Origin: Patescibacteria group bacterium | GTDB taxonomy: Bacteria; Patescibacteriota; Doudnabacteria; UBA920; O2-02-FULL-48-8 | Reading direction: 5' to 3' | NCBI GenBank assembly: GCA_036278915.1 | Contig: DASUKB010000001.1 | Coordinates: forward strand, 7,259-71,258 | Length of the DNA stretch: 64,000 nt | Shown here: positions 1 to 64,000 of the stretch, piece after piece | How positions within the stretch are numbered: the stretch's first letter is position 1 | Layout of the letters: each line of letters starts with the position of its first letter | Notes under the pieces: model-generated | What the model saw: the letters and a program-made list of their open reading frames with translations, nothing else | Told to the model about the DNA's origin: nothing | The model's database searches: none | Made by a program: the position numbers and the translations under genes

Positions 1-2
1 AC

Positions 3-587
3 GAGTTGTTTTATGCGGGCGGGTTTACCGGAATTCCCGGCGCGGAAGTAGTGCTGTTTTTGCAGAATAAACAAACCGGAGAAACACAGCAATTTAGTAC
101 CACATCCGATGACCAGGGTGAATGGTTCTACCGGCATGACACATTTTTGTCCCCCGGTGATTATATGCTCTGGGGGCAGACGAAATCGGGGGACAATGAA
201 AGCCCGCCGTCGGCTCAGATTGAAATGACCGTAGAAAAAGGCGCGTTCCAGTTTGGCTCGAGCCGAATCAGCTTGCCTGTGCTGTATCTGATTATGATTA
301 TCACACTCCTGTTGATATTGGGGTTATTGTTGTCTTATATTTTTTATCATCTGCGCAGAATTCGGCAGAAACGAAAACTTATAGAAAAACAGGTTTTGGA
401 AATGGAAGCTTCTATCCGCCGCGGTTTTGCCGTGCTCAATCGCGATATCCAATCGGAACTTGCCGCGCATAGAGCCCGTAAACGCAACTCAATCCAAGAC
501 CAAGAAAAAGAACAACAGCTTCTGCGTGACCTGGAGCAGGTTGAGCAGCATCTGTCCAAAGAAATTTGGGAGCTTGAAGAATCCTAA
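3..587 (+). CDS. C-terminal fragment of a membrane-anchored surface protein, probably continuing upstream of the window; Ig-like/carboxypeptidase-regulatory-like beta segment, then one TM helix and a charged coiled-coil tail
   Basis: ORF open to the window edge; hydrophobic stretch LPVLYLIMIITLLLILGLLLSYIFY followed by an R/K/E/Q-rich helical tail. Confidence 0.45.
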   Translation, partial: ELFYAGGFTGIPGAEVVLFLQNKQTGETQQFSTTSDDQGEWFYRHDTFLSPGDYMLWGQTKSGDNESPPSAQIEMTVEKGAFQFGSSRISLPVLYLIMIITLLLILGLLLSYIFYHLRRIRQKRKLIEKQVLEMEASIRRGFAVLNRDIQSELAAHRARKRNSIQDQEKEQQLLRDLEQVEQHLSKEIWELEES

Positions 588-603
588 TTTGAGAATAAAA
601 AAG

Positions 604-634
604 GGCTGAACGGCACCGAAGGTGCGTTCAGCCA
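604..634. terminator. bidirectional rho-independent terminator hairpin between convergent genes
   Basis: GGCTGAACGGCACC-GAA-GGTGCGTTCAGCC perfect stem flanked by A-run on + strand. Confidence 0.7.
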
Positions 635-640
635 CAAAGG

Positions 641-943
641 CTATTCAGCCGTCAGCTCATGGATTTTTTCCACAAATTGCTGCAAGCTCGGTTTGGGGAG
701 ATCGTGGCCGTACACAAGAACTTTTTTGTCATGGAGCTGGTTGACGAACTTCACGACGTTAGCCTGCTTGAACGGCCCGCAAACGATGCAATCGTAATCG
801 TTGTCGCGGGTTTCTGCCTGGGCCAGTTTGAGGCTGTCGGCCTGATGCACGATGTGCGATTCATGTTTGAGGTAAAGGATCGCCGATTGCCAGAACGACA
901 AATCATCGCTCGTGAACAAAATCTTCATCCTACGGAATGCCAT
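641..943 (-). CDS. small CheY-like receiver-domain-like protein, probably a degenerate pseudo-receiver
   Basis: N-terminus MKILFTSDD resembles a receiver-domain start; about 100 aa alpha/beta pattern; canonical phospho-acceptor context is unclear. Confidence 0.45.
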   Translation of the reverse strand: MAFRRMKILFTSDDLSFWQSAILYLKHESHIVHQADSLKLAQAETRDNDYDCIVCGPFKQANVVKFVNQLHDKKVLVYGHDLPKPSLQQFVEKIHELTAE

Positions 944-1095
944 TAGCCCTCCTTTGCGCCTGACAGTATATGTTACCGATTTTTGACGGAATTGTCAAAC
1001 CTTTCGCATTAGAACTTTTGACAATTGAGTAAGTCATTGCCTGAATTATAATAAAATCTCCTCAAGGAGGAGATTTTTTATGTTGCCAAAAATTT

Positions 1096-1785
1096 ATGGA
1101 CATACATACTCCCAAACAATTAGTACTCATACGCCACGGGCAGTCGCTGCTGCAGGAAGCGCGGCCCGGCCGCTATTTTGAAACGCAAGAATCCAAACAG
1201 AAAATTAAGGGCTTGCCCGACCATCGTATTGAGTTGTCGCGCGAAGGCTTGCGCCAGGCCTTGTCCGCGGGCAAAAAATTACCGGAATTGTTTGGCGAGT
1301 TTGACGCAATTTACCATTCCGGATTTATGCGCGCCAAACAAACGGCGCAGGCGCTTATGGCAAGTACGGGTTCGGACAGCAGGCTTTTGGAAAATATTTT
1401 GCTCAATGAGCGCGATACCGGCTACACGCATGGCCTAACCGCGGCTGAAGTTGAAATACACTTTCCCTATTTGTCGAGCTACCATGAATCTGTTGGAGAG
1501 TTTTATTTCCGATTCCCAGGCGGGGAAAGCTTTGCCGATGTCTGCGAACGCGCGCGCGTCTGGCTCACACAAATTGCCGTAGCCTATGCCGGCAAAAATG
1601 TCTGCGCCGTTACGCATTGGGGGATGATCGTAGCCATCCGCTACAACCTAGAAAGCTGGGATGAGGACAAGTTTATGCGCCGCGTGGGGACAGAAGAGAT
1701 AGGCAACTGCTCGGCTACTTTATTTACCTATGACGCGGATTATTATAAGCTTGTCTACCGCAATACAGAGGTACTGGCTCAATAA
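1096..1785 (+). CDS. histidine phosphatase superfamily protein (phosphoglycerate-mutase-like)
   Basis: LIRHGQS (RHG catalytic motif) near the N-terminus, second His in VTHWGMI, length 229 aa. Confidence 0.8.
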   Translation: MDIHTPKQLVLIRHGQSLLQEARPGRYFETQESKQKIKGLPDHRIELSREGLRQALSAGKKLPELFGEFDAIYHSGFMRAKQTAQALMASTGSDSRLLENILLNERDTGYTHGLTAAEVEIHFPYLSSYHESVGEFYFRFPGGESFADVCERARVWLTQIAVAYAGKNVCAVTHWGMIVAIRYNLESWDEDKFMRRVGTEEIGNCSATLFTYDADYYKLVYRNTEVLAQ

Positions 1786-1822
1786 TGCTGACATTCTCCA
1801 CATTTTATGCCCAAATAAAGTG

Positions 1823-1851
1823 TTGACAGAGCCATAAAAATCCTCTATTAT
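1823..1851 (+). promoter_or_regulatory. sigma-70-type promoter for the 16S rRNA gene
   Basis: TTGACA, 17 nt spacer, TATTAT about 500 nt upstream of the mature 16S 5' end. Confidence 0.6.
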
Positions 1852-2355
1852 ATGTACAGTCATTAAAAACCAAATTAAGGAGCAACTAAAAACACTCGGT
1901 TTTTGAGCAAATTTCTTTGATCCCTGTTGTTGTATGGGATATCGAGGAACACGAAAGGCTCGTGTTTTTTACTTGCTAAAGTGGTTTTGTGAAGTACCTT
2001 AACAATTGCATACCCAAGAATTATCAATTAGATAATCAGTCTCGCAAAGTGCGGGATCGACAACCAATTGCAGATAATTTATTGGGAATAAGACGCCGAA
2101 CCTTTTGCCGTCAAGCTAAAGGGGAGGCAAAGACGTCAATTACTTTGATTCTAGATTCCCGTTTACGGGAACAAAGGTTTGCAATTTGACCTTTTAAAAA
2201 AATAAATTGCGCCAGTTTAATCTGATTTCAGATTACACTCACAAAATTATGACCTCACTCTTTTATTAAAGGGAAAGAGGTTAGCAAATACGGCTCTGCC
2301 GGATTTGCGATGTAGGAGAAAACCGCTAGGTTGTCTCCTACACATAATTCATTGA

Positions 2356-2399
<44 letters not shown>

Positions 2400-2516
2400 G
2401 ACATGCAAGTCGAGTGGGTTTAGACCCACGGCGAACGGGTGAGTAATACCTGGGAACTTTCTTCTAGTTGAGGATATCCTCCCGAAAGGGAGAGCAATAC
2501 TCGATGTGCCCAGCCC

Positions 2517-2805
2517 TTTTCTTAGTTGTATAATGTTAATTATGTATTATGTATATATAATCAAACATGATCCTTCCGGAGATATCTATATTGGATTCTC
2601 GGACAATGTTGATGCGAGATTGACTGCTCATAACAATGGGCAAAATACCTCAACACGAAGATTGTCTGGCCAATGGATACTAACATACACAGAAGCTTAT
2701 CGTTCAGAGCAAGATGCTCGTGAAAGAGAACGAAAGCTGAAACAGTACGGAAGCGCCAAACAGAGATTACTAAAAAGGATCTCAAGAAGTTTTGGAAACT
2801 GAGAA
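2517..2805 (+). other. intervening sequence (IVS) in the 16S gene, closed by a 12-bp stem
   Basis: CCCAGCCCTTTT at 2508-2519 pairs with AAAAGGGCTGGG at 2806-2817; the AT-rich interior interrupts otherwise conserved 16S sequence. Confidence 0.75.
2533..2802 (+). CDS. small GIY-YIG nuclease-superfamily protein (YhbQ/UPF0213-like) encoded inside the 16S IVS
   Basis: YVYIIKHDPSGDIYIGFSDNVDARLTAHNNG followed by an E/R/K-rich helix matches the GIY-YIG core; start codon uncertain (GTG 2506, ATG 2533 or ATG 2542). Confidence 0.7.
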   Translation: MLIMYYVYIIKHDPSGDIYIGFSDNVDARLTAHNNGQNTSTRRLSGQWILTYTEAYRSEQDARERERKLKQYGSAKQRLLKRISRSFGN

Positions 2806-2935
2806 AAGGGCTGGGTAAAGCAGCAATGCGCTAGATGTGAGGCCCGGGCCCCATCAGCTAGTTGGTAGGGTAACGGCCTACCAAGGCTATGACGGGTAGC
2901 GGAAGCGAGAGCTTGATCCGCCACACTGGGACTGC

Positions 2936-2968
<33 letters not shown>

Positions 2969-3463
2969 TTGGAATTTTGGACAATGGGCGAAAGCCTGAT
3001 CCAGCGACGCCGCGTGCACGAAGAAGGCCTTCGGGTTGTAAAGTGCTTTTGCTTGGGAAAAATTTTTGATTGTACCAAGAGAATAAGAGGTTGCTAACTC
3101 TGTGCCAGCAGCAGCGGTAATACAGAGACCTCAAGCGTTATCCGGAATCATTGGGCGTAAAGCGTACCGATAGGTGGTTTTGCAAGTTTTGGGTAAAAGC
3201 CAGAAGCTCAACTTCTGCGTTTGCTCAAAATACTGCAATACTAGAGGGACAAAGAGGTTGCTGGAACGAACGGTGTAGTAGTGAAATGCGTTGATATCGT
3301 TCGGAACACCGAAAGCGAAGGCAGGCAACTGGGTGTCACCTGACACTGCTAGGACGAAAGCGTGGGGAGCGAATGGGATTAGATACCCCAGTAGTCCACG
3401 CTGTAAACGATGAGTGCTAGGAATGCGCGAGTATCGACCCTCGTGCGATCCGTAGCTAACGCG

Positions 3464-3560
<97 letters not shown>

Positions 3561-3970
3561 GTAAGCGAGGAACCTTACCAAGGCTTGACATTCTTCTGCA
3601 AGCGCACGGAAACGTGTGACCTTCGAGGGTGAAGAACAGGTGCTGCACGGTTGTCGTCAGCTCGTGTCGTGAGATGTTCCCTTAAGTGGGAGAACGAGCG
3701 CAACCCCCATGTTATGTTGATTTTCATAACAGACTGCCGGCGTTTAAGCTGGAGGAAGGCGGGGATGACGTCAAATCAGCGTGGCTCTTACGCCTTGGGC
3801 GACACACGTGCTACAATGGATAGGAACAATGGGACGCAACACCGTAAGGTAGAGCAAATCCTCTCAAAAACTATCCTCAGTTCAGATTGAGGGCTGCAAC
3901 TCGCCCTCATGAAGCTGGAATCGCTAGTAACCGCAAATCAGCCTCGTTGCGGTGAATACGTTCTCGGGTT

Positions 3971-4001
<31 letters not shown>

Positions 4002-4341
4002 GGTAAGTACCCAATATTTGCGCAAGCGAACGAAGGTAAGTATCATGACTGGGGTGAAGTCGTAACAAGGCATCGGTAGCGGAAGCTGTCGATGGATCAC
4101 CTCCTTTCTAAGGAGAATTCTGCAGAAACAGGAATCATTTCGATGAATCCTGCGGAGCAGTAATGATGGTCGATTCAGAATTGAAGCTCGCAAGAGCAGA
4201 TATTCTGAACACATCAAGACTCTGACGTTTATGTGGTTTTCGAAAGAGAATCGCAATCTTATTCCCAATAAATTGTCTGGAACCTGAAGGGTTTCTTATG
4301 ATGGAAAGCCTGGTGGCCTCACGGTCACAGGCTTTTTAAAT

Positions 4342-4364
4342 TGGTACGTACCACGTACGTACCA
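4342..4364. promoter_or_regulatory. dyad operator-like site TG-GTACGTAC-CAC-GTACGTAC-CA just after a -10-like TTAAAT
   Basis: two copies of the self-complementary octamer GTACGTAC spaced by 3 nt; the same architecture recurs at 49540-49562. Confidence 0.5.
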
Positions 4365-4427
4365 TGCCATTTTGCCATTTGGGCTCGCGACCTCGACAAA
4401 GTCGAGCGCCGGAGTTATGCTTGGGTT

Positions 4428-4991
4428 ATGTGGACAGAAGTTCTAAAATTTGTGGGCAGTATTGTCGGAGGCAGTGCCGTTCTTATAACAGCATTCACTT
4501 ACCTTTCCAAAAGGCTTATTGATCATCAGTTCACTAAAGAGATTGAAAAATTTAAAAGTGATCTTGTTATTGCTGCGAATAGAGATTCTACTACTTATAA
4601 AGAACTACACGCAAGACGAGCTGATGTCATTCACCAGCTTTATAAGAAAATAACTCGAACATATCGAGCGTATGAATCTTTAATTAACCCAATGCAATTT
4701 TTTAGTGAATTAAGCCCAGACGAAAAGAAAAAAATTGCCTCTGATGCATATAAAGACCTATTCCAATATTTTGATGAGAGACGCATATATTTTAAAGAGG
4801 AAATCGAGAATAAAATAGACCGTTTTACATCAGACATAATAAATATTAATAATGAATTTATTATGAAAGATTTCGTGTCCGTAACAAAAATTGAAAAATG
4901 GAATAAAGTCTGGATCAGATTAAAAGAAGAGACCCCAAAGATACAAAAAGAAATTAAAGACGAATTCAGATTAATCATGGGCATTAATTAA
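4428..4991 (+). CDS. hypothetical lysine-rich protein with one N-terminal TM helix and a helical cytoplasmic domain; low-GC (about 30%) gene
   Basis: ORF 4341-4991; probable start at MWTEVLKFVGSIVGGSAVLITAF; composition deviates strongly from the neighbours. Confidence 0.5.
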   Translation: MWTEVLKFVGSIVGGSAVLITAFTYLSKRLIDHQFTKEIEKFKSDLVIAANRDSTTYKELHARRADVIHQLYKKITRTYRAYESLINPMQFFSELSPDEKKKIASDAYKDLFQYFDERRIYFKEEIENKIDRFTSDIININNEFIMKDFVSVTKIEKWNKVWIRLKEETPKIQKEIKDEFRLIMGIN

Positions 4992-5036
4992 TTGCACTTT
5001 TATTGCTCGCGGTATCGGTGGGGTCTGATATCTAGT

Positions 5037-5064
5037 TTGCGTATACGCATGCGTATACGCAAAT
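5037..5064. repeat. 28-bp perfect palindrome TTTGCGTATACGCATGCGTATACGCAAA (two tandem GCGTATACGC palindromes)
   Basis: read directly; lies between the low-GC gene and the convergent small gene, with no U-tract on the + strand. Confidence 0.6.
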
Positions 5065-5096
5065 AAAAAATCGGCGGCTCTATGGAGAGTCGCCGG
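5064..5096 (-). terminator. rho-independent terminator for the minus-strand small gene
   Basis: hairpin CGGCGACTCTCCATAGAGCCGCCG followed by T-run on the minus strand. Confidence 0.65.
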
Positions 5097-5283
5097 TTTC
5101 GGTCCAAACAGTGTTATCGTGGGCTTCGAGAAGAAAAAACAATCCATCCTCAAAGCCGAGGGTCAGAATCTCCGCAGCTCTTCTGGCTTTCGCTTCCGCA
5201 AGTCCACTGCTGCACTTATGTTTGCGGGCAAGTTCTGCCACCAGTTCATCGGTTGGCAATCCGTCGAAGTCCTGACTATCCAT
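5080..5283 (-). CDS. small hypothetical protein (about 67 aa)
   Basis: internal ATG preceded by a strong SD (CAGGAGGAATCATG); terminator downstream. Confidence 0.5.
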   Translation of the reverse strand: MDSQDFDGLPTDELVAELARKHKCSSGLAEAKARRAAEILTLGFEDGLFFLLEAHDNTVWTETGDSP

Positions 5284-5455
5284 GATTCCTCCTGATAGCA
5301 AGCTATCATTTAAATTTAAACAAATCAAGAGCCTGGGTTAGGCTCTTTTTTTGTCCCGACTACGCTAAAGCTTCGTCGGGCAGGCTTGACTTTTGCCGGA
5401 AAATGAACTAAAGTAATCTGTCACCTTGTGCGATGGCTTTTTTGTAGGAGGAGTT

Positions 5456-5746
5456 ATGGAGGTTGTTCTATTCTTGGATACAGAGTACATCAAGGTCAAT
5501 CCTATAAGTCTAGGCCTTGAGCTTCCAGCGTTTCCGGACAAGTTTGTTTACATCCTTCCCAACTTAGATCAGGTTGGTCTTGAGGTGGAGACTATCGAGT
5601 TCTATCCTCAGAAGAATTTGTACGTTGTCGACCTGCGCCTGGGGGTTGGATTCCAAAATCTTGCATCGGAAGAGATGGTCTTCGATTATCTCCAAAAGTC
5701 AGGGTGGAAGAACTGGGAAGACATCGATCCTTCCGAGGAGGAGTGA
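5456..5746 (+). CDS. small acidic hypothetical protein (gene 1 of a 3-gene mini-operon)
   Basis: strong SD GTAGGAGGAGTTATG; stop 2 nt before the next start. Confidence 0.55.
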   Translation: MEVVLFLDTEYIKVNPISLGLELPAFPDKFVYILPNLDQVGLEVETIEFYPQKNLYVVDLRLGVGFQNLASEEMVFDYLQKSGWKNWEDIDPSEEE

Positions 5747-5748
5747 GG

Positions 5749-6075
5749 ATGACGAGGATCAAGTTGACCGCAGCCCAACTCAGCAATTTAGACGCTGGGA
5801 TTCTGAAGAAGTTTTTTGAAGCGTCAATGGAAGCTGTGCTAAGTGAACGCATGGCTGGTACCCACCAACGTGAAGGGCTCGAACTCAATTTTGAGGAGGC
5901 TGAGACTGCCTTGCGACGCCTGCAAGAAAGAAGGAAGCGCGCCGTGACGATTCAGCATCTGGTTAATGCTTTGCCCCGGAACGCTTGGGCCAAGGATTTG
6001 GCAGAGATTGCAAAAAAACACACGAGGCAGAAAAACAGGCCTTTCGAAATGCGTCTAGTCGAAAATGGCAAGTGA
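5749..6075 (+). CDS. small basic helical hypothetical protein (gene 2 of the mini-operon)
   Basis: SD GAGGAGGAGTGAGGATG; translationally coupled to gene 1. Confidence 0.55.
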   Translation: MTRIKLTAAQLSNLDAGILKKFFEASMEAVLSERMAGTHQREGLELNFEEAETALRRLQERRKRAVTIQHLVNALPRNAWAKDLAEIAKKHTRQKNRPFEMRLVENGK

Positions 6076-6086
6076 GGAGGAGTGAG

Positions 6087-6344
6087 ATGGTATTAGCTAA
6101 GATTTTCCGGCATGGACTAGGCGGTGAGCGAATCCTGGATAGTACATACTTCGTGGCTTGCGAAGATCCTAATGAAGTGAAAGGGATCATGAGGAAGTCA
6201 GGGTGCGATCCAGACCGTGGGTGGCGCACCGGCTATCACTATAGCGCAGAGGTCTCGATGCATCAGCCTATAACTCTCAAGAGTTTCCAGAATATCTTTC
6301 AAGAGCAATCGCCTAAGAAGAAAGTTGTTGGAAAGCGAAAATAA
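6087..6344 (+). CDS. small hypothetical protein (gene 3 of the mini-operon)
   Basis: SD GTGAGGAGGAGTGAGATG; followed by a tandem terminator. Confidence 0.5.
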   Translation: MVLAKIFRHGLGGERILDSTYFVACEDPNEVKGIMRKSGCDPDRGWRTGYHYSAEVSMHQPITLKSFQNIFQEQSPKKKVVGKRK

Positions 6345-6385
6345 TTAGAGTGTTCGCGTTGGACGTTCAAATGTTCCGCGAACAC

Positions 6386-6440
6386 CCGCCCGTACCGAAT
6401 AGTTATCGCTTAATTGCGGTACATTCGGGCGGGTTTTTTC
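6386..6440 (+). terminator. rho-independent terminator (second of two hairpins after the mini-operon)
   Basis: CCCGCCCGTACCGAAT...ATTCGGGCGGG followed by TTTTTTC; preceded by hairpin GTGTTCGCG...CGCGAACAC at 6351-6386. Confidence 0.75.
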
Positions 6441-6500
6441 TTGAAAAAATTTAATTAATATGTTATAGTAGGCTAGTAAAATCAATCATTCAGAAATAAA

Positions 6501-9413
6501 ATGATAAACAAATTTCAACGTTATAGTTTGCCCCTGACGGTTCTAGTTTTTGCTTTCGCTTATCTTTTGTTGGCGGCGCCGCACGCACACGCCGCAACCA
6601 ATTATTATGCCTCACCGGCTGATCAAGGCTTGGGAGATTGTTCATCGGCCGGCAACGCTTGCGATTTGTTGCAAGCGCTGACCGCGGCATTTAATAACAC
6701 GACTGATTCGACTGTAATGATGTCGGCCGGGACTTATGCCGGTTTTTTCAGTTTTGATACTTCCTTTGGCCATGTCTTCACCCTCACAGGAGCCGGAAAT
6801 GATGTGACTATAATTGAGCCGACAGGAAGCACTGGCATGGAAATTGGGACGCTATCCACTATCAGCATTAATGATGTCGCATTTGATAATAATGCCGACG
6901 GTCGGGGACTGACGATTGATTCTGAAGGGAGTTTGACTGTAAACGACTGCGTGTTCTCCGGTAATGCCGGCGGCGGCCTTATTGACACTCACTTCGCGAA
7001 TACCGGCAGCGTGAGCATCATCAACGACACATTTACCAATAACAGTTCCAGTGGCGATGGCGCGGCATTTTCCTTTACTGACAACGGTACGACTGCGGCT
7101 ATGCCGATCACGGTCTGGGATACCGATTTCGAGAATAATACCTCGACCGGTGGTTCGGGAGGAGCCATCTCTATTGGTTCCAACTCGAATTCTTCACCCG
7201 TATTGATTAGAAGCAATAATTTCAGCGGCAATACCGCGGCCAATATCGGCGGCGCTGTTTATGCTTTCACTACCGGTACAAATTCTGGAATTACTTTAGG
7301 CGATGGAGGGTTGGGGCATGACAACACGATTACCGATAATACAGCCCACGTGGACGCCGGTGGATTTTATATAGATACTGATGGCGACGGCAGTCCTGTC
7401 ACCATTGAAAATAACACTGTCGGTACGACAGGCCACGGCAATAGTTCCGGTGATTTCGGCGGCGGCGGTAAGGTTTTTGCTGGGTCTGGCCTCACCTTGA
7501 TTGGCAATACCTTTACGGATAATACCGCGGGAGGCAATGCCGGCGGCTTGGGCGTACTAATTGACAGAGACGACGGCAATACTTCCGATAATTCTATCGC
7601 CAACAACACTTTTACAAACAACACCGCGCACTTTGATGGCGGTGGCCTAAATCTGAGCGTAAGTTATGCGGGTAATTTAACTGTCGACGCCAACACTTTT
7701 ACAAACAACACCGCAACTACAGGAGAGGGCGGCGGCTTTCGGTTGCAGCAGTTTGCGTCTAGCTCGCAAGTGGTTGTGACCAACAATTTGCTCGTGAATA
7801 ATACCTCCGGTACGGAGTCTGGAGGGTTTGATTACTACGATCAATCATCCGCGGGTTTAGACTTTATCAACAACACAGTTGCCGACAATATCGCCGGGAA
7901 CAAAGTCGGTGGCGCGAATTTCGGAGTGGATAATATAACCGCCGATTTGAATATTTATAATAATATTTTTTGGGGAAACACCAGCAATTCCGCCCACGAC
8001 GTGCATATAGATCATTTCAACTTTGATGTGACAAAGTTCTATAACAACGATTCATTTGATTTTTGCCTGCACGTTGAAGCTCTTGACGAAGACAGTTGCT
8101 TCGACTCAACCGGTATGGCACCAAATTTTAACGGTGATGCGGGTGTTAACGGAGTTTATGATCTAGGGAGGGGCAATATAAAGGATGACCCGGAATTCAC
8201 AGATGCGGATAATGGCGACTACACGCTGACGGAATTCTCTCCGGCTTTGGATAGCGGGTTGGATACGGCTCCGAATTTGCCCGGGCACGATATTACCGGC
8301 AATGGCCGCATCCAACATACCCACGCAGATATGGGAGCGTATGAATTAATCATTCCGGCTCAAGATTTGGTTCCGTATGTTTTAACTGCCATAACTCCAA
8401 TCCCGGATCATGTGGATGGTACGACTGCAACTTATACTTTTTCCGCTACCGGAACCGGAGAAGCGGAATATGTAGCTCAAACATGCGGCGGGAGTTCCCA
8501 AGCCAGCATGACGGAGATTACGGATCATCCGGAGGCCCAGCAATTTATTGTCACCAATTTAACACCCGGTCAGACTTATTCATGCAATTTTGAGGTTTTA
8601 TCCATTGCTGGTTATTCCAACCAACTAGACGTGGGTCCGTTCACAGTAAATGATAACGGGGCTGTCCCCGTGCAATTTTTGATTGATCAAACAAGAGCCA
8701 CAGCGCATCCGGACGGTACGCTCGTGCTGGATGGCCAGACAGTGTACCTCATCAAAGACGGCAAACGGTATGGCTTCCGTGATCCGAGCGAATACGAATC
8801 CTACGGATACAACTTTAGCCAAGTGGTGCCAGCTAACGATTCCGACATCAGATTGGGATTTGATCCTGCAAATATTATGAAAGCCATGCCCGGGACATTG
8901 GTGCTGGACAAGTCCGACGGCCGCACCGTATATATGATTGGAGAAAATTATACCAAGCGTGGGTTTGTCTCATCTGCAGTGTTTAAAGATTTGGGGTATA
9001 CGTTTAAAAATCTGCCGACGATTGATTTGTCGGATTACCCGACCGGCCCTGCCGTTGACTCAGCAACAGATGCCCATCCGGAAGGGTCGCTCGTGTTGGA
9101 CAGCAAAACTGTCTGGTGGATTTTGAATGGCGTAAAGCTTGGATTTGAAAGCATGACTGTGTTTAATACCTACGGATTTTCCCTGAATCGCGTGGTCAAA
9201 GCGGACAGCTCAGATTTGGAGCTGCCCACGGGCAATCTGATTCCGTTGCGCGACGGCACACTTGTGCTAGATGGCGGAAATTATTATATAATCTCCGATG
9301 GCGCCAAACGCCAGTTTGCTACACCTGCGGCTCTATCCAACTGGGGTTATAAAAGTGGCAACGCGGTAAATACAACGATATCATCTTATCTAGATGGCCA
9401 GCTGATTAATTAA
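6501..9413 (+). CDS. giant secreted protein: signal peptide, long right-handed parallel beta-helix (pectin-lyase-fold) region, then four C-terminal 60-aa repeats
   Basis: N-terminal signal MINKFQRYSLPLTVLVFAFAYLLLAAPHAHA; many N-N-T-F-T-N-N-T-A/G-G-G repeats; four GTLVLDG..VY.I..G.R..F...F...GY.F repeats at the C-terminus. Confidence 0.7.
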   Translation: MINKFQRYSLPLTVLVFAFAYLLLAAPHAHAATNYYASPADQGLGDCSSAGNACDLLQALTAAFNNTTDSTVMMSAGTYAGFFSFDTSFGHVFTLTGAGNDVTIIEPTGSTGMEIGTLSTISINDVAFDNNADGRGLTIDSEGSLTVNDCVFSGNAGGGLIDTHFANTGSVSIINDTFTNNSSSGDGAAFSFTDNGTTAAMPITVWDTDFENNTSTGGSGGAISIGSNSNSSPVLIRSNNFSGNTAANIGGAVYAFTTGTNSGITLGDGGLGHDNTITDNTAHVDAGGFYIDTDGDGSPVTIENNTVGTTGHGNSSGDFGGGGKVFAGSGLTLIGNTFTDNTAGGNAGGLGVLIDRDDGNTSDNSIANNTFTNNTAHFDGGGLNLSVSYAGNLTVDANTFTNNTATTGEGGGFRLQQFASSSQVVVTNNLLVNNTSGTESGGFDYYDQSSAGLDFINNTVADNIAGNKVGGANFGVDNITADLNIYNNIFWGNTSNSAHDVHIDHFNFDVTKFYNNDSFDFCLHVEALDEDSCFDSTGMAPNFNGDAGVNGVYDLGRGNIKDDPEFTDADNGDYTLTEFSPALDSGLDTAPNLPGHDITGNGRIQHTHADMGAYELIIPAQDLVPYVLTAITPIPDHVDGTTATYTFSATGTGEAEYVAQTCGGSSQASMTEITDHPEAQQFIVTNLTPGQTYSCNFEVLSIAGYSNQLDVGPFTVNDNGAVPVQFLIDQTRATAHPDGTLVLDGQTVYLIKDGKRYGFRDPSEYESYGYNFSQVVPANDSDIRLGFDPANIMKAMPGTLVLDKSDGRTVYMIGENYTKRGFVSSAVFKDLGYTFKNLPTIDLSDYPTGPAVDSATDAHPEGSLVLDSKTVWWILNGVKLGFESMTVFNTYGFSLNRVVKADSSDLELPTGNLIPLRDGTLVLDGGNYYIISDGAKRQFATPAALSNWGYKSGNAVNTTISSYLDGQLIN

Positions 9414-9470
9414 TTTTCTTCGAAAAAAAGAGCCGGTAACTCTGGATCTTTTTATTTTGCCTTAGGCAAC

Positions 9471-9505
9471 CTTGACCTTCAGAGAAAAATATTATAAATT
9501 GGTAT
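9471..9505 (+). promoter_or_regulatory. putative sigma-70 promoter for a short GC-rich transcription unit
   Basis: TTGACC, about 17 nt, TAAATT/TATAAA. Confidence 0.4.
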
Positions 9506-9542
9506 TTCTGGCAGTTGAAAACATTTAACAGGAGGAAAATAC

Positions 9543-9830
9543 ATGAGAAGGCCGTTGCTCAGTCCGCCGGGGTATGAGGCCGCTGCCGACGCTTGTGCCA
9601 GCAGAGAAGTCTGCGGGTTCAGGTGCGGGGCTTTCGATCTCCCTGTCATCATTGAATCATTGGTCCCGCGCGGCGGTTCCTACGAATTCAAAGGGAAAAG
9701 CCCGACCGGGTCCGGCACGCATTCGCGCGTCTTCGGGTATGTCAACCCAAGCACAGGCTCCGGTTGGATTGAAATTGAAGACAGAATCCCCCTTGCTTGT
9801 AACAGGAGGGGAGTTGAATGGAAGGACTGA
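9543..9830 (+). CDS. hypothetical 95-aa protein in an anomalously GC-rich (about 58%) segment; may instead be a structured ncRNA
   Basis: near-ideal SD AACAGGAGGAAAATACATG; its own promoter and terminator; no recognisable domain. Confidence 0.35.
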   Translation: MRRPLLSPPGYEAAADACASREVCGFRCGAFDLPVIIESLVPRGGSYEFKGKSPTGSGTHSRVFGYVNPSTGSGWIEIEDRIPLACNRRGVEWKD

Positions 9831-9841
9831 TCATTGGATAG

Positions 9842-9894
9842 GCCCATCTGAAATGTTACGCAATAGCAATACATTTCGGGTGGGTCTCTTTTTT
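9842..9894 (+). terminator. rho-independent terminator
   Basis: CCCATCTGAAATG...CATTTCGGGTGGG stem followed by TCTCTTTTTT. Confidence 0.7.
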
Positions 9895-10031
9895 CTATCT
9901 AAATTTGTAAGTCTTGCACAAAAAATCCTCCGGAATTTTGTAACTTTGCCTTTAGACATAAATTTTTTTTAGCATTATAGTATACAAAGGTGAATAATTA
10001 ATTCCCAAATATTGGGAGAAGAGGAGGTTTT

Positions 10032-10868
10032 TTGAAGAAATTAATTTCTATGGTATCCACAGCCGGGCTTCTGGTGGCATCGTTTGCGTTTTTTGCCAAT
10101 GTCGCGCCGGCCGCGGCGGATACGATAGTGGTCGTGACCCCGGCCAATACTCAGGGCTGGTCCACGGCGGACACCAATGCTGGTGGTACGGTCAATTTTA
10201 TAACTGATACTAGTTCGCCTGCGCCGAGTGGCGCGCTTCAGTTGGCCACTGATACTACAACCACGGCCAAAGCCCAGTACGTGCACGAATCAAACGTGCC
10301 ATTGGCGGATGTTTCGGGTTTAAGTTACTCCACCAAACAGAACGCGCCAGCAGGAATTGTTGCTGATCCTTCGTATCAGCTCATAACCTTTCTCAATGGT
10401 GGCACCTCGGGCTTTACGACTTTGGTGTTTGAGCCTTACCAAAATCCCGGCAATAATGGCAACCCAACCATTGTACCCGGTACCTGGCAGCAGTGGGACG
10501 TAAGCAATGGATTGTTTTGGTCCACTAGGACTGTGACCTGCAGCAACGGCACCATAGTGGGCACGCCCGGCGGTCCCTCCTCATATACTTTGGCCCAGAT
10601 TGAATCCACGTGTCCCGACTCCGTAGTAGCCGCATTTGGCGTCAATATCGGTTCCAATAACCCCGCATACAATGTTGAGACGGATCTGGTGAGTTTCAAC
10701 GGTACGACTTATAACTTTGAGGTGACGAATGCGCCGACAAGCAAGGACCAGTGCAAAGACGGCAACTGGCAGAACCTGACTGATTCGCAAGGTCAGAGCT
10801 TTAGAAACCAGGGTGACTGCGTGAGCTTCGTGGCTACAAACGGTCGAAACACCGCTTCGGGGAGATAA
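10032..10868 (+). CDS. secreted hypothetical protein (signal peptide, T/S/N/G-rich)
   Basis: MKKLISMVSTAGLLVASFAFFANVAPAAA signal; SD GAGGAGG upstream. Confidence 0.6.
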   Translation: MKKLISMVSTAGLLVASFAFFANVAPAAADTIVVVTPANTQGWSTADTNAGGTVNFITDTSSPAPSGALQLATDTTTTAKAQYVHESNVPLADVSGLSYSTKQNAPAGIVADPSYQLITFLNGGTSGFTTLVFEPYQNPGNNGNPTIVPGTWQQWDVSNGLFWSTRTVTCSNGTIVGTPGGPSSYTLAQIESTCPDSVVAAFGVNIGSNNPAYNVETDLVSFNGTTYNFEVTNAPTSKDQCKDGNWQNLTDSQGQSFRNQGDCVSFVATNGRNTASGR

Positions 10869-10878
10869 TTTGTAAGAT

Positions 10879-10907
10879 AAAAAGAGCCGGTCCTCGGCTC
10901 TTTTTTA
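10879..10907 (+). terminator. rho-independent terminator
   Basis: AAAAGAGCCGGTCCTCGGCTCTTTTTT. Confidence 0.85.
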
Positions 10908-10968
10908 GTCTGCTCTTGGCAATTCAGATATTATATGCTAAAATTCCTGTCTTGAACAAGGAGGAATT

Positions 10969-11133
10969 ATGCGGCGAAAGTTTGTGGGAATCATGTGTTC
11001 TTGCCAGCATCGTCAGATGCTCCACAAGCTGGTGCACAAGACAAACGAGGATCCGTACTACGTCTGCACGAGCTGTGGTAAGCGCAAGGAAGTCAGGCCA
11101 GAACACAGCCTCTCGCACATTGAGCAACACTGA
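10969..11133 (+). CDS. 54-aa zinc-ribbon protein (CxC...CxxC); below the 60-aa cut-off of the ORF track
   Basis: SD CAAGGAGGAATTATG; translation MRRKFVGIMCSCQHRQMLHKLVHKTNEDPYYVCTSCGKRKEVRPEHSLSHIEQH. Confidence 0.5.
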   Translation: MRRKFVGIMCSCQHRQMLHKLVHKTNEDPYYVCTSCGKRKEVRPEHSLSHIEQH

Positions 11134-11144
11134 AAGCAGGGAAG

Positions 11145-11534
11145 ATGGCATACAAGCTGGTGGTGATTGTGGCCGTGTGCTGGCTGACGTGGTTTATGGT
11201 GCGCACTGTCCTGGCCGGCCGGGTATTGGCGACCGTCTTCTACGATGAGGACAGGCTTGCACTCCACCGAGATAGCGCCCGTCTCTGCCTTTGGTTGACT
11301 TTTGGACTAGTTGCCCTGATAGAGTTCGGGGTGCGCTGGCACAGCAAAGCCAACTATGGATTGATGTTCGAGATCCACCTTTGCTTTGCTCTGCCATTTC
11401 TGGCTCTGCTTGTGGTACTCAACCGGTTTGCCACAGGTCTGAAGAGTGCAAACCACGGGCTCTTGGCTTACTTGTGTCTTGCAATGTTTGCGGGCATGCT
11501 CGTCACTGGCACAGTGCTGCTGTATCGTCTTTAG
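11145..11534 (+). CDS. small 4-TM membrane protein, hypothetical
   Basis: four hydrophobic helices; starts 12 nt after the zinc-ribbon ORF. Confidence 0.55.
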   Translation: MAYKLVVIVAVCWLTWFMVRTVLAGRVLATVFYDEDRLALHRDSARLCLWLTFGLVALIEFGVRWHSKANYGLMFEIHLCFALPFLALLVVLNRFATGLKSANHGLLAYLCLAMFAGMLVTGTVLLYRL

Positions 11535-11607
11535 GCAGAAGCCTCAATTGAAAAAGCTACTTAAGAGAGAAATCCTTAAGTAGCTTTTTACTTTTGGCGT
11601 AAAAATT

Positions 11608-12450
11608 TTAACTCACTCCAATCATAATGCTAAATACTAATAACAAAATTAGTGAGAATCTATACATGCGTCTGGCCCAAAGCCCCGTGTCGGGAGTATT
11701 TAATCCGCGAAAAGCCATTGCCAGCCAATATAGTCCCAAAATTCCCACGACCGCCAAGTACCGCCAGCCGACAAATCTGAAGACATATAGCATGGACGCA
11801 GATACAAGATAAAGAACGATAAGCACGATTATAGAAAGTTTCGTGTAGCGGATGCCCTTCTCTGCCGGCAGTACGGGCACGTGCGCTGCTTGGTAATCGC
11901 GCAGCCGATATATTGCGATCGCATAAAAATGCGGCAATTGCCAAATGACCATTATTAAAAATAAAATCAAACCTTCCCACCCTATGCGGCCAGTGACTGC
12001 GGTAAACCCGGCCAATATAGAAACCGCGCCTGGCAAAGTGCCAATAGTGGCCGCATGCAAGGTGCGGACTTTGAGCGGCGTGTAAACCCCGACATAAAGC
12101 AGTATGCCGGATAAGACTACAAGCATAGTTAAAGTGTTGGTAAACCAAAACAGTATAGCCAGTCCGACTGCGGCCAAAATTACGGCAAAGATAACGGCGT
12201 TTCTGGTTCCGGTTTGGTTTAAAATTTGCCGCCGGTTTTGAGTGCGCGGCATAAGTTCGTCTATGCCGCGATCCAGTAAATTATTTAGAACACAGCCTGC
12301 AGCAATAGATAATGCTACTCCTGCCAGCATGGCCACAAAAAGTCCTGGATGAAAGACGTCTTTTGAAGCTAAGAAAAATGCGGCAATTGCCGTGAGGCTG
12401 TTGCCATAAATAATACCCGGTTTGGTGAGCCGATAGTAAGCCGAAAGCAT
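11608..12450 (-). CDS. cyoE: protoheme IX farnesyltransferase (heme O synthase, UbiA family)
   Basis: UbiA-type polytopic membrane protein directly downstream of cyoD in conserved operon order. Confidence 0.85.
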   Translation of the reverse strand: MLSAYYRLTKPGIIYGNSLTAIAAFFLASKDVFHPGLFVAMLAGVALSIAAGCVLNNLLDRGIDELMPRTQNRRQILNQTGTRNAVIFAVILAAVGLAILFWFTNTLTMLVVLSGILLYVGVYTPLKVRTLHAATIGTLPGAVSILAGFTAVTGRIGWEGLILFLIMVIWQLPHFYAIAIYRLRDYQAAHVPVLPAEKGIRYTKLSIIVLIVLYLVSASMLYVFRFVGWRYLAVVGILGLYWLAMAFRGLNTPDTGLWARRMYRFSLILLLVFSIMIGVS

Positions 12451-12792
12451 TTAGAATCCTCCTTCCTGGCTTGTGATGTAGTCCTGAATTTGCTGGGGCG
12501 TCATATTGTAATTAAGATTGGCCATAATCCAAAGACTGCCGACGACGATAATCAAAATTAATCCTACCGTTGAGACAAACATTGCCAAGTTCCAGTGTGG
12601 ACGTGGCTCTGACCCCACGTGCAGGAAAAATATCAGCTGCACCACAAGCTGCACCAAAGCCAGTGTCAGAATGGCGAAAATTAGTTTATTGCCGGCAAAC
12701 GTCTGGTCCACTACCAGCTTGTATGCTAAGAGCGTTAAAAAGATAGACAGCAGCAAACCCAAGACATATTTAAATACGGTTTTTTGGTTCAT
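12451..12792 (-). CDS. cyoD: cytochrome bo3 ubiquinol oxidase subunit IV
   Basis: MNQKTVFKYVLGLLLSIF...WIMANLNYNM matches CyoD; ATGA overlap with cyoC; the ORF track's longer N-terminal extension is rejected. Confidence 0.85.
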   Translation of the reverse strand: MNQKTVFKYVLGLLLSIFLTLLAYKLVVDQTFAGNKLIFAILTLALVQLVVQLIFFLHVGSEPRPHWNLAMFVSTVGLILIIVVGSLWIMANLNYNMTPQQIQDYITSQEGGF

Positions 12793-13382
12793 CGGGCGGC
12801 TCCCATAAGGTAAACAATAGTAAAGATAAAGATCCAAACGATATCCAGGAAATGCCAGAACAGACCCAGCCGGACGAGTTTGCTTTTGATGCTCGCAGTT
12901 AAGCCTCGCACATGCATCATAACCATAGACACTGCAATCCAAAACAGGCCTACTGTAATATGCAAGCCGTGCGTGCCAACGAGCGTGAAGAACGCGGACA
13001 GAAATCCGCTGTTGCGAAAGCTTTGGCCGTCTGCCAAAAGATGCGAAAATTCGCGCAGCTCTAAGCCCAAGAAAGTCGCGCCAAGTAAGAATGTGATGCC
13101 AAACCAAAGATAGGCTTGCTTTTTGCTGCCGGCATTTGCGGCCAGAACTGCCAGGCCGCAGGTAAAACTGCTGGTAAGCAAAATCAAAGTTTCTGCCAGA
13201 GCTTGCGGCAATTTCAGAAGTTCGCCAGCGGTTGGGCCGCCGAATGTGTTGTTGCGAAGTACGGCGTACACCGCAAACAACACGGCAAACATCGTCAGGT
13301 CTGTCATAAGATAGACCCAGAAGCCGAAAATGACTCTGTCGTTATGTTCGTGTTCTACGGGTTGGATGTTGTTATCGGCCAT
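12789..13382 (-). CDS. cyoC: cytochrome bo3 ubiquinol oxidase subunit III
   Basis: MADNNIQPVEHEHNDRVIFGFWVYLMTD... is CyoC-like; start 4 nt after the cyoB stop. Confidence 0.85.
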   Translation of the reverse strand: MADNNIQPVEHEHNDRVIFGFWVYLMTDLTMFAVLFAVYAVLRNNTFGGPTAGELLKLPQALAETLILLTSSFTCGLAVLAANAGSKKQAYLWFGITFLLGATFLGLELREFSHLLADGQSFRNSGFLSAFFTLVGTHGLHITVGLFWIAVSMVMMHVRGLTASIKSKLVRLGLFWHFLDIVWIFIFTIVYLMGAAR

Positions 13383-13386
13383 AAGT

Positions 13387-15357
13387 TTAGTGTAATGTTT
13401 CTTTTTCTTCCAATTGTCGCAGTTCGGAAGCGGTAATAACGTACTCGGTGTCATCGTCGTACGCGCGGATAATGACGCAGATGATTGCACCGGCAAATCC
13501 CAAAATTCCAAGCCAGAGAATATGCCAGACAAACGCAAAGCCTAACAGAAATATAAATCCCGACAGATAAATTCCGAGCCCGGTGTTTTTGGACATCGTA
13601 ATATCCTGGTAATTTTTCGGTTTGGTCAGGCCCTTCTGTTTCATATTCCAAAATGCATCGCGGCTCTCAACCGTCGGTATGACCGCGAAGTTATAATGCG
13701 GCGGCGGGGAGGATGTGGCCCATTCCAGAGTCCGGCCATTCCAAGGATCACCTGTTAGATCCCGATTTTCTTTGCGCTGTTTGAAGCTTACGAAAATCTG
13801 AAGGACTTGCAAGAGCGCGCCAATGCCAATGATGCAAATGCCAATGAGCGCTGTTATAAAGAGCGGTTGCCACCCGGTGCCGGCGTCATAATGATCCAGC
13901 CGGCGCGTGGCGCCCATTAGTCCAAGCAGATACAGCGGCGTGAATGCCGTAAAAAATCCGACCAGCCAGCACCAGAACGCGTATTTGCCGAGGCGTTCGT
14001 TGAGCCGGAAGCCTGTGACTTTGGGAAACCAGTAAGTGATGCCGGCAAATATGCCAAATAGCGCGCCGCCGATGACCATGGTATGGAAATGCGCCACCAA
14101 AAATAAAGTGTTGTGCAGTTGAAAATCCGCCGCGGGCGAAGCAAGTAAAAGTCCTGCGATGCCGCCAAACGTAAAGGTGCTTATGAATCCCAAAAACCAA
14201 AACATCGGAGTCTTGAAGATAATCCGGCCGCGGAACATAGTGAGAAGCCAGTTGAAAATTTGCACCGCAGTTGGGATGCCGATAATCATAGTCATGATGC
14301 CGAAGAAAGCGTTGACGTCGGCGCCGGCGCCCATGGTAAAAAAGTGGTGGAGCCAGACTACGAACGCGATACCGGTAATGCCAAAGGCCGCGGCTACCAT
14401 TGAGTAGTATCCGAATAATTTTTTCTGCGAGAAAGTAGATACGACTTCCGAGTATATGCCGAAACCAGGGATAATAAGCACGTAGACTTCCGGATGTCCC
14501 CAAGTCCAAATGAGGTTGACGTACATCATCATATTGCCGCCAAATCCTGCGGTGAAAAAATGCATGCCGAAAAACCGGTCGAGCCAGAGCAGGGCAATAG
14601 TCGCGGCCAGAATCGGAAAGATAGCCACAACAAGCGACGAGCTAAGGAGTGCGGTCCAGGTAAACATCGGCATCCGGAAAAGCGTCATGCCAGGCGCGCG
14701 CATTTTGATGATGGTTACCAGAAAATTAATTCCGCCAAGCATGGTGCCCAGCCCGGAAATTTGCAGGCTCCATATCCAATAATCCACGCCCGTACCCGGA
14801 TTGAACGCCAGTTCTGACAATGGCGGCAAGGCCAGCCAGCCCGTGGCCGCAAAGTCGCCGCCAATGACAAAAAATAAATTGATAAACACCGCGCCCGCCA
14901 CATACAGCCAAAAGCCCAAAGAATTGAGAAATGGAAACGCCAGGTCGCGCGTGCCGATTTGCAGGGGCACTATGAAGTTGAGCAGGCCGAACAAAAATCC
15001 CATAGTCACGAAAAAAATCATAATGTCGCCGTGGGCCGTGAAAATCTGCTGGAAGTGGCTCGGGTCCAGGTAACCGTATGAAGCACCGGAAGATAAAGCC
15101 TGCTGGAGCCATATCATAACCGCATCCAGGGCGCCGCGGAAAAGCATAAGCGAAGCCATAATGATATACATAATCCCAATCCGTTTAGGATCAGTGGAGG
15201 TCAGCCACTCAGTCCAGAGCCATTTCCACCGTTTGGTGTAGGTGAGGAACAGCACGACGACTACGGACATAAGCAAAATAAAGCACGTCCCTCCTAAGGT
15301 GAACCATTGGTGGGGGAGCGCATCCGTCGTAAGATTTCCAATCAAAAAGTGTTGCAT
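13387..15357 (-). CDS. cyoB: cytochrome bo3 ubiquinol oxidase subunit I (heme-copper oxidase)
   Basis: near-verbatim CyoB blocks WIWSLQ, KMRAPGMT, NMMMYxNLIWxWGHPEVY, NRDLTGDPWxGRTLEWATSSPPP. Confidence 0.95.
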   Translation of the reverse strand: MQHFLIGNLTTDALPHQWFTLGGTCFILLMSVVVVLFLTYTKRWKWLWTEWLTSTDPKRIGIMYIIMASLMLFRGALDAVMIWLQQALSSGASYGYLDPSHFQQIFTAHGDIMIFFVTMGFLFGLLNFIVPLQIGTRDLAFPFLNSLGFWLYVAGAVFINLFFVIGGDFAATGWLALPPLSELAFNPGTGVDYWIWSLQISGLGTMLGGINFLVTIIKMRAPGMTLFRMPMFTWTALLSSSLVVAIFPILAATIALLWLDRFFGMHFFTAGFGGNMMMYVNLIWTWGHPEVYVLIIPGFGIYSEVVSTFSQKKLFGYYSMVAAAFGITGIAFVVWLHHFFTMGAGADVNAFFGIMTMIIGIPTAVQIFNWLLTMFRGRIIFKTPMFWFLGFISTFTFGGIAGLLLASPAADFQLHNTLFLVAHFHTMVIGGALFGIFAGITYWFPKVTGFRLNERLGKYAFWCWLVGFFTAFTPLYLLGLMGATRRLDHYDAGTGWQPLFITALIGICIIGIGALLQVLQIFVSFKQRKENRDLTGDPWNGRTLEWATSSPPPHYNFAVIPTVESRDAFWNMKQKGLTKPKNYQDITMSKNTGLGIYLSGFIFLLGFAFVWHILWLGILGFAGAIICVIIRAYDDDTEYVITASELRQLEEKETLH

Positions 15358-15362
15358 CTGAT

Positions 15363-16268
15363 TTACATATGCATGCCCGGCATGTCGGCATCTTGTCCGG
15401 CTTCCGGGGCCATAAATTTCATAATCACTTCGTTGTAAAGGTTGGGTTCCACTGGCGCAAAGAAGGCTTGCGGATTATATTCGCTCGGCTTTGCCAGGTC
15501 GTTATACCCGGCTAAAGTCAGCTCAGAGGATGTTGCCTGCATCGAGTTTAGCCAGGAATTGAAATCATCTGAAGATACGGATTTGGCCGTAAACTTCATG
15601 CCCGCAAAACCTGCGCCATTGATTTCCGCGGCCGTGCCCGCGTATTCACCAGCGGAGTCGGCCATAAGGTTGAGCTGGGTGACCATACCCGGCATAGCGT
15701 ACATTTGTCCTCCTAATTGTGGAATCCAAAACGAACTCATTGGTGCGTCTGCTGTTAACTGGAAATTCACGGGCGTATTTTGTGGAAATTCCACGAAGTT
15801 TACCGTAGCGATATTTTGTCCAGGGTAGATAAACAGCCACTTCCACTGCAGGGCCACGACTTGGATGGTCAAAGTTTTTGTGCCTGGGTCAATTTTTTTG
15901 TAAGGGTCCACGGCGTGGCTTGTGTTCCAGGTCAAAATTCCAAGCAATACAACAATAGCCGCTGGCAGGCCCCATCGAATGAATTCCCATTCCAGATTGT
16001 GGTCCCACTCCGGCTGGTAGTCTGCTTGTTCGTTTGTGGCCCGGTACTTGTAGGCGATTACAAATGTCGCTACCAAAAGCGGCACGGCCAAGGTCAGCAT
16101 AAGCAGTACCGCCGTAAACATAGTACTGCGTTCTTGGTGCGCGATAATGCCTTGAGGATTGAGTAACTGGAAATTGTGCCCGCGCAAAAGGAGGCTGATC
16201 GTGATAATGGTTGCAGCAACTAGCAAAATCGGCAGAATAATTTTTAATTTTTTTGAAATTTGTTTCAT
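15363..16268 (-). CDS. cyoA: cytochrome bo3 ubiquinol oxidase subunit II
   Basis: signal/TM start MKQISKKLKIILPILLVAA, quinol-oxidase subunit II fold; TATAAT-like -10 and GAGG SD just upstream of the ATG at 16268 (ORF track extends to 16301). Confidence 0.85.
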   Translation of the reverse strand: MKQISKKLKIILPILLVAATIITISLLLRGHNFQLLNPQGIIAHQERSTMFTAVLLMLTLAVPLLVATFVIAYKYRATNEQADYQPEWDHNLEWEFIRWGLPAAIVVLLGILTWNTSHAVDPYKKIDPGTKTLTIQVVALQWKWLFIYPGQNIATVNFVEFPQNTPVNFQLTADAPMSSFWIPQLGGQMYAMPGMVTQLNLMADSAGEYAGTAAEINGAGFAGMKFTAKSVSSDDFNSWLNSMQATSSELTLAGYNDLAKPSEYNPQAFFAPVEPNLYNEVIMKFMAPEAGQDADMPGMHM

Positions 16269-16350
16269 TCGGAATTGCCTCAAATGCATTATATCACGCA
16301 AAAAAACAACGGAGAAGTCAAGTCTGGCTTTTCCGTGTTGTTCCTTGAAT

Positions 16351-16692
16351 TTAAATTTGAAAAACCAGATACAGCGCGGTGAAGAACAGTCCTACGTCGC
16401 GGAAGGTTTCCAAGAAAATTCCTCGGCCAAAGCCGTTGAGGAAAATAATCGCCAAAAAATCCAAAGCCGTAAGTGCTGCAAACACGCGCGTCTTCCAGTT
16501 GGACAGCAATAGCAGCCCTAAGATAATTTCTCCGCCGCCGTGCAAATGAAGCGCGAGTTCTCGGCTAACCCCGAAATTTTCTACCCAGGCCGGAACAAAC
16601 CCGACCCAGTCGTTGATGTGCACAAACGAGTCAATGCCGGCAAACAAGAGCGTGAACGCCAACCCGACTTGCAGCAGGTATTTGGTTTTCAT
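16351..16692 (-). CDS. DoxX-family small membrane protein
   Basis: 113 aa, three to four TM helices, DoxX-like pattern; immediately upstream of and co-oriented with cyoA. Confidence 0.55.
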   Translation of the reverse strand: MKTKYLLQVGLAFTLLFAGIDSFVHINDWVGFVPAWVENFGVSRELALHLHGGGEIILGLLLLSNWKTRVFAALTALDFLAIIFLNGFGRGIFLETFRDVGLFFTALYLVFQI

Positions 16693-16722
16693 AAGTTTTG
16701 TTTTTAATTTTGTTTTCGGAAA

Positions 16723-17322
16723 TTATTCAGAAAACTGGAAACTGTTGAGCACATCATCCAATTTGGCCTGAACGTCTGCGCTGTCCACTTCCGTAACTGA
16801 CCCTGCCGGGTAATTGCCGATGTTTGAAGTGTGGATGGTTTCGTCTATTTCAATGCAATTGTTGTTGTGCAATGTCCGGTAGACGTTGGATTCATAAATA
16901 TTGCCGGCCCCCGCGCCGTTGGACTTGGTCATGTTGAATTGGGTGCCGTTGATGGTGACGGCGGTTTTGAATCCGTCGCCGCCTTCGGGCGGTGTGAGCG
17001 CCAGGCAGTCGGAAAGAGATTTGGCAAACTGGGTGCTGACTCCAAACGCGGCGTCCCCGAAGTTGGTGCCGGGGTATTGATCCTGTCCAATCTGTATTTG
17101 TACAACCTTGTCATCAAGATTGGGGTAGGTTGGCGTGACAAACTGCATTGAGTTGGGATAATCAAAACTGAACCCATAAGTGGAATTGCTGTAGGTTTGG
17201 GTGTTGCTGGCTGGCGGATTTTGGGTGTTGCCGGTTTGGTTTGGGTTATTTTGCGTGGCGGACTGGTTGCAAGCGGCGGCAATTAGAGCGACCACACCGG
17301 CAACAATGATAAGCTTTTTCAT
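16723..17322 (-). CDS. lipoprotein, hypothetical (N/T/Q-rich)
   Basis: MKKLIIVAGVVALIAAAC lipobox at the probable start. Confidence 0.6.
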   Translation of the reverse strand: MKKLIIVAGVVALIAAACNQSATQNNPNQTGNTQNPPASNTQTYSNSTYGFSFDYPNSMQFVTPTYPNLDDKVVQIQIGQDQYPGTNFGDAAFGVSTQFAKSLSDCLALTPPEGGDGFKTAVTINGTQFNMTKSNGAGAGNIYESNVYRTLHNNNCIEIDETIHTSNIGNYPAGSVTEVDSADVQAKLDDVLNSFQFSE

Positions 17323-17455
17323 ACGTTTTAGATTAATAATGTACATATATTATACGTCAAAACCGCATGCTTGCAACCGTTAAAATGGACAGATTGACAA
17401 AACCTGGCCAAAAGCTTAAGGTTTGTAGGTAATCTGGCATTAATTTTTCATTTTT

Positions 17456-19081
17456 ATGTCCATTTTTGACCGTTTTGCAACCGATAAAAACCGCTGGTGG
17501 GCATTGGTGTTTTTGGCTGTTGGCCTGGCAATTGTCATCATCGACAACACTGTTTTGAACGTGGCAATTCCATACATACTCCGTGATCTGAGCGCATCGC
17601 TGGACGGGATCCAGTGGGTGGTGTCGGGATACGCGTTGATTATTGCAACTTTGCTGATTTTGGCCGGGCGCTTGGGCGATATTTTCGGCCGGCGGAAAAT
17701 ATTTGTGATTGGCATCGTCCTGTTTGCGGTGGGATCGTTTATCGCATCCATTGCCAAATCCATTGGCATTTTATTTTTAGGTGAGGCAATAATCGAAGCT
17801 ATCGGCGCGGCCGGCATGCTGACCTCATCGTTGTCGCTTCTGGTCTCCGAATTTCAAGGCCGCGAACGTGCCATTGCTTTCGGCGTCTGGGGTTCGGTAG
17901 CGGGCGCGTCCGCCACAGTCGGACCGCTTCTGGGCGGATATTTTACGACCTACCATTCTTGGCGATGGTCCTTGCGCATCAACGTTGTAGTGGCTGTTAT
18001 TGCAATCTTAGGCTCGGTGTTTATAAAAGAGTCCAAGGGCGAAGCATCCCGCGGCCGGTTTGACGTGCTTGGGACCGTACTTTCAGGGCTGGGATTGTTC
18101 AGCTTGGTCTTTGGGTTTATAGAAGCGCAAAAATATGGCTGGTGGAATGCCTTGCAAGTATTTAAACTCGGGTCATGGTCGCTGTCATTTGGAACTTTGT
18201 CGATCGTGCCCGTGGCATTTGCGGTTTCCTTATGTTTGCTGGCGTGGTTCGTTTTTCATGAAATCAGGATTGAACGCCAAGGAGGCTCGCCGCTTTTGCG
18301 CATGAGCATGTTCCATAATAAATCCTTCAGTTTCGGTCTTGTGACATTGCTGATTATCGCGCTCGGCCAGTTTGGCGTGTTCTTTATCTTGCCGATATTC
18401 TTGCAAAATGTTTTGGGCCTGACGGCTCTGGGCACAGGCGTCGTGTTTTTATCAAGTTCCTTAACTGTCATGATAGTAGGGCCTTTGTCGGGTTTTTTGG
18501 CTGCTAAATTCGGCATTAAATCTGTGATCACGGTAGGGATGATCGCATCTGTAATTGGCACGTTCTGGCTGGCGTTGTCCATAAACCCTAACGCGACTGG
18601 TTGGTCACTTGCGCCCGCATTTATAATGTTTGGCATTGGCGTGGGCGCGACTGCCGCCCAGTTGACTAACCTCGTGCTGTCATCAGTGCGCGTCAGCCTA
18701 GCCGGAGAGGCATCCGCTATAAACAATACCATTCGGCAGGTGGGCACAAGCATCGGCATTGCAATTCTGGGTACAGTGCTAGCTTCCATGATTGGCTCAA
18801 ATCTTGGACAGAATATCAACTCTGATCGAGTTATTCCGGATGACCAAAAATCACAAATTATCTCAAGCATTTCCAGCAATTCCGTGGAAAGTGGTGAGTC
18901 CGAAGCCGTCCAAAAATACGGCGGCGATTTATTGGTGGGTTTGGCTGTCAAAAACGACGTCAATGCCGCGCTCACGCAATCGGCAAAAGACGCGCTCAAC
19001 ACCGCCGGCGTGTTTGTGCTTCTGGGCACAATTTGTTCATTCTTTATACCCACATCTATCACAAATCACGAAGAAAATTAG
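17456..19081 (+). CDS. MFS transporter, DHA2 (14-TM drug:H+ antiporter, EmrB/QacA-like)
   Basis: 541 aa with about 14 TM helices; GRLGDIFGRRK motif typical of MFS. Confidence 0.85.
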   Translation: MSIFDRFATDKNRWWALVFLAVGLAIVIIDNTVLNVAIPYILRDLSASLDGIQWVVSGYALIIATLLILAGRLGDIFGRRKIFVIGIVLFAVGSFIASIAKSIGILFLGEAIIEAIGAAGMLTSSLSLLVSEFQGRERAIAFGVWGSVAGASATVGPLLGGYFTTYHSWRWSLRINVVVAVIAILGSVFIKESKGEASRGRFDVLGTVLSGLGLFSLVFGFIEAQKYGWWNALQVFKLGSWSLSFGTLSIVPVAFAVSLCLLAWFVFHEIRIERQGGSPLLRMSMFHNKSFSFGLVTLLIIALGQFGVFFILPIFLQNVLGLTALGTGVVFLSSSLTVMIVGPLSGFLAAKFGIKSVITVGMIASVIGTFWLALSINPNATGWSLAPAFIMFGIGVGATAAQLTNLVLSSVRVSLAGEASAINNTIRQVGTSIGIAILGTVLASMIGSNLGQNINSDRVIPDDQKSQIISSISSNSVESGESEAVQKYGGDLLVGLAVKNDVNAALTQSAKDALNTAGVFVLLGTICSFFIPTSITNHEEN

Positions 19082-19130
19082 TCATTTGCTCCTGAATCTG
19101 CTATAATTATTCGGTCATTAAAAAAAACTT

Positions 19131-19418
19131 ATGGAAAAAAACACCAAAGACAAAGAAGCTGTGTATTGTTCTTGCGACAACTGTCGGCCTGGCTACTCCA
19201 TGCACCGCCATTTTTGGTTGCGGTGGCTGCTTGGCCTCATCATTATCGGCATGGTGTTTGCGGTCGGATTTAAGATCGGGGAGTTCAAGGGCTATTTTGA
19301 TACAACTTTTGGCCAACCGTCCCCGGTGCGCGGTAATTTTTATCGCGTTTATCAGCCTATGGTCACAACACCTACGCCGGCACCGACGGATGACAGCAGT
19401 TCTAGAGCTGCTCAATAA
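19131..19418 (+). CDS. small membrane protein with an N-terminal Cys cluster, hypothetical
   Basis: CSCDNC motif, then one TM helix. Confidence 0.4.
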   Translation: MEKNTKDKEAVYCSCDNCRPGYSMHRHFWLRWLLGLIIIGMVFAVGFKIGEFKGYFDTTFGQPSPVRGNFYRVYQPMVTTPTPAPTDDSSSRAAQ

Positions 19419-19424
19419 AACAAC

Positions 19425-19832
19425 ATGAGACAGCGCGGGTTTACTCTGATTGAATTATTAGTGGTGATTGCCATCATCGGCATTTTGGCCGCGGTTGTTT
19501 TGATCAATGTCAGCGCCGGCCGAGTGAAGTCGCGCGATGCGCGCAGGCTCAGCGACATGCATGACATCCAGACTGCTTTGGAAATCTATAACAACGATTG
19601 TAATCAGTACCCGGCAACTTGGAGCTTGGACGAGAGTTCCGGGTGTCCTGACGGTACAACTCTAAGCAGCTTTTTACCAGTCTTGCCTAAAGACCCCACG
19701 GATCCGCAATATACATACAATTATACCTACGATTCTGATAATCAAACTTACACTATGACTTTCACTTTGGAAGACACGGCGGCTGGATTGCCCGCGGGAT
19801 CTCATACACTGACTCCGAACAGCATCCAATAA
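19425..19832 (+). CDS. type IV pilin (prepilin with class III signal)
   Basis: MRQRGFTLIELLVVIAIIGILAAVV N-terminus. Confidence 0.9.
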   Translation: MRQRGFTLIELLVVIAIIGILAAVVLINVSAGRVKSRDARRLSDMHDIQTALEIYNNDCNQYPATWSLDESSGCPDGTTLSSFLPVLPKDPTDPQYTYNYTYDSDNQTYTMTFTLEDTAAGLPAGSHTLTPNSIQ

Positions 19833-19877
19833 TTTTACGGCTTTGTTGGAAGCCATGGTTTGTGTTATAATGTCTGC

Positions 19878-20387
19878 ATGATTGATAAGTCCTTGAAACA
19901 AAAATTGCTCCAGCTCAATCCGCTGGCTATTTTTTATTATTTTTGCGCGACTATCGTGGTCGTGCGCGGCGTTATTTTTCTGTCTTTGTTTTGGAACCAC
20001 ACACCTGCTATATTTGTGCGTGGCTGGCATATCCACCATTTTATTTTCGGCTTCTTATTTTTACTCCTGGCGCTAGATGAAACCGGCAAGGCTAAATTTC
20101 CGAGATTTTTGCTGGAGATTTTTTACGGCATCGGATTTGGACTCATCTTTGATGAATTTGCATACTGGACATTCGGCCGGTTCGATTATTGGAGTATCCA
20201 TAATTTTTACGCCATGGTCGCGTTGTCTATTGCCGCTGGGATTCTTACAGCCATAGACCAACAGACCTACCATTTCAATGTTCATCGGAAGAAAACTCGA
20301 CCTGCAAAATTTTCGTTCAAGCGGCATTTCTGCATCCCATGCCTGTCATTTATGGGGCTGTTGAGCATTTTCTTTCTGATTAGATGA
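19878..20387 (+). CDS. polytopic membrane protein, hypothetical
   Basis: several TM helices; ATGA overlap with the next gene. Confidence 0.5.
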   Translation: MIDKSLKQKLLQLNPLAIFYYFCATIVVVRGVIFLSLFWNHTPAIFVRGWHIHHFIFGFLFLLLALDETGKAKFPRFLLEIFYGIGFGLIFDEFAYWTFGRFDYWSIHNFYAMVALSIAAGILTAIDQQTYHFNVHRKKTRPAKFSFKRHFCIPCLSFMGLLSIFFLIR

Positions 20388-20878
20388 TTGCCACCATAGT
20401 TAGCATCGTTTTGCTGGCTGCCTGCATTGGTATGATTTGGTATATAATGCAGGGGCCTTTTTTTGTGCCCACCCTCGCCCTTACCGTGGCGCAGATGGTG
20501 GAATTATCAGGTATCAAGCCCGGACAAAAATTTGCCGATTTGGGATCCGGTGATGGACGGGTGGTGGTGGCATTTGCGCGCGCCGGAGCGCAAGCGACGG
20601 GCTTTGAAATCAACCCTTTGCTGGTTTGGTACTCGCGTTGGAAAATCCGCAGGTTTAAACTATCCAACGCGCAGATTTTGACGTCTAATTTTTGGCATAA
20701 AAATTTAGGGGAATATGACTGTCTAACTGTGTTTGGGATAGACCACATTATGCCAAGCTTGGGCAAAAAACTTGTTGCCGAACTTGGACCTCAGGCGATA
20801 GTGATTTCAAACGCATTTCGGATTCCGGGGCTTACGCAAATCGGACAGAAAGGCAGTTTGATTATTTATAAAAAATAA
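20384..20878 (+). CDS. class I SAM-dependent methyltransferase with an N-terminal TM anchor
   Basis: motif I DLGSGDGRVVVAFA. Confidence 0.7.
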   Translation: MIATIVSIVLLAACIGMIWYIMQGPFFVPTLALTVAQMVELSGIKPGQKFADLGSGDGRVVVAFARAGAQATGFEINPLLVWYSRWKIRRFKLSNAQILTSNFWHKNLGEYDCLTVFGIDHIMPSLGKKLVAELGPQAIVISNAFRIPGLTQIGQKGSLIIYKK

Positions 20879-20949
20879 TTACTTGCGCTGCTGGTATTTT
20901 AATAAAATTGTGATAACATAAGGACTTGGTTTGAACCCGGGGGTGTTAA

Positions 20950-21312
20950 ATGAGTCGTCGTGCAAAGATCCGTCGTAGAATCAGGAGGAGCACAAGCTCA
21001 ACCACGAGACAAATTGGTCCATATCTGCCCGTGCGCGATTCTCTGTCTCAAAGGTTTCGAGCCGTTAGGTTCGCAGGAGTACTGACGCTCGGATTCTTTC
21101 GGAGGTTCGTACCTGGATACCTGGCTTACCCCAAGTCAATTTCCAGAGCTACGGTTCTGAACCTGCTTTCTGGCACAAATTGGTCAGAGACAAAGATCCG
21201 CCGAAGCTTCGGTAGGATTTGGGCTGAGGACAAGCCCAAAGACTACCTGCGCGGGTTGGGCAGGCTGCAGCGCGAAAGCTGGGAATACAACAAAGGAGGG
21301 GACACACAATAG
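20950..21312 (+). CDS. arginine-rich hypothetical ORF in a GC-rich segment; coding status uncertain
   Basis: weak SD; ends before terminator hairpin GAAGGTGGGCCTAACGGTTCACCTTC at 21329-21365. Confidence 0.3.
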   Translation: MSRRAKIRRRIRRSTSSTTRQIGPYLPVRDSLSQRFRAVRFAGVLTLGFFRRFVPGYLAYPKSISRATVLNLLSGTNWSETKIRRSFGRIWAEDKPKDYLRGLGRLQRESWEYNKGGDTQ

Positions 21313-21420
21313 GAGGTGGAAATTTTACGAAGGTGGGCCTAACGGTTCACCTTCATTTCTTTACAAAACGCGTCTTTTCTGCTAAATTATGTGGGCAAAT
21401 CTAATTTATCATCCGATGAA

Positions 21421-21497
21421 GGGCGACTAGCTCAGGTGGTTAGAGCGCGTCACTGATAATGACGAGGTCGATGGTTCGAGTCCATCGTCGCCCACCA
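21421..21497 (+). tRNA. tRNA-Ile (anticodon GAU)
   Basis: cloverleaf GGGCGAC/GTCGCCC acceptor, anticodon loop CTGATAA, T-loop TTCGAGT, encoded CCA. Confidence 0.9.
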
Positions 21498-21526
21498 TTG
21501 GCGGATAAATATTTTAAAACCAAAAC

Positions 21527-21766
21527 ATGAGATTTATTTGGGGCCTCGTTTGGATAGCCATCGGCGTCGGCGTTATAAAATACAGTTTTCAAATTACGAA
21601 TTTTTTCGGACATGTGCCTTGGGCCGAACAGCATATCGGCGGCGGCGGCACTTACACAATGTATAAAATTGCCGGGATCGTAATTATAATATTCGCGTTT
21701 TTGTATATGTTCGGCAATACTGGATTTTTAACTGGCCGTCTGGCACCTCTTTTTGGCGGAGGCTAA
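21527..21766 (+). CDS. small 2-TM membrane protein, hypothetical
   Basis: two hydrophobic helices, Gly-rich ends. Confidence 0.4.
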   Translation: MRFIWGLVWIAIGVGVIKYSFQITNFFGHVPWAEQHIGGGGTYTMYKIAGIVIIIFAFLYMFGNTGFLTGRLAPLFGGG

Positions 21767-21830
21767 TGTTTTCTACGTGAATTAAAACGCCAGCGCGGTT
21801 TGATTTTGTGAGGAGCGGTATGTTCGGGGA

Positions 21831-21904
21831 GGGCCGTTAGCATAGTGGTAGTGCAGTCGGTTTGCATCCGACAGGCGCGAGTCCGATTCTCGCACGGTCC
21901 ACCA
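21831..21904 (+). tRNA. tRNA-Ala (anticodon UGC)
   Basis: anticodon loop TTTGCAT; G3:U70 alanine identity pair in the acceptor stem; encoded CCA. Confidence 0.8.
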
Positions 21905-22116
21905 AAGAAGACTTTTTCAAGAGTTTGGAAAGGTCTTTTTTGTTTGTTTATGTTCTAATTTGACAAAGCATTTCATTTCTGACATACTTGGGGAGAAGTT
22001 GGTCTTTGAACCTCCATCAAAATTCAGAAACAAACTATAGATAACCTTTGTCTCACCAATCATCCCCGGCCCTTCTTTGTCGAGGGAGAAGGGAGTCCTA
22101 AAAGGTAGGGAACCAA

Positions 22117-23163
22117 ATGTTATTTGCCAAACAAAAAAACCAACTCGGCATAGATATTGGCACGTCCAATATCAAATTGGTGGAACTTAAACCAACGGAA
22201 CAAGGGTTTGTTTTAAATACATATGGAATAGCCAATGTCTCCTATAGTTTGGCGGGCAAAGACAGCGCATCGGCTATTACGCAGGCCGCGACAGTACTTA
22301 AGGAGCTTATGAAGCGTTCGGGCACGACCACTACCAAAGCGGTCGCAAGTCTTCCCAACAATGTGGTGTTTACATCCGTTATTGAATTGCCCAAAATTCC
22401 GGAAAACGAGATGAAGAAAGCCATAGAGTTTGAGGCCAAAAAATATGTGCCTCTGCCTTTGGAAGAGGTTGCTCTTTCCTGGAGTATAGTCGGGGACAAA
22501 AATGCCGTCATTAAGGAGACGGGGATGAGGGCTTCCGAAGACAAGCAAAAGATCCTTTTGACTGCAGTACCAACTGTGGTCATAGACAATTACATAAAGA
22601 TGTTCCATCTGGCCGGGGTTACGCCGCAGGCACTAGAAATCGAAGCACTGGCTCTAATCCGATCCGTAGTTGGTGAAGATGTCAAATCCATTTTGCTTAT
22701 AGATATCGGAGCTAAAAGCACAAGCATCAATTTGGTGGACAACAACTATCTTCGGTTATCCAAATCGTTGAGTGTCGGCGGAGATACTATTACCAATAGT
22801 TTGTCCCAGAGCCTGTCTGTCAACTTTGCCCGAGCCGAACAATTTAAAAAAGACTTTGGCATGACAGAAGAAGGTTCTCAGATTCCGCACGTTATCCGGC
22901 CGGTGCTTGATTTAATCAAGAACGAAGCAAGCCAGCTCATAAATTTATTTGAAAGCCGGGGTAATGTTCTGGGAAGAGTCGTTTTTTCCGGAGCTGGTTC
23001 CAGACTTCCAGGCCTACCGGAATATTTCGCTGGTTTGGGCAAACCAGTATCGCTGGCCAATCCTTGGACTCGGGTTGTTTATCCGCAAGATTTAAAGCCG
23101 GTTATAAATCCCTTGGGCATTAATCTAGCCGTGGCAATAGGTCTTGCAATGCGACCAAACTAA
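22117..23163 (+). CDS. pilM: type IV pilus assembly protein PilM (actin-like ATPase fold)
   Basis: N-terminal LGIDIGTSNIKLVEL; 348 aa; first gene of a pilMNO cluster. Confidence 0.85.
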   Translation: MLFAKQKNQLGIDIGTSNIKLVELKPTEQGFVLNTYGIANVSYSLAGKDSASAITQAATVLKELMKRSGTTTTKAVASLPNNVVFTSVIELPKIPENEMKKAIEFEAKKYVPLPLEEVALSWSIVGDKNAVIKETGMRASEDKQKILLTAVPTVVIDNYIKMFHLAGVTPQALEIEALALIRSVVGEDVKSILLIDIGAKSTSINLVDNNYLRLSKSLSVGGDTITNSLSQSLSVNFARAEQFKKDFGMTEEGSQIPHVIRPVLDLIKNEASQLINLFESRGNVLGRVVFSGAGSRLPGLPEYFAGLGKPVSLANPWTRVVYPQDLKPVINPLGINLAVAIGLAMRPN

Positions 23164-23179
23164 ACTTTCATAAAACCAA

Positions 23180-23737
23180 ATGCAAGAAATTAATTTACTT
23201 CAAAACAAAATCAAGGACCGGACGCTCCAGTACGAACGTTCTAACCGGATTGTTTTGGTTATATTTACCCTCATAGTTCTGGCAGAGCTTGCCTCAGTCG
23301 GTGGTTTGTTGCTTTTGACCAAAAGTACCAATAGTAAATCAGCTGATGTCGCAGCTAAATCGGCAGACATCCAGAATTCCATGGACTCAAGCCAGAGCGA
23401 TTTGACTACGGCCAAAGGTGTGCAAGCCCAACTTAAAAATGTTAGTGCTATTTTGACTAACCGGCTGTACTGGACTTCGTTTTTTGATCAGATCTCAAGC
23501 TTTATCCCAACTAATGTTCAATTAAACAACATCAGCGGCGAAAACCAGGATAATCAATTTCAACTCCAGGGCACGGCTCCCAGCTATTCAGATGTCGGCC
23601 GGATAATTTTGGCTTTCAGTACTTCGGATAAATTTCATGATGTGAAACTGACAACGCTTGCCCCGTCCGGCGGAACGACTGCGGGTTTTGATTTTGGTTT
23701 AAGCTTTACCGTGGATAATTCAATATTTAAGAAATAG
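23180..23737 (+). CDS. pilN: type IV pilus assembly protein PilN-like
   Basis: N-terminal INLLQ motif and single TM helix, directly after pilM. Confidence 0.7.
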   Translation: MQEINLLQNKIKDRTLQYERSNRIVLVIFTLIVLAELASVGGLLLLTKSTNSKSADVAAKSADIQNSMDSSQSDLTTAKGVQAQLKNVSAILTNRLYWTSFFDQISSFIPTNVQLNNISGENQDNQFQLQGTAPSYSDVGRIILAFSTSDKFHDVKLTTLAPSGGTTAGFDFGLSFTVDNSIFKK

Positions 23738-23738
23738 T

Positions 23739-24284
23739 ATGAGCTTCTCCGCAAAAAGTATCACTTCATTGATCCTGGTCGTAGGCGCAGTTGTGTTGGG
23801 CTATTTTGTGGTATTACCGCGTTGGAATGCTTACAGCGCTGCTAAGCAGGTTTTGGCCACCAACCAAGAACACGAAACGCAGTTGGAACAAAGCCAAACC
23901 CAACTGGATGCATTTCTGGCCGAATATAAAGCCCACACCGCAGATGCACAAACTTTGAATCAGGCTCTGCCGTTGTCCCGGCCCCAAATTTATGACGTGC
24001 TCAACAGTTTGGACGTCCTTACAGCTCAAAGCGGTCTGGCTTTGGGTGCAACTGGTTTCCAGGATACACCACAAAGCGACACGTTGAATGCCGCGTCCGA
24101 TTCCATACAGCCTATAGATATGACACTATCCGTATCGGGTGACTATAACGGCTTCAAAAATTTTATAAGTCTCTTGGAAACTAACCTCCGATTGATTGAC
24201 GTCAATTCGGTGTCTATTCATTCAGGAACAGCGGCCAACGTTTTAGATTTTACTATCTCTTTAAGGACCTATTACCAACAATAA
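23739..24284 (+). CDS. pilO: type IV pilus assembly protein PilO-like
   Basis: single TM plus coiled-coil periplasmic domain in canonical position. Confidence 0.6.
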   Translation: MSFSAKSITSLILVVGAVVLGYFVVLPRWNAYSAAKQVLATNQEHETQLEQSQTQLDAFLAEYKAHTADAQTLNQALPLSRPQIYDVLNSLDVLTAQSGLALGATGFQDTPQSDTLNAASDSIQPIDMTLSVSGDYNGFKNFISLLETNLRLIDVNSVSIHSGTAANVLDFTISLRTYYQQ

Positions 24285-24288
24285 TTTT

Positions 24289-24624
24289 ATGCCAGCCAAT
24301 AGAAACAAATTATATATCACAATTATCGTCATCTGCCTGTTGGCCACAGGCTTGGTGTTGTATTTTGGATTTTTCAAAAGTTCTGGAGGCAATGGACCAA
24401 TTCCTGAGTCGCACCCTGTAAGTACTGACGTTACTACGACCCCTGACACTACTATCACCACCGGTTCTTTAGATGTGGTCAATCTTGGCGCGCCAGCGGT
24501 TTTTCCGCAAGACACGACTTTTGACTGGAAATTGGTGGATTCCGATGCATTTCAGACGCTGAAACCTCTGCCGCCGCTTTCGCAAGGACCGTTGGGGCGA
24601 GACAATCCATTTACGAACCCCTAA
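24289..24624 (+). CDS. membrane-anchored T/P-rich hypothetical (possible PilP-like)
   Basis: position between pilO and pilB; one TM helix. Confidence 0.35.
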   Translation: MPANRNKLYITIIVICLLATGLVLYFGFFKSSGGNGPIPESHPVSTDVTTTPDTTITTGSLDVVNLGAPAVFPQDTTFDWKLVDSDAFQTLKPLPPLSQGPLGRDNPFTNP

Positions 24625-24627
24625 ACT

Positions 24628-26394
24628 ATGGCTCAAACAGGTACTGTGACAAAAGCTCCTCCGGTAGTCAGCTTTGAGAACTTCTTGGTGGAAAAGAAGT
24701 TTTTAAGTGCGGAGGCTTTGGCTAAGGCCCAGACCGAATCCACGACAGCCCACCGCAACCTGTTTGATTATCTGGTTTCAGAAAAATATATCGCTGAGGA
24801 AGATTTAACCCAGGCTCGGGGTTTGTTTTTTAACCTGCCCTACGTGGATTTGCGCAATAAGACCATCAAGAAAGAAGTAGTTGCAGCGGTTTCACGCGAT
24901 ACTTTGGCGAATTACAAATTTATTCCGTTTGACCTCACTGGTAATGTTCTCAAAGTTGCGGTTACGGATCCCACAAACCTCTCAGCGCTGTCCGCGCTGG
25001 AATTTTTGTCCCAGAAGGACAATCTTAAGATAGAGACTTACATTACCTCGTTTGCCAGTTTCCTGTCGGCTTCGCGCAAATCCGGCAATCTAACGACCGA
25101 AGTTTCCCAGGCACTACGAGAAGTTGCGAAAAAAGAACAGGAATTCCAGGATAAAAAAGTCGTCCGGACGGAGAAACCGCTGGAGCAGTCAATTGTCGAC
25201 GAGGCTCCGATTTCCAAAATCGTGGATGTGGTTCTGCGGCATGCCATTGAGGGCCGCGCCTCTGACATTCATATTGAACCAACTGAAGACGACCTGCGCG
25301 TCCGATACCGTATTGACGGCGTGCTGCATTCTTCTTTGATCCTTCCCAAAAGCGTGCATTCGGCCATAGTCTCGCGCGTAAAGATTTTGTCTAATCTCAA
25401 AATTGACGAGCAGCGCCTGCCGCAGGACGGCCGGTTCCATATCAATTTGGATGGCAAGCCGATTGATTTCCGCGTCTCAACGTTTCCAACGGTCATCGGT
25501 GAAAAAGTCGTGTTGCGTATTTTGGATAAGTCCACGGGTGCTCCTACTCTTGAGGAGCTTGGAATTTTTGGCAAGCATCTGGAAATGGTTTTGGATTCAA
25601 TAAAAAAACCACACGGTATGTTCCTTATGACCGGTCCTACCGGATCCGGCAAATCCACAACGTTGTATTCAATTTTATCCATGCTCAACCAACCCGGAGT
25701 AAATATAGTCACATTGGAGGATCCAGTGGAATATTTCATGGACGGGGTCAACCAGGCGCAGGTCCGGCCGGAAATTGGCCTGACATTTGCCTCGGGACTC
25801 CGATCCATTTTACGCCAAGATCCAAACATCATTATGGTCGGCGAGGTCCGGGATCGCGAGACAGCAGAACTGGCAGTCAACTCCGCGCTCACCGGCCACT
25901 TGGTATTTTCTACCCTCCATACAAACAGCGCGGCTGGGGCTATCCCGCGACTTATGGATATGGGCATTGAACCTTTCCTGCTGACCGCATCGTTGAACCT
26001 GGTTGCGGCCCAGCGTTTGGTCCGTAAAATCTGCGACAAATGCATTACCGAAACCAAGCCTACTGCTGGCATTGCCGAAATTATCAAAAAGGAGTTAGCT
26101 GGTGTGAAAGCGGAAGATTTGAAGGGGATTGATGTTAACCAGACCAAAGTCTTTGTGGGGCGAGGATGTCCCGTGTGCGGCAACACTGGTTACCGGGGCC
26201 GGATCGGAATTTATGAATTTATCAAAGTCACGCCAAAAATTCAGGAGCTTATCGAATCCCGGGTTTCTGCTTCAAAAATTTCACAGGTCGCCCTGGAGGA
26301 AGAGGGGATGATTACGATGCGTCAGGATGGCGTAATTAAGGCGTTGAGAGGTCTAACCACAGTTGAGGAAGTGGTGCGGGTCACGAAAGAATAA
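24628..26394 (+). CDS. pilB: type IV pilus assembly ATPase PilB (GspE family)
   Basis: N-terminal GspE-N domain, Walker A GPTGSGKST, tetracysteine CPVCGNTGYRGR. Confidence 0.92.
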   Translation: MAQTGTVTKAPPVVSFENFLVEKKFLSAEALAKAQTESTTAHRNLFDYLVSEKYIAEEDLTQARGLFFNLPYVDLRNKTIKKEVVAAVSRDTLANYKFIPFDLTGNVLKVAVTDPTNLSALSALEFLSQKDNLKIETYITSFASFLSASRKSGNLTTEVSQALREVAKKEQEFQDKKVVRTEKPLEQSIVDEAPISKIVDVVLRHAIEGRASDIHIEPTEDDLRVRYRIDGVLHSSLILPKSVHSAIVSRVKILSNLKIDEQRLPQDGRFHINLDGKPIDFRVSTFPTVIGEKVVLRILDKSTGAPTLEELGIFGKHLEMVLDSIKKPHGMFLMTGPTGSGKSTTLYSILSMLNQPGVNIVTLEDPVEYFMDGVNQAQVRPEIGLTFASGLRSILRQDPNIIMVGEVRDRETAELAVNSALTGHLVFSTLHTNSAAGAIPRLMDMGIEPFLLTASLNLVAAQRLVRKICDKCITETKPTAGIAEIIKKELAGVKAEDLKGIDVNQTKVFVGRGCPVCGNTGYRGRIGIYEFIKVTPKIQELIESRVSASKISQVALEEEGMITMRQDGVIKALRGLTTVEEVVRVTKE

Positions 26395-26398
26395 CTTT

Positions 26399-26749
26399 AT
26401 GAGGAAACTTTTATTTATAAATCCGGACCCAACACTTGCGGCAATTTACAAGAGATCACTGCTGCAGCATTTTGACGTGGAGGAGACCGAAAGCGGTTTG
26501 GAAGGGTTGCGTCTAGCCAAGCTTTCACATCCTGAAATTATAGTAAGTGAATATGTTCTGCCGGATATTGCGGTCTCGTCATTACTGCAGCAGCTGCGCC
26601 GTAATCCCAGGCATATCTCAACGCCGGTGATAATTTTAAGCAGACGGGCTCCAACAGTGGATGCTTTGAATTGGGGGGCGCAGGCTTGGCACCGAACGGC
26701 GGAGACTGGGCCGGAACTATTTGCCGAATCGTGTTTGAAATTTTTATGA
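26399..26749 (+). CDS. CheY-like receiver-domain-like protein (degenerate)
   Basis: MRKLLFINPDP start and receiver-like alpha/beta pattern; the phosphoacceptor Asp is not obvious. Confidence 0.45.
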   Translation: MRKLLFINPDPTLAAIYKRSLLQHFDVEETESGLEGLRLAKLSHPEIIVSEYVLPDIAVSSLLQQLRRNPRHISTPVIILSRRAPTVDALNWGAQAWHRTAETGPELFAESCLKFL

Positions 26750-26897
26750 GTGAAAACATATGTCGGGTAGTAGAAATTTGATATTTGTTCGCGTAACGAA
26801 CAAATCAAGAATGCAATTAATTCAACTCACCCGCTGATTGTTAAAATAGGTATTTAAACTTTCCAAATTGGTCTTAAATCAAATTTTCACTACCCAT

Positions 26898-27977
26898 ATG
26901 TATAAATCTACGGAACTTGAAATCAACAAATTGTTGGCAATTGTCTTGCAGAAAAATGCATCAGACCTGCACTTAGTGGCAGGCAAGCCGCCGACGATCC
27001 GCATAGACAGTCGTCTGACAGAGCTGAAGGAGTACGACGTGCTCTCAGGCGCTGCAATTGCCGCCATTGTGGAAGTGCTTTTGGGCGATGATGTGCGCCG
27101 CAAACAGTTCAAGGAAAACTTGGAACTGGATTTTTCTTATGCATACAAAGATAACGTCCGGTTCCGAGTCAACGTTTATATGCAGAAGGGTTACGTCGCG
27201 GCTGCGCTCCGGCTTATTGCCAGCAGTATCCAAACCGTGGAGGAACTCAACCTTCCCGAACAGTTGCTGAAGTTTACAGATTACAAACAGGGTTTAGTGC
27301 TGGTGGTCGGACCGACTGGGCACGGCAAATCCACAACTTTAGCCGCGCTCATAGACCGAATCAACCACTCGCGCGAAGAAAATATTTTGACCATAGAAGA
27401 TCCAATAGAATACGTTTACATTGCCGACAAATCACTCATTAACCAACGCGAAGTCGGGCAGGACACGAAAAGTTTTGGCCGTGCTCTACGTTCGGCTCTG
27501 CGCGAAGATCCTAATGTTATTTTGGTCGGTGAAATGCGCGATTATGAATCAATCGCCACCACCATCACCTTGGCCGAAACTGGGCATCTCGTATTTGCCA
27601 CTCTTCATACGAATGACGCAGCACAGACGATCGACCGTATAATTGACGTTTTCCCCGCCTACCAGCAGAATCAGACCAGAAGCCAATTATCCACTATTCT
27701 TTTGGGCGTGATTTCCCAGCGCCTCCTGCCCAAAATCGGCGGCGGCCGACTTCCAGCCGTGGAGATTATGATCAACAGCAATGCCGTGTCCAATGTTATC
27801 CGTGAGGGTAAAACTTATGAACTGCCAAACATTATAAATACGTCCGCCACCCAGGGCATGATTTCCCTGGACCGAAGTTTAGCCGCAATGGTTCAGAAAA
27901 ACTTGATTACGCGGGAAGATGCTTTGCTTTTTGCGGCAGATCCGGATTCATTGCGCGGGCTCATCGGCGGCAGTTAA
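26898..27977 (+). CDS. pilT: twitching-motility ATPase PilT
   Basis: Walker A GPTGHGKST, His-box, about 360 aa; start chosen at MYKSTELEINKLL (ORF track begins at 26868). Confidence 0.9.
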   Translation: MYKSTELEINKLLAIVLQKNASDLHLVAGKPPTIRIDSRLTELKEYDVLSGAAIAAIVEVLLGDDVRRKQFKENLELDFSYAYKDNVRFRVNVYMQKGYVAAALRLIASSIQTVEELNLPEQLLKFTDYKQGLVLVVGPTGHGKSTTLAALIDRINHSREENILTIEDPIEYVYIADKSLINQREVGQDTKSFGRALRSALREDPNVILVGEMRDYESIATTITLAETGHLVFATLHTNDAAQTIDRIIDVFPAYQQNQTRSQLSTILLGVISQRLLPKIGGGRLPAVEIMINSNAVSNVIREGKTYELPNIINTSATQGMISLDRSLAAMVQKNLITREDALLFAADPDSLRGLIGGS

Positions 27978-27999
27978 TTTTTAAAATTTAGCGACACAT

Positions 28000-29202
28000 A
28001 TGGAATATACATACCAGGCCAGAGACGAGAAAGGCAATTTACGCACAGGCACCGTGGAGGCGGCAAGCGAAGCCGCGGCTTTTGATTCGCTCAAAAATCA
28101 CGGATTTATAGTCATAAGCCTTGGCGCATCCCAAAAAAGCGGCTTTTTGGACAAGTTTAATTTTCTCAATCGAGTTTCGCCCAAAGACATAGTTTTGTTT
28201 TCACGCCAGCTGTCGACGCTTATAAACGCCTCAGTCCCCATAGTCCAGTCTTTGCAGATCCTTCAGTACCAGGTCAGTTCCGTAAACCTGCGCAAGATTA
28301 TAATAGAAATTACGCAAAAAGTTGAGTCAGGCGACAGTCTGTCATCAGCTCTGGGCCAGTACCCGCACGTATTCTCTGCGCTCTATGTTAATTTGGTGCG
28401 TTCCGCAGAATTATCAGGCACCCTAGACAGTGCATTTAATTATTTGGCCAACCAATTGGAAAAAGATTATGATATGCGCGGCAAAATTATCGGCTCGCTG
28501 ACGTATCCGGCGTTTATCGTTTGCGCCCTGTTTGTGGTTGGATTTTTGATGTTTATCTACGTCTTGCCGCCGTTGGTGGGCGTGTTGCAGGAATCCGACG
28601 TCGCGCTGCCGTTTACGACTAAAATTTTAATTTCCACCACGCATTTCGTGCAGAATTTTTGGTGGCTGATTATTTTCATCATCTTTGGTGGCGGTCTAGG
28701 GTTGCGGTATTACTCCCAAACTTTCGGCGGCAAGTACGCGATGGACTATATTAAGGTTAAAACTCCGTTCATTGGCGGCATATTTCAGAAAATCTATATG
28801 GCGAGGTTTTCACGCAATCTCGCGACCCTCGTGGCCGGCGGCATTCCGATTGTCAAAGCTTTGGAGTCTGTAGCCGACATCATAGGAAACCAGGTTTACC
28901 ACGACATAATTATGGATGCAGCGCAGCAGGTCAGAAACGGCAAGTCGATTGCCATGGCTTTGGTGGACCGGCCGGAATTTCCTCCAATTATTTCGCAAAT
29001 GACGCAAATTGGCGAGTCCACAGGCAAATTGCAGGATATTTTGGATAAGCTGGCCGGGTTTTATGAAAAGGAAGTCAATACCGTGCTCTCAACCTTGACG
29101 ACGCTTCTGGAACCGGTGATTATGGTTCTGTTGGGGTTGGCGGTGGCAGTCATGGTTGCAGGAATTTTGCTGCCGATATATAATTTAGCTGGTGCACAAT
29201 AG
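28000..29202 (+). CDS. pilC: type IV pilus platform protein PilC (GspF family)
   Basis: 400 aa, two GspF repeats, three TM segments. Confidence 0.9.
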   Translation: MEYTYQARDEKGNLRTGTVEAASEAAAFDSLKNHGFIVISLGASQKSGFLDKFNFLNRVSPKDIVLFSRQLSTLINASVPIVQSLQILQYQVSSVNLRKIIIEITQKVESGDSLSSALGQYPHVFSALYVNLVRSAELSGTLDSAFNYLANQLEKDYDMRGKIIGSLTYPAFIVCALFVVGFLMFIYVLPPLVGVLQESDVALPFTTKILISTTHFVQNFWWLIIFIIFGGGLGLRYYSQTFGGKYAMDYIKVKTPFIGGIFQKIYMARFSRNLATLVAGGIPIVKALESVADIIGNQVYHDIIMDAAQQVRNGKSIAMALVDRPEFPPIISQMTQIGESTGKLQDILDKLAGFYEKEVNTVLSTLTTLLEPVIMVLLGLAVAVMVAGILLPIYNLAGAQ

Positions 29203-29358
29203 CAGCCCATGTTTGATACAAAATTAAAGTGAAACCTCAAGTTTATAAGGGGGATTAAGGGGACTGAAAAATTGCCAAATAGTTGGCTTATTTTCCAATT
29301 TCCTTTCTGCCTCTGATGAATCAAAGAGGTTTCCTAAATGGAAGGGGGTGAAATCAAA

Positions 29359-29814
29359 ATGCAAAAATTAAAGAAATATTCAGGTTTTACATTGATCGAA
29401 CTTTTGGTGGTTATTGCCATCATTGGTATTTTGGCCGCCGTAGTTTTGGTTTCGTTAAGTTCGGCCCGCGCCAAATCACGTGATGCCCGAAGAATTTCGG
29501 ACATGAACCAAATGCAGACCGCGTTGGAATTGTTCTATAACGATACTGGCGCGTATCCTGCGACTGTGGCGACGGATGGTACGGGTACAATTACTTGCGG
29601 CACCGGTGATTATTTGGATCCAGTTCCAAAAGATCCAACCGGCACCGGGTCATTCGTTTACACCTATGCCGGAACTGGGACAGGTGGAAGTACCACTGTT
29701 TGCGGTGGCACAGTAAACACCAAGACTGATTATAGCATCAGTTTCACGACAGAACAGCCGAGTTCTTTGGGAGCAGCCGGAACACACACGGCCACGAGCA
29801 GCGGTCTCCGTTAA
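29359..29814 (+). CDS. type IV pilin, probable major pilin
   Basis: KKYSGFTLIELLVVIAIIGILAAVVLVSL; G/T-rich C-terminal domain with a Cys pair. Confidence 0.9.
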   Translation: MQKLKKYSGFTLIELLVVIAIIGILAAVVLVSLSSARAKSRDARRISDMNQMQTALELFYNDTGAYPATVATDGTGTITCGTGDYLDPVPKDPTGTGSFVYTYAGTGTGGSTTVCGGTVNTKTDYSISFTTEQPSSLGAAGTHTATSSGLR

Positions 29815-29863
29815 GTTTACTTCTCTTCTCCAAGATTTTCTTGGAGAAGGATAGTGCACTTAA

Positions 29864-30268
29864 ATGAATGACTCCACTATACAAAAACCAAACCCGATAA
29901 AGTTTGCGATTCTGTGTCTTTTGGCCTTGCTGCTGGTGGTGACTGCCACAGCAGCTTTTTTTGCAGGGAGAACGCGCGCGCAGAATCAAATCCGGCTGTC
30001 AGAAGTCGCTCTTATCCAGAAATTTCTTGAAGCTTACAAACTAGACAACGGCTACTATCCCGCTGCGGTTAATAACCAGCCTTCAAGCTTCCAGAAATAT
30101 TTATCCAGCTTGCCTGTACCTGCTTCGGATTCCAAATGCGGAAGTGCCAATCAATATATTTATGAGCAACTCAACTCGGGTTCCAGTTATAAATTGTCAT
30201 TTTGCTTAAACTCAAAAACGGAAGGTTTTTCTGCGGGTATTAATTCTTTTGGGCCTCCAGCAAATTGA
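29864..30268 (+). CDS. pilin-like protein with a non-canonical N-terminus
   Basis: hydrophobic N-helix, then NGYYPA motif shared with the neighbouring pilins and a C-terminal Cys pair. Confidence 0.45.
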   Translation: MNDSTIQKPNPIKFAILCLLALLLVVTATAAFFAGRTRAQNQIRLSEVALIQKFLEAYKLDNGYYPAAVNNQPSSFQKYLSSLPVPASDSKCGSANQYIYEQLNSGSSYKLSFCLNSKTEGFSAGINSFGPPAN

Positions 30269-30274
30269 ACCCGT

Positions 30275-30751
30275 ATGAAAATTTCACCACGATCGGGATT
30301 TACGGTCATTGAATTGCTTATAATTGCCGCGGCTGGGGCTTTGGCTATATCCATCGCGGCTGTTATTTTAAGCAGTATCCGTTTCAAAAGCGATAATATA
30401 ACAGCCTTGCGCGATTCCAGGCGGTTGCAGGATTTGGCGTCGCTTCGGGTGGGTTTGGATTTATATCAATCCCAGGCCGGAGGATATCCGGATTCTTCTC
30501 TTTGGCATGCTGGCGGTGAAATCTCCTGTGGTAAAGATGAGGGTATCTTGCGCATTCCCTACGATCCCTTGGTCGGCAATCCATATACCTATAAAGGGGA
30601 AGGGGACAAAAAAGCATCTCCTGGTTGCGGAGGTAATGTTTGGAGCAAGTATGCCGTCTCTTTTTATACCGAAGGAAGCACATATCTTGGACCAGCTGGC
30701 GATTACTGCCTGACTTCGAATCGGGGATTTGTAGTTGGGAGTTGCCCATGA
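30275..30751 (+). CDS. type IV pilin-like protein
   Basis: SGFTVIELLIIAA prepilin motif. Confidence 0.8.
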   Translation: MKISPRSGFTVIELLIIAAAGALAISIAAVILSSIRFKSDNITALRDSRRLQDLASLRVGLDLYQSQAGGYPDSSLWHAGGEISCGKDEGILRIPYDPLVGNPYTYKGEGDKKASPGCGGNVWSKYAVSFYTEGSTYLGPAGDYCLTSNRGFVVGSCP

Positions 30752-31533
30752 TTATAATTTTGGCATTTATTTTTGGTTTGCTGATTGGAAGCTTTTTGAA
30801 CGCGGTTATATATCGCCTCTACCGCAATTTGCCATTGGGCGCGGATCGGTCCATGTGCCCGCATTGTAAACATGTACTAAGCCCTTTGGACCTGGTACCT
30901 ATCTTGAGTTTCATTTGGCTGCGCGGCCGGTGCCGATATTGCAAGGCAAAAATTTCCTGGCAGTATCCAATTGTGGAATTACTTACAGGGATAAGTTTTG
31001 CGCTGCTTGCATATAATTACGGATTACGGATTACGGATTACGGATTCTGGTTTCAGTTGGCATTCATCGCGTTTTTGATTCTGATTGCCGTGTTTGATCT
31101 CAAATATTATTTAATTTTGGATAAAGTTTCAATTCCCGCAATTGTCCTGGCGGTCATTTGGAGGATAGTTTCGGATTTCCACTCGAATAATTTCGGCTGG
31201 CATTCGCCGCTTGCAGGCGGTGTTTTCGGCGCAGTGATTATTTCAGGATTTTTTGGATTGCAGTATCTGGCCTCCCGGGGCCGGTGGATTGGCCTGGGTG
31301 ATGTTAAGCTTGGCCTGTTTTTGGGACTGATTTTTGGAGTGGGGCAAGGTTTGGTTTACCTTTTGCTTTCATACTGGATTGGCGCGTTGGTTGGTTTAGT
31401 TCTAGTGGCGGCCAACCAAAAGAAGATGTCCGGTAAATTGCCATTTGGCACAATCCTCGGGTTTTCTGGTATAATAATGTTGCTATACGGATCAAGTCTT
31501 TTGGCTTGGTATCTGCATCTTGTTGGTTTCTAA
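30748..31533 (+). CDS. pilD: prepilin peptidase PilD (A24 family)
   Basis: CPHC...CRYC zinc-binding N-terminus, polytopic; ATGA overlap with the upstream pilin; ORF-track N-extension rejected. Confidence 0.9.
   Translation: MIIILAFIFGLLIGSFLNAVIYRLYRNLPLGADRSMCPHCKHVLSPLDLVPILSFIWLRGRCRYCKAKISWQYPIVELLTGISFALLAYNYGLRITDYGFWFQLAFIAFLILIAVFDLKYYLILDKVSIPAIVLAVIWRIVSDFHSNNFGWHSPLAGGVFGAVIISGFFGLQYLASRGRWIGLGDVKLGLFLGLIFGVGQGLVYLLLSYWIGALVGLVLVAANQKKMSGKLPFGTILGFSGIIMLLYGSSLLAWYLHLVGF
31016..31043 (+). repeat. tandem heptamer (ATTACGG)x4 plus one degenerate copy inside the pilD coding region
   Basis: read directly: ATTACGGATTACGGATTACGGATTACGGATTCTGG encoding YGLRITDYGF. Confidence 0.9.
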
Positions 31534-31556
31534 AGGCGTTTTTGAAACAAATCTGA

Positions 31557-32135
31557 ATGAAAACAGAATCCAAAATTTTATCGGGATTTACCCTTATAGA
31601 ACTGCTTGTGGCCATGGCTATAATTGCATTGTTGGCAACGGTAGTTTTGTCTAACTTCAACCAAGGCAATAGATCCCGGGCCACGGCCCTGGCCGCAGAC
31701 GTGGTCTCTAACTCATTCCGGACCGCGCAAAATGATGCGCTTAACCCCCAGAGCTTTCCGGGTTTTTCGTGCAGTTCGGGTAAGGTTCCAGCCGAGTATC
31801 ACCTCTACTTTGATTCCAATACTCCGACTTATTACACTCTCAATGCGGTGGACAAATGCGGTGATGCGCCGGTCCTGCTTCAAAGGTTTACACTGGCAAA
31901 TAATGTCGTGATCAAAAAAAATAATGGTTTAGCTGTGGATAGCACGGGCGTAGGGAGTGACGGGGGAACGATAGAACTTAAATTTCTACCGCCCTTTTCT
32001 CAGGTTACCGCGTCATTCAATGGCGGCGATTATGAAGAATTTAATTCAGCCGAAGTGATTTTGGAGTCTTCAGACGGGAGTTCATCTCGGACTATCACTT
32101 TTGACGGTGTATCCGGTCGGGTGGACATTAAATAA
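31557..32135 (+). CDS. pseudopilin/minor pilin
   Basis: SGFTLIELLVAMAIIALLA. Confidence 0.8.
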   Translation: MKTESKILSGFTLIELLVAMAIIALLATVVLSNFNQGNRSRATALAADVVSNSFRTAQNDALNPQSFPGFSCSSGKVPAEYHLYFDSNTPTYYTLNAVDKCGDAPVLLQRFTLANNVVIKKNNGLAVDSTGVGSDGGTIELKFLPPFSQVTASFNGGDYEEFNSAEVILESSDGSSSRTITFDGVSGRVDIK

Positions 32136-32139
32136 TTTT

Positions 32140-32928
32140 ATGCGCAACCAAACAGGCCAGACTCTTATAGAAACAATTGTCGCCATCTTTATTTTGACGA
32201 CGGCGCTTACCGCTGGTCTAGCTTTGACCATTTACGTTTTTTCAAATTCACAATCCAGTATAAGTTCAATTGCCGCGACGAATCTTGCGAGACAGGGCGT
32301 TGAAATTGTCCGTAACATGCGTGACAGCAATTGGCTTCAGGCCGACAAGGCAAACACCAGTGCCGGCAAACTCCAGGCCTGCAGCGGCCTAGGCAGCGTG
32401 CTTTGTTATCCACAAGCCTACCACGAGAATAATAACGATAATATGATTATTCGTCTTAATTCTACGGACACCAACACGTACACTAACTCCAGCACACATC
32501 CTTGTAGTGGCAACTTATGCAAAAATCTTAACTGGAGCATGAGCCTCAACAGTTGGCCACAGCTTTCGCCGTTTTCCGCGGCCTCTTCTACGGGTATTTC
32601 TCCGACCGCGTCTGGAAAATATAATGTCTATTTGCATCCAGATGGCGTTTACTATAACGAAACGAATCCTTCCGGTCTGCCATGTTCACCAAATTGCGTA
32701 CCGGATTTTATCCGCAAAATAAAACTGACCAAAACCACTGGCGGCATTTTCCCATCTGACGGCAACTGCACTACCAGCAAAACCGATTGCTATGGACTCA
32801 AAGTCCAAGTTTATGTCGCTTGGAGTAGCAAGCATTGCCCGAGCATCACAGACCAGGATCCGGAAAAACTCAACACTTCTTGCAAAGTGGTTTTGGAAGA
32901 AGACCTGACGAATTGGAAGGATTACTAA
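32140..32928 (+). CDS. minor pilin (PilV/PilW-like)
   Basis: GQTLIETIVAIFIL class III signal-like N-terminus; multiple Cys. Confidence 0.7.
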   Translation: MRNQTGQTLIETIVAIFILTTALTAGLALTIYVFSNSQSSISSIAATNLARQGVEIVRNMRDSNWLQADKANTSAGKLQACSGLGSVLCYPQAYHENNNDNMIIRLNSTDTNTYTNSSTHPCSGNLCKNLNWSMSLNSWPQLSPFSAASSTGISPTASGKYNVYLHPDGVYYNETNPSGLPCSPNCVPDFIRKIKLTKTTGGIFPSDGNCTTSKTDCYGLKVQVYVAWSSKHCPSITDQDPEKLNTSCKVVLEEDLTNWKDY

Positions 32929-32929
32929 A

Positions 32930-33586
32930 ATGGAGCATGAGACACAAAACATGAAGCATGAATCCGCTTTTACCCTAATCGAAGCCATAGTTGCGGCCTC
33001 TGTGTTTGCGTTAGTTGTATCGTCGATCTTGGGCATATATGTCTCGGTTCTGCATTTAGACACGCGCACACGCGCGCAGAGGACATTGGCAGACAATAGC
33101 CGTTTTATAATGGATTTTTTTGGCAAGGAAATTGACAATGGCCACATTGATTATGCCTCTTATCCAAATAACGTTATCTGTAAAAATGGCACCGCGATGC
33201 CGTGTGATATAAGCGGCAATGATGCTCCGGGCACCACTGAGCTGTATATCGTGAACCAGGCCGGAGACGCTGAACACTTTTATCTGTATAATGAAAATAC
33301 GAAAAGCATTGAGCATACGTATTCCAATTGCCAGACAGTGAATTGTGATTTGGTCTTGACCAAAAATTCCGGCACCGCGTCCAACCTGAATTCCTCGGAT
33401 GTGCGAGTGACCAATCTTCAATTTTACACCTCTCCCACCAGCGATCCTTTCAGCAGTGCCAAAAATTTCAGTTACCAGCCGCAGGTCACGGCTGTGTTGG
33501 AACTGACTGCTAATACAGGAAAACGCGACCAGATAAAAATTAATTTACAGAGCACTTTTTCAGAGCTCTATTACCCAAGCCGATGA
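32930..33586 (+). CDS. minor pilin (PilW-like)
   Basis: SAFTLIEAIVAASVFALV N-terminus; true start may be the internal Met at 32951. Confidence 0.65.
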   Translation: MEHETQNMKHESAFTLIEAIVAASVFALVVSSILGIYVSVLHLDTRTRAQRTLADNSRFIMDFFGKEIDNGHIDYASYPNNVICKNGTAMPCDISGNDAPGTTELYIVNQAGDAEHFYLYNENTKSIEHTYSNCQTVNCDLVLTKNSGTASNLNSSDVRVTNLQFYTSPTSDPFSSAKNFSYQPQVTAVLELTANTGKRDQIKINLQSTFSELYYPSR

Positions 33587-34371
33587 ACACACCTTCACAC
33601 AACTCCCAGGAATCCGGCGTAACTTTGCTTCTGGCAGTGTTCCTGATGTCCGGATTGGTACTCATCTCAACGACTATCGCGTTTCTGACTGTCCAGCAGA
33701 TCCGCCAATCGCGTGCGGCGACTTACTCAGAACCGGCATTTGCCGCGGCCAAAGCGGGAGCTGAGCAGGGGATTTGGCAGATTAAGCGGTCCGAAAGTTC
33801 CGGTATCAGTTCCTGCGATGATGGCAGTAATAATCTGCCTTTGTCCAACGCCACTGCGGCGTACTGCACATCAAATGGCGAAGCGACTTTCAATATCAAG
33901 GGCAGCGATCCTTATATCTTTTATCTTTATGATCCCGAGGATCCAAATACTGACTTAGATCTATCCGGCATGCGAGACGGCGGGTATCATAATATGACCG
34001 TAACCCTGCAATCGGGAAAACACAATATGAATTTAAGTATTACTCGGGTCAGCGGCGATCCTGTGGGCACTCCGGTTTCATACCCGGTACCGGTAACTTT
34101 GGCTGTGGGTGGTACCAAGATCATTAATAACCTTAATGGGCTGCAAAACGGCGCCCCTGGCGAAGACGATCGCATGCAGGTTACACTCCAATGCAGCAGC
34201 TGTGCGGCCAATGACTTAACCACCATGGTTGTGAATACTGATGTCGGTATGCCGACATTCCCCACAGTTGACTCCATCGGTTGCGCTGGGGTGGTGACTC
34301 CTGATGCCGGATGCGCCGGGACCAACTCGGACCAATACAACCGCAGAATTCAGGTGACGGTACCAGAATAA
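33583..34371 (+). CDS. PilX-like minor pilin/tip protein
   Basis: hydrophobic N-helix GVTLLLAVFLMSGLVLISTTIAFL, then QQIRQS...; last gene of the pilus operon. Confidence 0.55.
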   Translation: MNTPSHNSQESGVTLLLAVFLMSGLVLISTTIAFLTVQQIRQSRAATYSEPAFAAAKAGAEQGIWQIKRSESSGISSCDDGSNNLPLSNATAAYCTSNGEATFNIKGSDPYIFYLYDPEDPNTDLDLSGMRDGGYHNMTVTLQSGKHNMNLSITRVSGDPVGTPVSYPVPVTLAVGGTKIINNLNGLQNGAPGEDDRMQVTLQCSSCAANDLTTMVVNTDVGMPTFPTVDSIGCAGVVTPDAGCAGTNSDQYNRRIQVTVPE

Positions 34372-34557
34372 GGCCGCTCGGGCAGAAAAATTTTTCCCGA
34401 ACACAAAAATCCACTATTTGAATGTACTTCAAAGTGGATTTTTGTTCTATTGTGATTTCTTAAGAAATCACAAGGAGTCGGAAAAATTTTTCTGCCCTCG
34501 CTAAATAAATCATTATGTGTCCACATTGCGGCTGGCCTCGTTAAATAATTTTCAATG

Positions 34558-34597
34558 AAAAAAAAATTAAACCCGCCAGGTTGGCGGGTTTAATTAA
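34558..34597. terminator. bidirectional rho-independent terminator
   Basis: AAACCCGCCAGGTTGGCGGGTTT with A-run before and T/A-run after. Confidence 0.75.
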
Positions 34598-34622
34598 TTC
34601 TGTTTTAGTTTGGGTTTTAAAC

Positions 34623-35228
34623 TTAAGGGAGTTTGATTACCTGTCCGGCTGTCACGAGATCGGACTTCTGCAGATTGGGGTTGACGGCAATAATGTCATC
34701 GGTAGTTATATTGAATTTCTGGGCGATAGAAGCCAGAGTTTCGCCAGCGCCTACTGTATAGATCTTATTTGGGACTTGGCTTGTGGTGGCCTGCGGAATC
34801 TTGAGGGTGTCACCGGCATGGAGCACGTAGGGCTCGGCAAGGCTGTTGACCTGGGCGATGAGATCCCACTTAATGTTGTATTTCTGGCTGATGTTAAATA
34901 GGGTATCGCCGTCTTTGACTATATATGTGGTGAATTGGTCTGAAGCCTGTGTGGTTGAGGTAGCATCCGCAGTTGGATTTTGGGTTGAGGCGCCGAGTAC
35001 CGCCTGGGCCTGGTCAGTGTTGAGGTCATTTGCCAAGTTTAGTTGTGCAAATGTCGCAACTGATTTATTATTATTCTGTATATTGCTTTTGGGCCAGAGA
35101 TTATATGTCAGGAAGGCTGAGAGCAGCAAAAAAAATACACCAGCCATCGCGTACTTACCATCGCGCCGAGAGTGAGGAGTGATGCGTGAGCGAAGTTCTG
35201 GTGACAAATGTGGTTTGATTGCTTTCAT
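34623..35228 (-). CDS. LysM-domain (x2) peptidoglycan-binding protein with an N-terminal TM anchor
   Basis: two copies of Y.V..GDTL..I...Y......L...N. Confidence 0.8.
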   Translation of the reverse strand: MKAIKPHLSPELRSRITPHSRRDGKYAMAGVFFLLLSAFLTYNLWPKSNIQNNNKSVATFAQLNLANDLNTDQAQAVLGASTQNPTADATSTTQASDQFTTYIVKDGDTLFNISQKYNIKWDLIAQVNSLAEPYVLHAGDTLKIPQATTSQVPNKIYTVGAGETLASIAQKFNITTDDIIAVNPNLQKSDLVTAGQVIKLP

Positions 35229-35301
35229 TTTTTCTCTCGATTTGTTTTTTACTTTTTCAACAACCTAATTCTAACTCACAAAAAATTGCCCGTCAAAGCT
35301 T

Positions 35302-37293
35302 ATGTCAACACTTGATGCAAAAAAAAGGATAGAATATCTTACGAAGCAGTTAAATCAGCTGGCTTTTGAGTATTATGTCCTGGATAAGCCGTCTGTTTCG
35401 GATGCCGTTTATGATAATTTATTCCGCGAACTTCAAAGTCTGGAGGCGAAATATCCACAAGCCAAATTGAAAAATTCGCCAACTGTTCGAATCGGAGGTG
35501 AGGCTTTGGATAAATTCCAAAAAATCCAGCATGCCAACCGGATGCTTTCCATTCAAGATGCGTTTACATTTGAAGAAGTACAGGAATGGCAGAATAGGAT
35601 TTCCAAATTGTTGCCAGCTCAAAAACTGGATTATTTCTGCGAACTCAAATTCGACGGGCTGGCTATAAGCTTGCGGTACATCAAAGGGGAGTTGGAGACC
35701 GCTTCCACCCGCGGGGACGGCTTCGTCGGCGAGAATGTCACAGAGAATATAAAAACCATAAAGTCAGTGCCGCTGACATTGCCCGGCAGAGCTGATGTTG
35801 AAATTCGAGGTGAAGCTATAATGCCCAAGAAGGCCTGGGAGGAACTCAATAAGCAACAAGAAAAATCCGGCAAACTCTTGTATGCCAATACGCGCAATGC
35901 CGGCGCAGGATCCATCCGTCAACTGGATCCGAAAATCACCGCGGCTAGAAATTTGGAATTTTATGCTTACGATATTATTAATTCAGGGTTAAATTCCCAC
36001 GAGCAAGTTCACGAGCAGCTCAAAAAATGGCAATTCAAAACAACTGTTTACCAAAGGCCGGCAAAAAATCTGGAAGAGGTAAAAGAATTTTACGAAGAAG
36101 TCGGCAGGATCCGAGACAAACTTCCCTTTGGCATAGATGGTATCGTGATTTCGGTAAATCATTTAGAAAGCTTCAAAAGGTTAGGGGTGGTCGGCAAAAC
36201 TCCCCGCGGCATGGTGGCATATAAATTTGCCCCGGAGCAGGCTACGACCGTGGTTGAAAACATTGGTATTAATGTGGGACGTACAGGTAAACTTACACCC
36301 GTGGCGCATTTGCGACCGGTGTTTGTGGGAGGCACCACTGTTTCGCGCGCTACATTGCACAACGAAGGGGAGATCAAACGCCTGGGGCTTTTGGTTGGCG
36401 ATACGGTTGTAGTCCAGCGCGCGGGTGATGTGATCCCTGATGTGGTGGAAGTCCTGCCCAAGCTTCGTACTGGCAAAGAGAAAAAATTTGTTATGCCGAA
36501 GAGGTGCCCCGTGTGCGCTGAGCCGGTCGTGCGGCGCGTGATTGGCAGCAAAGAAGAAGCCGGTGCCGATTATTTCTGTGATAACAAGAATTGTCCCACT
36601 AAGAATTTGCGGGCGATGGAACATTTTGTTTCGGCTTTTGATATTTATACCGTCGGGCCCAAAATTTTACAGCGCTTCAAGGACGAAGGTTTGATCTCGG
36701 ACGTGGTGGATCTGTTTTATCTTAAGAGGGAGGATATCCAGTCACTGGCGCGTTTTGGCGAAAAAAGCGCGGATAACATTGTTAACTCAATTCAAGAACA
36801 TAAAAAAATTACCCTGGCTAAGTTTATTTATGCACTTGGAATTCCTCATGTGGGTGAAGAAACCGGTTTTGACCTTTCGCAACGATTCGGCTCAGTGGAA
36901 AAATTGATGGGGGCATCTGTGGAAGAAATCAACGCCATCCCAAACATCGGCGGGGTCGTAGCCAAATCTGTGTGTGATTGGTTCTCCGCCAAAGCAAACA
37001 AGGAATTAGTGAGAGGCCTTATTAAAGCTGGAATCAAAATTGAATCGATCAAAATCAAAACAACTCCGCTGACAGGTAAATCGGTGGTTGTGACGGGTTC
37101 GCTTGATTTCATGAGTCGCGACGAAGCCAAAGAAGCAGTACGCGAGGCAGGCGGAAACTGGGTGAGTTCAGTTTCCAAAAATACAGATTTTCTGGTAGTC
37201 GGCGAGAACGCCGGATCCAAAGCAACGAAAGCGGAGAAGCTTGGGGTGAGGATGATTGATGAGGAAGAATTTTTAAAATTACTCGGGAAATAG
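35302..37293 (+). CDS. ligA: NAD-dependent DNA ligase
   Basis: adenylation motif CELKFDGLAIS, Zn finger CPVC...C, HhH and C-terminal BRCT. Confidence 0.95.
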   Translation: MSTLDAKKRIEYLTKQLNQLAFEYYVLDKPSVSDAVYDNLFRELQSLEAKYPQAKLKNSPTVRIGGEALDKFQKIQHANRMLSIQDAFTFEEVQEWQNRISKLLPAQKLDYFCELKFDGLAISLRYIKGELETASTRGDGFVGENVTENIKTIKSVPLTLPGRADVEIRGEAIMPKKAWEELNKQQEKSGKLLYANTRNAGAGSIRQLDPKITAARNLEFYAYDIINSGLNSHEQVHEQLKKWQFKTTVYQRPAKNLEEVKEFYEEVGRIRDKLPFGIDGIVISVNHLESFKRLGVVGKTPRGMVAYKFAPEQATTVVENIGINVGRTGKLTPVAHLRPVFVGGTTVSRATLHNEGEIKRLGLLVGDTVVVQRAGDVIPDVVEVLPKLRTGKEKKFVMPKRCPVCAEPVVRRVIGSKEEAGADYFCDNKNCPTKNLRAMEHFVSAFDIYTVGPKILQRFKDEGLISDVVDLFYLKREDIQSLARFGEKSADNIVNSIQEHKKITLAKFIYALGIPHVGEETGFDLSQRFGSVEKLMGASVEEINAIPNIGGVVAKSVCDWFSAKANKELVRGLIKAGIKIESIKIKTTPLTGKSVVVTGSLDFMSRDEAKEAVREAGGNWVSSVSKNTDFLVVGENAGSKATKAEKLGVRMIDEEEFLKLLGK

Positions 37294-37298
37294 TTAAT

Positions 37299-37311
37299 GC
37301 CGCGATCGCGG
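37299..37311. repeat. palindrome GCCGCGATCGCGG (copy 1; copy 2 at 40926-40939)
   Basis: read directly; the two copies bracket the giant gene 37412-40879. Confidence 0.8.
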
Positions 37312-37411
37312 AAGACGAAAGAAAACAGACAACTTTTTTACAAATTGTGGTCCATACAAGACTTGCATAAAATGATGGAATTTGCTATAATAGTCTTAGG
37401 TTATTGGTGGC

Positions 37412-40400
37412 ATGAAACAAAAACAAAATTTGAAAAAAAAAGTTGACAAAATTGGAGTGATCATCCTAATTTCCTTGATTTCTGCTGGGCAGTTTTTTGT
37501 TATGCCCAAGAAAGCGGGAGCAATCACGGAAACATATTACGTGGATGCCACAAACGGCAGCGATGCCAATACGGGAACGGATACCTCTCATCCATGGCAA
37601 ACGATAGCAAAAGTCAATTCATCAGTTTTCCAACCAGGAGATTCCGTACTATTTAAACGCGGGGAAACATGGCGGGAAACTTTGATCCCGCCGTCTTCTG
37701 GCACATCTGGAGATGTAATCAGTTTTGGCGCGTATGGAAGCGGGACGAATCCGGTAATCACCGGCGCGAATTTAATTTCTTCGTCATGGACACAGGCCAC
37801 GGAGCCGTATGATATCGTCCTCCAAAGGACAAGCGGAGTAGACTCTTCCAACTTCCCAAGACTTACTGGAGAGTCTGGCGGAACTACATACCCGGACGGC
37901 ATAGTTACAAGATTTAATTCTACTGATGGGACTTGGGGTAATCCATTTGATGGAGATCTTTACTTCAAAACCTATGACGACAGTTCAGCGGTTGTGGACC
38001 AGCAAGCGCTTAGTAATTTTCCATTTTTAAATTTGTCGAACGTTGCCAGTCAAACCAAATGGTCGCAGGGGTACAAACCGAGCGTTAATTTTTCTCTTTC
38101 TCAAATTGTACTGAAGATGTATAAATCGGGCAATCCTACAGACAACGTTTTTGTCACCATCAACAAAGATGAAAACCAAGCACCTGGTGCAGTGATTCCA
38201 AACGGACAAAGTTCTAACGTTAGCTCGACCACTCTGACTTCCACTTCTCCGGGGACTGATGTTACTTTTACTTTCCCCGTAGCGCCCAGCCTGGTCCACG
38301 ATGCTGTTACCAACGTCTGGCAGACCACAGTGGCGACCCAACCCGAAGTCGTGGAATTTGACGGAGTGTTTGGGAACAAAAAAACATCCGTAGACGACCT
38401 CGCGCAGGCGAATGATTGGTATTGGTCGGGAAACACATTGTATGTATATTCCACAACAGACCCCGCTGTTACGTATGCGAATCCAGGAATTGAGATTGCT
38501 CAGCGGAATTATGCTTTGGACTTTAATGCCAAAAGCAATCTCGCGTTCCAAGATATAGACTTTGTGGCTGGTAATACTTATGACATTTTTATGGAAGGCA
38601 CTGCGACCGATATACTTTTTGATTCAGTGGGAATCTATGGTGCCTACGAAGAAGGCATAAACCACCAAAGTGCGTTTCACGCTTCAAACATTGATATCCA
38701 GAATTCAACCGTTGCTTACAATGGCGCAGAAGGAATTGCGGCTGTGGGGAACAGCGACCATTGGATTATTCAAAACAATATTGTGCACAACAACGGTTAC
38801 ACCGACGAAAGCGGAGGAGTGGAGAATACCTGGGGGTCAGGGATCAAACTCGTGGGTGCGATCGGTGGGATTACTGTTTCGGACAGCATTGTCCAGTATA
38901 ACGACGTTTACTATAACGGATATAAAGATAATGGAATAACGAGAGTCCATGCTACGGCCAATAAAGGATTTGGCATTTGGCTTGATCTGGTAGATTCCGG
39001 CGATGTCCAGTCAGACGGCAACATTATCCGTTACAATAATGTCCACAACAATGCTGATTCGGGATTGATGATCGAAAAATCCCGTTATCAAACTTGGTAT
39101 GGCAATGTTTCGTATAATAACGCAGAATACGGCTTGCGCGTGGATGCGGACGCGAATGGGCCTGTATTGCACAACAATTTCTTCTACAACAATAGTTTCT
39201 TTGGCAACAGTTCGGGAATTTATGCGGCAGGCGGATATATGCAGGATGGCAATTACATTCAGGATAACGTGTTTGAAAATAATATATCTTCCGGCAATAC
39301 AAATTATCAGCTGCTCGCCAAATGGGGTGGCAATAACGACGGCACGCTTGGTTCCGGGAATATTTACGAATACAATTCTTTTGGACCGGAATCCCCGAAC
39401 TTTATAGAGTGGGGTGATGGTGTTTTCAAATCCACCTACGCCCAATTTGATGCAGCTTACGGCGCGGACACTCATTCTGCTTCCGGGGACCCATCGTTTG
39501 CCGCGGCCGGTTCCGCTAATTTTGCCTTAAGCTCCGTCTCTCCGGCTATCGATTCCGGATTGAATTTAGATAGTGTATTTCAGGCGGGTCTGGCCGCTGG
39601 TTCTGTCTGGCCGTCGTCGGTGACCACTCTCAGTCAAGACGGCAACGGGTCAGGTTGGGACCTCGGAGCGTTTGTGTATACACAATCAACTTTGCCGTTA
39701 GTTTCAATTACCAATCCCAATACCACGAATATTTCTGGCAAGTTGACGATTAGCGCTTCCGTGACCGTCAGCCAGCCCGCGACTATATCCCAAGTCCAAT
39801 TCCAATTGGATGGATCGGATTTGGGAAGCCCGGTCACCTCTGCACCGTACAGCATGGCATTAGATACGACGACTCTGATTAATGGGTCGCATACGATTAA
39901 TGCCACAGCCTTAGACAACTTCGGCAATACGGGAAGTTCAACAATCACCGCATTTGTTTCCAATGGCGGCAGCGGGCTTCCGGCAAGTGCCTTCAATCCT
40001 CCGGTAATTCCGGATGGCGGATTTAAAGTCATAATCAATAATGGCGATACCAGCACAACGGCTCAAACAGTTACATTGGATATGAATGCCGGATCCGACG
40101 TGGCCCGGATGGCAGTTTCCAACAGTTCGGATTTGGATTCAGCTGGGCAGCAAACCTATGCTCCTGACACTACTTGGGATTTGTGCGCCGGGTTCTCCTC
40201 CTGCGACGCAGGTTTAAAGACTGTGTATGTGAAATTCTATACATCTTACGGGCACGCCTCGGATCTTATTTCCGCTTCAATTAATTTCACGGCTACAGGG
40301 TCCGGTCAGGCCACATCGGTGAACTCAAATCTCGTAAACGACAACGGGACATATTATCTTATCCAAAATGGCCAAAGGCTGGGCATAACCTCTCCGGGAA

Positions 40401-40879
40401 TTCTCTTTACTTACGGATATGAATTCAAGGATGCGAGAGGATACTCTCCAGCCGATGCAAATATCCCGCTGGGACCTTTACTTACTCCTGACAATGGATC
40501 CTTAGTCAAGTCAGATAAAAATCCGACTGTATACCTTATTTCTCAAAATCAGAAACACGGCTTTGTGTCGGAGGAAGTCTTTCTGGGGTTGGGCTATAAA
40601 TTTTCATCCGTACTCACAGTCACCGATCCGGAACTTGCAAGACTTTCAAATGGTTTGGATCTCGCGACAGACCAGGCCAGTCATATGGACGGAATAAATG
40701 TTTTAGACAACCGGGGCACCATTTATTACATAGACCACCAGACTCTGCGGGCTTATCCATCGCAAGATATCTACAACAGCTGGCATTTGGATAATAATTT
40801 TTCAAATGTTGTTGCCGCGAACGCGTATGATTTGGCCTTGCCCAGAGTGAAGGACATTGACTTCAGACAGTCAAATTAA
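37412..40879 (+). CDS. giant secreted surface protein: signal/TM anchor, parallel beta-helix region, Ig-like domain, and a C-terminal 60-aa repeat module shared with the 6501-9413 protein
   Basis: beta-helix repeats NNIVHNNG/YNNVHNN; Ig-like segment around VSITNPNTTNISGKLTISA; C-terminal TYYLIQNGQRLGI / PTVYLISQNQKHGF / GTIYYIDHQTLRAY repeats. Confidence 0.65.
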   Translation: MKQKQNLKKKVDKIGVIILISLISAGQFFVMPKKAGAITETYYVDATNGSDANTGTDTSHPWQTIAKVNSSVFQPGDSVLFKRGETWRETLIPPSSGTSGDVISFGAYGSGTNPVITGANLISSSWTQATEPYDIVLQRTSGVDSSNFPRLTGESGGTTYPDGIVTRFNSTDGTWGNPFDGDLYFKTYDDSSAVVDQQALSNFPFLNLSNVASQTKWSQGYKPSVNFSLSQIVLKMYKSGNPTDNVFVTINKDENQAPGAVIPNGQSSNVSSTTLTSTSPGTDVTFTFPVAPSLVHDAVTNVWQTTVATQPEVVEFDGVFGNKKTSVDDLAQANDWYWSGNTLYVYSTTDPAVTYANPGIEIAQRNYALDFNAKSNLAFQDIDFVAGNTYDIFMEGTATDILFDSVGIYGAYEEGINHQSAFHASNIDIQNSTVAYNGAEGIAAVGNSDHWIIQNNIVHNNGYTDESGGVENTWGSGIKLVGAIGGITVSDSIVQYNDVYYNGYKDNGITRVHATANKGFGIWLDLVDSGDVQSDGNIIRYNNVHNNADSGLMIEKSRYQTWYGNVSYNNAEYGLRVDADANGPVLHNNFFYNNSFFGNSSGIYAAGGYMQDGNYIQDNVFENNISSGNTNYQLLAKWGGNNDGTLGSGNIYEYNSFGPESPNFIEWGDGVFKSTYAQFDAAYGADTHSASGDPSFAAAGSANFALSSVSPAIDSGLNLDSVFQAGLAAGSVWPSSVTTLSQDGNGSGWDLGAFVYTQSTLPLVSITNPNTTNISGKLTISASVTVSQPATISQVQFQLDGSDLGSPVTSAPYSMALDTTTLINGSHTINATALDNFGNTGSSTITAFVSNGGSGLPASAFNPPVIPDGGFKVIINNGDTSTTAQTVTLDMNAGSDVARMAVSNSSDLDSAGQQTYAPDTTWDLCAGFSSCDAGLKTVYVKFYTSYGHASDLISASINFTATGSGQATSVNSNLVNDNGTYYLIQNGQRLGITSPGILFTYGYEFKDARGYSPADANIPLGPLLTPDNGSLVKSDKNPTVYLISQNQKHGFVSEEVFLGLGYKFSSVLTVTDPELARLSNGLDLATDQASHMDGINVLDNRGTIYYIDHQTLRAYPSQDIYNSWHLDNNFSNVVAANAYDLALPRVKDIDFRQSN

Positions 40880-40888
40880 TTTGAAACA

Positions 40889-40920
40889 GAAAATGTACTT
40901 ACTTAAAATAAGTACATTTT
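40889..40920 (+). terminator. rho-independent terminator
   Basis: AATGTACTTAC-TTAAAA-TAAGTACATT then TTTT. Confidence 0.7.
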
Positions 40921-40925
40921 AGTTT

Positions 40926-40939
40926 GCCGCGATCGCGGC
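40926..40939. repeat. palindrome GCCGCGATCGCGGC (copy 2)
   Basis: read directly. Confidence 0.8.
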
Positions 40940-41124
40940 AGGATGTCCATTTCTTTTCTAGAAAAGAAATGGACGAAAGAAAAGTTGCGACACGGGAAAA
41001 AATTCCGGAATTCTTAGCTCGCTTTCGCTTATTGGTTGCGAAGGTTTTTTCGAACTCTCGTCGCGCGAGTCTGTTCGTCCGAAGCGCCGTAAATAAATCC
41101 TACGGCGCTTATTTTTTATAACAC

Positions 41125-41153
41125 TTGACTTCGTATATGTACTGAATTAATAT
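41125..41153 (+). promoter_or_regulatory. 23S-5S operon promoter P1
   Basis: TTGACT, 17 nt, TAATAT. Confidence 0.6.
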
Positions 41154-41212
41154 AGCCAAGTGCCTGGAGTTTCACGAGTCAAATTTACTCACATCTTGTC
41201 CCCAAAAGTCTC

Positions 41213-41241
41213 TTGACAGGGGGGTATAAAAAAGTTATAAT
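41213..41241 (+). promoter_or_regulatory. 23S-5S operon promoter P2, perfect sigma-70 consensus
   Basis: TTGACA, 17 nt, TATAAT. Confidence 0.75.
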
Positions 41242-41704
41242 TGGAACAAGCTAATGCCAAAACAAACAAAAACCTCAAGTTTTAACGTAAAAAATATGAA
41301 ATTCTCCAGCAACTCACTTCAACGAAAGGCGGTTATGTAAACTGGCGCTTTAGTTTGTGCCCAGAATTCAACCGCCGAAAGGCGTTTTTTTGTTCCTTAC
41401 AACTAACATCTAGAATTCAGTGCTTCACCGCATTGCTTGACTTTAAGCAGGTTCTGAAAGTAAGCACTGTATTCTGGATGTAAGCGGATAGAACTTTAAC
41501 AATTTACCGGCATCTAAGAGATATATTTTCAGTTTGCCAAACGTATGAGAGATGATGAGTCTCGAAGGTAGGCGTTTAGCAAAACATAAGTTAGTGCTTA
41601 TGAATATATCTGAATCCAAATCCTCGGCATTGTAACCGGGGTAACTCTGGCTTAACTGTCGGAGTATAAAAAATAGCAATCACTAATTGCTAGTCAAGAA
41701 TCTG

Positions 41705-45168
<3,464 letters not shown>

Positions 45169-45239
45169 TTAAATTTTTGACTAGCGTTTTGTGATTATTA
45201 TCACAAGTTCATTTACATCCCCGCTTTCGCGGGGACAAG

Positions 45240-45778
45240 ATTGTTTGCCGGAAAATGGAATGGCCACCTCATTATTATTCTCGCCCGCGAAGCGGGAGAG
45301 ATGTCACGCATCAGCGTGACAGAGAGGGTGGTTTAAAAGTTTGGGAGCCATGTCAGACATCTGGGCTTACGCTCAATCGCTGAAACATGCGAGCAACACG
45401 AGCCACGAGCATAAAACATCTGTCTGTCTCAAGCTCCCATTCAGTTAGGAGTGATTTGGTGTTTTGAAAGATCAGGGACGGCTCATAACCCGAACTGATT
45501 GTTCCGGTTCGTACCACCTTGAGTGGCAACCGCCGTGAACCAGGCGCCAGAAAACTCCTCCGGGATGATCTCCATCTGCCACTTCTTGGAGTCTCCCGGT
45601 CATTTCGATACTGGGGAACGGTGAAAAATTGGATTTGTGTTCATTCTGCCCTAAGACACACTCGGGCGGAATTTGAGCCGAGTCCAAGGTGTTCCTATCT
45701 CTCCTTTCACCTCTCCGTTTCCCAGACCTTTCTCCCGACGAGCTTTAAGCTTGTCGGGCCCATTTTCCGGCAAACAAT
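45240..45778. repeat. 539-bp element bounded by perfect 19-bp inverted repeats (ATTGTTTGCCGGAAAATGG / CCATTTTCCGGCAAACAAT) in the 23S-5S spacer; MITE-like or a large structured spacer RNA
   Basis: inverted repeats read directly; the interior is rich in GC hairpins (CTCGCCCGCGAAGCGGGAG, TGTCACGCATCAGCGTGACA) and has no credible ORF. Confidence 0.6.
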
Positions 45779-46134
45779 ACAACTCCGACGTTTTGCATAA
45801 CAAAAGTCGGAGTCCTGACTTGCATTTTTGTGCATCGTCGGGATTGACGGCGATTTTTGCTCTTTCCATAATGATTCCAAACTGCTATAATTAATCAGTT
45901 GGAACTAATATGGATTTGCTAATGCAAAGATATTCGCCTTCGCTTAAATTGGTAGGACTTATAATCGTTATCGCGGCCATGGGATTTATAATCTTCGCGC
46001 TTACGAAAAACACCCTGCCAATGCAGTAATACAGCGCTTCGCACTGTAATTTCTAAGCCCTAATATCTAAGCTCTAAACAAGATTAGAAATTAGTAATTA
46101 GAACTTAGAAATTGCAGCACGTAAGTGCTGAATA

Positions 46135-46252
46135 TCTCCTCGTGCTTCAAGGGCCGCTGCCCCACCCGATCCCATCCCGAACTCGGAAGTGAAACGCGGC
46201 ACCGCTCATGATACTCCAGTGTAAGACTGGTGGGAAAGTAGGCAGTGCGGGG
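46135..46252 (+). rRNA. rrf: 5S ribosomal RNA
   Basis: CCACCCGATCCCATCCCGAACTCGGAAGTGAAACG loop C/helix III block and 3' GAGAGTAGG-like segment; boundaries approximate. Confidence 0.8.
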
Positions 46253-46446
46253 TTTTTTATTTATATTGAGGGACGAACCTACGGTTCTTCCCTCAACGCG
46301 CCGTCAGCAAAGCTGATTTTTGCTTCGCAAAAACAAGCGGCGCTGCTCCTTTCTCCCTTCTTAATTGACCTAATTGGTCTTTTTTGTTGTCCTAAAAAAT
46401 AGTGGCTTCGTTTAGAAAATTTTTTTGTGTTGGGCGAGGAAATTTG

Positions 46447-46471
46447 AGGCCCTGGCGAGGGGCCTTTTTAA
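46447..46471 (+). terminator. rho-independent terminator after the rrl-rrf unit
   Basis: AGGCCCTGGCGAGGGGCCTTTTTA. Confidence 0.7.
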
Positions 46472-46513
46472 ATGGTATTCTTACCTTAGATATTAACTCG
46501 CTAAAATAAATTT

Positions 46514-46843
46514 ATGCCAAGAGAATTTGGTTATTCGCCAGAAAATCCTTTTCCGCCAGAAAAATTAAGCCCCATTTCTCCCGAAGATCAGAAAAGAGCA
46601 GGGGAGAGTTTGGAGGAGTTCAGAGAAGAAAAGCGGCAGAACCTGCTGAGTCAGAAAAAAATCAATCGGGAAGGGCAGGAAGATTTGTATCTTGATAAAG
46701 CAGATAAAAGCAAAAAAACACTCAAAACGCGTCATGCGGGACCGGTGGCCAAGCTCAAGCGCGGCGCCAAAGAACTTTCGGACAAATTCAATAAACCCGC
46801 TTTGAAAATCAAAATTGAAAAGAAGTGGGATAACGAGGAATAA
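46514..46843 (+). CDS. small charged hypothetical protein
   Basis: 109-aa ORF rich in E/K, no domain recognised. Confidence 0.4.
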   Translation: MPREFGYSPENPFPPEKLSPISPEDQKRAGESLEEFREEKRQNLLSQKKINREGQEDLYLDKADKSKKTLKTRHAGPVAKLKRGAKELSDKFNKPALKIKIEKKWDNEE

Positions 46844-46908
46844 TCAAAGTCCCAAATGTCGTTTTCGCTTGATTTGACTTGCAGTTGGAAACACGATAAA
46901 TTTACGAC

Positions 46909-47223
46909 ATGAATTATGAAACCAATGAAAACTACAGCGCGCATCCGGAACTCCTGAAAAAGACCGAGGAATTTTTCTTTTTTTGCCAAAACAATATGAC
47001 CCAGGATGCCAAAAACACTGTTTGGCGCTTTCTAAACCTGGCTCGTCAGGCTTACCCGAAGAGTCCGCACAAACAGCAGTGGGACATAATGCTCGAAAAC
47101 CTTCAGACGATTATGGACGATTTCCATAACGATTATTCGGCTAAATCCGAACTCAAACTTGCAGCCGTACACCGCAATGCCGAAGAAATTGTCGAAGAAG
47201 ATCGCAAGCCGATCGAATTTTAG
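46909..47223 (+). CDS. small hypothetical protein
   Basis: 104-aa ORF. Confidence 0.4.
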   Translation: MNYETNENYSAHPELLKKTEEFFFFCQNNMTQDAKNTVWRFLNLARQAYPKSPHKQQWDIMLENLQTIMDDFHNDYSAKSELKLAAVHRNAEEIVEEDRKPIEF

Positions 47224-47295
47224 ATTAAAGAGTTTGTCCTTGAACTTGACAGGTTATTTCTAAAGGGCTAAACTCTTTTTTGTATTTAGGCATTA

Positions 47296-47682
47296 ATGAA
47301 ATCAAAAGTAATGTACGGCGAACCAAGCGATAAAGGGAGCGAATATTTTGATCGGTTTAGTGGTGTCGATTTGGATAATGAATTGGACAAGGACAGTGAA
47401 GACTCTGATGCAGAGCAAATTGTTGCGGATCTTCGGCAGGCCCACGATGATGTCCGGACCAAATTGCCGCCATCATTTAATGATAAGATCGAAGATATTA
47501 TTGGTACTATCGAAATTTATTTTGACAGTGGCAACAACTCCTGGCAGGAGATCGCGGATGAACTGTCTGATTTTCTAATGGATATGGAGCGGTCGGATGA
47601 GGATGTGATTGAAGACCGAGCCTCGGACTTGGCCGTCTTGCAAAAAAATACACTTGAGCTAGCAAAGAAAAAGACACATTAG
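47296..47682 (+). CDS. small acidic hypothetical protein
   Basis: 128-aa ORF, D/E-rich. Confidence 0.4.
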   Translation: MKSKVMYGEPSDKGSEYFDRFSGVDLDNELDKDSEDSDAEQIVADLRQAHDDVRTKLPPSFNDKIEDIIGTIEIYFDSGNNSWQEIADELSDFLMDMERSDEDVIEDRASDLAVLQKNTLELAKKKTH

Positions 47683-47701
47683 TTTTGCCCGCAACAAATA
47701 C

Positions 47702-56488: not shown

Positions 56489-59095
56489 TTGACCCGGAAA
56501 TTTATGTTTACTATAATTAAGGCAATGTTTAAAGTAAAAGAAACAAAAATCAAGCAGAATATAGGATTGCGAAAAGCTATCCATTGGGCGCTCATCTGCG
56601 CCTGTTTAGTGTGGTTTTTAAATTTCCAATTGCCGCCTTCCGGTCCGGCCCGCGCTGCCGCAACGGCTGCCTTGCCTCAAGTTTTCTTGGATACGACATA
56701 TCCTGCGCTTTCTGCCTCCAGAAACATTAGAAATGTCAAACCGTCTTGCTCTTCCGGCGAGACGCTTTGTTATACATCATTACAGTCTGCAATTAACGAC
56801 GCCGTGCCAGGCGATGAGATTGTGATTACTGCCGGTATGACTATCACCGGGCCAATTACGCTCAAACACAAAACTGGGGGCGGTTGGATAATTATCCGGA
56901 GTTCAAATATGTCTGCGCTGCCGGCCGCTGGCCATCGCGTAGGGCCAAGTGATGCTGCGGCTATGCCCAAAATTGTCGCGCCTGGATCAAATGTGTCGGC
57001 TTTGGTAACGGAGGATAATGCCGATAACTATCGACTGGTTGGCATTGAATTTACCAAAGTCAATCCCTCGGTTGTCACGGGTGTTATGGTCCAGCTGGGC
57101 CGATCCGATGGCCAGACTTCTTACTCACAGGTTCCAAAAAATTTGATTTTGGATCGGGATTACATCCACGGCGATCCCGCTTCGGATCTTAAGCGCTGCG
57201 TGGAGTTGGATAGTTCGTACACCTCAATTATAGATTCATACATTTCAGAATGCCATGTGGTCGGCCAGGATGCGCAGGGCATAACTGCTCTCAATGGGCA
57301 AGGGCCATTTAAGATTGTAGATAATTATGTTGAGGCCTCCACAGAAAATATCCTGTTCGGCGGCGATGTGCCTAGAATTTCGGGACTAGTGCCCTCGGAC
57401 ATAGAAGTTCGCGGCAATTACCTCACCAAGGATCTCGCGTGGAAGGACACTACTCCGCATTGGGCGGTCAAGAACGATTTGGAATTCAAAAATGCCCAGC
57501 GTGTGTTGGTGACGGGCAACATCATAGAAAACGATTGGTTGGATGGCCAGACTGGGACTTTGATTGTCATTACGCCGCGCAATTCTGGCGGCTGCAGAAC
57601 TTGCGGCGCGACGTGGGCCACGGCTTCGGATCTAACTATCACCGACAACATTGTGCGTCACGGAGCCGGGGCTCTGGAGTTCCAGGGTTACGATTACTAC
57701 TCAAGCGATGGTCTGGATTCGGCGGGCAGCCTTCAGGTCAAAAATGTTTATATCGCGAATAATCTATTTTACGACATCAGCCGTGATTGGGATGCCAAAG
57801 CTCCTCTGATTCTAATGTCTGACCAGCCGGCCAACATTACTTTGGACCATAATACTTTTATAAATTCCGGCGGCAATAATCTGACACTAGACAGCTCCAG
57901 ATCCGATGGCACTTACGACACGGTGCTTGGTTTGACTTTGTCCAATAATACGATGTTTCATACAAGTTATGGCGTTATGGGCGGCGGGCTTGCGGAGGGA
58001 AATTCAACAATGAATGCCTACACACCGGGAGCCGTGTTCACACACAACATCCTTGCTTCAGATACAAGCATTTCTTCCAGATACCCTAGCGCTAACATTT
58101 GTGGTGCGACTTGCTATCCGACCGAAGCGACGTGGGAAAGTCAATTTTTGGATTATAACCAGGCGATAGCAGGAAATATTTCCGACTTTGCCCTTAATTC
58201 AGGCAGTGCGTACAAAAACGCAGGCACTGATGGCAAAGATTTGGGCGCAGATATTGCTGCAATTAGCTCGGCTACTGCCAGTGCGGCTGCGGGATCGGAT
58301 TCAGGCGGCGGGAATACAACATCGGACACTACGAAACCAGTTGTTGCAAGTTTTACCGTGGCGCCCCAAAGCGGTTCGGGTCCGGTCACTGCGACATTTA
58401 CGGCCACAGACAGCGGTGGCTCATTTTTGGCCTCTGCGGAGCTGTTGCGGGCAAATGCCAATACTACTAGTTGTCTTCTCGGCAACATTTCTGGTTGTTC
58501 TTGGACGCATTTACAAACCATCGCCGCTCCGTCAGGAGTTAATTCCTGGACCAGCAGTTTTACGGATTCGCCGCCTGCGGGTACATATCTTTATGGCACG
58601 CACGTCCATGATGGCGCGGGGAATATTGGCTTTGAGCCGGCTGTGGTGTCCGCAATCGTTGGCAGCTCGAGCTTGAGCAGAAGCATCAGTATCCAATCTT
58701 TGCAAGGCAAGACTTCCAAAGCAGTGACAGGCACGCTGGATATTCTGGATTCCGGGCACAATCTTCTAAATTCTTATCCATTCACCACTAATGCGTCAGG
58801 TTCAGCAACTTTGAGCTTAAATGTTCCGATCCAGAGCGTGTTTTTACGCATTCGGGCGGTGCCGTATTTGGTTCAAACCAGTTCGGCGGATTTGAACCTG
58901 ACCGGAGCCTACAGTATCCCTATGCTCAGGACAGGGGATATTAATCAGGATAATATCGTCAATTCAATTGATTTTTCGCTTTTGAATGCCAAATGGTTCA
59001 GCGCTGACGCGATTTCAGACCTCAACGGCGATGGGCTGGTAAATTCCCTTGATTTTTCCCTTCTTAACCAAAATTGGTTTGCTGTGGGCAATTAG
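56489..59095 (+). CDS. giant secreted parallel beta-helix protein with a C-terminal dockerin-like module
   Basis: TM/signal anchor; pectin-lyase-fold repeats; C-terminal pair GDINQDNIVNSIDFSLL / DLNGDGLVNSLDFSLL typical of dockerin Ca-binding repeats. Confidence 0.65.
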   Translation: MTRKFMFTIIKAMFKVKETKIKQNIGLRKAIHWALICACLVWFLNFQLPPSGPARAAATAALPQVFLDTTYPALSASRNIRNVKPSCSSGETLCYTSLQSAINDAVPGDEIVITAGMTITGPITLKHKTGGGWIIIRSSNMSALPAAGHRVGPSDAAAMPKIVAPGSNVSALVTEDNADNYRLVGIEFTKVNPSVVTGVMVQLGRSDGQTSYSQVPKNLILDRDYIHGDPASDLKRCVELDSSYTSIIDSYISECHVVGQDAQGITALNGQGPFKIVDNYVEASTENILFGGDVPRISGLVPSDIEVRGNYLTKDLAWKDTTPHWAVKNDLEFKNAQRVLVTGNIIENDWLDGQTGTLIVITPRNSGGCRTCGATWATASDLTITDNIVRHGAGALEFQGYDYYSSDGLDSAGSLQVKNVYIANNLFYDISRDWDAKAPLILMSDQPANITLDHNTFINSGGNNLTLDSSRSDGTYDTVLGLTLSNNTMFHTSYGVMGGGLAEGNSTMNAYTPGAVFTHNILASDTSISSRYPSANICGATCYPTEATWESQFLDYNQAIAGNISDFALNSGSAYKNAGTDGKDLGADIAAISSATASAAAGSDSGGGNTTSDTTKPVVASFTVAPQSGSGPVTATFTATDSGGSFLASAELLRANANTTSCLLGNISGCSWTHLQTIAAPSGVNSWTSSFTDSPPAGTYLYGTHVHDGAGNIGFEPAVVSAIVGSSSLSRSISIQSLQGKTSKAVTGTLDILDSGHNLLNSYPFTTNASGSATLSLNVPIQSVFLRIRAVPYLVQTSSADLNLTGAYSIPMLRTGDINQDNIVNSIDFSLLNAKWFSADAISDLNGDGLVNSLDFSLLNQNWFAVGN

Positions 59096-59182
59096 GGTGA
59101 TTTGGCGGTTCAAACTTGCCAATTTCCTTTTTATTCAGTAGAATAGGAGACGAATAAAATCAAGAATTAACGAAACAAACAA

Positions 59183-61783
59183 ATGGATTTTCTTAATCCC
59201 AAAATACGTACGCAACCGCAGGTTTCCATGTCTAACGCAAACGCAGCAAACCCAAACCAATCTTCTTCCGTTTCGATGCCCGCAACACAGACGAACGTTT
59301 TCACTAAAATCATCAATTATAGTTTGATAGCTTTGGTTTTTTTGATACCGTTGTTTTTTCTTCCGCTAACCTCGGAAGTCCGCGAATTCAATAAACAAAA
59401 TTTGCTTATTTTAGGCGTGTTGATCATGCTGGCAGCCTGGGTCATACGCGTTTTGTCTACCAGACGGGTATCCTGGGTCAAAACCTCACTGGATTACGTA
59501 ATCTTGGCTTACGCGGCTATTTATGTTCTGGCAAGCTACTTATCGATTGACCGGCCATCGTCATTTCTGGGATATGTCGGGCGATTTTCGGGCAGTTGTA
59601 TTTCGGTCATTGCCCTAGTTTTGCTTTATTTTCTAGTAGTCAACAATGTCCGCGGACAAAAGATCACGCAGCGGATTATGGACGCGCTGATTGCCGCAAG
59701 CGGACTTGCGACTATTTATGGTTTGCTCCAGACGCTTAAATGGTACGTACTGCCTGCTTTTACACATTCGCAATCGTTTAACTCAATCGGAAGCATGGTG
59801 GCATTGAGCATCTTCGGTGCGATGTCTATAACGCTTTACCAATGGCAGCTCTTGGCCTCTCCGAAATCCTCGGTGCTCAAGAAATCTGTCTTGGGCGTGC
59901 TTATGGTTTTGTCGCTTATCCTGATGTTTTTGATTAACGCATTCATTGGCTGGCTTGTTTTAGCCATTGGCATGGTCGTTTTTACCGCTCTAGGCATGAT
60001 GATAGTAGGCACCGAAGAGGGAAGCGATCAGCAGTCATGGTTTTGGAGGCCGATGGTGGTATTGGTTATTGCGATTTTGTTTGTGGCTTTTCAGATTTTG
60101 CCTGCTTCCATAAATCCGCGCAATCTCGTAAGTAACAACCTCAACTTGCCCGTGGAGATTCAACTCTCCAACTCCGCGACTTTCAATTTGGTCAAAAATT
60201 CCGTAAGTTCCGGCGCCAAAACCGCAATCTTTGGGTCTGGTCCTGGCACCACAGGAATTGCCTTTGGCCAGATTAAACCTGCTGATTTGAATAAAACTGT
60301 GGTTTGGAGCCTCAACTTTGACCGAGCCTCAAGCGAGATAGCCAACATTACCATAGAAACTGGCATCCTCGGTCTGGTGGCGTTTGAAGCCGCATCCATC
60401 TTGTTTCTTATTTACGCGCTATATTTTTTACTTAAGCGCGCTTACCACGTCGGCAAAATGTATGCATTTGGATTCTTTACGATATGGTCCGTACTGTACC
60501 TGGCTCATTTCTTTTATTTCTTCAATACAACTTTCTATTTCCTGTACTGGCTTGCAATTGCCGCATTTATGGCTGTCGCGCATTGGAACTTTGCCAACCA
60601 GCAAGATCCGGATATGAATATGAACACTTCGCCGCGAACGGCATTGTCTTGGATGTTTGCCTCCCTGCTGATGCTGGCACTTATCTTGGTAGGCGCGTTC
60701 TTTGAGGCTTCGGTGTACGTAGCGGAAGCTTCATACACGTCTGGCGTCAAAAATTTGAGCCAATCCAATCCCGACTTCAATCAGGCACAAAGCCAGTTTA
60801 ATCGCGCGGTGAGCCTGAATCCTTACCGAGATATATATCACCTGGCCAGCGCTCAGAATCAAATCTTTTTGGCTTCAATTGAGGCGGCCAAAGACAAACC
60901 CGATGTCAATCAAGCGATTACCTGGATTCAGGGTGCGATAGCTGACGGCAATGCCGCGACTCAGATTTCACCCAATAACGCCGGCAACTGGTCGGCTTTG
61001 GCCCAAATCTATAACGCAATTAGTCCTTTGGGGGTAGAAGGAACGGCTTTGCAGGCCAGTACGGCATGGCAGGAGGCTATAAAGCACGACAGTCAAAATC
61101 CGGCTCTGGAAGTCCAACTGGCCAACGCTTACTATGATGCGTCCACGACAATTGACCCCAAAATTTTGGGTACGGGGACGGATTCCGATGGCGATGGCCT
61201 GACAGATCAAGCAGAAGCGACATTCAAGTCCGACCCGCATAATTCCGATACCAATGGCAATGGTACGCCGGATGGAGCCGAAGTTTTGGCAGGGTTTAAT
61301 CCCGCGGGAGTCGGCACGTTGGATAATTCGATTCTGAACCAATACCAGAGAGTGGATAATTCCCTCCTTAAACAGGCCGCAGACGCCGCCAACCAATCTA
61401 TTAACCTCAAAAATGACTTTCCGGACCCGTACATCGTGCTGGCGCGCGTTTACGAGAAAGAAAACCAATTGACTGACGCCAAGAAAGTTTTGGATGACGC
61501 AGCTATTAAATTTAACCGCAACCCTGATATATTGTTTGAACAAGGTCGGATTACGTTCAACAGCGGCGACTCGGCTACGGCGGAAAAAATATTCAATGAC
61601 GTGTTAACTCTCGAGCCTAATGATGCCGACGCGCTGTTCTCACTCGGTCTCATCTATGAGCCAAAAGATCCAGCCAAGGCTTTGGACTATTATCAGCAGG
61701 TGCGCCAAATCACAGGCCCCAACGTTGACCTGGATAAAAAGATAAACGATTTGAAAGCTTCAGTCTCAAACTCGGCAAAATAG
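59183..61783 (+). CDS. polytopic membrane protein with an O-antigen-ligase-like (Wzy_C) domain fused to C-terminal TPR repeats
   Basis: about 10-12 TM helices over the first 450 aa, then TPR-like helical repeats. Confidence 0.55.
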   Translation: MDFLNPKIRTQPQVSMSNANAANPNQSSSVSMPATQTNVFTKIINYSLIALVFLIPLFFLPLTSEVREFNKQNLLILGVLIMLAAWVIRVLSTRRVSWVKTSLDYVILAYAAIYVLASYLSIDRPSSFLGYVGRFSGSCISVIALVLLYFLVVNNVRGQKITQRIMDALIAASGLATIYGLLQTLKWYVLPAFTHSQSFNSIGSMVALSIFGAMSITLYQWQLLASPKSSVLKKSVLGVLMVLSLILMFLINAFIGWLVLAIGMVVFTALGMMIVGTEEGSDQQSWFWRPMVVLVIAILFVAFQILPASINPRNLVSNNLNLPVEIQLSNSATFNLVKNSVSSGAKTAIFGSGPGTTGIAFGQIKPADLNKTVVWSLNFDRASSEIANITIETGILGLVAFEAASILFLIYALYFLLKRAYHVGKMYAFGFFTIWSVLYLAHFFYFFNTTFYFLYWLAIAAFMAVAHWNFANQQDPDMNMNTSPRTALSWMFASLLMLALILVGAFFEASVYVAEASYTSGVKNLSQSNPDFNQAQSQFNRAVSLNPYRDIYHLASAQNQIFLASIEAAKDKPDVNQAITWIQGAIADGNAATQISPNNAGNWSALAQIYNAISPLGVEGTALQASTAWQEAIKHDSQNPALEVQLANAYYDASTTIDPKILGTGTDSDGDGLTDQAEATFKSDPHNSDTNGNGTPDGAEVLAGFNPAGVGTLDNSILNQYQRVDNSLLKQAADAANQSINLKNDFPDPYIVLARVYEKENQLTDAKKVLDDAAIKFNRNPDILFEQGRITFNSGDSATAEKIFNDVLTLEPNDADALFSLGLIYEPKDPAKALDYYQQVRQITGPNVDLDKKINDLKASVSNSAK

Positions 61784-61794
61784 TAAATCAATCA

Positions 61795-61830
61795 AAAACC
61801 CCGCCTCTGAAAGAGACGGGGTTTTATTTA
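61795..61830. terminator. bidirectional rho-independent terminator
   Basis: AAAACCCCGCCTCTGAAAGAGACGGGGTTTTATTT. Confidence 0.85.
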
Positions 61831-61832
61831 GA

Positions 61833-62555
61833 CTAGACGATTCTGGTTACCAAAAAAATAAAGCAAACGCCAATTACAGTCAGCATGATTGTTTTTACAG
61901 ACGAGTGCCTGCTGTGCGCTTCCGGTAAAATATCCGAGGCGCCGATGTAGAGCAGGAATCCGGCAAAAAATCCCAGATACCACAACAGGCCGGCATCTGA
62001 AATTGTAAATAGATACGTGGCCAGAGCACCGAGCAGGGGAGCGATTGCATCCAACCCCAGCAATGTCACAGATCTTCGGTTGGTATTGTGGTTTACAAGC
62101 ATCAGGGACACTGTATTGAGACCGTCGGAGAAATCATGGGCGACCACGGCAATGGCAACCAAAATACCAACGCTGGACGAAACATGGAAAGCCAAGCCAA
62201 TGCCTACGCCATCTAGAAATGAGTGCGCAGACAAGGCTAGGGCCGATATAAGCCCCACAGTAGGGTGCGTATGAACGCCCCAGCGACCCTCATGACCCTG
62301 GTGGATGAGCACGGATTTTTCCACGATATGGAACAGCAAAAACCCGCATACGAGGGCAATCATAGGCCATACCGGATCCGTGGCCGTGGACTGGATGAGG
62401 CGAGTAATCTCCGGAAACAGATCAAACGCAACCACAGCCAGGAGCACCCCGGCCGTGAATCCCATAACCAAATGTAAGCGGTCGCGGTAGCGGAAAGCGA
62501 CCAGGCCGCCCAAACAAGTGGAGAGCAGGGCAAACAAGCTTAAAATAATTGCCAT
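61833..62555 (-). CDS. ZIP-family divalent metal transporter (ZupT-like)
   Basis: 8 TM helices, His-rich loop HEGRWGVHTHP, HDFSDGL motif. Confidence 0.8.
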   Translation of the reverse strand: MAIILSLFALLSTCLGGLVAFRYRDRLHLVMGFTAGVLLAVVAFDLFPEITRLIQSTATDPVWPMIALVCGFLLFHIVEKSVLIHQGHEGRWGVHTHPTVGLISALALSAHSFLDGVGIGLAFHVSSSVGILVAIAVVAHDFSDGLNTVSLMLVNHNTNRRSVTLLGLDAIAPLLGALATYLFTISDAGLLWYLGFFAGFLLYIGASDILPEAHSRHSSVKTIMLTVIGVCFIFLVTRIV

Positions 62556-62596
62556 AATGCTTTAAGTATAGCAATTTGCCGTGGTTTGCGGTAGGT

Positions 62597-63013
62597 TTAT
62601 TGGTACTTATCCAGGTCTTTGCCCCACTGCCATTTCGGCTTTTCCCCTTTGCGGTAGGCAATACGCAGCAGCAGGGACGTGAGAATAATGAATGGCAGCA
62701 CAAGCATCAATCCTATTTCGCGCGGGCTGGAAGAGTCGTCTAGGCTGAATGCAAACGCCATAAGCAGACCCACGTAGACTATGACGCACAGCCAGCCCTG
62801 CCAGGTTACTGGCGTCCAACCCCAGCCTACTAGACGACGCTTAAACCAGACGTGCTCGGGGTTGTCCTGGGCATAGCGGATAAAGATTGGGAGCATTAAG
62901 ACCACAAGCATTATTGTAAACGCCGCAATACCGAGGGCGATATTTTGGATGAGCCAGCCCAAGATGATGCCTGTGGCTGCGGCAAGCGCAATTTTAAACA
63001 GAAGCTTATTCAT
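62597..63013 (-). CDS. 4-TM membrane protein, hypothetical
   Basis: hydrophobicity pattern only. Confidence 0.45.
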   Translation of the reverse strand: MNKLLFKIALAAATGIILGWLIQNIALGIAAFTIMLVVLMLPIFIRYAQDNPEHVWFKRRLVGWGWTPVTWQGWLCVIVYVGLLMAFAFSLDDSSSPREIGLMLVLPFIILTSLLLRIAYRKGEKPKWQWGKDLDKYQ

Positions 63014-63019
63014 TGATTT

Positions 63020-63289
63020 TTATTCGACCATGAGTTCGTCAATATAGCACCATCTCCAATTTTCGCCCGGCTGGAATGATTTTATGACTGGATGTCCGGT
63101 TGCATGGAAATGTTTGGTGGCGTGCTTGTTTTTGGAACTATCGCAGCAGCCCACGTGCCCGCAGGTAAGGCAGAGCCGCAGATGGACCCACGTGTCGCCA
63201 ATCTCAAGGCACTCTTCACAGCCATTTGGAGTTTTGGGTTCAGTATTTGGATTTGCGTCTTGAATGTGAGCACAGATTTCACTTTGCAT
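63020..63289 (-). CDS. UBP-type zinc-finger (zf-UBP) protein
   Basis: C..C...HLRLCLTCGHVGCC.....HATKHFHATGHPV pattern. Confidence 0.75.
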   Translation of the reverse strand: MQSEICAHIQDANPNTEPKTPNGCEECLEIGDTWVHLRLCLTCGHVGCCDSSKNKHATKHFHATGHPVIKSFQPGENWRWCYIDELMVE

Positions 63290-63306
63290 GTTATTGGGTT
63301 ATGATA

Positions 63307-63666
63307 TTAGCTGGATTTGAAATTTACGAAGGCTTTGGTGTCAAAAAATATCGCGCAGTATGTGAGTTTTTCACCATCGGACTTCCATATCTCTACTACA
63401 TCGCAGACGCCTTGCTTGCCAGATGGGGAGCGCAATGTATACCTGGCTTGCGCACAGACGCGATTGTCTTCAGCGATATAATCACGAACTTCTACCGCGA
63501 TTGTGTCCGTAAAAAAATTACCTGCGGCCTGCACATAGGCGCTTTTGCCTTGTTTTATGTTGTCGAAATTGGAATTGATGAATGTAATATCATCGGCAAT
63601 ATACGATTCCCATCCGCCGCTGTGTATGGCGGGAAAATATTTTTCTAGAATTTCTTTAGTAGTCAT
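63307..63666 (-). CDS. SnoaL-like / NTF2-like (ketosteroid-isomerase fold) protein
   Basis: 119 aa, pattern typical of the SnoaL_2 fold. Confidence 0.6.
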   Translation of the reverse strand: MTTKEILEKYFPAIHSGGWESYIADDITFINSNFDNIKQGKSAYVQAAGNFFTDTIAVEVRDYIAEDNRVCAQARYTLRSPSGKQGVCDVVEIWKSDGEKLTYCAIFFDTKAFVNFKSS

Positions 63667-63832
63667 AAATTATCCTTGAGTTAATTCGGCATCTTAAAAT
63701 TTTATTTTCGATACCGTTGTAACTGCCGTAATCATTAATTAATCTCTTTAACTTAATCATAGCATAGTTTAATTTCCATCAGGGGTCAAACAAAAAACAC
63801 CAGGATTACTGATGTTTTTTGTTGGGGTGGTA

Positions 63833-63909
63833 TACGGGATTTGAACCCGTGACATCCGCTGCCACAGAGCGGCGCTCTACCAGCTGAGCTAATACCACCA
63901 ATATAAAAT
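63833..63909 (-). tRNA. tRNA-His (anticodon GUG) with genome-encoded G-1
   Basis: reverse complement G-GTGGTAT...anticodon loop CTGTGGC...T-arm ACGGGTTCAAATCCCGT...ATACCAC-C-CCA. Confidence 0.85.
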
Positions 63910-63918
63910 TATCTTACC

Positions 63919-64000
63919 GCGGCCATCACGATAAATACGATAATCGTCAATACCGCGAGCCAACCGATTGTATAACCGAAAAACTGCAAGGCTTCTTTTT
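63919..64000 (-). CDS. 3' end of a membrane-protein gene continuing beyond the window
   Basis: open frame to the window edge ending ...IVFIVMAAVR-stop. Confidence 0.3.

What the first reader, a model, noticed from the sequence alone, without database searches (positions are those of the whole stretch)
2517..2805. 16S rRNA gene interrupted by a hairpin-tip insertion encoding a GIY-YIG (YhbQ-like) nuclease
An AT-rich insert of about 290 nt interrupts otherwise conserved 16S sequence; its position is about 150 nt into the gene, in the V2-region hairpin. A 12-bp stem (CCCAGCCCTTTT / AAAAGGGCTGGG) closes the insert, and inside it a 90-98 aa ORF carries a clean GIY-YIG core (YVYIIKHD...GDIYIGFS...RL..H). 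It does not look like a classical group I or II intron; it looks like an IVS that could be cut out at the stem (for example by RNase III) or be a mobile homing-endonuclease cassette. Protein-coding insertions in rRNA genes are established for CPR bacteria, but a YhbQ-type GIY-YIG at a helix tip deserves a direct look.
Basis: partly seen in the sequence, partly recalled or inferred. Interest (0 to 1): 0.6.

Follow-up and report, generated by a model that had tools for sequence, protein, structure and literature searches.

The report
Hairpin-closed nuclease cassette inside 16S rRNA
The 16S rRNA gene of this candidate-phyla-radiation bacterium carries, at the tip of helix 9, a 307-base hairpin-closed insert that encodes a small GIY-YIG nuclease; inserts of this kind are already reported in these bacteria, but this one belongs to a large family with conserved hairpin ends that sits at many rRNA helix tips and looks mobile.

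Summary
The 16S gene (2349-4107) has a 307-nt AT-rich insert (2509-2815) at the helix 9 tip. A 21-bp stem closes it, and it holds an 86-aa ORF (2542-2802) that is a bare GIY-YIG domain of the UPF0213/Slx1 type. No intron ribozyme was found.

GIY-YIG ORFs in non-intron rRNA insertions of CPR bacteria are already published (Brown 2015; Tsurumaki 2024), so the basic finding is a new member of a known kind.

The stem is not native helix 9. The same ends (CCCAGCNC...GNGCTGGG) bracket homologous ORFs at 16S h6, h9 and h17, at about seven 23S sites including the classical IVS helices 25 and 45, and in some intergenic sites.
- 84 of 106 copies have a stem of at least 16 bp.
- The stems covary, and G·U versus A·C asymmetry points to the sense-strand RNA.
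- The ORF is always co-oriented with the rRNA and is under purifying selection (dN/dS 0.08-0.3).
- ORF-less miniature hairpins with the same ends exist, one of them in this window's 23S (43875-43972).

Best reading: an IVS-type cassette removed from pre-rRNA at its own stem, which has moved between helix tips. Excision and nuclease activity are untested.

The parts
2349..4107 (+). 16S rRNA gene (1759 nt; the host gene)
   Evidence: Rfam RF00177, 1380.7 bits, model positions 1-1533
2509..2815 (+). The cassette: a 307-nt insert that replaces the tip of helix 9 (E. coli ~184-193). Its ends are CCCAGC...GCTGGG.
   Evidence: cmscan reports a 286-nt loop insertion. The terminal motif matches on both strands at 2509-2525 and 2799-2815. 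The same ends occur at other rRNA sites in other genomes. GC is 0.37 against 0.52 for the rest of the gene.
2507..2527 (+). 5' arm of the 21-bp closing stem (UGCCCAGCCCUUUUCUUAGUU)
   Evidence: MFE and centroid fold, z = -6.6. RNAalifold on 10 homologous elements predicts the same stem, with compensatory changes in 10 of 17 pairs.
2797..2817 (+). 3' arm of the closing stem (AACUGAGAAAAGGGCUGGGUA). It contains the ORF's stop codon, TGA at 2800-2802.
2529..2534 (+). TATAAT, a -10-like box 7 nt upstream of the ATG. It is a candidate internal promoter for a leaderless mRNA (hypothesis).
   Evidence: Read directly from the sequence. A perfect TATAAT ends 5-8 nt (mostly 6-7) before the ATG in 11 of 70 unique family members, against 0.47 expected. 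A match of at least 5/6 occurs in 19 of 70, against 3.6 expected. No -35 partner was found by the sigma-70 scan.
2542..2802 (+). ORF of 86 aa plus stop: a single-domain GIY-YIG nuclease (UPF0213/Slx1-like)
   Evidence: Pfam PF01541, E = 7.6e-15. PDB matches 1zg2 and 1ywl. AF2 model with pLDDT 95; Foldseek hits are UPF0213, Slx1, the I-TevI catalytic domain and UvrC-N. 81 homologues, with M1 invariant. dN/dS is 0.08-0.13 against the closest homologues.
41704..45172 (+). 23S rRNA gene (3469 nt). It lies 37.6 kb from the 16S and hosts the miniature element.
   Evidence: Rfam RF02541, 2279.8 bits
43875..43972 (+). ORF-less 98-nt miniature of the same cassette family at the tip of 23S helix 63 (CCCAGCCCCACTCTTCAG...TTGATGAGTGGAGCTGGG)
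   Evidence: The fold of 43860-43990 gives -49.2 kcal/mol, z = -7.2. The site corresponds to E. coli ~1717-1739, which is the commonest 23S site of ORF-bearing relatives.

Best explanation
The insert is a self-contained, hairpin-closed cassette of the intervening-sequence (IVS) type. It belongs to a large CPR family. The layout is: a 5' arm (CCCAGCNC...), a short AT-rich spacer with a -10-like box, an ~85-aa bare GIY-YIG nuclease gene that fills the loop, and a 3' arm (...GNGCTGGG) that overlaps the stop codon.

Shown here:
- It sits at the tip of 16S helix 9.
- The stem is conserved by covariation, on the rRNA-sense strand.
- The gene is under purifying selection.
- The whole cassette, arms included, recurs at about ten other rRNA helix tips and at some intergenic sites, always co-oriented with the rRNA.
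- ORF-less miniatures exist.

Inferred:
- The cassette is transcribed within the pre-16S rRNA.
- Its 21-bp stem is cut by a double-strand-specific RNase, most likely RNase III, without religation. The mature 16S would then lack about 300 nt and be split at h9, as in classical IVSs.
- The nuclease is translated from the excised RNA or from a leaderless transcript that starts at the AUG.

More speculative: at the DNA level the nuclease, which resembles the structure-specific Slx1/UPF0213 enzymes and has no DNA-binding domain, promotes copying of the cassette into hairpin-forming DNA. That would explain why insertions land at helix tips rather than at a conserved sequence.
For: Location and anatomy in the window.

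Recurrence in rRNA. Close homologues (65-71% identity) lie in 16S h9 of other genomes, and L001 has a second copy in h6. Of 106 copies in 96 sources, 71 lie in rRNA genes:
- 16S h6, h9 and h17;
- 23S at E. coli ~274 and ~1105;
- 23S H25 (~541-551), H45 (~1163), H63 (~1717-1739) and the H68 region.
H25 and H45 are the classical RNase III IVS sites (and established knowledge).

Stem statistics.
- 84 of 106 copies have a bracketing stem of at least 16 pairs, against 3 of 106 with a shuffled flank.
- Across 62 unique stems, 96.7% of positions are paired, against 59% (maximum 62.9%) in 2000 column shuffles.
- RNAalifold finds the stem independently.

RNA-level, sense-strand selection. Allowing G·U lengthens the uninterrupted stem more than allowing A·C in 43 elements; the reverse holds in 4 of 70.

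Orientation. 229 of 229 rRNA BLAST hits are co-oriented with the ORF.

Protein constraint. dN/dS is 0.08-0.31 in the 13 of 17 pairs where dS was not saturated. Y5, Y16, G18, R26, H30 and E63 are invariant or nearly so.

The stem outlives the ORF. L014 has a frameshifted ORF with an intact 19-bp stem. ORF-less miniatures with the same ends occur in the window's 23S and in 12 other loci.

Mobility as a unit.
- Whole-cassette identity reaches 76% across different sites.
- Sites are interleaved in the protein tree.
- Arms at different sites of one locus are more alike than arms from different loci: 63% against 36%, 0 of 5000 permutations.
- Stem-bracketed copies lie between protein-coding genes in L059 and L027.

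No ribozyme. Brown et al. 2015, as cited by Tsurumaki et al. 2024, reported that CPR rRNA insertions are removed from transcripts.
Against: - No RNA data were available, so excision, rRNA fragmentation and the identity of the RNase are inferred by analogy.
- No RNase III signature was found in the 64-kb window. The source contig is at least 386 kb, so this is uninformative.
- The outer 6-11 bp of the stem are conserved in sequence, not only in structure. Generic RNase III processing does not require that.
- No insert-free h9 allele from a close relative was recovered, so gain or loss at this site is not directly shown.
- No target-site duplication is evident.
- Cross-site copies are at most 76% identical, so no recent transposition was caught.
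- No member of this GIY-YIG family has a demonstrated activity.
- The -10 box has no -35 partner.
Confidence: 0.55

Rival explanations
1. It is a classical site-specific homing-endonuclease gene. The GIY-YIG enzyme would recognise and cut the insert-free h9 DNA sequence of related genomes, and the cassette would be copied in by repair. The stem would only make the insertion harmless to the rRNA.
For: GIY-YIG is an established homing-endonuclease fold, and the I-TevI catalytic domain is among the structural hits. Large same-site groups exist: 8 copies at h9, 19 at H63 and 18 at E. coli ~274. The ORF is under purifying selection.
Against: The protein is only the 86-aa catalytic core, with no linker or DNA-binding domain. 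It scores 18.4 bits against a cut-off of 56 for TIGR01453, the group I intron endonuclease model. Insertions lie in the least conserved parts of rRNA, and the sites share no sequence. [quoted passage not shown] Sites are interleaved in the tree, and cassettes also occur outside rRNA.
Confidence: 0.15
2. It is a retained expansion segment. The 307 nt would stay in the mature 16S as a long extension of h9, and the ORF would be expressed from its own leaderless transcript.
For: h9 is a surface helix. The window's 23S carries several other long ORF-less hairpin expansions. A conserved -10-like box lies 6-7 nt before the ATG.
Against: Brown et al. 2015, cited, report that CPR rRNA insertions are absent from transcripts. 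The family uses the canonical RNase III IVS sites H25 and H45. The perfect stems of 17-32 bp are typical RNase III substrates. Making an mRNA at rRNA copy number inside ribosomes seems costly.
Confidence: 0.15
3. The nuclease is a domesticated or host-useful RNA-processing factor that recognises the CCCAGC hairpin, for example by cutting its own stem or hairpins that flank stable RNA genes. On this reading it is not a selfish DNA endonuclease.
For: The outer stem sequence is conserved across sites. A stemless clade of the family sits immediately upstream of tRNA-Trp(CCA) in 12 loci. In 11 of these, closed palindromic hairpins of the same motif (such as CCCAGCCCTTCGCGAAGGGCTGGG) lie nearby. Selection on the stem is on the RNA-sense strand.
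Against: All characterised GIY-YIG enzymes are DNases (established knowledge). The distribution among CPR rRNA genes is patchy: 30 ORFs in 728 genes. Decayed ORFs and ORF-less miniatures persist, which fits a dispensable, selfish gene.
Confidence: 0.1
4. It is a self-splicing group I or II intron, or an ordinary variable-region expansion with a chance ORF, or an assembly chimera.
For: Introns are frequent in CPR rRNA genes.
Against: No intron model matches, even at E <= 10. Only 46 nt of the 307 lie outside the ORF. The Pfam hit, the AF2 fold and dN/dS well below 1 exclude a chance ORF. The same architecture is recovered from dozens of independent assemblies.
Confidence: 0.02

Closest known systems
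GIY-YIG-encoding, non-intron insertions in CPR rRNA genes (Brown et al. 2015; Tsurumaki et al. 2024, PMC11270868)
   Same: The host clade, the location inside rRNA genes, the absence of an intron ribozyme and the PF01541 ORF all match. The window's element is an instance of this published class.
   Different: The paper reports only presence and position: 30 ORFs, 'sparsely at several sites'. Its text contains no mention of 'hairpin' or 'inverted repeat'. The following were not found in the literature I could search: the conserved closing stem, strict co-orientation with the rRNA, ORF-less miniatures, intergenic copies and the tRNA-Trp-linked clade.
Classical bacterial rRNA intervening sequences (23S helices 9, 25 and 45 of Salmonella, Leptospira, Coxiella and Campylobacter; 16S IVSs of Rhizobium tropici, Helicobacter canis and Clostridium paradoxum)
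   Same: The element replaces a helix tip, has a long closing stem and no ribozyme. Some classical IVSs carry an ORF (S23p / PF05635). They are removed by RNase III without religation. The family here uses H25 and H45 among its sites.
   Different: The ORF is a nuclease rather than an S23p four-helix protein. The same terminal sequence recurs at about ten sites in both rRNAs and outside rRNA. Processing has not been demonstrated here.
UPF0213 / YhbQ and Slx1 (single-domain and structure-specific GIY-YIG nucleases)
   Same: These are the best sequence and structure matches: 1zg2, 1ywl, 6seh and 7cq3. The size matches the bare URI/GIY-YIG core.
   Different: YhbQ-type genes are ordinary chromosomal genes, not known inside rRNA or bracketed by inverted repeats. 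Slx1 has an additional RING/PHD domain and a partner, Slx4.
GIY-YIG homing endonucleases (I-TevI, I-BmoI, Seg proteins)
   Same: They share the catalytic fold and the association with insertions in conserved genes.
   Different: There is no DNA-binding domain, no intron and no conserved target sequence. The TIGR01453 score is far below its cut-off.
Hairpin-ended small mobile elements and their nucleases (REP/RAYT, IS200/IS605, MITEs)
   Same: The features in common are conserved palindromic ends, ORF-less miniature derivatives, closed hairpins next to the gene in some loci, and greater similarity of the hairpins within a genome than between genomes.
   Different: The enzyme is a GIY-YIG nuclease, not an HUH/Y1 transposase. 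No transposition has been shown and no target-site duplication was seen. This is an analogy only.

Membership tests
GIY-YIG nuclease superfamily (PF01541) | Profile match above the curated cut-off | tested here: met
   55.4 bits against a cut-off of 22.6, E = 7.6e-15, profile positions 1-73 of 78
GIY-YIG nuclease superfamily (PF01541) | GIY and YIG motifs plus conserved Arg, His and Glu | tested here: met
   The motifs are YVY (residues 3-5) and YIG (16-18). Y5, Y16, G18, R26, H30 and E63 are invariant or at least 90% conserved in 81 homologues. Their assignment as catalytic residues rests on established knowledge of I-TevI and UvrC.
GIY-YIG nuclease superfamily (PF01541) | Three-stranded sheet flanked by helices (GIY-YIG fold) | tested here: met
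   AF2 pLDDT 95 with order beta-beta-alpha-beta-alpha-alpha. Foldseek returns UPF0213, Slx1, I-TevI and UvrC-N.
GIY-YIG nuclease superfamily (PF01541) | Nuclease activity | not testable with these tools
   This needs biochemistry.
CPR rRNA insertion encoding GIY-YIG (Tsurumaki 2024 class) | Insertion of at least 100 bp relative to E. coli in a CPR rRNA gene, with no intron model and a PF01541 ORF | tested here: met
   The insertion is 286-307 nt. The host LigA is 100% identical to that of a 'Patescibacteria group bacterium' MAG, and the nearest named relatives are Doudnabacteria. No intron was found. The ORF matches PF01541.
RNase III-processed rRNA intervening sequence | Replaces the tip of a variable rRNA helix | tested here: met
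   The h9 loop. Family members lie at h6, h17, H25, H45 and H63.
RNase III-processed rRNA intervening sequence | Extended double-stranded closing stem (about 20 bp) maintained by selection | tested here: met
   A 21-bp stem, with covariation and sense-strand G·U asymmetry.
RNase III-processed rRNA intervening sequence | Absent from mature rRNA, leaving the rRNA fragmented without religation | not testable with these tools
   There are no RNA reads. The only support is the literature statement that CPR insertions are removed from transcripts.
RNase III-processed rRNA intervening sequence | Host encodes RNase III | tested here: inconclusive
   No RNase III signature motif occurs in the six-frame translation of the 64-kb window. 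The rest of the genome was not available.
Homing endonuclease of the I-TevI type | Catalytic domain tethered to a sequence-specific DNA-binding domain | tested here: not met
   The 86 aa are all catalytic core. TIGR01453 scores 18.4 bits against a cut-off of 56.
Homing endonuclease of the I-TevI type | Resides in a self-splicing intron or intein, or is free-standing next to its conserved target | tested here: not met
   There is no ribozyme. Insertion sites are variable helix tips with no shared flanking sequence.
Homing endonuclease of the I-TevI type | Cleaves the insert-free allele | not testable with these tools
Group I / group II intron | Ribozyme core detectable by covariance model | tested here: not met
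   There is no hit at the gathering threshold in the window or at E <= 10 in 2480-2840. Only 46 non-coding nt are available.
TIR / hairpin-ended mobile element (MITE- or REP/RAYT-like) | Conserved terminal inverted repeats shared by copies at different sites | tested here: met
TIR / hairpin-ended mobile element (MITE- or REP/RAYT-like) | Non-autonomous (ORF-less) derivatives | tested here: met
   Window 43875-43972 and 12 other loci. Closed hairpins were also found.
TIR / hairpin-ended mobile element (MITE- or REP/RAYT-like) | Target-site duplication, or near-identical copies showing recent movement | tested here: not met
   No duplication is visible in the flanks. The best cross-site identity is 76%.

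The most novel reading that the evidence does not exclude
The cassette is an autonomous, roughly 300-bp hairpin-ended mobile element. Its 86-aa Slx1-like GIY-YIG nuclease would work together with its own CCCAGC...GCTGGG hairpin, in a partnership analogous to REP/RAYT but with a different enzyme fold. It would target hairpin-forming DNA by structure rather than by sequence.

This would make it one of the smallest protein-coding mobile elements known. It would also be a direct source of rRNA expansion segments and IVSs in CPR bacteria, with ORF-less miniatures and closed hairpins as its non-autonomous progeny.
Probability: 0.3. Interest if true: 0.8.

Novelty: new member of a known kind. Interest (0 to 1): 0.5.

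Why it matters
For the window itself, the practical points are these.
- The 16S gene is 307 nt longer than the mature rRNA is likely to be.
- The mature 16S is probably split at h9.
- The gene would be mishandled by amplicon or full-length 16S pipelines.

At the family level, the published view is that GIY-YIG ORFs are 'sparse' passengers of CPR rRNA insertions. These data replace that view with a defined, recurrent module: conserved hairpin ends, a compact nuclease gene and miniature derivatives.

If the module is mobile in the way the data suggest, two things follow. It would explain how helix-tip insertions and expansion segments arise and spread in CPR rRNAs. It would also give the widespread but uncharacterised UPF0213/YhbQ-type GIY-YIG proteins a concrete substrate to test, a specific DNA or RNA hairpin.

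Tried and rejected
- **Intron.** No Rfam family matched at the gathering threshold or at E <= 10. Rejected.
- **Broad family alignment as a locus query.** A2 had no stretch conserved enough to search with. I used a narrower alignment, A3, instead.
- **Phage or viral carriage.** IMG/VR holds no relatives.
- **Insert-free h9 allele from close relatives.**
  - All 16S relatives found through the ORF are filled at h9.
  - A synteny route via the upstream histidine-phosphatase gene gave contigs that end 37-51 nt into the 16S.
- **Full sigma-70 promoter in the insert.** None was called. Only the -10-like box is supported.
- **RNase III gene in the window.** No signature was found. This is uninformative for the whole genome.
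- **Target-site duplications.** None is evident in the flanks.
- **Literature.** Nothing was found on YhbQ together with GIY-YIG. Brown et al. 2015 is not held, so its content is cited only through Tsurumaki et al..
- **MAFFT global alignment of the 16S to E. coli with the insert left in.** It misplaced the 5' end. I redid it with the loop removed and read h9 and h10 structurally.
- **A second conserved pairing that sequesters the AUG** (alignment columns 52-59 with 94-101). It has almost no covariation, so it was not used.
Full report
**1. The observation.**

Rfam finds a complete bacterial 16S rRNA gene at window 2349-4107 (1380.7 bits). A complete 23S lies at 41704-45172 and a 5S at 46138-46253. 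The 16S is 1759 nt against a 1533-position model. cmscan places one 286-nt insertion in the loop of the hairpin at model positions ~178-200.

I compared the gene with E. coli rrsH and read it structurally: AAUAC..AU / hairpin / YAAAG / h10. The hairpin is helix 9, E. coli 184-193, with its loop at 187-190.

Positions 2507-2527 pair with 2797-2817, with two G·U pairs. The region folds at -105 kcal/mol with z = -6.6. The insert has 37% GC against 52% for the rest of the gene.

The ORF 2506-2802 matches Pfam GIY-YIG at E = 7.6e-15. Its best solved relatives are the UPF0213 proteins 1zg2 and 1ywl. In 81 homologues the N-terminus is an invariant M followed by Y/W-Y/I-V-Y. The true start is therefore ATG 2542, giving 86 aa.

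No intron family matches the insert, even at E <= 10.

**2. Host.**

The window's LigA is 100% identical to a protein of an NCBI 'Patescibacteria group bacterium' MAG, on a contig of 385,993 bp. The nearest named relatives, at about 70% identity, are Candidatus Doudnabacteria. The 16S and 23S genes are unlinked, 37.6 kb apart, and type IV pilus genes are present. Both features fit a CPR genome.

**3. The stem belongs to the insert, not to helix 9.**

The closest homologues (65-71% identity) are also inside 16S genes at h9: L001, L002, L003 and L005. L001 carries a second GIY-YIG ORF at the tip of helix 6. That copy is closed by CCCAGCCCTTTC...GAAAGGGCTGGG, the same ends as the window's h9 insert. 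The window's own h6 is an ordinary short hairpin, so it serves as the empty site.

I collected 106 copies of the ORF from 96 sources: 11 GTDB genomes, 80 metagenome contigs, the first four loci and the window.
- 84 copies are bracketed by an inverted repeat of 16-32 pairs.
- Only 3 of 106 reach that length when the 5' flank is shuffled.
- The outer end reads CCCAGC in most copies. Variants are CCCCGC, CCGAGC, CCCGGC, TCCAGC and CCCTCC.
- The 5' arm is pyrimidine-rich, with consensus YCC(A/C)(G/T)C(A/C)C(C/T)(A/T)NTTTTG.

**4. Where the family sits.**

BLAST against the window's rRNAs, with coordinates transferred to E. coli, gives the sites below.

| rRNA | Site |
|---|---|
| 16S | h6, h9, h17 |
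| 23S | E. coli ~274 |
| 23S | H25 (~541-551) |
| 23S | ~1105 |
| 23S | H45 (~1163) |
| 23S | H63 (~1717-1739) |
| 23S | H68 region (~1876-1889) |

H25 and H45 are the classical IVS positions.
- 71 of 106 copies are in rRNA genes.
- Ten loci have two copies on one contig, eight of them within a single rRNA gene.
- All 229 rRNA hits of at least 60 nt are co-oriented with the ORF and none is opposite.
- Fifteen stem-bracketed copies are outside rRNA. In L059 and L027 they lie between protein-coding genes on the same strand.
- Twelve stemless copies form their own clade and end 3-35 nt upstream of a tRNA-Trp(CCA) gene.

**5. What the stem is for.**

Across 62 unique anchored stems, 96.7% of 18 positions are paired, against 59% (maximum 62.9%) in 2000 column shuffles. 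Each position shows 3-6 Watson-Crick pair types. RNAalifold, run on ten complete elements from h9 and H63, predicts the closing stem on its own. It finds compensatory double changes in 10 of 17 pairs.

A strand test separates RNA-level from DNA-level selection.

| Pairs allowed | Mean uninterrupted stem (bp) |
|---|---|
| Watson-Crick only | 15.2 |
| Watson-Crick + G·U (sense RNA) | 18.9 |
| Watson-Crick + A·C (equivalent to antisense G·U) | 15.8 |

Allowing G·U gives the longer stem in 43 elements, and allowing A·C does so in 4 of 70. The structure is therefore selected on the rRNA-sense RNA.

The stem also survives loss of the gene.
- L014 has a frameshifted ORF inside an intact 19-bp stem.
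- ORF-less miniatures of 34-190 nt with the same ends occur in 12 loci.
- One such miniature is in the window's own 23S, at the H63 tip (43875-43972, z = -7.2).

**6. The gene.**

dN/dS between same-site homologues is 0.08-0.31 in the 13 of 17 pairs where dS was not saturated. For the window against L003 and L005 it is 0.08-0.13. The AF2 model is confident, with pLDDT 95. Its nearest solved folds are UPF0213 BH0048, Slx1, EF2693, the I-TevI catalytic domain and UvrC-N.

The protein is the bare catalytic core. It has no DNA-binding domain, and it scores far below the cut-off of the group I intron endonuclease family. The ORF fills the loop: the start codon lies 3-22 nt after the 5' arm, and the stop lies in or next to the 3' arm.

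In the clade that includes the window, a perfect TATAAT ends 5-8 nt (mostly 6-7) before the ATG in 11 of 70 unique elements, against 0.47 expected. A match of at least 5/6 occurs in 19 of 70, against 3.6 expected. In the window this box is at 2529-2534. It suggests a leaderless transcript, but no -35 partner was found.

**7. Evidence for movement as a unit.**

- Whole cassettes, arms included, are up to 76% identical between different rRNA sites.
- In a neighbour-joining tree of the proteins, insertion sites are interleaved. The h9 site appears in three places, and H25 copies are mixed with H68 copies. The tree rests on about 80 residues and has low resolution.
- Arms at different sites of the same locus are more alike than arms of different loci. 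Identity at arm positions 7-16 is 63% against 36%, with 0 of 5000 permutations reaching the observed value.
- Closed palindromic hairpins of the same motif lie beside the stemless tRNA-Trp-linked genes, for example CCCAGCCCTTCGCGAAGGGCTGGG. In 384 kb, 14 of 20 such hairpins are within 400 nt of a family ORF.

Against current mobility, there are no target-site duplications, no near-identical cross-site copies and no relatives in IMG/VR.

**8. Mechanism.**

Shown:
- A conserved module of hairpin plus nuclease gene sits at a helix tip.
- The stem is under RNA-level selection.
- The ORF is under protein-level selection.
- The ORF is strictly co-oriented with the rRNA.
- The module has relocated between sites in the past.

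Inferred:
- The cassette is transcribed within pre-16S rRNA and removed at its stem by RNase III or a similar dsRNA endonuclease, without religation. The grounds for this are as follows:
  - the analogy with classical IVSs;
  - the family's use of H25 and H45;
  - the stem lengths;
  - the report that CPR insertions are removed from transcripts.
- The nuclease is made from the excised RNA or from a leaderless transcript.

Speculative:
- The Slx1/UPF0213-like nuclease acts on hairpin-forming DNA. That would direct insertion to helix tips rather than to a sequence.

The rival explanations are sequence-specific homing, a retained expansion segment, a domesticated RNA-processing role, and intron or artefact. 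They are weighed in their own sections.

**9. Comparison with what is known.**

Tsurumaki et al. 2024 (PMC11270868), citing Brown et al. 2015, already report GIY-YIG ORFs in CPR rRNA insertions. They count 30 ORFs, 15 in 16S and 15 in 23S genes, none in intron-like insertions. [quoted passage not shown] The window's element is therefore a new member of a known kind.

Several features were not found in the searchable literature:
- the conserved closing hairpin;
- the strict co-orientation with the rRNA;
- the miniature derivatives;
- the intergenic copies;
- the tRNA-Trp-linked clade.

That search covered open-access text only, and Brown 2015 itself could not be read.

**10. Verdict.**

The basic phenomenon is already known. 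The family-level architecture is the interesting part and should be tested with RNA reads and a simple nuclease assay.

Noticed in passing
window 43875-43972 (+), inside the 23S gene: A 98-nt ORF-less hairpin at the tip of 23S helix 63 has the same ends as the 16S cassette (CCCAGCCCCACTCTTCAG...GAGTGGAGCTGGG). It looks like a miniature, ORF-deleted member of the family in the same genome. Similar miniatures occur in L009, L014, L019, L024, L042, L046, L051, L055, L062, L068, L095 and L022.
   Followed up: yes
L008, L010, L011, L043, L044, L052, L070, L083, L086, L087, L092, L093: A stemless clade of the same GIY-YIG family ends 3-35 nt upstream of a tRNA-Trp(CCA) gene on the same strand. In 11 of the 12 loci, closed palindromic hairpins of the cassette-arm motif lie upstream of the ORF and/or downstream of the tRNA. 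Examples are CCCAGCCCTTCGCGAAGGGCTGGG and CCCGTCGCTCGCGAGCGACGGG. The arrangement is REP/RAYT-like and unexplained.
   Followed up: partly
L001 3549-5606 (also L002): One 16S gene carries two different GIY-YIG cassettes, at helix 6 and helix 9, only about 34% identical in protein. Ten loci in all carry two copies on one contig, eight of them within a single rRNA gene.
   Followed up: yes
L014 2982-3280: This cassette in 23S (E. coli ~274) has a frameshifted ORF but an intact 19-bp closing stem. The stem therefore outlives the gene.
   Followed up: partly
L059 2477-2756; L027 2471-2781; also L018, L021, L022, L036, L082, L094: Stem-bracketed cassettes lie outside rRNA. In L059 and L027 they sit in short intergenic gaps between co-oriented protein-coding genes. 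The host flanks often extend the helix, as if the cassette had been inserted into a pre-existing hairpin. L036 has two tandem copies, one of them truncated.
   Followed up: partly
window 2529-2534 and the equivalent position in 18 other unique elements: A TATAAT-like box ends 6-8 nt before the ATG, while the spacer between them varies. This suggests an internal promoter producing a leaderless mRNA. No -35 element was found.
   Followed up: partly
window 41918-42043, 42068-42233, 42588-42703, 43653-43765, 44998-45065 (23S): The 23S is about 540 nt longer than the model, owing to several other expansions. Three of them (41918-42043, 42588-42703, 43653-43765) fold into long, AT-rich, nearly perfect hairpins. 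None has an ORF or the CCCAGC ends. They are inserted after E. coli positions ~221-232, ~274-295, ~651, ~1587 and ~2794. Their origin is unknown.
   Followed up: partly
window 2349-4107, 21421-21904, 41704-46253: The rRNA genes are unlinked. The 16S lies 37.6 kb from the 23S-5S pair, and tRNA-Ile(GAT) and tRNA-Ala(TGC) lie on their own between them.
   Followed up: no
window 11608-16301 (-): A haem-copper quinol oxidase gene set is present: COX1, COX2 with a COX_ARM motif, and a UbiA-type haem O synthase. Respiratory oxidases are uncommon in CPR genomes.
   Followed up: no
L009 4695-4767: A tRNA-model hit (54.8 bits) lies inside the span of a 23S rRNA gene. It may be another kind of insertion.
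   Followed up: no
alignment A5 columns 52-59 with 94-101 (window ~2542-2549 with ~2584-2591): RNAalifold predicts a second conserved helix that pairs the AUG start region with the codons of the YIG motif. It shows almost no covariation, so it may only reflect coding conservation.
   Followed up: no

Follow-up and report, generated by a model that had tools for sequence, protein, structure and literature searches.

The window, by which we mean the whole 64-kb stretch of Patescibacteria DNA analysed here, carries a 16S rRNA gene that is unlinked from the 23S gene and has an insertion holding a GIY-YIG ORF (Pfam match, 2542-2799). Behind the 16S gene a terminator scan matched 4313-4328, followed by AGGCTTTTTA. 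Next come a perfect dyad, an AT-rich gene for a 187-aa protein, a second palindrome and a convergent minus-strand ORF (Table 1). The AT-rich gene runs from ATG at 4428 to TAA at 4989-4991, and this start is backed by a homologue with the identical first ten residues, MWTEVLKFVG. Its leader contains GGAG at 4411-4414, 13 nt ahead of the start codon, together with another promoter-like match, TCGACA-17-TATGCT, located 3' of the dyad; both are consensus matches only. The terminator of the convergent gene consists of a hairpin (5072-5095) followed by a minus-strand T-run (5065-5070). The small ORFs adjoining the AT-rich gene match no DNA-binding family and no regulator gene is adjacent. We noticed no integrase gene in the ORF list around the locus, and Rfam matched nothing at the locus and has no attC family.

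Table 1. Features at and around the low-GC gene, together with the twin of the upstream dyad. Positions are those of the window; a dot marks a feature given without strand.
Feature	Position	Strand	Basis or remark
16S rRNA gene	2349..4107	+	Rfam SSU_rRNA_bacteria, 1380 bits
Terminator-like hairpin and T-run closing the 16S unit	4302..4338	+	RNA fold; tail supplies the TTAAAT box
TTAAAT, -10-like hexamer	4336..4341	+	2 nt ahead of the dyad core; read from sequence
Upstream dyad TGGTACGTAC-CAC-GTACGTACCA	4342..4364	.	Core GTACGTAC-N3-GTACGTAC at 4344-4362
Tandem direct repeat, TGCCATTT twice	4365..4380	+	Directly after the upstream dyad; read from sequence
Leader of the low-GC gene	4392..4427	+	Small hairpin CTCGAC-AAA-GTCGAG
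Low-GC gene, 187 aa	4428..4991	+	NCBI: hypothetical protein, VFX17_00055 / HEX5429462.1
28-bp perfect palindrome TTTGCGTATACGCATGCGTATACGCAAA	5036..5063	.	TT + (TGCGTATACGCA) twice + AA; unique in the window
Canonical intrinsic terminator of the convergent gene	5065..5095	-	Sequence and folds
Convergent 67-aa ORF, no family match	5080..5283	-	ORF list and family searches
Twin site TG-n-TATACT, TG, GTACGTAC-GCC-GTACGTAC	49534..49562	+	Extended -10-like box; dyad 49542-49560

To describe the composition of the gene we used the 37 long ORFs of the window as reference, which average 47.4% GC (sd 3.6) and 51.5% GC3 (sd 6.4). The gene has 31.7% GC and 27.7% GC3, and no other 564-bp stretch in the window is as low in GC (z = -4.4). 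Its synonymous sites deviate as much as the whole gene, and the low GC is confined to the coding region, with both dyads and the flanks being host-like in GC. These values confirm the initial annotation, which had described an AT-rich gene and had asked for a comparison of its composition with that of the genome, run here within the window. The encoded protein is composed of 11.8% lysine and 11.8% isoleucine, and its FYINK residues (39%) are the highest share among the 37 ORFs.

An AF2 model of the protein (pLDDT 89) consists of a long N-terminal hydrophobic, membrane helix and a four-helix bundle. Consistent with this, the earlier description of a lysine-rich, helical protein with a single transmembrane (TM) helix holds. 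Judged by sequence comparison, the protein is not an orphan and is a member of a large unnamed family that has no entry in Pfam, NCBIfam or PADLOC. The family comprises ~1,400 clusters at 50% identity from bacteria and archaea, with 1,388 representatives at E ≤ 1e-3 and 326 at E ≤ 1e-10, each of ~190 aa, and it shares the conserved motifs LSKDxExFK, LHxxRAxVI and FRxxLG. E40, K43, R64 and F180-R181-G185 make up a conserved cluster. The closest homologue is only 38% identical. Members are found on plasmids of Haloferax, Bacillus mycoides and Synechococcus, and the fold also occurs in one protein of an uncultured siphovirus. The protein itself gave zero matches in Pfam, PADLOC (PADLOC-DB 2.0 at E ≤ 1) and PHROGs, 73 relatives gave none in NCBIfam and Pfam, tblastn against cultured phages found no match, and a PDB sequence profile search returned only a borderline match to FliS. 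Such searches, of the remote-homology kind proposed with the initial annotation, recovered a large family, but no named Pfam, NCBIfam, PHROG or PDB-sequence family.

The loci of the homologues bear on how such genes move. Homologues are solo genes, often 12-16 GC points under their surroundings (L002, L004, L005 and L012), and three or more of them begin immediately past an integron attC site. At L010/L011 the homologue sits between two attC-like sites of a three-site array, the next attC at L010 lying 17 nt past the ORF; at L153 and L012 it begins 20-25 nt past a GTTAGGT core. The attC R' cores ahead of the ORFs at these loci are GTTATAC or GTTAGGT, ~20 nt upstream. Flanking attC sites were thus found for L010/L011 and in part for L153 and L012, and not for the window copy. 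Much of this resembles integron cassettes, which consist of one promoterless ORF plus an attC: these homologues are single ORFs shortly past an attC R' core, family homologues are AT-richer than their hosts, as many cassettes are, and toxin-antitoxin cassettes are among their neighbours. In contrast, the window copy adjoins an rRNA gene and not an array, with no integrase seen in the ORF list. When the window was scanned for attC-like sites, none turned up around 4.3-5.1 kb on either side of the gene, and a search of the window for insertion scars, attC sites and direct repeats found none. We also considered the palindrome at 5036-5063 as an attC site and rejected it, as it is too short, perfect and has no AAC/GTT cores.

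Neighbours of the homologues include HigB/HTH_3 (HigBA) and HepT/MNT, DrmB, DrmC and an RT-associated RmuC, and further HEC-05 and PDC-S31/DUF2971; in one distant member (L007), the gene immediately follows that of an RT_UG21 inside a DISARM island. This association of the family with defence comprises about a dozen contexts, counted without statistics, and no defence genes surround the homologues at L010, L012 and L128.

We now turn to the upstream dyad, which lies where the initial annotation had placed it, directly after the TTAAAT box. Its arms are perfect over 10 bp and it ends 63 nt ahead of the ATG. The half-unit GTACGTAC is present in 5 copies against 0.29 expected, a recurrence beyond chance. 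The initial annotation had also proposed a search for further sites, and this succeeded for one of the two elements: the window contains a single other copy of the dyad (allowing up to 3 mismatches), an exact second GTACGTAC-N3-GTACGTAC at 49542-49560, while the palindrome TTTGCGTATACGCATGCGTATACGCAAA has no second copy in the window. The twin dyad lies 18 nt ahead of the ATG of a conserved PK_C-like gene of normal GC (49579-50319). Both dyads share the 2-nt spacing from an A/T hexamer, TTAAAT at one site and TATACT at the other. Most simply, the (GTAC)2-N3-(GTAC)2 dyad would be the operator of one putative repressor that covers the transcription start. Recurrence and fixed spacing from the -10-like box at two sites would fit a repressor operator; the orthologous promoters are without the dyad, and a cognate regulator was not found in the window. 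Weak points of the operator reading are that there are two perfect copies only and zero degenerate ones, which is unusual for a regulon, that the TTAAAT box has neither a -35 nor a TG element, and that the other promoter-like match of the leader stands 3' of the dyad.

Sequences from other genomes add to this picture. In the relative L159, whose protein is 66% identical to that of the twin's gene, the promoter block TTTTTTATTTGCTATACTTG is identical and the dyad is replaced, and in L160 a different dyad or hairpin occupies the orthologous position; the upstream dyad is thus not conserved in these orthologous promoters. A genome-wide scan for GTACGTAC-N3-GTACGTAC gave at least 115 scattered matches in all phyla, roughly the chance level in 596 Gb. 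Among the matches listed, the window's own genome is absent, and the five from Patescibacteria lie in unrelated contexts, so that no regulon can be derived from them. In two haloarchaea the same dyad also stands 3-4 nt 5' of orthologous genes for a 100-aa RHH-like protein, and tblastn with this RHH protein found no relative in the window. There is some likeness to CopG-type RHH operators here, in that the dyad precedes an RHH-like haloarchaeal gene and its tandem units suit RHH dimers of dimers; unlike such a system, the window holds no RHH homologue. The haloarchaeal dyad may serve as a lead on the kind of protein that uses it, not as evidence for the window's genome. A link with restriction-site avoidance was dropped, as GTAC is not under-represented (observed/expected 1.02).

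It is possible, though we hold it only as a tentative alternative, that the upstream dyad works as RNA and is not an operator: its 9-10 bp stem-loop could back up the 16S terminator as a second terminator or as an insulator, or could be an mRNA-stabilising 5' hairpin. Each copy is immediately preceded by a terminator-like hairpin with a T-run, and perfect hairpins abound in this genome. The dyad sequence also occurs in a UBA10199 MAG and in further Patescibacteria, where it is placed as terminators are, right past gene ends or between A and T runs. The different hairpin at the orthologous position in L160 also fits selection on structure over sequence; the L159 ortholog, however, has no hairpin at the dyad position. 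Moreover, identical 8-nt arms at two sites are unexpected for purely structural hairpins, with a chance of ~1e-3 given the ~12 hairpins of the window. Should TATACT and TTAAAT be the -10 boxes, the mRNA would begin within the first arm and could not form the hairpin. A putative operator remains our preferred reading of the dyad.

What might the protein do? One resemblance to a described system is to Drt1b/RTasTM, the TM partner of the UG1/UG5 defence reverse transcriptases, with which it shares a length of ~200 aa and an N-terminal TM helix. Fifteen of 73 family members weakly match the PADLOC RTasTM model PDLC03799 (best E 5.4e-6) over their N-terminal ~60 residues only, with residues ~4-62 aligned to profile positions 2-61 of 229, that is, the TM and juxtamembrane part. 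This partial match in relatives does not extend to the window protein, which has none. In a further departure from that system, the window gene adjoins the 16S rRNA gene and unrelated small ORFs, with no reverse transcriptase nearby, and most family members are solo; only the distant member at L007 adjoins a reverse transcriptase, and that one is UG21, not UG1/UG5. Csx28, the Cas13b accessory membrane pore (PDB 8GI1), ranks 38th among many generic helical-bundle matches; no relation to the protein was found in sequence, and there is no CRISPR-Cas context. Sensor bundles of the 4HB_MCP, TorS and NarQ type are framed by two TM helices and pass their signal to a kinase or MCP module as output, whereas the window protein has one TM helix and ends at the bundle, and Pfam 4HB is found in 0 of 73 members. 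The LemA family, which also combines an N-terminal TM helix with a helical bundle in ~190 aa, was rejected as there is no Pfam LemA match.

The initial annotation had suggested a phage-exclusion, abortive-infection or toxin role, and such a role is plausible in light of the several homologues that adjoin defence or toxin-antitoxin genes and of the RTasTM matches among the relatives. The most likely role would be that of a membrane-acting conflict protein, be it an effector of the phage-exclusion or abortive-infection type or a component that assists such systems. The 187-aa product would be anchored in the membrane via its single N-terminal helix, with the four-helix bundle probably cytoplasmic. 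Family members travel one gene at a time, in some cases at least as integron cassettes, and gather in variable regions where genes for defence and toxin-antitoxin systems abound. A more ambitious proposal, which we regard as rather doubtful, is that the family is a new and widespread single-gene anti-phage or exclusion membrane module, made of an N-terminal anchor, a four-helix bundle and a conserved juxtamembrane site, spread by integrons, occasionally recruited by defence reverse transcriptases, and placed in this ultra-small Patescibacteria genome under a lineage-specific repressor shared with the conserved PK_C-like gene.

If the family is indeed one of conflict or defence proteins, then a very common module of ~1,400 clusters still lacks a name and has no model in Pfam, NCBIfam or PADLOC. 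Candidate Phyla Radiation genomes have few known defence systems, and the gene, if this holds, would be a rare case there. The family would also be linked with integron cassettes and defence-associated reverse transcriptases, a link directly testable by expression. The twin GTAC dyads are among the very few candidate cis-regulatory elements of Patescibacteria that can be pinned to promoters via relatives. If none of this holds, what is left is an ordinary horizontally acquired hypothetical gene between host hairpins.

Horizontal acquisition, also proposed by the initial annotation, is very probable as judged from composition and from comparison with homologues. The gene is a compositional island with deviant synonymous sites, homologues form AT-rich islands elsewhere, and several of them are integron cassettes. 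As the nearest homologue is so distant, the donor cannot be named. With the adjacent 970-aa protein as query, a metagenome scan yielded only relatives of ≤34% identity and no close genome for the 16S flank, so that insertion at this locus is read from composition only. In our proposal, the foreign gene would have entered the region that flanks the isolated 16S gene on its 3' side, in a Patescibacteria genome related to Candidatus Doudnabacteria, and there a host control element, the upstream dyad, would have taken it over. Taken as a whole, we lean modestly towards an acquired stand-alone accessory gene, likely a conflict protein, with the dyads as features of the host lineage.

That the gene is instead an old resident, its low GC stemming from a protein rich in K, I, N and F or from low-expression selection, is improbable. 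The FYINK share of the protein would suit this explanation, and a nearest homologue at such distance leaves no trace of recent transfer from a sampled donor. Yet GC3, which is largely free of amino-acid constraint, falls far below the window mean; moreover, the family is patchy across bacteria and archaea, occurs on plasmids and in integron cassettes, and its members form AT-rich islands in several unrelated hosts.

The initial annotation had further read the two dyads as a paired regulatory bracket of the gene. Carried to its end, this gives a self-contained, tightly regulated cassette in which both palindromes are operators of a dedicated regulator of a toxic membrane effector and all parts arrived together, which we consider highly improbable. 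The dyads invite the idea: both are perfect, far beyond chance, and stand close to the gene (63 nt before and 44 nt after it), and both are alternating purine-pyrimidine sequences of tandem self-complementary units with an 11-12 bp period, a geometry that suits two adjacent protein dimers. However, such dyads are present at 0 of 11 homologous loci that we checked. The upstream dyad is exactly duplicated 45 kb away in front of an unrelated, conserved gene of normal GC, and the downstream palindrome occupies the spacer between two convergent genes (3'-3') and not a promoter; perfect 3' hairpins are, moreover, frequent in this genome. There is also no adjacent regulator gene among the small neighbour ORFs, and only the coding region is AT-rich. 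The bracket is thus not supported, and we conclude that both dyads are features of the host lineage, not of the gene.

The downstream palindrome is real, perfect, 28 bp long and devoid of a U-tract, as first described, although its true place is 5036-5063 and not 5037-5064. Its 24-nt core occurs 0 times in shuffled sequences, beyond chance. On the plus strand the hairpin is followed by UAAAAAA and on the minus strand by CUAGAUA, so that neither strand has a U-tract; for this reason we rejected a canonical intrinsic terminator, and the terminator scan, too, did not call the element. The least probable reading of all is a dif-like or lox-like tyrosine-recombinase core marking the integration boundary of the foreign gene, for although its 11-bp arms and 6-bp centre reproduce the dif architecture (11 + 6 + 11 = 28 bp) and it is adjacent to the one compositional island in the window, no second related core exists across the gene (the upstream dyad being unrelated in sequence), the centre GCATGC is symmetric, which is unusual in directional recombination sites, cumulative GC skew climbs steadily through 5036-5063 with no switch, the viral contigs searched contain no copy, and no integrase gene was noticed adjacent. 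Most simply, the palindrome would be a 3' stem-loop, of the same kind as the other perfect hairpins found between genes in this genome. Perfect hairpins with a stem of 11 bp or more number ~12 in the window, all of them intergenic and most of them just 3' of ORFs. In folds, the palindrome and the neighbouring terminator at 5065-5095 form a tandem hairpin pair.

We found that the low-GC membrane-protein gene at 4428-4991 had been placed correctly by the initial annotation. The ORF extends from ATG 4428 to TAA 4989-4991 and encodes a product of 187 aa with 11.8% lysine, as rich in this residue as had been claimed; the start is supported because a groundwater homologue shares the first ten residues. 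GC content is 31.7% and GC3 27.7%, against means of 47.4% (sd 3.6) and 51.5% (sd 6.4) for 37 long ORFs of the window. It is the most AT-rich 564-bp stretch in the window (the runner-up has 36.5% GC). The same signature recurs at four homologous loci, where the family gene is 12-16 GC points lower than its surroundings. The proposed horizontal acquisition is well supported, for a single gene. The gene (NCBI HEX5429462.1, locus tag VFX17_00055) is carried on a 386-kb contig of a Patescibacteria (CPR) metagenome-assembled genome as the first gene 3' of the 16S gene, and a neighbouring gene has annotated orthologues in Candidatus Doudnabacteria.

The protein has no family match in Pfam, PADLOC, PHROGs or NCBIfam, and no PDB sequence match. 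Orphan status was rejected by an exhaustive HMMER search, which gave 1,388 related cluster representatives at E <= 1e-3 (326 of them at E <= 1e-10); almost all are 180-220 aa long and can be aligned from end to end. From N- to C-terminus, the family alignment shows a hydrophobic helix, a juxtamembrane LSKDxExFK, LHxxRAxVI and then a C-terminal FRxxLG, with E40, K43, L46, R64, F180, R181 and G185 near-invariant. Consistent with the single TM and helical domain initially annotated, a confident AlphaFold2 model (pLDDT 89, pTM 0.70; input alignment of 43 sequences) has a single long helix, residues 2-86, that holds the membrane segment and continues into an up-down four-helix bundle. The topology of this model should bring the conserved juxtamembrane residues together with the conserved C-terminus at the bundle's membrane-proximal end, and a cytoplasmic bundle is suggested by the K/R-rich stretch that follows the membrane helix. 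Among viral models, the only full-length structural match is one uncultured siphovirus protein (E 2e-6, TM-score 0.70).

At least three independent family members are integron cassettes. In L010/L011, the family ORF lies between two attC-like sites of 99 and 128 nt with common cores GTATAAC...GTTATAC, and a third such site after the next gene ends in the classical GTTAGGC; in L153 and L012, the ORF begins 20-25 nt past a GTTAGGT core at the end of an imperfect palindrome. In every one of about a dozen genomic contexts retrieved, a small sample, the family member is a solo ORF without a conserved partner. A HigB/HTH_3 pair stands immediately 5' of it at L004 and HepT/MNT at 3.5 kb at L005, while its neighbours include a GmrSD-like HEC-05 gene at L153, a DUF2971/PDC-S31 gene at L001 and a 1,388-aa DEAD/DUF559 helicase at L008. 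The neighbours are prophage-like genes in the case of a Bacillus mycoides plasmid and unannotated genes in that of the Haloferax and Synechococcus plasmids. At L007, the gene order is DISARM DrmB, DrmC, an RT_UG21 reverse transcriptase, the family member, a 414-aa protein and an RT-associated RmuC-like gene, in a co-directional run with tight spacing (3293-11471) and with an OLD/AAA_15 gene further along. This defence island could represent a multi-gene UG21 system that has not been described so far.

Weak matches to the PADLOC model RTasTM, a transmembrane partner of defence reverse transcriptases, were obtained for 15 of the 73 family members searched, but the likeness is partial, being confined to the membrane helix and ~40 residues beyond it, and the window protein gives no match to the model. 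Drt1b, described as cluster 85/1858 (PMC9226505), is found with about 18% of drt1 genes (PMC13275509). Judged by association within this small sample, the family resembles a mobile accessory gene from the conflict/defence gene pool, and our best guess for the window protein is a putative membrane-acting role in conflict or defence. We consider this large unnamed family, linked to integron cassettes and defence islands, the part most worth pursuing.

Some single contexts show further features. The three L010 attC-like sites (5692-7465) make up an integron or CALIN cassette array on a low-GC contig (37%; assembly GCA_016294905.1); the cassette following the family member has a 191-aa product without family match. 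A HEAT-repeat protein is encoded just 5' of the family member both on this metagenomic contig (3604-5373) and on a Synechococcus elongatus plasmid (L162, 4909-5505), two unrelated contexts in which its presence may be coincidence. At L007, the start of the 414-aa ORF overlaps the stop of the family member.

The gene had also been described as a cassette bracketed by its own operator pair, and this part of the claim is not supported. Comparable palindromes are present at 0 of 11 homologous loci (220 nt before the ORF, 150 nt after), and the upstream dyad is twinned at an unrelated gene. We infer that neither the upstream dyad nor the downstream palindrome is part of the low-GC gene. Both are beyond chance expectation, and they share an oddity: each is strictly alternating purine-pyrimidine, built of tandem self-complementary units with a period of 11-12 bp.

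The upstream dyad does follow a TTAAAT -10-like box, which doubles as the tail of the 16S terminator-like hairpin (Table). The dyad core, GTACGTAC-N3-GTACGTAC, has exactly two copies in the 64 kb searched, with none further at <=3 mismatches and a shuffle expectation of 0.06. The twin (49542-49560) has the same geometry, with a TG-n before TATACT that makes an extended -10, and stops 18 nt short of the ATG of the PK_C-like gene (49579-50319), which is conserved and of normal GC; the proteins downstream of the two copies are mutually unrelated. In a relative whose PK_C-like protein is 66% identical (L159), the preceding terminator, the block TTTTTTATTTGCTATACTTG and the GAAACAAA-ATG leader are all identical, and the ~20 nt between TTTTTTATTTGCTATACTTG and the leader are non-palindromic. 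In another relative (L160), a different dyad occupies the same slot, after TATAAT. Given the identical L159 block and the TATAAT that precedes the L160 slot, the A/T hexamer before the dyad is very likely a genuine -10 box. Just downstream of it, the slot would be a variable, lineage-specific control position, with the same dyad placed at two genes here; in the simplest mechanism, a repressor would occupy the transcription start via the dyad. In the main rival reading, the dyad acts as an RNA hairpin, serving as back-up terminator or 5' stabiliser: a terminator precedes both copies and perfect hairpins abound in this genome, but the arms are identical at the two sites and the predicted transcription start falls within the first arm, both of which speak against it. 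When 49492-49541 is set beside L159 (approximately 9955-9985), a ~45-nt non-coding block of terminator hairpin and TTTTTTATTTGCTATACTTG is near-identical and the ~20 nt after it differ completely, which suggests a conserved promoter whose control slot can be exchanged. Immediately 3' of the upstream dyad, at 4365-4380, there is an exact tandem repeat, TGCCATTT-TGCCATTT.

A dyad scan of 185,579 genomes gave, among the matches listed, only scattered, chance-level ones and no regulon. In two haloarchaea (L017, 5365-5383; L112, 7037-7055), the same GTAC dyad precedes an orthologous 100-aa RHH/CopG-like gene by 3-4 nt and is probably an autoregulatory operator, and by analogy this association could hint at the kind of protein that uses the dyad. 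No RHH relative encoded in the window was found. L112 carries CRISPR-like spaced repeats (AGAGACACCCCTCGTTCAGA) on the other side of its dyad. The deltaproteobacterial MAG HK-STAS-UBA10199-2 has at least six copies of AAAAA-GTACGTAC-N3-GTACGTAC-TTTTT on different contigs (L031, L056, L058, L075, L077, L117), a terminator-like repeat whose stem sequence is fixed, and a Chloroflexota MAG (L038, L084, L124) has three copies of TGTACGTACAATGTACGTACA.

The 28-bp downstream palindrome is real, perfect and without a U-tract, as initially described, and its position is one base lower than claimed. It is unique in the 64-kb window. It sits between the low-GC gene and a 67-aa ORF that converges on it, 8 nt from that ORF's canonical terminator hairpin, and the two fold as a tandem hairpin on either strand. 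Lacking a U-tract, it is therefore not a canonical terminator. Perfect hairpins whose stems reach >=11 bp (11-16 bp) number about a dozen in the window, each of different sequence; all are intergenic, most directly 3' of ORFs, and about half have no U-tract. A second tandem pair is formed by 40890-40920 and 40945-40974, and the one hairpin checked in relatives (51605-51634, upstream of dnaG) is not conserved in L160 and L161. Because the window is rich in similar intergenic 3' hairpins and the palindrome is at no promoter, we read it as one more host 3' stem-loop that would form or protect transcript ends. Formally it could also be a recombination core of the dif or lox kind (11 + 6 + 11 bp), but the palindrome has no partner site, its centre is not asymmetric and there is no GC-skew switch at it.

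Table. Positions of rRNA-region features, dyads and hairpins in the window
Feature	Position	Strand	Sequence or remark
16S gene	2349-4107		
Terminator-like hairpin and T-run	4302-4338		closes 16S unit; tail supplies TTAAAT
First site	4336-4364		TTAAAT-TG-GTACGTAC-CAC-GTACGTAC-CA
Upstream dyad	4342-4364		TGGTACGTAC-CAC-GTACGTACCA
Downstream palindrome	5036-5063		TT(TGCGTATACGCA)x2AA, 28 bp, perfect
Terminator hairpin of convergent 67-aa ORF	5072-5095	-	T-run on minus strand
tRNA-Ile and tRNA-Ala	21421-21904		
23S gene	41704-45172		
5S gene	46138-46253		
Twin site	49534-49562		TATACT-TG-GTACGTAC-GCC-GTACGTAC-GG
Perfect hairpins, examples	29825-29849, 34450-34473, 40945-40974, 51605-51634, 54567-54600		

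The canonical rRNA order is retained over 44 kb of the window though the genes are unlinked. In this stretched operon (2349-46253), ~17 kb of protein genes separate the 16S gene from tRNA-Ile and tRNA-Ala, and ~20 kb separates the tRNAs from the 23S gene. The 16S gene is 1,759 nt long, against a model of 1,533 positions, and an ORF inside it (2542-2799) encodes a GIY-YIG nuclease domain (Pfam E 5e-15); the insert resembles an intervening sequence that carries a gene of the homing-endonuclease type. Such intervening sequences are common in CPR rRNA genes. The 23S gene extends ~540 nt beyond model length and contains an inverted repeat with 36-nt arms at 43669-43742.

What the first reader, a model, noticed from the sequence alone, without database searches (positions are those of the whole stretch)
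4342..4364. Repeated operator-like motif GTACGTAC-N3-GTACGTAC at two unrelated loci
Two self-complementary octamers spaced by 3 nt occur at 4342-4364 and again at 49540-49562. Each copy sits just downstream of a -10-like hexamer (TTAAAT; TATACT), which is where a repressor operator would be. One precedes the low-GC membrane-protein gene and the other precedes a truncated pyruvate-kinase-like gene. A 19-bp composite palindrome occurring twice in 64 kb at the same promoter-relative position is unlikely by chance. The cognate regulator is not obvious in this window; the excisionase-family HTH protein (54939-55151) and the zinc-ribbon micro-proteins are candidates.
Basis: seen in the sequence. Interest (0 to 1): 0.55.

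Follow-up and report, generated by a model that had tools for sequence, protein, structure and literature searches.

The report
Twin GTACGTAC palindrome at two promoters
A 19-base double palindrome occurs twice, far beyond chance, in an uncultured Patescibacteria genome. At one site it covers the predicted start of transcription of a conserved gene, so it is most likely a lineage-specific repressor binding site, but neither a binding protein nor a regulon could be shown.

Summary
GTACGTAC-N3-GTACGTAC occurs exactly twice (4344-4362 and 49542-49560), against 0.06 expected. Both copies share a TTGG left flank, and no degenerate copies exist. GTACGTAC is the most over-represented 8-mer in about 80 kb of this genome.

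The window is chromosomal DNA from a Patescibacteria MAG related to Doudnabacteria.

Site 2 lies directly after an extended -10 promoter (TGCTATACT). That promoter is invariant in the four orthologous loci where a promoter is recognisable, so the predicted transcription start falls inside the first octamer. The motif itself is absent from all six orthologous loci recovered. Against the closest one, it is a sharply bounded replacement between conserved blocks. A more distant orthologue has a different palindrome at the same position.

Site 1 has only a weak -10-like hexamer without the TG extension typical of this genome, and it precedes an ORFan gene.

The best reading is a lineage-specific operator overlapping the transcription start (about 0.45). 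The rivals are a 5'-terminal RNA hairpin (about 0.2) and a neutral or selfish small palindrome (about 0.2). No regulator was identified. The only recognisable DNA-binding protein nearby is an HTH_17 protein coupled to holA, and nothing links it to the motif.

This is an ordinary kind of feature and remains unproven. Interest is modest.

The parts
4342..4364 (.). Site 1: TGGTACGTAC-CAC-GTACGTACCA. Two GTACGTAC octamers 11 bp apart, forming a 10+10 inverted repeat.
   Evidence: (hairpin -13.3 kcal/mol)
49540..49562 (.). Site 2: TGGTACGTAC-GCC-GTACGTACGG. Same two octamers at the same spacing, with a different spacer and right flank.
   Evidence: (hairpin -10.1 kcal/mol)
49531..49539 (+). Extended -10 promoter TGCTATACT of the PK_C-like gene. 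The predicted +1 is about 49546, inside the first octamer.
   Evidence: TATTTGCTATAMT is invariant in the window, L116, L117 and L118. TGCTATAAT is also present in L379. This is the general promoter type in the window.
49492..49527 (+). Terminator-like hairpin plus T-run that ends the upstream unit. It is conserved in L116.
   Evidence: 47 of 54 identical to L116. The simple terminator scan found nothing in this region.
49579..50319 (+). Gene downstream of site 2: a 246-aa protein conserved in Doudnabacteria-like genomes. Some homologues carry weak PK_C hits.
4336..4342 (+). Weak -10-like hexamers TTAAAT/TAAATT directly before site 1, without a TG extension.
   Evidence: no TGnTAnnnT between 1316 and 7416
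4302..4338 (+). Terminator-like hairpin plus T-run, about 200 nt after the 3' end of the 16S rRNA and immediately before site 1.
4393..4421 (+). Alternative promoter-like site TCGACA-17-TATGCT, downstream of site 1. It would give a leaderless gene A transcript and place the motif at about -75.
4428..4991 (+). Gene downstream of site 1: a 187-aa ORFan with an N-terminal hydrophobic segment, in a slightly low-GC stretch.
59741..59750 (+). Third, single copy of TGGTACGTAC. It lies inside the 866-aa ORF (codons K-W-Y-V) and is probably chance.

Best explanation
The motif is a DNA-level operator. It consists of two identical palindromic octamers whose centres are 11 bp apart, which is one helical turn, so both lie on the same face of the helix. 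A sequence-specific protein would bind it either as one dimer on the 8-N3-8 inverted repeat or as two dimers, one on each palindromic box.

At the PK_C-like gene the motif starts 2 nt after the extended -10 hexamer and covers about -4 to +15. Bound protein would therefore block open-complex formation or promoter escape.

The site was acquired in this lineage only. It replaced the ancestral leader between two conserved blocks. The same protein would also bind in front of the ORFan membrane-protein gene next to the 16S rRNA gene.

Shown: the motif, its non-randomness, the conserved promoter at site 2, and its absence in relatives.
Inferred: the position of the transcription start, protein binding, repression, and co-regulation of the two genes.
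For: - Exact recurrence far beyond chance.
- The 16 octamer bases and the TTGG flank are identical between the sites, while the 3-nt spacers (CAC, GCC) and the right flanks differ. This is the pattern expected when a protein contacts the two boxes but not the spacer.
- At site 2 the motif lies between a promoter that is invariant across the orthologous loci and the start codon.
- Extended -10 promoters with short leaders are the rule in this window. The housekeeping sigma factor has region 3.
- With +1 taken as 7 nt after the -10, half of the 5' arm is not transcribed. The complete palindrome therefore exists only in DNA. RNA starting at +1 folds no better than shuffled sequence.
- A more distant orthologue, L379, has an unrelated palindrome (TTGCTACT-N11-AGTAGCAA) at the same position directly after TGCTATAAT. 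This suggests the promoter is repeatedly placed under lineage-specific control.
- No Rfam family matches either region.
Against: - No regulator was identified.
- The motif is absent from all six orthologous loci.
- Only two sites were seen in about 80 kb, both perfect and without degenerate relatives. A transcription-factor regulon would normally show a range of site quality.
- The promoter at site 1 is doubtful.
- The transcription start is predicted, not measured.
- The same sequence serves other purposes in other genomes, for example as terminator stems in a UBA10199 MAG. The sequence alone therefore implies no particular function.
Confidence: 0.45

Rival explanations
1. The element acts in the RNA as a stem-loop at or near the 5' end of the two mRNAs. 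It would stabilise the transcript against 5'-end-dependent decay (an RNase J-like gene lies just outside the window) or serve as an RNA-protein binding site.
For: - Both copies fold into stable hairpins when fully transcribed: -13.3 and -10.1 kcal/mol, with 8-10 bp stems and 3-nt loops.
- Because GTAC is repeated, a register-shifted 5-6 bp hairpin at the very 5' end survives even if +1 lies inside the first octamer.
- This genome uses many perfect palindromic hairpins between genes.
- L379 also has a hairpin-forming leader.
- An RNase J-like beta-CASP protein is encoded 2-3 kb beyond the window.
Against: - Structure alone gives no reason for 16 of 16 identical stem bases at two unrelated loci.
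- The predicted +1 removes half of the 5' arm. The remaining fold is no better than shuffles (z -0.2 to -0.8).
- The three closest orthologous leaders have no comparable hairpin.
- There is no Rfam match.
Confidence: 0.2
2. The element is a small palindromic repeat with no regulatory role, either neutral or selfish. It could be REP- or MITE-like, a product of template-switch palindrome formation, or a HIP1-like iterated palindrome. It happened to land in two intergenic spacers that tolerate insertions.
For: - Both copies are perfect, with no degenerate versions.
- The motif is lineage-specific and sharply bounded between conserved blocks: 47 of 54 and 105 of 130 identical in the flanks, against 10 of 27 in the segment itself.
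- Both sites follow terminator-like hairpins.
- The identical palindrome is a multi-copy dispersed element in other genomes. There are 6 loci in one UBA10199 MAG, where five have A- and/or T-runs beside the palindrome. There are 3 loci in one Chloroflexota MAG.
- A third lone 10-mer sits inside a coding region.
Against: - Only two copies were found in about 80 kb.
- The loops and right flanks differ, so the copies are not simple duplicates.
- There is no shared flanking sequence, no target-site duplication, and no transposase or RAYT-like gene in the window.
- At site 2 the change is a replacement of the leader (27 nt against 19 nt), not a clean insertion.
- The position is identical relative to the A/T hexamer at both sites.
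Confidence: 0.2
3. The element has another DNA-level function. Options are a cluster of four GTAC methylation sites acting as an epigenetic switch at the promoter, a DNA-uptake-sequence-like signal in an organism with a type IV pilus locus, or a cruciform or Z-DNA-prone element (strictly alternating purine-pyrimidine) that makes the promoter sensitive to supercoiling.
For: - The octamer is strictly alternating purine-pyrimidine and self-complementary.
- TGGTACGTAC is the most over-represented 10-mer in the region and also occurs once inside a gene. Uptake sequences show the same mix of inverted pairs between genes and single copies within genes.
- The window contains genes whose products begin with a prepilin-type N-terminal motif, FTLIELLV.
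Against: - The density, about 1 per 16 kb, is far below that of known uptake sequences or HIP1.
- No GTAC methyltransferase is seen in the window.
- None of these ideas has direct evidence.
Confidence: 0.1
4. The recurrence is chance.
For: Some exact 16-mer recurring once in 64 kb is not rare in itself. About one such pair is expected over all word pairs (own estimate).
Against: - This particular structure, a palindromic octamer repeated after 3 nt, is expected about 0.09 times per window across all octamers and gaps of 0-14.
- It occurs twice with the same octamer, the same gap and the same 4-nt flank. Both copies are intergenic.
Confidence: 0.02

Closest known systems
Operators of ribbon-helix-helix repressors (Arc, Mnt, MetJ, CopG) and similar dimer-of-dimers systems
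   Same: Two short (pseudo)palindromic boxes lie about one helical turn apart on the same face of the DNA and overlap a promoter. The boxes are conserved and the spacer is free. (Comparison from general knowledge; the anatomy is.)
   Different: No RHH or other cognate protein was found in the window. The box sequence is unrelated. Binding is untested.
Classical repressor operators that overlap the transcription start (lac O1, LexA boxes, TetR-type operators)
   Same: There is dyad symmetry, centred a few bases downstream of the predicted +1 of a sigma-70-type promoter.
   Different: Known regulons show degenerate sites and conservation in orthologous promoters. Here there are two perfect sites and none in the orthologous loci. 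I could not check the published LexA motif of Patescibacteria, because the paper is not held. No SOS-type gene lies downstream.
REP/BIME-type extragenic palindromes and HIP1-type iterated palindromes
   Same: It is a short perfect palindrome, intergenic, placed after terminator-like hairpins and lineage-specific. GTACGTAC is the only strongly over-represented palindromic octamer.
   Different: The copy number seen is very low, 2 per about 80 kb. There is no conserved flank and no RAYT or transposase gene in the window.
Inverted pairs of DNA uptake sequences in Neisseria
   Same: A 10-mer is present as an inverted pair between genes and as a single copy inside a gene, in an organism whose genes begin with prepilin-type motifs.
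   Different: The density is orders of magnitude lower. No uptake data exist.
The same palindrome in other genomes (UBA10199 MAG JACKPK01; Saccharibacteria MAG CAWFYI01; Streptomyces spp.)
   Same: The 16 specified bases and the spacing are identical.
   Different: The contexts differ. In UBA10199, five of the six copies have A- and/or T-runs beside the palindrome. In Saccharibacteria, two full 11-nt units plus a partial third lie between tRNA-Ala and tRNA-Ile. In Streptomyces, the motif sits beside terminator-like hairpins near tRNA genes. Patescibacteria account for 5 of 115 loci, close to my rough guess of their share of the collection, so enrichment is not evident. These are most likely independent uses.

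Membership tests
Transcription-factor operator (repressor site overlapping a promoter) | Lies within or directly next to a functional core promoter | tested here: inconclusive
   Site 2 meets this. It starts 2 nt after an extended -10 that is invariant in orthologous loci. Site 1 has only a weak hexamer without TGn, and an alternative promoter lies downstream. Transcription starts are predicted, not measured.
Transcription-factor operator (repressor site overlapping a promoter) | Dyad or direct-repeat symmetry that fits an oligomeric DNA-binding protein | tested here: met
   Two identical palindromic octamers lie with centres 11 bp apart. Together they form an 8-10 bp inverted repeat around 3 nt.
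Transcription-factor operator (repressor site overlapping a promoter) | Conserved in orthologous promoters of related genomes | tested here: not met
   Absent from L116, L117, L118, L378, L379 and L380. The -10 is nevertheless conserved in L116, L117, L118 and L379. The nearest relatives are only 66-67% identical in protein, so a young operator is not excluded.
Transcription-factor operator (repressor site overlapping a promoter) | A cognate DNA-binding protein is identified, often encoded nearby | tested here: not met
   The neighbouring small proteins have no DNA-binding domain. The only HTH protein (HTH_17, 54939-55151) overlaps holA and has no link to the motif. Structure models of two neighbours were of low confidence.
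Transcription-factor operator (repressor site overlapping a promoter) | Several sites of graded similarity that define a regulon | tested here: inconclusive
   Two perfect sites and no copies with 1-4 mismatches in 64 kb. None in a further 15.7 kb of the same genome. The rest of the 386-kb contig could not be reached.
Intrinsic (rho-independent) terminator | G+C-rich stem followed directly by a T-run | tested here: not met
   No T-run follows the palindrome on either strand at either site. The scan does not report it as a terminator. Separate terminator-like hairpins lie just upstream.
REP/MITE-like dispersed palindromic repeat | Many copies per genome, with conserved flanks or a cognate transposase | tested here: inconclusive
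   Two copies in about 80 kb, with no shared flanks beyond TTGG and no transposase or RAYT gene in the window. A whole-genome count was not possible.
Described structured RNA family (Rfam 15) | Match to a covariance model | tested here: not met
   No credible match at E <= 1 in 4108-4440 or 49470-49600. The single hit was a eukaryotic miRNA model at E = 0.6.

The most novel reading that the evidence does not exclude
GTACGTAC (TGGTACGTAC) is a genome-wide iterated signal in this Doudnabacteria-like lineage. It would be either the box of a global regulator specific to this lineage, or a HIP1- or uptake-sequence-like word tied to GTAC methylation or to DNA uptake through the type IV pilus. The two promoter copies would be the visible tip of it.
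Probability: 0.08. Interest if true: 0.6.

Novelty: new member of a known kind. Interest (0 to 1): 0.3.

Why it matters
To my knowledge, almost nothing is known about transcriptional regulation in Patescibacteria (CPR), which cannot be grown alone. If the motif is a real operator, it would provide three things:
- a defined cis-element;
- a clear promoter architecture (extended -10 with very short leaders);
- a concrete probe for pulling out a CPR regulator by DAP-seq or EMSA.

It would also show how a conserved promoter gains lineage-specific control through a short replacement. If it is only a small selfish palindrome, the finding is ordinary.

Tried and rejected
- **Phage origin.** My first guess, that the motif resembled phage N4-type hairpin promoters, was dropped. 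The window holds 16S, 23S and 5S rRNA genes and housekeeping genes, and has no phage matches.
- **Motif scans of public collections.** None of the metagenome or viral loci tested matched this window outside rRNA/tRNA genes.
- **Reaching the rest of the source genome.** The protein search shows that the source protein occurs on a 386-kb NCBI contig. The look-up returned only short Logan contigs. These added 15.7 kb and no new copy.
- **Comparative test at site 1.** This failed. Gene A is an ORFan, and relatives' contigs that carry the upstream His_Phos_1 gene all end about 1.7 kb past that gene, where the 16S gene would begin by synteny.
- **ECF-sigma or sigma-54 promoter readings.** I rejected these on spacing, by reading the sequence.
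- **-35/-10 reading of TTGGTA.** I rejected this because no -10 follows at 16-18 nt.
- **Literature.** A full-text search for GTACGTAC returned only primers and unrelated uses. The Patescibacteria LexA paper is not held.
- **Neighbouring small proteins.** Pfam and PHROGs scans gave nothing. Single-sequence AlphaFold models had pLDDT of 46 and 67 and were unusable, so no fold searches were run.
- **Spacing preference in viral contigs.** N3 appears about 2-fold commoner than other gaps that are not multiples of 4. The scan was truncated and I rescaled it roughly, so I give this little weight.

Full report
**What is there**

The two sequences are exactly as reported:
- TGGTACGTACCACGTACGTACCA at 4342-4364;
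- TGGTACGTACGCCGTACGTACGG at 49540-49562.

The gapped pattern GTACGTAC-N3-GTACGTAC matches twice with no mismatch. Dinucleotide shuffles give 0.06 matches on average, and none of 100 shuffles reached 2. No copy with 1-4 mismatches exists, and counts at 5-6 mismatches equal background.

A broader test counted any palindromic octamer repeated after a gap of 0-14 nt. It finds 3 such structures against 0.09 in shuffles. The third is an unrelated 28-nt perfect palindrome at 5036-5063.

GTACGTAC occurs five times, against 0.3-0.7 expected. It is the most over-represented 8-mer in about 80 kb of this genome, and TGGTACGTAC is the top 10-mer. An independent Logan assembly of run SRR25158533 is identical over 5679 bases that include site 1.

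**Where the window comes from**

The window is bacterial chromosome, not phage.
- It carries a 16S gene (2349-4107), tRNA-Ile and tRNA-Ala (21.4-21.9 kb), a 23S gene (41704-45172) and a 5S gene (46138-46253). These are unlinked.
- Proteins identical to window genes come from an NCBI TPA MAG named 'Patescibacteria group bacterium', with locus tags VFX17_ and a 386-kb contig.
- The nearest named relatives are Candidatus Doudnabacteria.

**Anatomy of site 2**

The motif follows a terminator-like hairpin with a T-run (49492-49527) and then TGCTATACT (49531-49539). The start codon of a 246-aa protein is at 49579.

I recovered six orthologous loci at 60-67% protein identity. In L116, L117 and L118 the block TATTTGCTATAMT is invariant. 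L379 keeps TGCTATAAT. This is an extended -10 promoter. The same type (TGnTAnnnT, followed after 6-39 nt by a start codon or a tRNA) precedes at least a dozen genes in the window. The housekeeping sigma factor has region 3.

Taking +1 as 7 nt after the hexamer, which is the established geometry for sigma-70 promoters, transcription would start near 49546. That is inside the first octamer, so the motif spans about -4 to +15.

None of the six orthologous loci has the motif. Against the closest one, L116:

| Segment | Identity |
|---|---|
| Terminator-promoter block | 47 of 54, including 32 consecutive bases ending in TATACTTG |
| First 130 nt after the segment | 105 of 130 |
| Segment holding the motif | 10 of 27 (27 nt in the window, 19 nt in L116) |
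| Whole coding sequence | 65% |

L116, L117 and L118 share a loosely similar leader (CGG...TAAC). The motif is therefore a gain in the window's lineage and a sharply bounded replacement. L379 has a different palindrome, TTGCTACT-N11-AGTAGCAA, at the same place directly after the -10.

**Anatomy of site 1**

The motif lies about 235 nt after the 3' end of the 16S gene. It directly follows a terminator-like hairpin with a T-run (4302-4338).

The hexamers TTAAAT/TAAATT precede it at the same offset (within 1 nt) as at site 2. They lack the TG extension, and no TGnTAnnnT exists anywhere between 1316 and 7416. A conventional promoter-like site, TCGACA-17-TATGCT (4393-4421), lies downstream. It would give a leaderless transcript starting at the ATG at 4428 and would put the motif at about -75.

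The gene (4428-4991, 187 aa) has only its own MAG copy and two weak hits among 5.8 billion proteins.

**DNA or RNA**

If fully transcribed, the palindromes fold at -13.3 and -10.1 kcal/mol. From the predicted +1, only a register-shifted 5-6 bp hairpin remains, and it is no better than shuffles. Neither region matches any Rfam family.

The pattern of conservation between the two copies fits sequence-specific recognition of two boxes in duplex DNA better than a purely structural RNA element. All 16 box bases and TTGG are identical, while the spacer and the right flank are free. With only two copies this argument is suggestive, not decisive.

**Is it a dispersed repeat**

In the 64-kb window plus 15.7 kb of flanking sequence from the same genome there are only the two full sites. 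One further lone 10-mer lies inside a coding region, 59741-59750.

The same 19-mer occurs in many unrelated genomes and metagenomes, in different roles:
- palindromes with A- and/or T-runs beside them, in 5 of 6 loci of one UBA10199 MAG;
- two full 11-nt units plus a partial third between tRNA-Ala and tRNA-Ile in a Saccharibacteria MAG;
- arrays of 3-5 tandem 11-mers in metagenome contigs;
- sites next to start codons in haloarchaea.

Patescibacteria account for 5 of 115 genome loci, close to my rough guess of their share of the collection. There is therefore no sign of a phylum-wide motif.

**Regulator**

No candidate stands out.
- Small proteins next to both sites have no recognisable domain.
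- Two single-sequence structure models were of low confidence.
Its own promoter, TGATAAAAT, has no GTAC element.

**Verdict**

| Reading | Confidence |
|---|---|
| Lineage-specific operator overlapping the transcription start of the PK_C-like gene, and perhaps of the ORFan gene, bound by an unidentified dimeric or tetrameric protein | about 0.45 |
| 5'-terminal RNA hairpin | about 0.2 |
| Neutral or selfish small palindrome | about 0.2 |
| Other DNA-level roles (methylation cluster, uptake-like word, supercoiling-sensitive element) | about 0.1 |
| Chance | about 0.02 |

It would be a new member of a familiar kind of element. Interest is modest. Its main value is as a concrete handle on regulation in an uncultured CPR lineage.

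Noticed in passing
window 2349-4107, 21421-21904, 41704-45172, 46138-46253: The rRNA genes are unlinked and enlarged. The 16S match spans 1759 nt against a 1533-position model, and the 23S match spans 3469 nt against 2925, which suggests insertions. tRNA-Ile and tRNA-Ala lie on their own about 17 kb after the 16S gene. The 5S gene lies 966 nt after the 23S gene, and a TGCTATAAT promoter-like site sits between them at 45883.
   Followed up: no
window, for example 19099, 37383, 46473, 49531, 54909, 62573(-), 54878(-), 21380: Promoter-like sites in this genome are of the extended -10 type (TGnTAnnnT), without an obvious -35. Their leaders are very short, 6-39 nt, and some are effectively leaderless.
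   Followed up: partly
window 5036-5063: A perfect 28-nt palindrome, TTTGCGTATACGCATGCGTATACGCAAA (two CGTATACG octamers, also alternating purine-pyrimidine), lies between the convergent ORFan gene and a 67-aa gene on the minus strand. The ORFan gene is therefore flanked by two double-octamer palindromes.
   Followed up: partly
window 54567-54600, 40945-40974, 34565-34595, 51605-51634: Several unique, perfect 14-16 bp inverted repeats with 0-3 nt between the arms lie at or just past gene ends. They are probably bidirectional terminators typical of this genome.
   Followed up: no
window 11608-16268 (- strand): The window carries a haem-copper quinol-oxidase-type operon: COX1, COX2 with COX_ARM, COX4_pro and a UbiA-family haem O synthase-like gene. 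To my knowledge this is unusual for a Patescibacteria genome.
   Followed up: partly
window 54939-56146: A 70-aa HTH_17 (excisionase/MerR-like) gene overlaps the start of holA (DNA polymerase III delta) by one base, next to tRNA-Lys. No integrase is present, so it does not look like a prophage excisionase.
   Followed up: partly
L379:2958-3000 (ENA ERZ1823576, orthologue of the PK_C-like gene): A different palindrome, TTGCTACT-N11-AGTAGCAA with an inner AGCATGCT, lies directly after the conserved TGCTATAAT. This is the same position as the GTACGTAC motif in the window.
   Followed up: partly
window 49492-49541 compared with L116:9920-9971: The terminator-promoter block upstream of the PK_C-like gene is better conserved than the coding sequence (87% against 65%). 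It includes 32 consecutive identical bases.
   Followed up: partly
L019, L044, L046, L063, L065, L105 (MAG JACKPK01, phylum UBA10199): One genome carries at least six copies of GTACGTAC-N3-GTACGTAC with variable loops. Five have A- and/or T-runs beside the palindrome and look like a family of terminator palindromes with a fixed stem. L105 has a different palindromic extension.
   Followed up: no
L115:1470-1510 (Saccharibacteria MAG CAWFYI01): Two full 11-nt GTACGTAC units plus a partial third fill the spacer of about 38 nt between tRNA-Ala and tRNA-Ile.
   Followed up: no
L139, L216, L221, L225/L231 (metagenome contigs): These contigs carry arrays of 3-5 tandem GTACGTACNNN units with an 11-nt period. 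In L221 a second copy of the motif, with its flank inverted, lies about 1.2 kb from the array and resembles terminal inverted repeats of a mobile element.
   Followed up: no
L264:5155-8038 (same genome, beyond window position 64000): An RNase J-like beta-CASP gene and an ECF-type sigma factor with a neighbouring 253-aa gene lie just outside the window.
   Followed up: no

Follow-up and report, generated by a model that had tools for sequence, protein, structure and literature searches.

The 64-kb stretch of DNA analysed here (the window) most probably encodes a bo3-type quinol oxidase of the A1 heme-copper family that is complete, intact and maintained by selection and that, judged from its sequence, is native to a Doudnabacteria-like CPR bacterium, goes back to an old acquisition with vertical inheritance since, and is not a recent proteobacterial import. 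Its catalytic subunit belongs to a clade with an altered K-channel.

The cyo operon

The first-pass annotation had placed cyoABCDE and a doxX gene at 11608–16692, and all six genes were confirmed there, all on the minus strand (Table 1). The five cyo genes run in canonical order from 16268 (16289 with an alternative start) to 11608, and the description of a complete operon with overlapping or abutting junctions was borne out by profile scores and coordinates: cyoA and cyoB are separated by 5 nt and cyoB and cyoC by 4 nt, cyoC and cyoD share a 4-nt ATGA overlap, and cyoD and cyoE abut. The order cyoA-B-C-D(-E) is common to 80/80 related loci. CyoA, CyoC, CyoD, and CyoE passed their NCBIfam equivalog cutoffs, CyoB fell just short of its own, and for all Cyo subunits the Qox and Cta models gave far lower scores. 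The best PDB matches of CyoB are the subunit I chains of E. coli bo3 (e.g., 1FFT, E = 6e-260). By profile and homology, the operon is a complete bo3-type quinol oxidase, CyoABCD, together with the heme O synthase CyoE.

A promoter-like box and a Shine-Dalgarno-like motif precede cyoA; a further ATG upstream of the annotated start, at 16289, lies within the extended −10 box. At the other border, a perfect hairpin placed between the cyoE stop and a convergent gene ending at 11534 likely closes the operon as a bidirectional terminator. Its 9-nt loop exceeds the limit of the hairpin scan, which flags loops of up to 8 nt.

Table 1 Features of the cyo locus, in window coordinates
Feature	Coordinates	Strand	Basis
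cyoA, quinol oxidase subunit II	15363..16268	-	TIGR01433 CyoA 271.7 bits (cutoff 266.2); COX2 and COX_ARM domains
cyoB, catalytic subunit I, 656 aa	13387..15357	-	COX1 453 bits; TIGR02843 CyoB 994.2 bits (slightly under equivalog cutoff 1020.35)
cyoC, subunit III	12789..13382	-	TIGR02842 237 bits (cutoff 223.75)
cyoD, subunit IV	12451..12792	-	TIGR02847 87 bits (cutoff 81.45); start-codon scan
cyoE, heme O synthase (protoheme IX farnesyltransferase)	11608..12450	-	TIGR01473 247.6 bits (cutoff 210.3); UbiA 167.6 bits
Codon for CyoB Gln366, position of the K-channel Lys (E. coli K362, P. denitrificans K354)	14260..14262	-	alignment
Promoter-like extended −10 box TGATATAAT, 5' of cyoA	16288..16296	-	consensus match only; putative
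GAGG Shine-Dalgarno-like motif	16281-16278	-	read from sequence; 9 nt ahead of cyoA ATG at 16268
Likely bidirectional terminator: perfect 15-bp hairpin, 9-nt loop, then T-run	11551..11589		read from sequence; putative
Terminator-like element between doxX stop and cyoA promoter-like box	16300..16336	-	stem 16336-16309 from scan; T-run 16308-16300, tail TGTTTTTTT; putative
doxX, small DoxX-family membrane protein, 113 aa	16351..16692	-	Pfam DoxX (PF07681) 27.8 bits (cutoff 23.6)

Conserved residues and known oxidases

CyoB retains the six His ligands of heme b, heme o3, and CuB (H109, H288, H337, H338, H423, and H425) and the cross-link Tyr (Y292), all invariant in the 120 closest clusters. The D-channel residues D138, N127, N145, and E290 (E. 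coli D135, N124, N142, and E286) are likewise found in 120/120 of these clusters. The quinol site, defined in the E. coli literature as R71, D75, H98, and Q101 with an H98–E14 proton relay, is present as R74, D78, H101, and Q104, and the K-channel residues T363, S303, and Y292 (E. coli T359, S299, and Y288) are kept. Among the same clusters the T359 column is conserved in 113 and the D75 and Q101 columns in 119 each. Comparisons of dN/dS show the operon to be under purifying selection (0.045–0.09 where dS is unsaturated). CyoA contains no Cys and hence neither a CuA site nor a lipobox; the missing CuA Cys and the quinol site in CyoB are those of a quinol rather than a cytochrome c oxidase. The lipobox Cys (LSGC) that is absent here is also absent from all CPR and Chlamydiae CyoA and present in most of the sampled proteobacterial ones.

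E. coli cytochrome bo3 (1FFT, 6WTI, 7CUB) thus far resembles the window's enzyme in its five genes and their order, in identical heme and CuB ligands, Tyr cross-link, D-channel, and quinol site, and in a subunit II without CuA. The window differs from it in the replacement of K362 by Gln, R80 by Trp, and both S159 and L160 by Phe, in a one-residue Gly insertion, in a Gln for E14 of the proton relay, and in the lipobox. The aa3-600 menaquinol oxidase QoxABCD of Bacillus and Staphylococcus (6KOB) is another four-subunit A-type enzyme with the same ligands and channels. Staphylococcus QoxB is 46% identical to the window's CyoB. However, the CyoA-D models fit the window's proteins with much higher scores than the QoxA-D models do, and QoxB keeps the K-channel Lys and has Glu for Q101, unlike the window.

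Replacement of the K-channel lysine

Where E. coli CyoB reads IPTGVKIFNWL, the window reads IPTAVQIFNWL, so that Gln366 stands in place of the Lys of the A1-type K-channel. The change is shared across the closest 120 clusters, of which 117 carry Gln (110) or Leu (7), two carry Lys and one Glu. By contrast, Lys occupies this column in all 58 sampled Proteobacteria, Chlamydiae, and other CPR clades, as well as in the QoxB and CtaD outgroups. The Glu at the K-channel entrance in subunit II (E. coli CyoA E89) is kept in the window's CyoA, and is found in 51 of 52 Lys-bearing loci, compared with 9 of 20 Gln-type and none of 8 Leu-type loci; this partner residue is relaxed across the window's clade. 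The main Saccharimonadia and Yonathbacteria clades keep both K362 and E89 of subunit II, whereas the window's clade does not.

What this means for catalysis can be read in two ways. Mutants of model oxidases at this Lys are nearly inactive, as the title of Vygodina 1998 also conveys, so normal turnover of the window's enzyme is not guaranteed. Sousa 2011 counts the Lys, together with Thr, Ser, and Tyr, among the constituents of the A-type K-channel, which according to the literature supplies the protons for both reductive steps. With the subunit II Glu often missing from Gln-type and always from Leu-type loci, and with O2 detoxification proposed in the available passages by authors working on CPR, the enzyme might be seen as crippled or repurposed: it would scavenge O2 slowly, reduce O2 without pumping protons, or have turned to another substrate such as NO or peroxide. 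We consider this unlikely. The metal ligands, cross-link Tyr, D-channel, T359, S299, and quinol site are all kept in the window, and the low dN/dS speaks against decay. Oxidase-derived NO reductases have an altered active site and have lost both channels, neither of which is seen in the window's CyoB. Gln is moreover the commonest natural substitute in other, uncharacterised A-type lineages (17/137 distant representatives), which suggests a workable alternative channel rather than decay. B-type oxidases (e.g., Thermus ba3) function with a lysine-free analogue of the K-channel that relies on the hydroxyls of Thr, Ser, and Tyr (Sousa 2011), a precedent for proton conduction by a Gln-bearing channel. 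These enzymes are distant in sequence and have no D-channel, whereas the window's enzyme is of the A1 type with E286 and a full D-channel; the likeness would therefore bear on a possible mechanism only and not on membership. We favor an intact oxidase with an altered K-channel. The replacement appears to be a new feature, as far as the passages available from PMC8407418, PMC6031116, and PMC8406219 go, which make no mention of it; those from Starr 2018 (PMC6031116) mention only a 'discrepancy in the functional residues', without naming the residues.

Host genome and nativeness of the operon

The first-pass annotation had described the genomic backdrop as CPR-like and intron-bearing. The first part stands: the rRNA genes are unlinked (16S at 2349–4107, 23S at 41704–45172, 5S at 46138), tRNA-Ile and tRNA-Ala stand apart from them at 21.4–21.9 kb, and type IV pilus genes occupy 19.4–34.4 kb. 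As to introns, only extra length was found, indicating insertions in the 16S (1759 nt vs. a 1533-position model) and 23S (3469 nt vs. 2925), and no Rfam intron family matched inside either gene of the window. The window also holds dnaG, rpoD, holA, and ligA. Its LigA matches a protein labelled 'Patescibacteria group bacterium' at 100% identity, the next matches (80–63%) being mostly Doudnabacteria-labelled, and together with the closest CyoB labels and the CPR-like setting this points to a Doudnabacteria-like CPR host.

Could the operon have come from another organism through binning contamination or a chimeric assembly? Several related contigs carry the non-CPR NCBI labels Gammaproteobacteria, Methylomirabilota, and Acidobacteriota, so mislabelling or mis-binning does occur in such data sets. 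For this operon, however, such an error is extremely unlikely. The genes lie inside one contiguous window, which makes binning irrelevant, with CPR-type genes on both flanks: 16S 7.5 kb upstream, and the pilus cluster, ligA, and 23S downstream. The DoxX protein encoded beside cyoA (P0391) and LigA (P0121), encoded 20 kb off, are both 100% identical to proteins on a single 385,993-bp NCBI contig labelled Patescibacteria, and an identical CyoB (P0001) is present in an independent Logan assembly. Base composition does not change abruptly at the operon borders. The GC and codon usage of the operon, proposed earlier as a check for deviation, proved host-like rather than foreign: GC3 is 0.48–0.62 in the cyo genes vs. 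0.45–0.61 in 29 other genes, and synonymous codon-usage z-scores are 0.1 to −1.0 for cyoA-D, with cyoE somewhat deviant (z = −2.8). Finally, cyo and ligA occur together on one contig in two related genomes. The 964-kb Doudnabacteria contig JBBCGO010000001.1 has cyo at 818–823 kb and LysM-ligA at 785–787 kb (CyoB and LigA each 73% identical to the window's), a 51.9-kb JGI contig holds both genes (CyoB 73%, LigA 77%), and in the window a matching LysM(−)/ligA(+) pair lies roughly 20 kb away from the operon. Given the shared contig, the host-like composition, and this recurring pairing, the cyo operon is native to this genome.

The neighbouring doxX gene

The Pfam match of the DoxX protein, covering profile positions 7–82 of 85, is real but weak; no NCBIfam model matched, and the protein is identical to an NCBI entry named 'DoxX family membrane protein'. 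Position and family call of the earlier annotation thus hold, but doxX probably does not belong to the cyo unit. In favor of a functional sixth component, such as a partner that binds quinone and is expressed along with the oxidase, doxX lies on the same strand as cyoA, 58–82 nt upstream, and a promoter-like site at 17376–17349 could drive g16723 and doxX onward. DoxX/DoxD-family proteins have been linked to quinone chemistry. In one close relative (L090) the FAD-linked oxidase beside cyoA adjoins a protein of 327 aa that matches DoxX weakly, yet between that protein and the window's DoxX no similarity was detectable. Within the window, the terminator-like hairpin with its T-run, which would separate doxX from the operon, and a separate extended −10 box intervene between doxX and cyoA. 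The protein has 36 homologues at 48–76% identity. A tblastn search detected no DoxX homologue in any of the 80 related cyo loci, and three homologues (56–66% identity) have tsaD, tRNA synthetase, or ABC transporter genes as neighbours and no cyo in the vicinity. A role as a module component is accordingly quite improbable, and DoxX is probably a chance neighbour outside the cyo unit.

Origin of the operon

The same operon in soil CPR was published in 2021, and the verdict 'noteworthy rather than unprecedented' passed on this one was fair. Its novelty was overrated, since Nicolas 2021 (PMC8407418), in the passages available, already reports the operon in three Doudnabacteria genomes. Across the available parts of PMC8407418, PMC6031116, and PMC8406219, soil and environmental cyo operons are described from Doudnabacteria, Saccharibacteria (including Ca. 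Teamsevenus rhizospherense), and Parcubacteria, with the same genes, gene order, and host group as here, the same lack of quinone biosynthesis, and the same conclusion of an ancient lateral origin from Proteobacteria or Chlamydiae. Beam 2020 is further literature on CPR in support of our reading.

The operon's sequence had been called proteobacterial-like, implying recent import, on the strength of near-verbatim enterobacterial motifs in CyoB. These motifs (KMRAPGMT, GGNMMMYxNLIWxWGHPEVY, and NRDLTGDPWxGRTLEWATSSPPP) do occur in the window and agree with E. coli. Doudnabacteria CyoB conserves them to the same degree; being family-wide, they hold no signal of enterobacterial origin. Recent transfer from an enterobacteria-like proteobacterium would also accord with the atypical codon usage of cyoE and with published trees in which the heme-copper oxidases of CPR fall next to or inside Proteobacteria, and from which transfer was concluded. 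Against it, identity to E. coli is 58% for the whole of CyoB and 40–54% for the other subunits, and the best plasmid-borne proteobacterial CyoB again reaches 58%, compared with 70–78% for more than 120 clusters that are CPR-labelled where the source is named and carry the same Doudnabacteria labels as the LigA matches. In GC3 and codon usage cyoA-D resemble the host, and the clade-specific changes K362Q/L, R80W, S159F, and L160F are absent from all sampled Proteobacteria. A recent proteobacterial import is thus very unlikely, and that reading is largely refuted.

In a neighbor-joining CyoB tree built from 89 sequences over 653 columns, with 100 bootstraps and with CtaD and QoxB as outgroups, the window's CyoB falls into a clade of 29 sequences with 100% bootstrap, most of them CPR-labelled and seven with other, unverified phylum labels. 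Chlamydiae form a clade with 99% support. The CPR sequences group with them, beside Proteobacteria, and the deep nodes are weak (CPR plus Chlamydiae 61%, Proteobacteria 47%), so that this tree, made by neighbor joining only, does not fix the donor or the number of transfers. Acquisition from outside CPR, as the first-pass annotation held, fits both this grouping and the published analyses, Nicolas 2021 (PMC8407418) among them, which in their available passages derive the CPR oxidase from Proteobacteria or Chlamydiae. At the same time, the divergence of CyoB tracks that of LigA on shared contigs in two related genomes, which comes close to the old, vertically inherited CPR clade that the annotation had set against horizontal acquisition. 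NCBI labels within the clade are mixed (Doudna-, Pacei-, Lipton-, Levyi-, and Saccharibacteria), making some transfer within CPR likely, and flanking genes are not conserved among species-representative cyo loci. Our best explanation is that the clade descends from an old horizontal acquisition, with Chlamydiae and Proteobacteria as closest outgroups, and that the operon has since been inherited vertically in this lineage.

Physiological implications

As had been noted earlier, no quinone biosynthesis gene is visible, which we can uphold within the 64 kb, and the same goes for quinone reductase and heme biosynthesis genes; that neither quinone nor heme biosynthesis genes are visible is a further difference from the E. 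coli system. Possible electron donors appear in relatives: each of the three closest has, divergent from cyoA and next to it, a gene for an FAD-linked oxidase or a DAO/Mqo-like gene. Across the related loci, 19 have the FAD oxidase, 11 an NDH-2-like gene, and 8 a Cu P-type ATPase. The window has neither the adjacent flavoprotein dehydrogenase nor the small ORF after cyoE found in many relatives.

By homology with E. coli bo3, CyoE would farnesylate scavenged heme b to heme o. Quinol would be bound by CyoB at the conserved Arg/Asp/His/Gln site, and electrons would pass from low-spin heme b to the heme o3–CuB centre, where O2 would be reduced to water. Protons would be taken up via the intact D-channel; with Gln366 in place of the K-channel Lys, those of the reductive half-cycle would need a remodelled, water- or hydroxyl-based route or would arrive more slowly. 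We infer catalytic activity, proton pumping, and the use of host-derived quinone and heme. In oxic soil the oxidase may support respiration at low flux, remove O2, or do both, in a clade that has replaced the very Lys that textbook bo3-type oxidases use for proton delivery.

The cyo operon and its host

Six minus-strand genes at 11608-16692 make up a complete cyoABCDE set for a bo3-type quinol oxidase together with a DoxX-like gene, as the first-pass annotation had read them, and gene calls, Pfam and NCBIfam bear this out. Curated NCBIfam equivalog cutoffs were passed by CyoA, CyoC, CyoD and CyoE, CyoB, at 994 bits, fell just short of its cutoff (1020), and for all subunits in the window the Cyo models scored far above the Qox and Cta models. 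The CyoB motifs quoted in that annotation were all found in the protein upon alignment to E. coli CyoB, and the tight gene junctions it described are confirmed, with gaps of 5 nt and 4 nt, a 4-nt overlap and a direct abutment from cyoA to cyoE. The elements between doxX and cyoA and the hairpin after cyoE are putative, consensus-level calls. The public call for an identical CyoB (P0001) comprises 629 aa, apparently from TTG 15276 after AGGAGG, versus 656 aa for the ORF in the window. Because the alignments of homologues span all 656 aa, beginning at ATG 15357, this start was retained, and the public start is probably too short by 27 codons. Convergent on the end of cyoE lies a gene for a 129-aa predicted membrane protein that has no Pfam match; its single homologue among the related loci (L006, 31% identity) is located directly 3' of cyoE on the same strand.

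Features of the window and of related contigs (coordinates in nt unless given in kb)
Feature	Position	Strand	Basis or remark
DoxX-like gene, 113 aa	16692-16351	minus	Pfam match
Hairpin, then TGTTTTTTT	16336-16309 (stem)	minus	between doxX stop and cyoA; stem also from hairpin scan
Extended -10 box TGATATAAT	16296-16288	minus	upstream of cyoA; consensus match
GAGG	16281-16278	minus	ahead of cyoA ATG; consensus match
cyoA ATG start	16268	minus	sequence reading
cyoA, quinol oxidase subunit II	16268 or 16289 to 15363	minus	Pfam + NCBIfam
cyoB, subunit I	15357-13387	minus	Pfam + NCBIfam
CyoB W83 codon (R80 position)	15108-15110		alignment
cyoC, subunit III	13382-12789	minus	Pfam + NCBIfam
cyoD, subunit IV	12792-12451	minus	Pfam + NCBIfam
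cyoE, heme O synthase	12450-11608	minus	Pfam + NCBIfam
Perfect 15-bp hairpin + T-run	11589-11551		3' of cyoE; sequence reading
Predicted membrane protein, 129 aa	11145-11534	plus
16S rRNA	2349-4107
tRNA-Ile + tRNA-Ala	21421-21904
23S rRNA	41704-45172		followed by 5S
Type IV pilus cluster	19.4-34.4 kb
Four large predicted surface/secreted proteins	6501-9413, 37412-40879, 56489-59095, 59183-61783
cyo in JBBCGO010000001.1	818-823 kb
LysM-ligA in JBBCGO010000001.1	785-787 kb
Recurrent cyo neighbours in related loci	L090:2927-4567, L092:4151-5800, L091:4604-5926, L046:16688-17887, L053:18034-20154
Post-cyoE ORF in related loci	L090:10703-10954, L091:10722-10967, L092:10792-11040		plus 19 further loci

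The operon is native to the host genome. LigA of the window is 100% identical to a protein on a 385,993-bp NCBI contig labelled 'Patescibacteria group bacterium', the next LigA matches (80-63% identity) carry mostly Doudnabacteria labels, and the doxX of the window is recorded on the same contig, which together identify the host as a Doudnabacteria-like CPR bacterium. As the operon is physically within the host chromosome, binning is not an issue; the contamination that had been raised as a concern is contradicted by the location of both LigA and the operon-adjoining doxX on this Patescibacteria contig. The metagenome SRR25158533 contains genes identical to those of the window. The 16S rRNA gene (1759 nt vs. 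a 1533-position model) is ~226 nt and the 23S rRNA gene (3469 nt vs. 2925) ~544 nt longer than expected, the two are separated by 37 kb, and the tRNA-Ile and tRNA-Ala genes are isolated. The setting had been described as intron-bearing, with unlinked rRNA and rich in type IV pilus genes: the unlinked, insertion-bearing rRNA genes and a full pilus cluster were recovered, but an Rfam search inside the 16S and 23S genes matched the insertions to no intron family. The window also encodes ligA, dnaG, rpoD and holA, as well as four predicted surface or secreted proteins of very large size (866-1155 aa) with domains including beta-helix, Big_7, dockerin, TSP3 and TPR. Large surface proteins and a type IV pilus cluster are typical of an attachment-dependent lifestyle.

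Origin and descent

Heme-copper oxidases of CPR were inferred to have been transferred from Proteobacteria (Beam et al. 2020), and the first-pass annotation likewise proposed horizontal acquisition of a proteobacterial-like operon. As a recent import this is largely refuted. The E. coli subunits share only 58% (CyoB), 43% (CyoA), 54% (CyoC), 42% (CyoD) and 40% (CyoE) identity with those of the window, and the best plasmid-borne proteobacterial CyoB is likewise 58% identical, whereas CyoB of the 120 best database clusters is 70-78% identical; those named by source are Doudnabacteria, Patescibacteria and Saccharimonadales, plus one 'Methylomirabilota'. In a neighbour-joining CyoB tree (89 sequences, 653 columns, 100 bootstraps, rooted with Rhodococcus CtaD and Staphylococcus QoxB) the window falls into a clade of 29 sequences with 100% bootstrap support, labelled Doudna-, Pacei-, Lipton-, Levyi- and in part Saccharibacteria, with seven labels from other phyla. 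Separate clades are formed by Yonathbacteria (100%), Chlamydiae (99%) and the main Saccharimonadia (80%). Since the deep nodes are weakly supported (61% for CPR plus Chlamydiae, 47% for Proteobacteria), the CyoB tree does not fix the donor. The comparison of GC and codon usage suggested alongside the annotation also gave a largely host-like picture: the cyo genes have a GC3 of 0.48-0.62, compared with 0.45-0.61 in 29 other genes of the window, and synonymous-codon likelihoods of cyoA-D and doxX are typical (z 0.1 to -1.0). Only cyoE deviates from those 29 genes in codon usage (z=-2.8), and its GC3 (0.484) is the lowest in the operon.

A search of 18 window proteins against 80 related cyo loci by tblastn, with an all-against-all comparison of flank ORFs, recovered almost no shared cyo neighbours. 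Because the flanks are thus uninformative on vertical descent, contigs bearing both cyo and ligA were used instead. The window carries a LysM/ligA pair ~20 kb from cyo, and the same pair accompanies cyo on the Doudnabacteria contig JBBCGO010000001.1 (CyoB 73%, LigA 73% identical to the window); a 51.9-kb JGI contig likewise holds cyo and ligA (CyoB 73%, LigA 77%). Taken together, identities, tree, composition and cyo-ligA contigs indicate that the operon was acquired long ago and has since been inherited vertically in this lineage, so that the proposed horizontal acquisition stands as an ancient event; some transfer of cyo within CPR is possible.

The seven odd labels in the clade comprise five 'Gammaproteobacteria', one 'Methylomirabilota' and one 'Acidobacteriota'. 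CyoB of this CPR type was seen on contigs labelled 'uncultured Gammaproteobacteria' (L001, L002, L005, L010, L016), 'Methylomirabilota' (L004), 'Acidobacteriota' (L019) and 'Dormiibacterota' (L035), and LigA of the window shares 68-70% identity with matches labelled Methylomirabilota, Binatia and Acidobacteriaceae. In the flanks of L001, Pfam identified generic genes only, e.g., GH15, GH57, YchF, CtpA, HtrA and MurB. The odd-phylum contigs are probably mislabelled or mis-binned CPR in public MAG sets.

A K-channel without its lysine

Protons for the two reductive steps of the oxidase are attributed to the K-channel. Mutation of its lysine is the classic block of the reductive half of the catalytic cycle, and model oxidases mutated at K362 have almost no activity (K362 and R80 are numbered after E. 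coli CyoB, E89(II) after E. coli CyoA). In the window, Gln366 (IPTAVQIFNWL) aligns with K362 (IPTGVKIFNWL). The substitution extends to nearly the whole clade, in which 28 of 29 sequences are without the lysine (Q 20, L 8), and to the 120 closest clusters (Q 110, L 7, K 2, E 1). Every tree sequence outside the clade keeps K362, i.e., Proteobacteria, Chlamydiae, QoxB and CtaD, but also the main Saccharimonadia and Yonathbacteria, which sets these two CPR clades apart from that of the window. A lysine-free K-channel is well supported for this largely CPR-labelled oxidase clade.

Further positions vary with this residue. Glutamate at position 89 of CyoA, at the channel entrance in subunit II, occurs in 51 of 52 loci with K at position 362, in 9 of 20 with Q and in none of 8 with L; CyoA of the window retains it. 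L020 has K at position 362 of CyoB but Q at position 89 of CyoA. Clade-specific changes replace W318 by a small and Y173 by an aliphatic residue, S159 and L160 each by Phe, and add a Gly insertion. R80, which we take to be the Arg that hydrogen-bonds the formyl group of low-spin heme a in aa3 oxidases, is Trp in the window (W83), in 120/120 closest clusters and in 28/28 lysine-free tree members; it remains Arg in 56/58 other CyoB and in distant non-K oxidases. A compensating change of F368 to Ala or Ser was also considered and dropped, as Ala is common there in lysine-bearing oxidases too.

Apart from position 362, the gene set is complete and conserved, and redox core, D-channel and quinol site are intact. 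CyoB of the window keeps all six His ligands and the cross-link Tyr (Y292), the D-channel residues D138, N127, N145 and E290, T363 and S303, and the quinol-site residues R74, D78, H101 and Q104. Catalytic positions other than 362 vary little or not at all among the 120 closest clusters (T359 in 113/120, D75 and Q101 in 119/120). Within the clade, dN/dS is 0.045-0.09 where dS is unsaturated, which indicates strong constraint on the enzyme.

Among distant A-type oxidases (P0241-P0390, representatives at 50% identity, 137 covering the site; a library that merges the CyoB family and hence yields no phylogeny), 101 have K at position 362, 17 have Q, 6 have L and 13 a different residue (including I in 4 and A in 3). 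About a quarter are thus without the lysine, often as ~840-aa fusions of subunits I and III. At position 318, most K-bearing sequences have an aromatic and the non-K ones an aliphatic residue. No close solved structure was found for the Q-type distant oxidases. As lysine loss recurs in other A-type lineages, the trait is less unique to the clade of the window. With slightly less than even confidence, we read the clade as a large, mostly CPR-labelled bo3 subfamily that lost the canonical K-channel (K362 and aromatic 318 replaced, conservation of E89(II) relaxed), is strongly constrained elsewhere and may be tuned to low-flux respiration with quinone from a host.

Genes adjoining cyo

The DoxX-like gene does precede the operon as first annotated, but its membership is unlikely. 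With 36 homologues in a database search doxX is a real gene; however, tblastn located no DoxX homologue adjoining cyo in the 80 related loci, and three homologues checked in context neighbour tsaD, tRNA synthetase or ABC transporter genes. In all likelihood, doxX thus lies beside the operon by chance.

The place next to cyoA is taken, in the three closest relatives, by a divergent gene for either an FAD-linked oxidase or a DAO/Mqo-like flavoprotein. Recurrent neighbours across the loci are FAD-linked oxidases resembling D-lactate dehydrogenase (19 loci), NDH-2-like proteins (11), response regulators (9), Cu P-type ATPases (8) and polyprenyl synthases (7), plausible quinone reductases and cofactor helpers; none of these was seen in the 64-kb window. 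DAO/Mqo-like flavoproteins and PAS histidine kinases (6 loci) recur as well. In the CPR relatives, this set looks like a minimal quinone-linked chain plus regulators, with a minimal respiratory chain on borrowed quinone suggested by the flavoprotein dehydrogenases, the NDH-2 and the copper ATPase.

An 81-83-aa predicted membrane ORF (motif MIL..HI.......S...) lies directly 3' of cyoE in 22 related loci, usually on the same strand; its identity among the three closest relatives is 41-67%, and most loci carrying it belong to the lysine-free clade. This ORF may represent a sixth operon gene; tblastn detected no counterpart in the window.

Discussion

A terminal oxidase operon was already published for the very lineage of the window: cyoABCDE in soil Doudnabacteria, Saccharibacteria and Parcubacteria was reported in 2018-2021, so the headline finding is known. 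The passages concerned describe the operon in a rhizosphere Saccharibacterium, with scavenged quinone and heme proposed (Starr et al. 2018, PMC6031116), in >50% of environmental Saccharibacteria (Jaffe et al. 2021, PMC8406219), and in three Doudnabacteria genomes, with quinone biosynthesis noted as absent (Nicolas et al. 2021, PMC8407418). The lysine-free K-channel makes the locus a variant of such operons. In the literature searched, no description of a K362 substitution in CPR oxidases was found; the relevant passage of Starr et al. 2018 (PMC6031116) mentions a 'discrepancy in the functional residues' without specifying it. This Lys is a constituent of the A-type K-channel, and B-type enzymes have a lysine-free alternative (Sousa et al. 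2011). The enzyme of the window likewise has no lysine at this position but is A1-type, and it differs from E. coli bo3 in carrying Gln366 with the same D-channel, ligands and quinol site.

In the mechanism we propose, CyoE would convert scavenged heme b to heme o, and quinol, probably host-derived and reduced, on the model of relatives, by a flavoprotein dehydrogenase or NDH-2 encoded elsewhere in the genome, would be oxidised at the Arg/Asp/His site, with O2 reduced at heme o3-CuB. Protons would enter via the D-channel and a remodelled, lysine-free lower channel, possibly more slowly. The protons of the reductive phase could travel along a water or hydroxyl chain, like that in B-type enzymes, or use only the D-channel. 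The enzyme might serve respiration at low flux and/or the removal of O2 in oxic soil.

To the published cases the window contributes a further well-assembled cyo operon, one that is a stable and native part of its lineage. The added value is mechanistic, in that more than 100 clusters form a strongly conserved A1-type clade without the K-channel lysine, many also without the subunit II Glu. As a natural lysine-free, otherwise canonical bo3 enzyme, it offers a ready-made system for testing proton access to the active site. If active, it would show that proton delivery in the reductive phase of an A1-type oxidase does not require the 'essential' lysine. For CPR, this bears on the question of whether their oxidases conserve energy or merely remove O2.

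Follow-up and report, generated by a model that had tools for sequence, protein, structure and literature searches.

A heptanucleotide repeat array conserved inside the prepilin peptidase gene pilD of Patescibacteria, a candidate on/off switch of type IV pili

In Neisseria, type IV pilus expression is switched by frameshifts in a repeat, the poly-G tract of pilC, much as proposed here for an array in pilD; that tract is a homopolymer in the signal-peptide region of an adhesin and assembly factor, and other pilus-related functions persist. Tandem heptanucleotide repeats also occur as dispersed families, such as the STRR sequences of cyanobacteria. Dispersed TAACTGA heptanucleotide repeats occur in Beggiatoaceae (PMC4679880). 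In Escherichia coli K1, the CUS-3 prophage gene neuO, which encodes a capsule O-acetyltransferase, has an (AAGACTC)n tract within its 5' coding region, with 3 to 53 units and 65.6% of genomes in the OFF state (PMC13001214). In Haemophilus influenzae, 7-bp repeats are found in the hmw1A and hmw2A promoters, and strain PittAA has an (AATTTTG)14 tract inside the hmw1a open reading frame (PMC2651432). The array described below resembles neuO in having a 7-nt unit inside an open reading frame, whose frame is changed by slippage. It lies in a gene for type IV pili. No other surface machinery is as well conserved among the Patescibacteria, which are ultra-small and depend on hosts. Cultured Saccharibacteria require these pili to bind their host, to move, and to survive (PMC12206443).

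The window, that is, the whole stretch of 64,000 nucleotides analyzed here, includes a type IV pilus operon with the following features (positions are those of the window).

22117..33586, + strand: type IV pilus operon with pilM, pilN, pilO, pilB, pilT, pilC, three pilin-like genes, pilD, and three more pilin-like genes
30748..31533, + strand: pilD, type IV prepilin peptidase/N-methyltransferase of 261 amino acids plus stop, in frame (ON), from Pfam and the NCBI annotation
30856..30942, + strand: four invariant cysteines (C37, C40, C62, and C65) of the N-terminal cytoplasmic domain, from invariant alignment columns
31096..31098, + strand: invariant catalytic aspartate D117, the first of two, encoded by GAT downstream of the array
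31300..31302, + strand: second catalytic aspartate, D185, encoded by GAT downstream of the array; part of the motif GLGDVK, with G182, G184, and D185 invariant

The genes of the operon, with N_methyl pilin genes and pilMNO, pilB, pilT, and pilC flanking pilD, encode substrates and machinery dependent on PilD, the only prepilin peptidase seen in the window's operon; the window is also the scope within which pilD can be taken as "the single gene required by every pilin" of the initial annotation. Its sequence is identical to that of protein P0001, annotated by the NCBI as "prepilin peptidase [Patescibacteria group bacterium]". Two Pfam domains scored above their gathering thresholds, A24_N_bact at residues 8 to 90 (114 bits, cut-off 23) and Peptidase_A24 at residues 104 to 217 (45.3 bits, cut-off 26.5), and the product of 30748-31533 is therefore a prepilin peptidase. 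It belongs by sequence to the type IV prepilin peptidase class (MEROPS A24A; PilD/PulO), with predicted processing and methylation activity, and D117 and D185 were invariant in 40 homologues.

The repeat lies between the codons of the cysteines and those of the catalytic aspartates.

31016..31046, + strand: perfect heptanucleotide array (ATTACGG)x4.4, encoding N90 to F100
31044..31050, + strand: degenerate fifth unit ATTCTGG (5/7 bases match), the 3' border of the array

Tandem Repeats Finder (TRF) gave an ATTACGG consensus at 31016-31046, with a period of 7, 4.4 copies, and 100% matches. The initial annotation had described four perfect copies and a fifth degenerate one, which agrees with the four units plus ATT found here, followed by ATTCTGG. 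The codon register of the array is AAT TAC GGA TTA CGG ATT ACG GAT TAC GGA TT, that is, (R)ATTACG x4 + GATT, and its translation is NYGLRITDYGF (residues 90 to 100); the TTC and TGG codons of the degenerate unit (F100 and W101) start transmembrane helix 3. The unit length is not divisible by three, and the array is uninterrupted and in frame in pilD. When the window was simulated 100 times with a first-order Markov model, the longest perfect period-7 run had a mean of 15 nt and a maximum of 18 nt, whereas the observed run spans 31 nt; a chance origin of the array is excluded. No perfect run longer than 24 nt was found within the window for the other periods from 4 to 12. Neither was there a second perfect heptamer array in the 64 kb; the remaining period-7 TRF rows are imperfect and correspond to AT-rich stems of rRNA insertions.

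In the AlphaFold model (pLDDT 91), residues 90 to 100 form the end of one helix (72 to 91), a 6-residue turn, and the start of the next helix (98 to 120). The turn encoded by the array is charge-neutral, and upstream of it lies a K/R-rich, Cys-rich loop (residues 23 to 72, with 9 K/R), a combination that by the positive-inside rule places the turn on the outer face. The array would thus encode the tight, outward-facing turn that joins transmembrane helices 2 and 3, and not part of the cytoplasmic loop, as had initially been proposed. No sequence relatives of PilD were found among solved structures, and the topology is therefore derived from the secondary structure of the AlphaFold model together with the positive-inside rule.

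Changing the array by one unit brings stop codons into frame shortly after it.

31076..31078, + strand: TGA stop reached after loss of one unit, predicted product of 107 amino acids
31095..31097, + strand: TGA stop reached after gain of one unit, predicted product of 118 amino acids

Both computed products end before D117 and D185 and miss both catalytic aspartates, while the cysteines, whose codons are upstream of the array, are kept in the OFF products. We propose that the array is a slippage-prone heptanucleotide microsatellite, in which 4.4 units put pilD in frame (ON). Slipped-strand mispairing during replication would add or remove one 7-nt unit, the frame would shift, and translation would stop 30 to 50 nt later. 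The resulting 107- or 118-amino-acid fragment, devoid of catalytic aspartates, would leave prepilins unprocessed and the cell without pili (OFF), and a reverse slip would restore pilD. A single ON length would be expected because only changes in multiples of three units keep the frame and the helical hairpin tolerates no more than a short turn, and the array would be kept perfect because lineages repeatedly go through unit loss and gain. Occasionally, it might collapse and regrow from a different 7-nt seed. The 4.4 units of the window array exceed the threshold of 3 or more units applied to heptanucleotide repeats of H. influenzae (PMC2651432) but fall short of the 5 or more units required by PhasomeIt (PMC6321876); four units are short, so that switching might be infrequent.

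Among the 120 best homologues (about 46 to 65% identical), 69 have an 11-amino-acid segment at the position of the array, and in 47 of these 69 the translation of a perfect 7-nt repeat fits at least 8 of the 11 residues; in controls, 1 of 120 11-mers reached a fit of 7/11. Most PilD homologues with as little as 50 to 65% identity retain a 7-nt periodicity at this codon, in every case of about 4.5 units. In the DNA of nine lineages, every array begins at the same Asn codon and consists of 4 units plus 4 to 5 nt, with GATTACG, AATTTAC, AATTTTC, AATTTGG, or degenerate versions as units, and the different units encode unrelated peptides. When the genes with GATTACG-type arrays were compared, identical residues shared the same codon at 10/10 or 10/11 positions of the array, versus 31 to 41% outside it (Fisher p of 2e-5 to 9e-4 among three genes with perfect arrays). 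As judged from these codons, it is the DNA repeat and not the peptide that is maintained, with synonymous sites frozen inside the array and saturated outside. The type of unit is uncorrelated with protein relatedness, since mean protein identity was 58% for pairs with the same unit and 59% for pairs with different ones, and protein pairs 80 to 83% identical carry unrelated units; by this sequence comparison, arrays turn over.

The number of units, in contrast with their sequence, hardly varies. Intact genes have 4.4 to 4.7 units, or 5.7 in the L221 lineage, and in-frame length variants are rare (P0093, with a 7-amino-acid deletion equal to three units, and P0225, which is longer). A wide strain-to-strain range of unit numbers, as in neuO or the tetranucleotide loci of H. 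influenzae, was not seen, and the architecture is hardly the "classic" one that the initial annotation had called it. That annotation also took a copy number invariant across strains as grounds for refutation, a criterion that would wrongly reject the switch idea.

We also surveyed 106 kb, made up of the window and 12 related loci, in which perfect tandem repeats with a period of 4 to 12 and at least 3 units were solely 7-nt arrays inside pilD. A genome-wide tendency toward heptamer arrays was ruled out as the sole cause, there being no other perfect array in these 106 kb. One related locus, L205, has a second 7-nt array in the next outward loop of pilD. Only 3 of 80 distant background PilD genes (33 to 48% identical), collected by a family-alignment scan of genome contigs, had any such perfect run; the same scan gave no close PilD relatives in GTDB genomes, the chosen patterns being too general. 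A metagenome scan for (ATTACGG)x3 returned, among the 80 matches listed, 79 unrelated heptamer arrays in other taxa and a single pilD (L153), which is in frame.

Natural length variants were found in one related species of the candidate phyla radiation (CPR), at a locus syntenic with that of the window (pilD, pilin-like genes, and ligA). On contig L219, the break in pilD falls precisely on a perfect (TACAACT)x4.7 array, and the product predicted after adding one unit matched exactly a 264-amino-acid protein in the protein collection. Eight contigs code for this protein, with 5.7 units and an intact pilD. A second 4.7-unit contig with a split pilD, L229, comes from a different strain background, with 47 mismatches between L219 and L229. 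Each of the two was compared with an ON counterpart: L219 differed from L224 over 3791 nt by one 7-nt gap and 0 mismatches, and L229 from L225 over 3811 nt by one 7-nt gap and 4 mismatches; the frameshift was the only pilD lesion in both 4.7-unit contigs. For this species (L221), the OFF consensus comes from the ENA records ERZ27248922 and ERZ27248897, and ON alleles come from ERZ27248954, ERZ27248936, and ERZ27248885 and the JGI samples 3300028276, 3300028193, 3300028169, and 3300028272. These sequences show that alleles differing by one unit, ON versus OFF, exist in nature at an orthologous array. The PilD of this ON/OFF pair is only 42% identical to that of the window, and its array differs in both unit and ON length. 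All allele data come from consensus assemblies, from which neither rates nor reversibility can be derived.

In the window lineage and the other lineages named in this paragraph, all searches for length variants were negative. The products expected after gain or loss of one unit in the window lineage were absent from a collection of 15 billion proteins, and exact look-ups of the corresponding products of the window, L153, L204, L205, and L082 were empty, a result of low power because these are mostly singleton lineages. The same applied to the -1, +1, -3, and +3 variants of the second array of L205 and the -3 and +3 variants of its first one, none of which had an exact match. No length variant of any GATTACG-type array was found; the window protein was present on one contig, in the ON state, and a search of the contig index for a second assembly of the window lineage did not match it. 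A profile search for C-terminal fragments of PilD gave many short pieces, none of them assignable to a slip in the array; the Doudnabacteria-type fragments have an in-frame start inside helix 2, which puts the break upstream or at a contig end.

Two other candidates were discarded. The split pilD of L220, beside a degenerate array, was not counted, as a T7 run just after the array explains it better and T6 restores the frame. Similarly, the variable length of the glycosyltransferase gene upstream of pilD (L209 to L218), considered as a second variable tract, is explained by runs of N and scaffolding differences.

The array might be a mutational hotspot devoid of selected switching, a by-product of slippage that is tolerated because the turn peptide is unconstrained, with OFF variants as deleterious dead ends purged by selection. 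The single fixed length of intact genes, the shortness of the array (4.4 units), and the failure to find an OFF allele among the Doudnabacteria-like clade all agree with this, as does the essentiality of type IV pilus genes in cultured Saccharibacteria. Deletion of the locus-one genes for type IV pili did not succeed there (PMC12206443), which raises the possibility that OFF cells are dead ends and not a useful phase. However, if OFF cells never returned to ON, the units would not be homogenized and point mutations would erode the repeat, yet the arrays have stayed perfect in genes whose other synonymous sites are saturated. Within the 106 kb, moreover, arrays are confined to pilD, where they have arisen in two different loops, and the OFF alleles are the assembled consensus in two samples and two strain backgrounds, with no other lesion in pilD. 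Considering both sides, we regard a hotspot free of selected switching as unlikely, although it deserves to be taken seriously. Selection might instead act on binding and not on mutability, if the array were a cis-acting DNA or RNA element such as a tandem regulator site for the downstream pilin genes. Position, length, and periodicity are indeed conserved in the DNA independently of the peptide, but the unrelated units of proteins that are 80 to 83% identical would require a new binding specificity each time, and the borders of the array match codon and helix borders exactly. A direct repeat gives no obvious RNA structure, natural one-unit variants break pilD, and no candidate binding protein was identified, all of which makes a cis-acting role very improbable.

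Protein-level selection for NYGLRITDYGF, with the DNA repeat incidental, could account for the recurrence of this peptide in at least 10 homologues. It is rejected by the codon test, since synonymous positions are identical in the array and saturated in the rest of the gene; in other homologues, the unrelated peptides are three-frame read-outs of other heptamers, and only a 7-nt DNA repeat explains a peptide period of 7 amino acids. We therefore give this explanation very little credence, less than a cis-acting element. Repeats can in principle be misassembled, but nothing specific points to an assembly or sequencing artifact. The identical 31-nt array was recovered in independent JGI, Logan, and NCBI assemblies (L153, L082, and the window), and the arrays, with 31 to 40 nt, are far below the k of 141 in the k141 contig names, taken as MEGAHIT assemblies, so that the chance of an artifact is practically negligible.

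The reading that we favor, and consider rather probable, is that the array works as a reversible on/off switch of the pilus by slippage in pilD. It is supported by the orthologous evidence, namely, the ON and OFF alleles and the maintained arrays. The phase-variation contingency locus of the initial annotation is thus upheld in part: a frameshift that removes the catalytic aspartates, orthologous alleles of 5.7 and 4.7 units, and maintenance at the DNA level speak for it, while no such alleles were found in the window lineage. For the window array, a useful switching rate, reversibility, and adaptive value are what we infer, and the advantage might lie, for instance, in escaping pilus-dependent phage or in having a detached as well as an attached life stage. 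More tentatively, and with somewhat less than an even chance in our judgment, the pilD genes of much of the CPR (Doudnabacteria-like and Parcubacteria-like lineages and some Saccharibacteria) may contain a contingency locus that is ancient and maintained by selection. This would be a short heptanucleotide microsatellite in an outward-facing turn, joined in some lineages by another in the next outward loop, and it would act as a master switch of the type IV pilus, with the array renewed by loss, gain, collapse, and regrowth and its ON length set by the geometry of the membrane protein.

Neither repeat-based phase variation in Patescibacteria nor a phase-variable pilD was found in the literature searched. 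If the switch is real, it would be the first case of repeat-based phase variation in Patescibacteria and the first to target a prepilin peptidase, and it would reach every function of type IV pili, including attachment to the host, motility, and the uptake of DNA. With a pilD switch that is heritable and reversible, a clonal population could keep a non-piliated minority, or majority, which would bear on escape from pilus-dependent phages, detachment, and dispersal. For obligate episymbionts, this would amount to a bet-hedging cycle between piliated, attached cells and non-piliated ones that are possibly phage resistant or dispersing. The arrays also represent a clean natural case of microsatellite evolution under a length constraint, in which position and length have stayed fixed across deep divergence and the unit is repeatedly replaced. 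In practice, annotators of CPR bins should be aware that a pilD gene marked "split" or "partial" might be in its OFF phase and not an error, and the unit count could be a simple read-level marker of pilus state in metagenomic time series.

Compared with the described systems, the mechanism of slippage is of a known kind (compare neuO), and what is new is the target gene, the taxon, and an evolution in which length is fixed and units are replaced. As in neuO, full-length protein is made only for one residue class of the unit number modulo 3, and translation of the repeat in three phases gives a peptide with a period of 7 amino acids. However, neuO has many ON lengths and its tract forms an N-terminal extension whose length modulates activity, whereas the pilD array has about 4.4 units and a single ON length, imposed by the helix-turn-helix hairpin of PilD, which is a membrane protein. 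The gene affected encodes the enzyme responsible for the maturation of all pilins, the host is an uncultivated lineage of Patescibacteria, and switching at pilD is predicted from sequence. H. influenzae shares with pilD the association of heptanucleotide repeats with a surface adhesion system, and its case inside an open reading frame is linked to frameshifting, as is the pilD array. The hmw tracts, unlike that of pilD, are mostly located in promoters, grade transcription, and have 13 to 38 units, and there is no evidence for them of the deep conservation or replacement of units at constant length of the pilD arrays. Compared with Neisseria pilC, the repeat is a heptamer and lies in the prepilin peptidase. 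Finally, dispersed families (STRR and TAACTGA) are abundant, mostly intergenic, and genome-wide; the window array does not have the many, mainly intergenic copies of such a family but is a single array, in one gene and at a conserved codon, and the only other periodicities in the 106 kb are the imperfect ones of the rRNA insertions.

The window holds an array of 4.4 copies of ATTACGG at positions 31016 to 31046 with 100% matches, followed in the next seven bases on the 3' side by a degenerate fifth unit (ATTCTGG, five of seven bases matching). This confirmed the initial annotation of four perfect copies plus a degenerate fifth inside pilD. The gene concerned is:

30748-31533, + strand: pilD ORF, 261 aa, containing the array

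The longest perfect period-7 run in the window was 31 nt, against a mean of 15 nt and a maximum of 18 nt when the window was simulated 100 times under a first-order Markov model, and for the other periods from 4 to 12 there was no run longer than 24 nt anywhere in it. PilD matched the Pfam domains A24_N_bact (residues 8 to 90) and Peptidase_A24 (residues 104 to 217), both well above gathering scores, and is identical to an NCBI protein named prepilin peptidase of “Patescibacteria group bacterium,” found on one 386-kb contig. The surrounding type IV pilus operon is complete, in the order pilM, pilN, pilO, pilB, pilT, pilC, three pilin-like genes, pilD, three pilin-like genes, and ligA. Long homopolymers in the window are limited to two A9 tracts (34558-34566 and 37433-37441), the second at the very start of a 1155-aa ORF (37412-40879).

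Loss of one unit gives a predicted product of 107 aa (stop TGA at 31076-31078) and gain of one unit a product of 118 aa (TGA at 31095-31097), both without the catalytic aspartates D117 (31096-31098) and D185 (31300-31302), so the expectation that one-unit changes would frameshift the gene holds. A three-unit change stays in frame but lengthens or shortens the hairpin turn by seven residues. The array encodes N90 to F100 (NYGLRITDYGF), exactly between the two Pfam domains. No solved structure was related by sequence to this PilD; in an AlphaFold2 model (40 homologues as input, mean pLDDT 91), a helix at residues 72 to 91 is followed by a six-residue turn (92 to 97) and a helix at 98 to 120 that ends just past the invariant D117. 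The turn is neutral, and the K/R-rich segments lie elsewhere (23 to 72, with nine K/R and the four invariant cysteines, 177 to 180, and 225 to 230), so by the positive-inside rule the turn would face outward. The array had been placed in the cytoplasmic-loop region, which is wrong by these modelled helices and the same rule; it is the preceding segment that forms the cytoplasmic loop.

A survey of perfect tandem repeats (period 4 to 12, at least three units) across 106 kb, comprising the window and 12 related loci, found only 7-nt arrays inside pilD. The period-7 rows of the window outside pilD are imperfect AT-rich inverted repeats, located within 23S rRNA insertions and the 23S-5S spacer. 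The rRNA genes are:

2349-4107: 16S rRNA, match of 1759 nt against a 1533-nt model
41704-45172: 23S rRNA, match of 3469 nt against a 2925-nt model
46138-46253: 5S rRNA

The 23S match exceeds its model, hence the gene carries insertions, and the regions 41934-42017, 42612-42692, and 43687-43705 were singled out. Two insertions are AT-rich and ca. 7-nt periodic, followed by their own reverse complement (e.g., TTTGAATTTCTAATTTTTAATTTCTAATT ... TTAGAAATTAGAAATTAGA), and look like expansion hairpins. The spacer, of ca. 965 nt, has further imperfect period-7 arrays at 46047-46113. Since the 16S rRNA lies ca. 37 kb from the 23S rRNA, the rRNA operon is unlinked.

PilD homologues with ca. 46 to 65% identity have no indel at the array site, and many carry a 7-aa-periodic peptide there. 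An 11-residue segment was present at the site in 69 of the 120 best homologues, and 47 of these 69 fit a perfect heptamer translated in three phases at no fewer than 8 of the 11 residues; of 120 control 11-mers drawn from these proteins, just 1 reached 7 matching residues. Array units were first predicted from these peptides, and the DNA was then retrieved to test them. The identical perfect 31-nt array is common to the window and loci L082 and L153, and arrays of the same type (GATTACG in codon register) with one and three mismatches occur in L083 and L081, respectively. Other loci have (AATTTAC)x4.7 (L204), (AATTTTC)x4.6 (L205 to L207), (AATTTGG)x4.7 (L208), or a degenerate form (L209 to L218). 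All arrays examined at the DNA level start at the same Asn codon, and the peptides specified by the various units (DYGLRIT, NLQFTIY, NFQFSIF, and NLEFGIW) are unrelated to one another. Between GATTACG-type genes (55 to 71% pairwise protein identity), codons for identical residues were themselves identical in 10/10 or 10/11 cases inside the array and in 31 to 41% elsewhere (Fisher p, 2e-5 to 9e-4, for the three genes with perfect arrays). The constraint thus lies on the DNA, of which the peptide is no more than a read-out.

Unit type is independent of protein relatedness. Mean identity outside the loop was 58% (range, 50 to 71%) for same-unit pairs and 59% for different-unit pairs, the closest pairs (83%, 80%, and 79% identical) have unrelated units, and GATTACG, found in 10 of 36 clear arrays, is scattered across the family. 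Several units form a chain of single substitutions (GATTACG-AATTACG-AATTTCG-AATTTCC-AATTTTC-AATTTAC). One homologue (P0093) is exactly seven residues, or three units, shorter; in a few others the segment is longer. The arrays may be homogenised as units are gained and lost, and may now and then collapse and regrow from another seed, each time settling at the one length compatible with both the reading frame and the hairpin. If homogenisation proceeds in single-unit steps, out-of-frame intermediates would later have to yield in-frame descendants.

Alleles differing by one unit were found in a related species. Among 120 short PilD fragments recovered with a profile of the N-terminal domain was P0139, encoded on the 4.8-kb contig L219. 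Its pilD is split into two ORFs (A24_N and Peptidase_A24), the frame changing precisely where a perfect (TACAACT)x4.7 array lies; an in-frame gene needs 2, 5, or 8 full units (ACAACTT register), and L219 has 4. The product predicted after addition of one unit, of 264 aa and with all motifs intact, was found by exact-sequence look-up among ca. 15 billion proteins. Eight contigs, each from a different sample, encode it, and every one of them has 5.7 units. Another contig with 4.7 units, L229, encodes as its C-terminal ORF the cluster representative P0242. Gene order at the L219-type locus matches the window over pilD, the small pilin-like genes, and ligA, and the PilD encoded there is 42% identical to that of the window, with the array aligning to the same turn.

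Pairwise comparison of contigs with split (OFF) and intact (ON) pilD
L219 (OFF) and L224 (ON): 3791 nt, 0 mismatches, one 7-nt gap
L229 (OFF) and L225 (ON): 3811 nt, 4 mismatches, one 7-nt gap
L219 and L229 (both OFF): 3346 nt, 47 mismatches, no 7-nt gap

By these comparisons, the loss of one unit arose or became fixed independently on two strain backgrounds, the rest of pilD being undamaged.

Some relatives have a second array in another loop. Locus L205 has another perfect array, (ACTACTC)x4.4, at 1933-1963, in the next outward loop, a 10- to 12-aa insertion that distinguishes 260-aa from 250-aa family members; the peptide LTTHYSLLTTHSH and similar ones occur in P0018, P0023, P0030, and P0033. 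The window pilD has the longer loop, without a repeat there. Many truncated Parcubacteria-type PilD proteins (P0130, P0145, P0167, P0174, P0175, P0186, and P0227) end in or just after a heptamer-like peptide of this loop (..IFNFQFSILQF or ..GIWNLEFGI), which suggests frameshifts at a second array in these lineages. Positions 403-429 of the L017 gene were grouped with these cases. Among 80 distant PilD genes (33 to 48% identical, many phyla), perfect period-7 runs of 18 nt or more were present in only three, two of them from Saccharibacteria and at the same two loops. ATTACGG arrays of 3 to 12 units are also common in unrelated metagenome contigs among the matches listed (L084 to L163), resembling cyanobacterial and Beggiatoa-type heptanucleotide repeats; pilD is 1 of the 80 loci among the (ATTACGG)x3 matches listed. 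They are often flanked by variant arrays (CGGTTCA, GGATTGC, and CCAATGA).

The window lineage is represented by one contig, in the ON state. Predicted products with one unit more or less, for the window and four relatives, were not found by exact look-up, and C-terminal fragments, also searched for, revealed no clear array slip in the Doudnabacteria-like clade. Several C-terminal PilD ORFs on long contigs (P0245, P0250, P0254, P0281, and P0286) start (MVE..) inside helix 2 in the normal frame, so upstream of the array the N-terminal domain is either missing or interrupted in those genomes. The split pilD of L220 (JGI Ga0490012_039123, ca. 440-470), beside a degenerate heptamer array, is better explained by a T7 run directly 3' of the array: shortening it to T6 restores the frame, pointing to a homopolymer slip or sequencing error. 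A putative variable tract in the glycosyltransferase upstream of pilD (L209 to L218, ca. 650-1500), with gene calls differing by sample (240, 229, 153, and 70+211 aa), was rejected in view of N runs, scaffolding (L210 and L212), and start-codon choice.

The best-supported explanation, which we consider probable, is that the window array is a reversible frameshift switch, currently ON. The core of the proposed phase variation is sustained by the natural alleles of the orthologous gene in a relative and by maintenance at the DNA level across the clade; its topological detail is not. That the array is a non-adaptive hotspot with OFF products as dead ends is a less likely though serious reading, consistent with the invariant ON length and with data on essentiality: type IV pilus genes of locus one proved impossible to delete in cultured Saccharibacteria (PMC12206443), so OFF cells may pay a high price. 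However, it leaves unexplained the perfection and pilD-specificity of the arrays and the OFF alleles as consensus in two samples. A cis-regulatory role is improbable, as it accords poorly with the unrelated units of close relatives, and selection on the peptide, contradicted by the codon test, is more improbable still. Least credible is an artefact, which independent assemblies contradict; taking the k141 contig names as MEGAHIT assemblies (k=141), the arrays of 33 to 40 nt are far below k, which argues against repeat collapse.

With 4.4 units, the array passes a permissive cut-off of at least three (PMC2651432) and lies below that of PhasomeIt, at least five (PMC6321876). No phase-variable pilD, and no link of Patescibacteria/Candidate Phyla Radiation to repeat-based phase variation, was found in the literature collection searched. 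The mechanism proposed here is that of neuO, where slippage of (AAGACTC)n leaves the protein full-length only for unit numbers of one residue class modulo 3 (PMC13001214), and the array is similar to the heptanucleotide repeats of H. influenzae (PMC2651432). Unlike in these systems, the target is the prepilin peptidase and the host a Patescibacteria lineage, the array sits in a membrane helix hairpin, its copy number is low and essentially fixed, and its position and length are deeply conserved while the unit is replaced.
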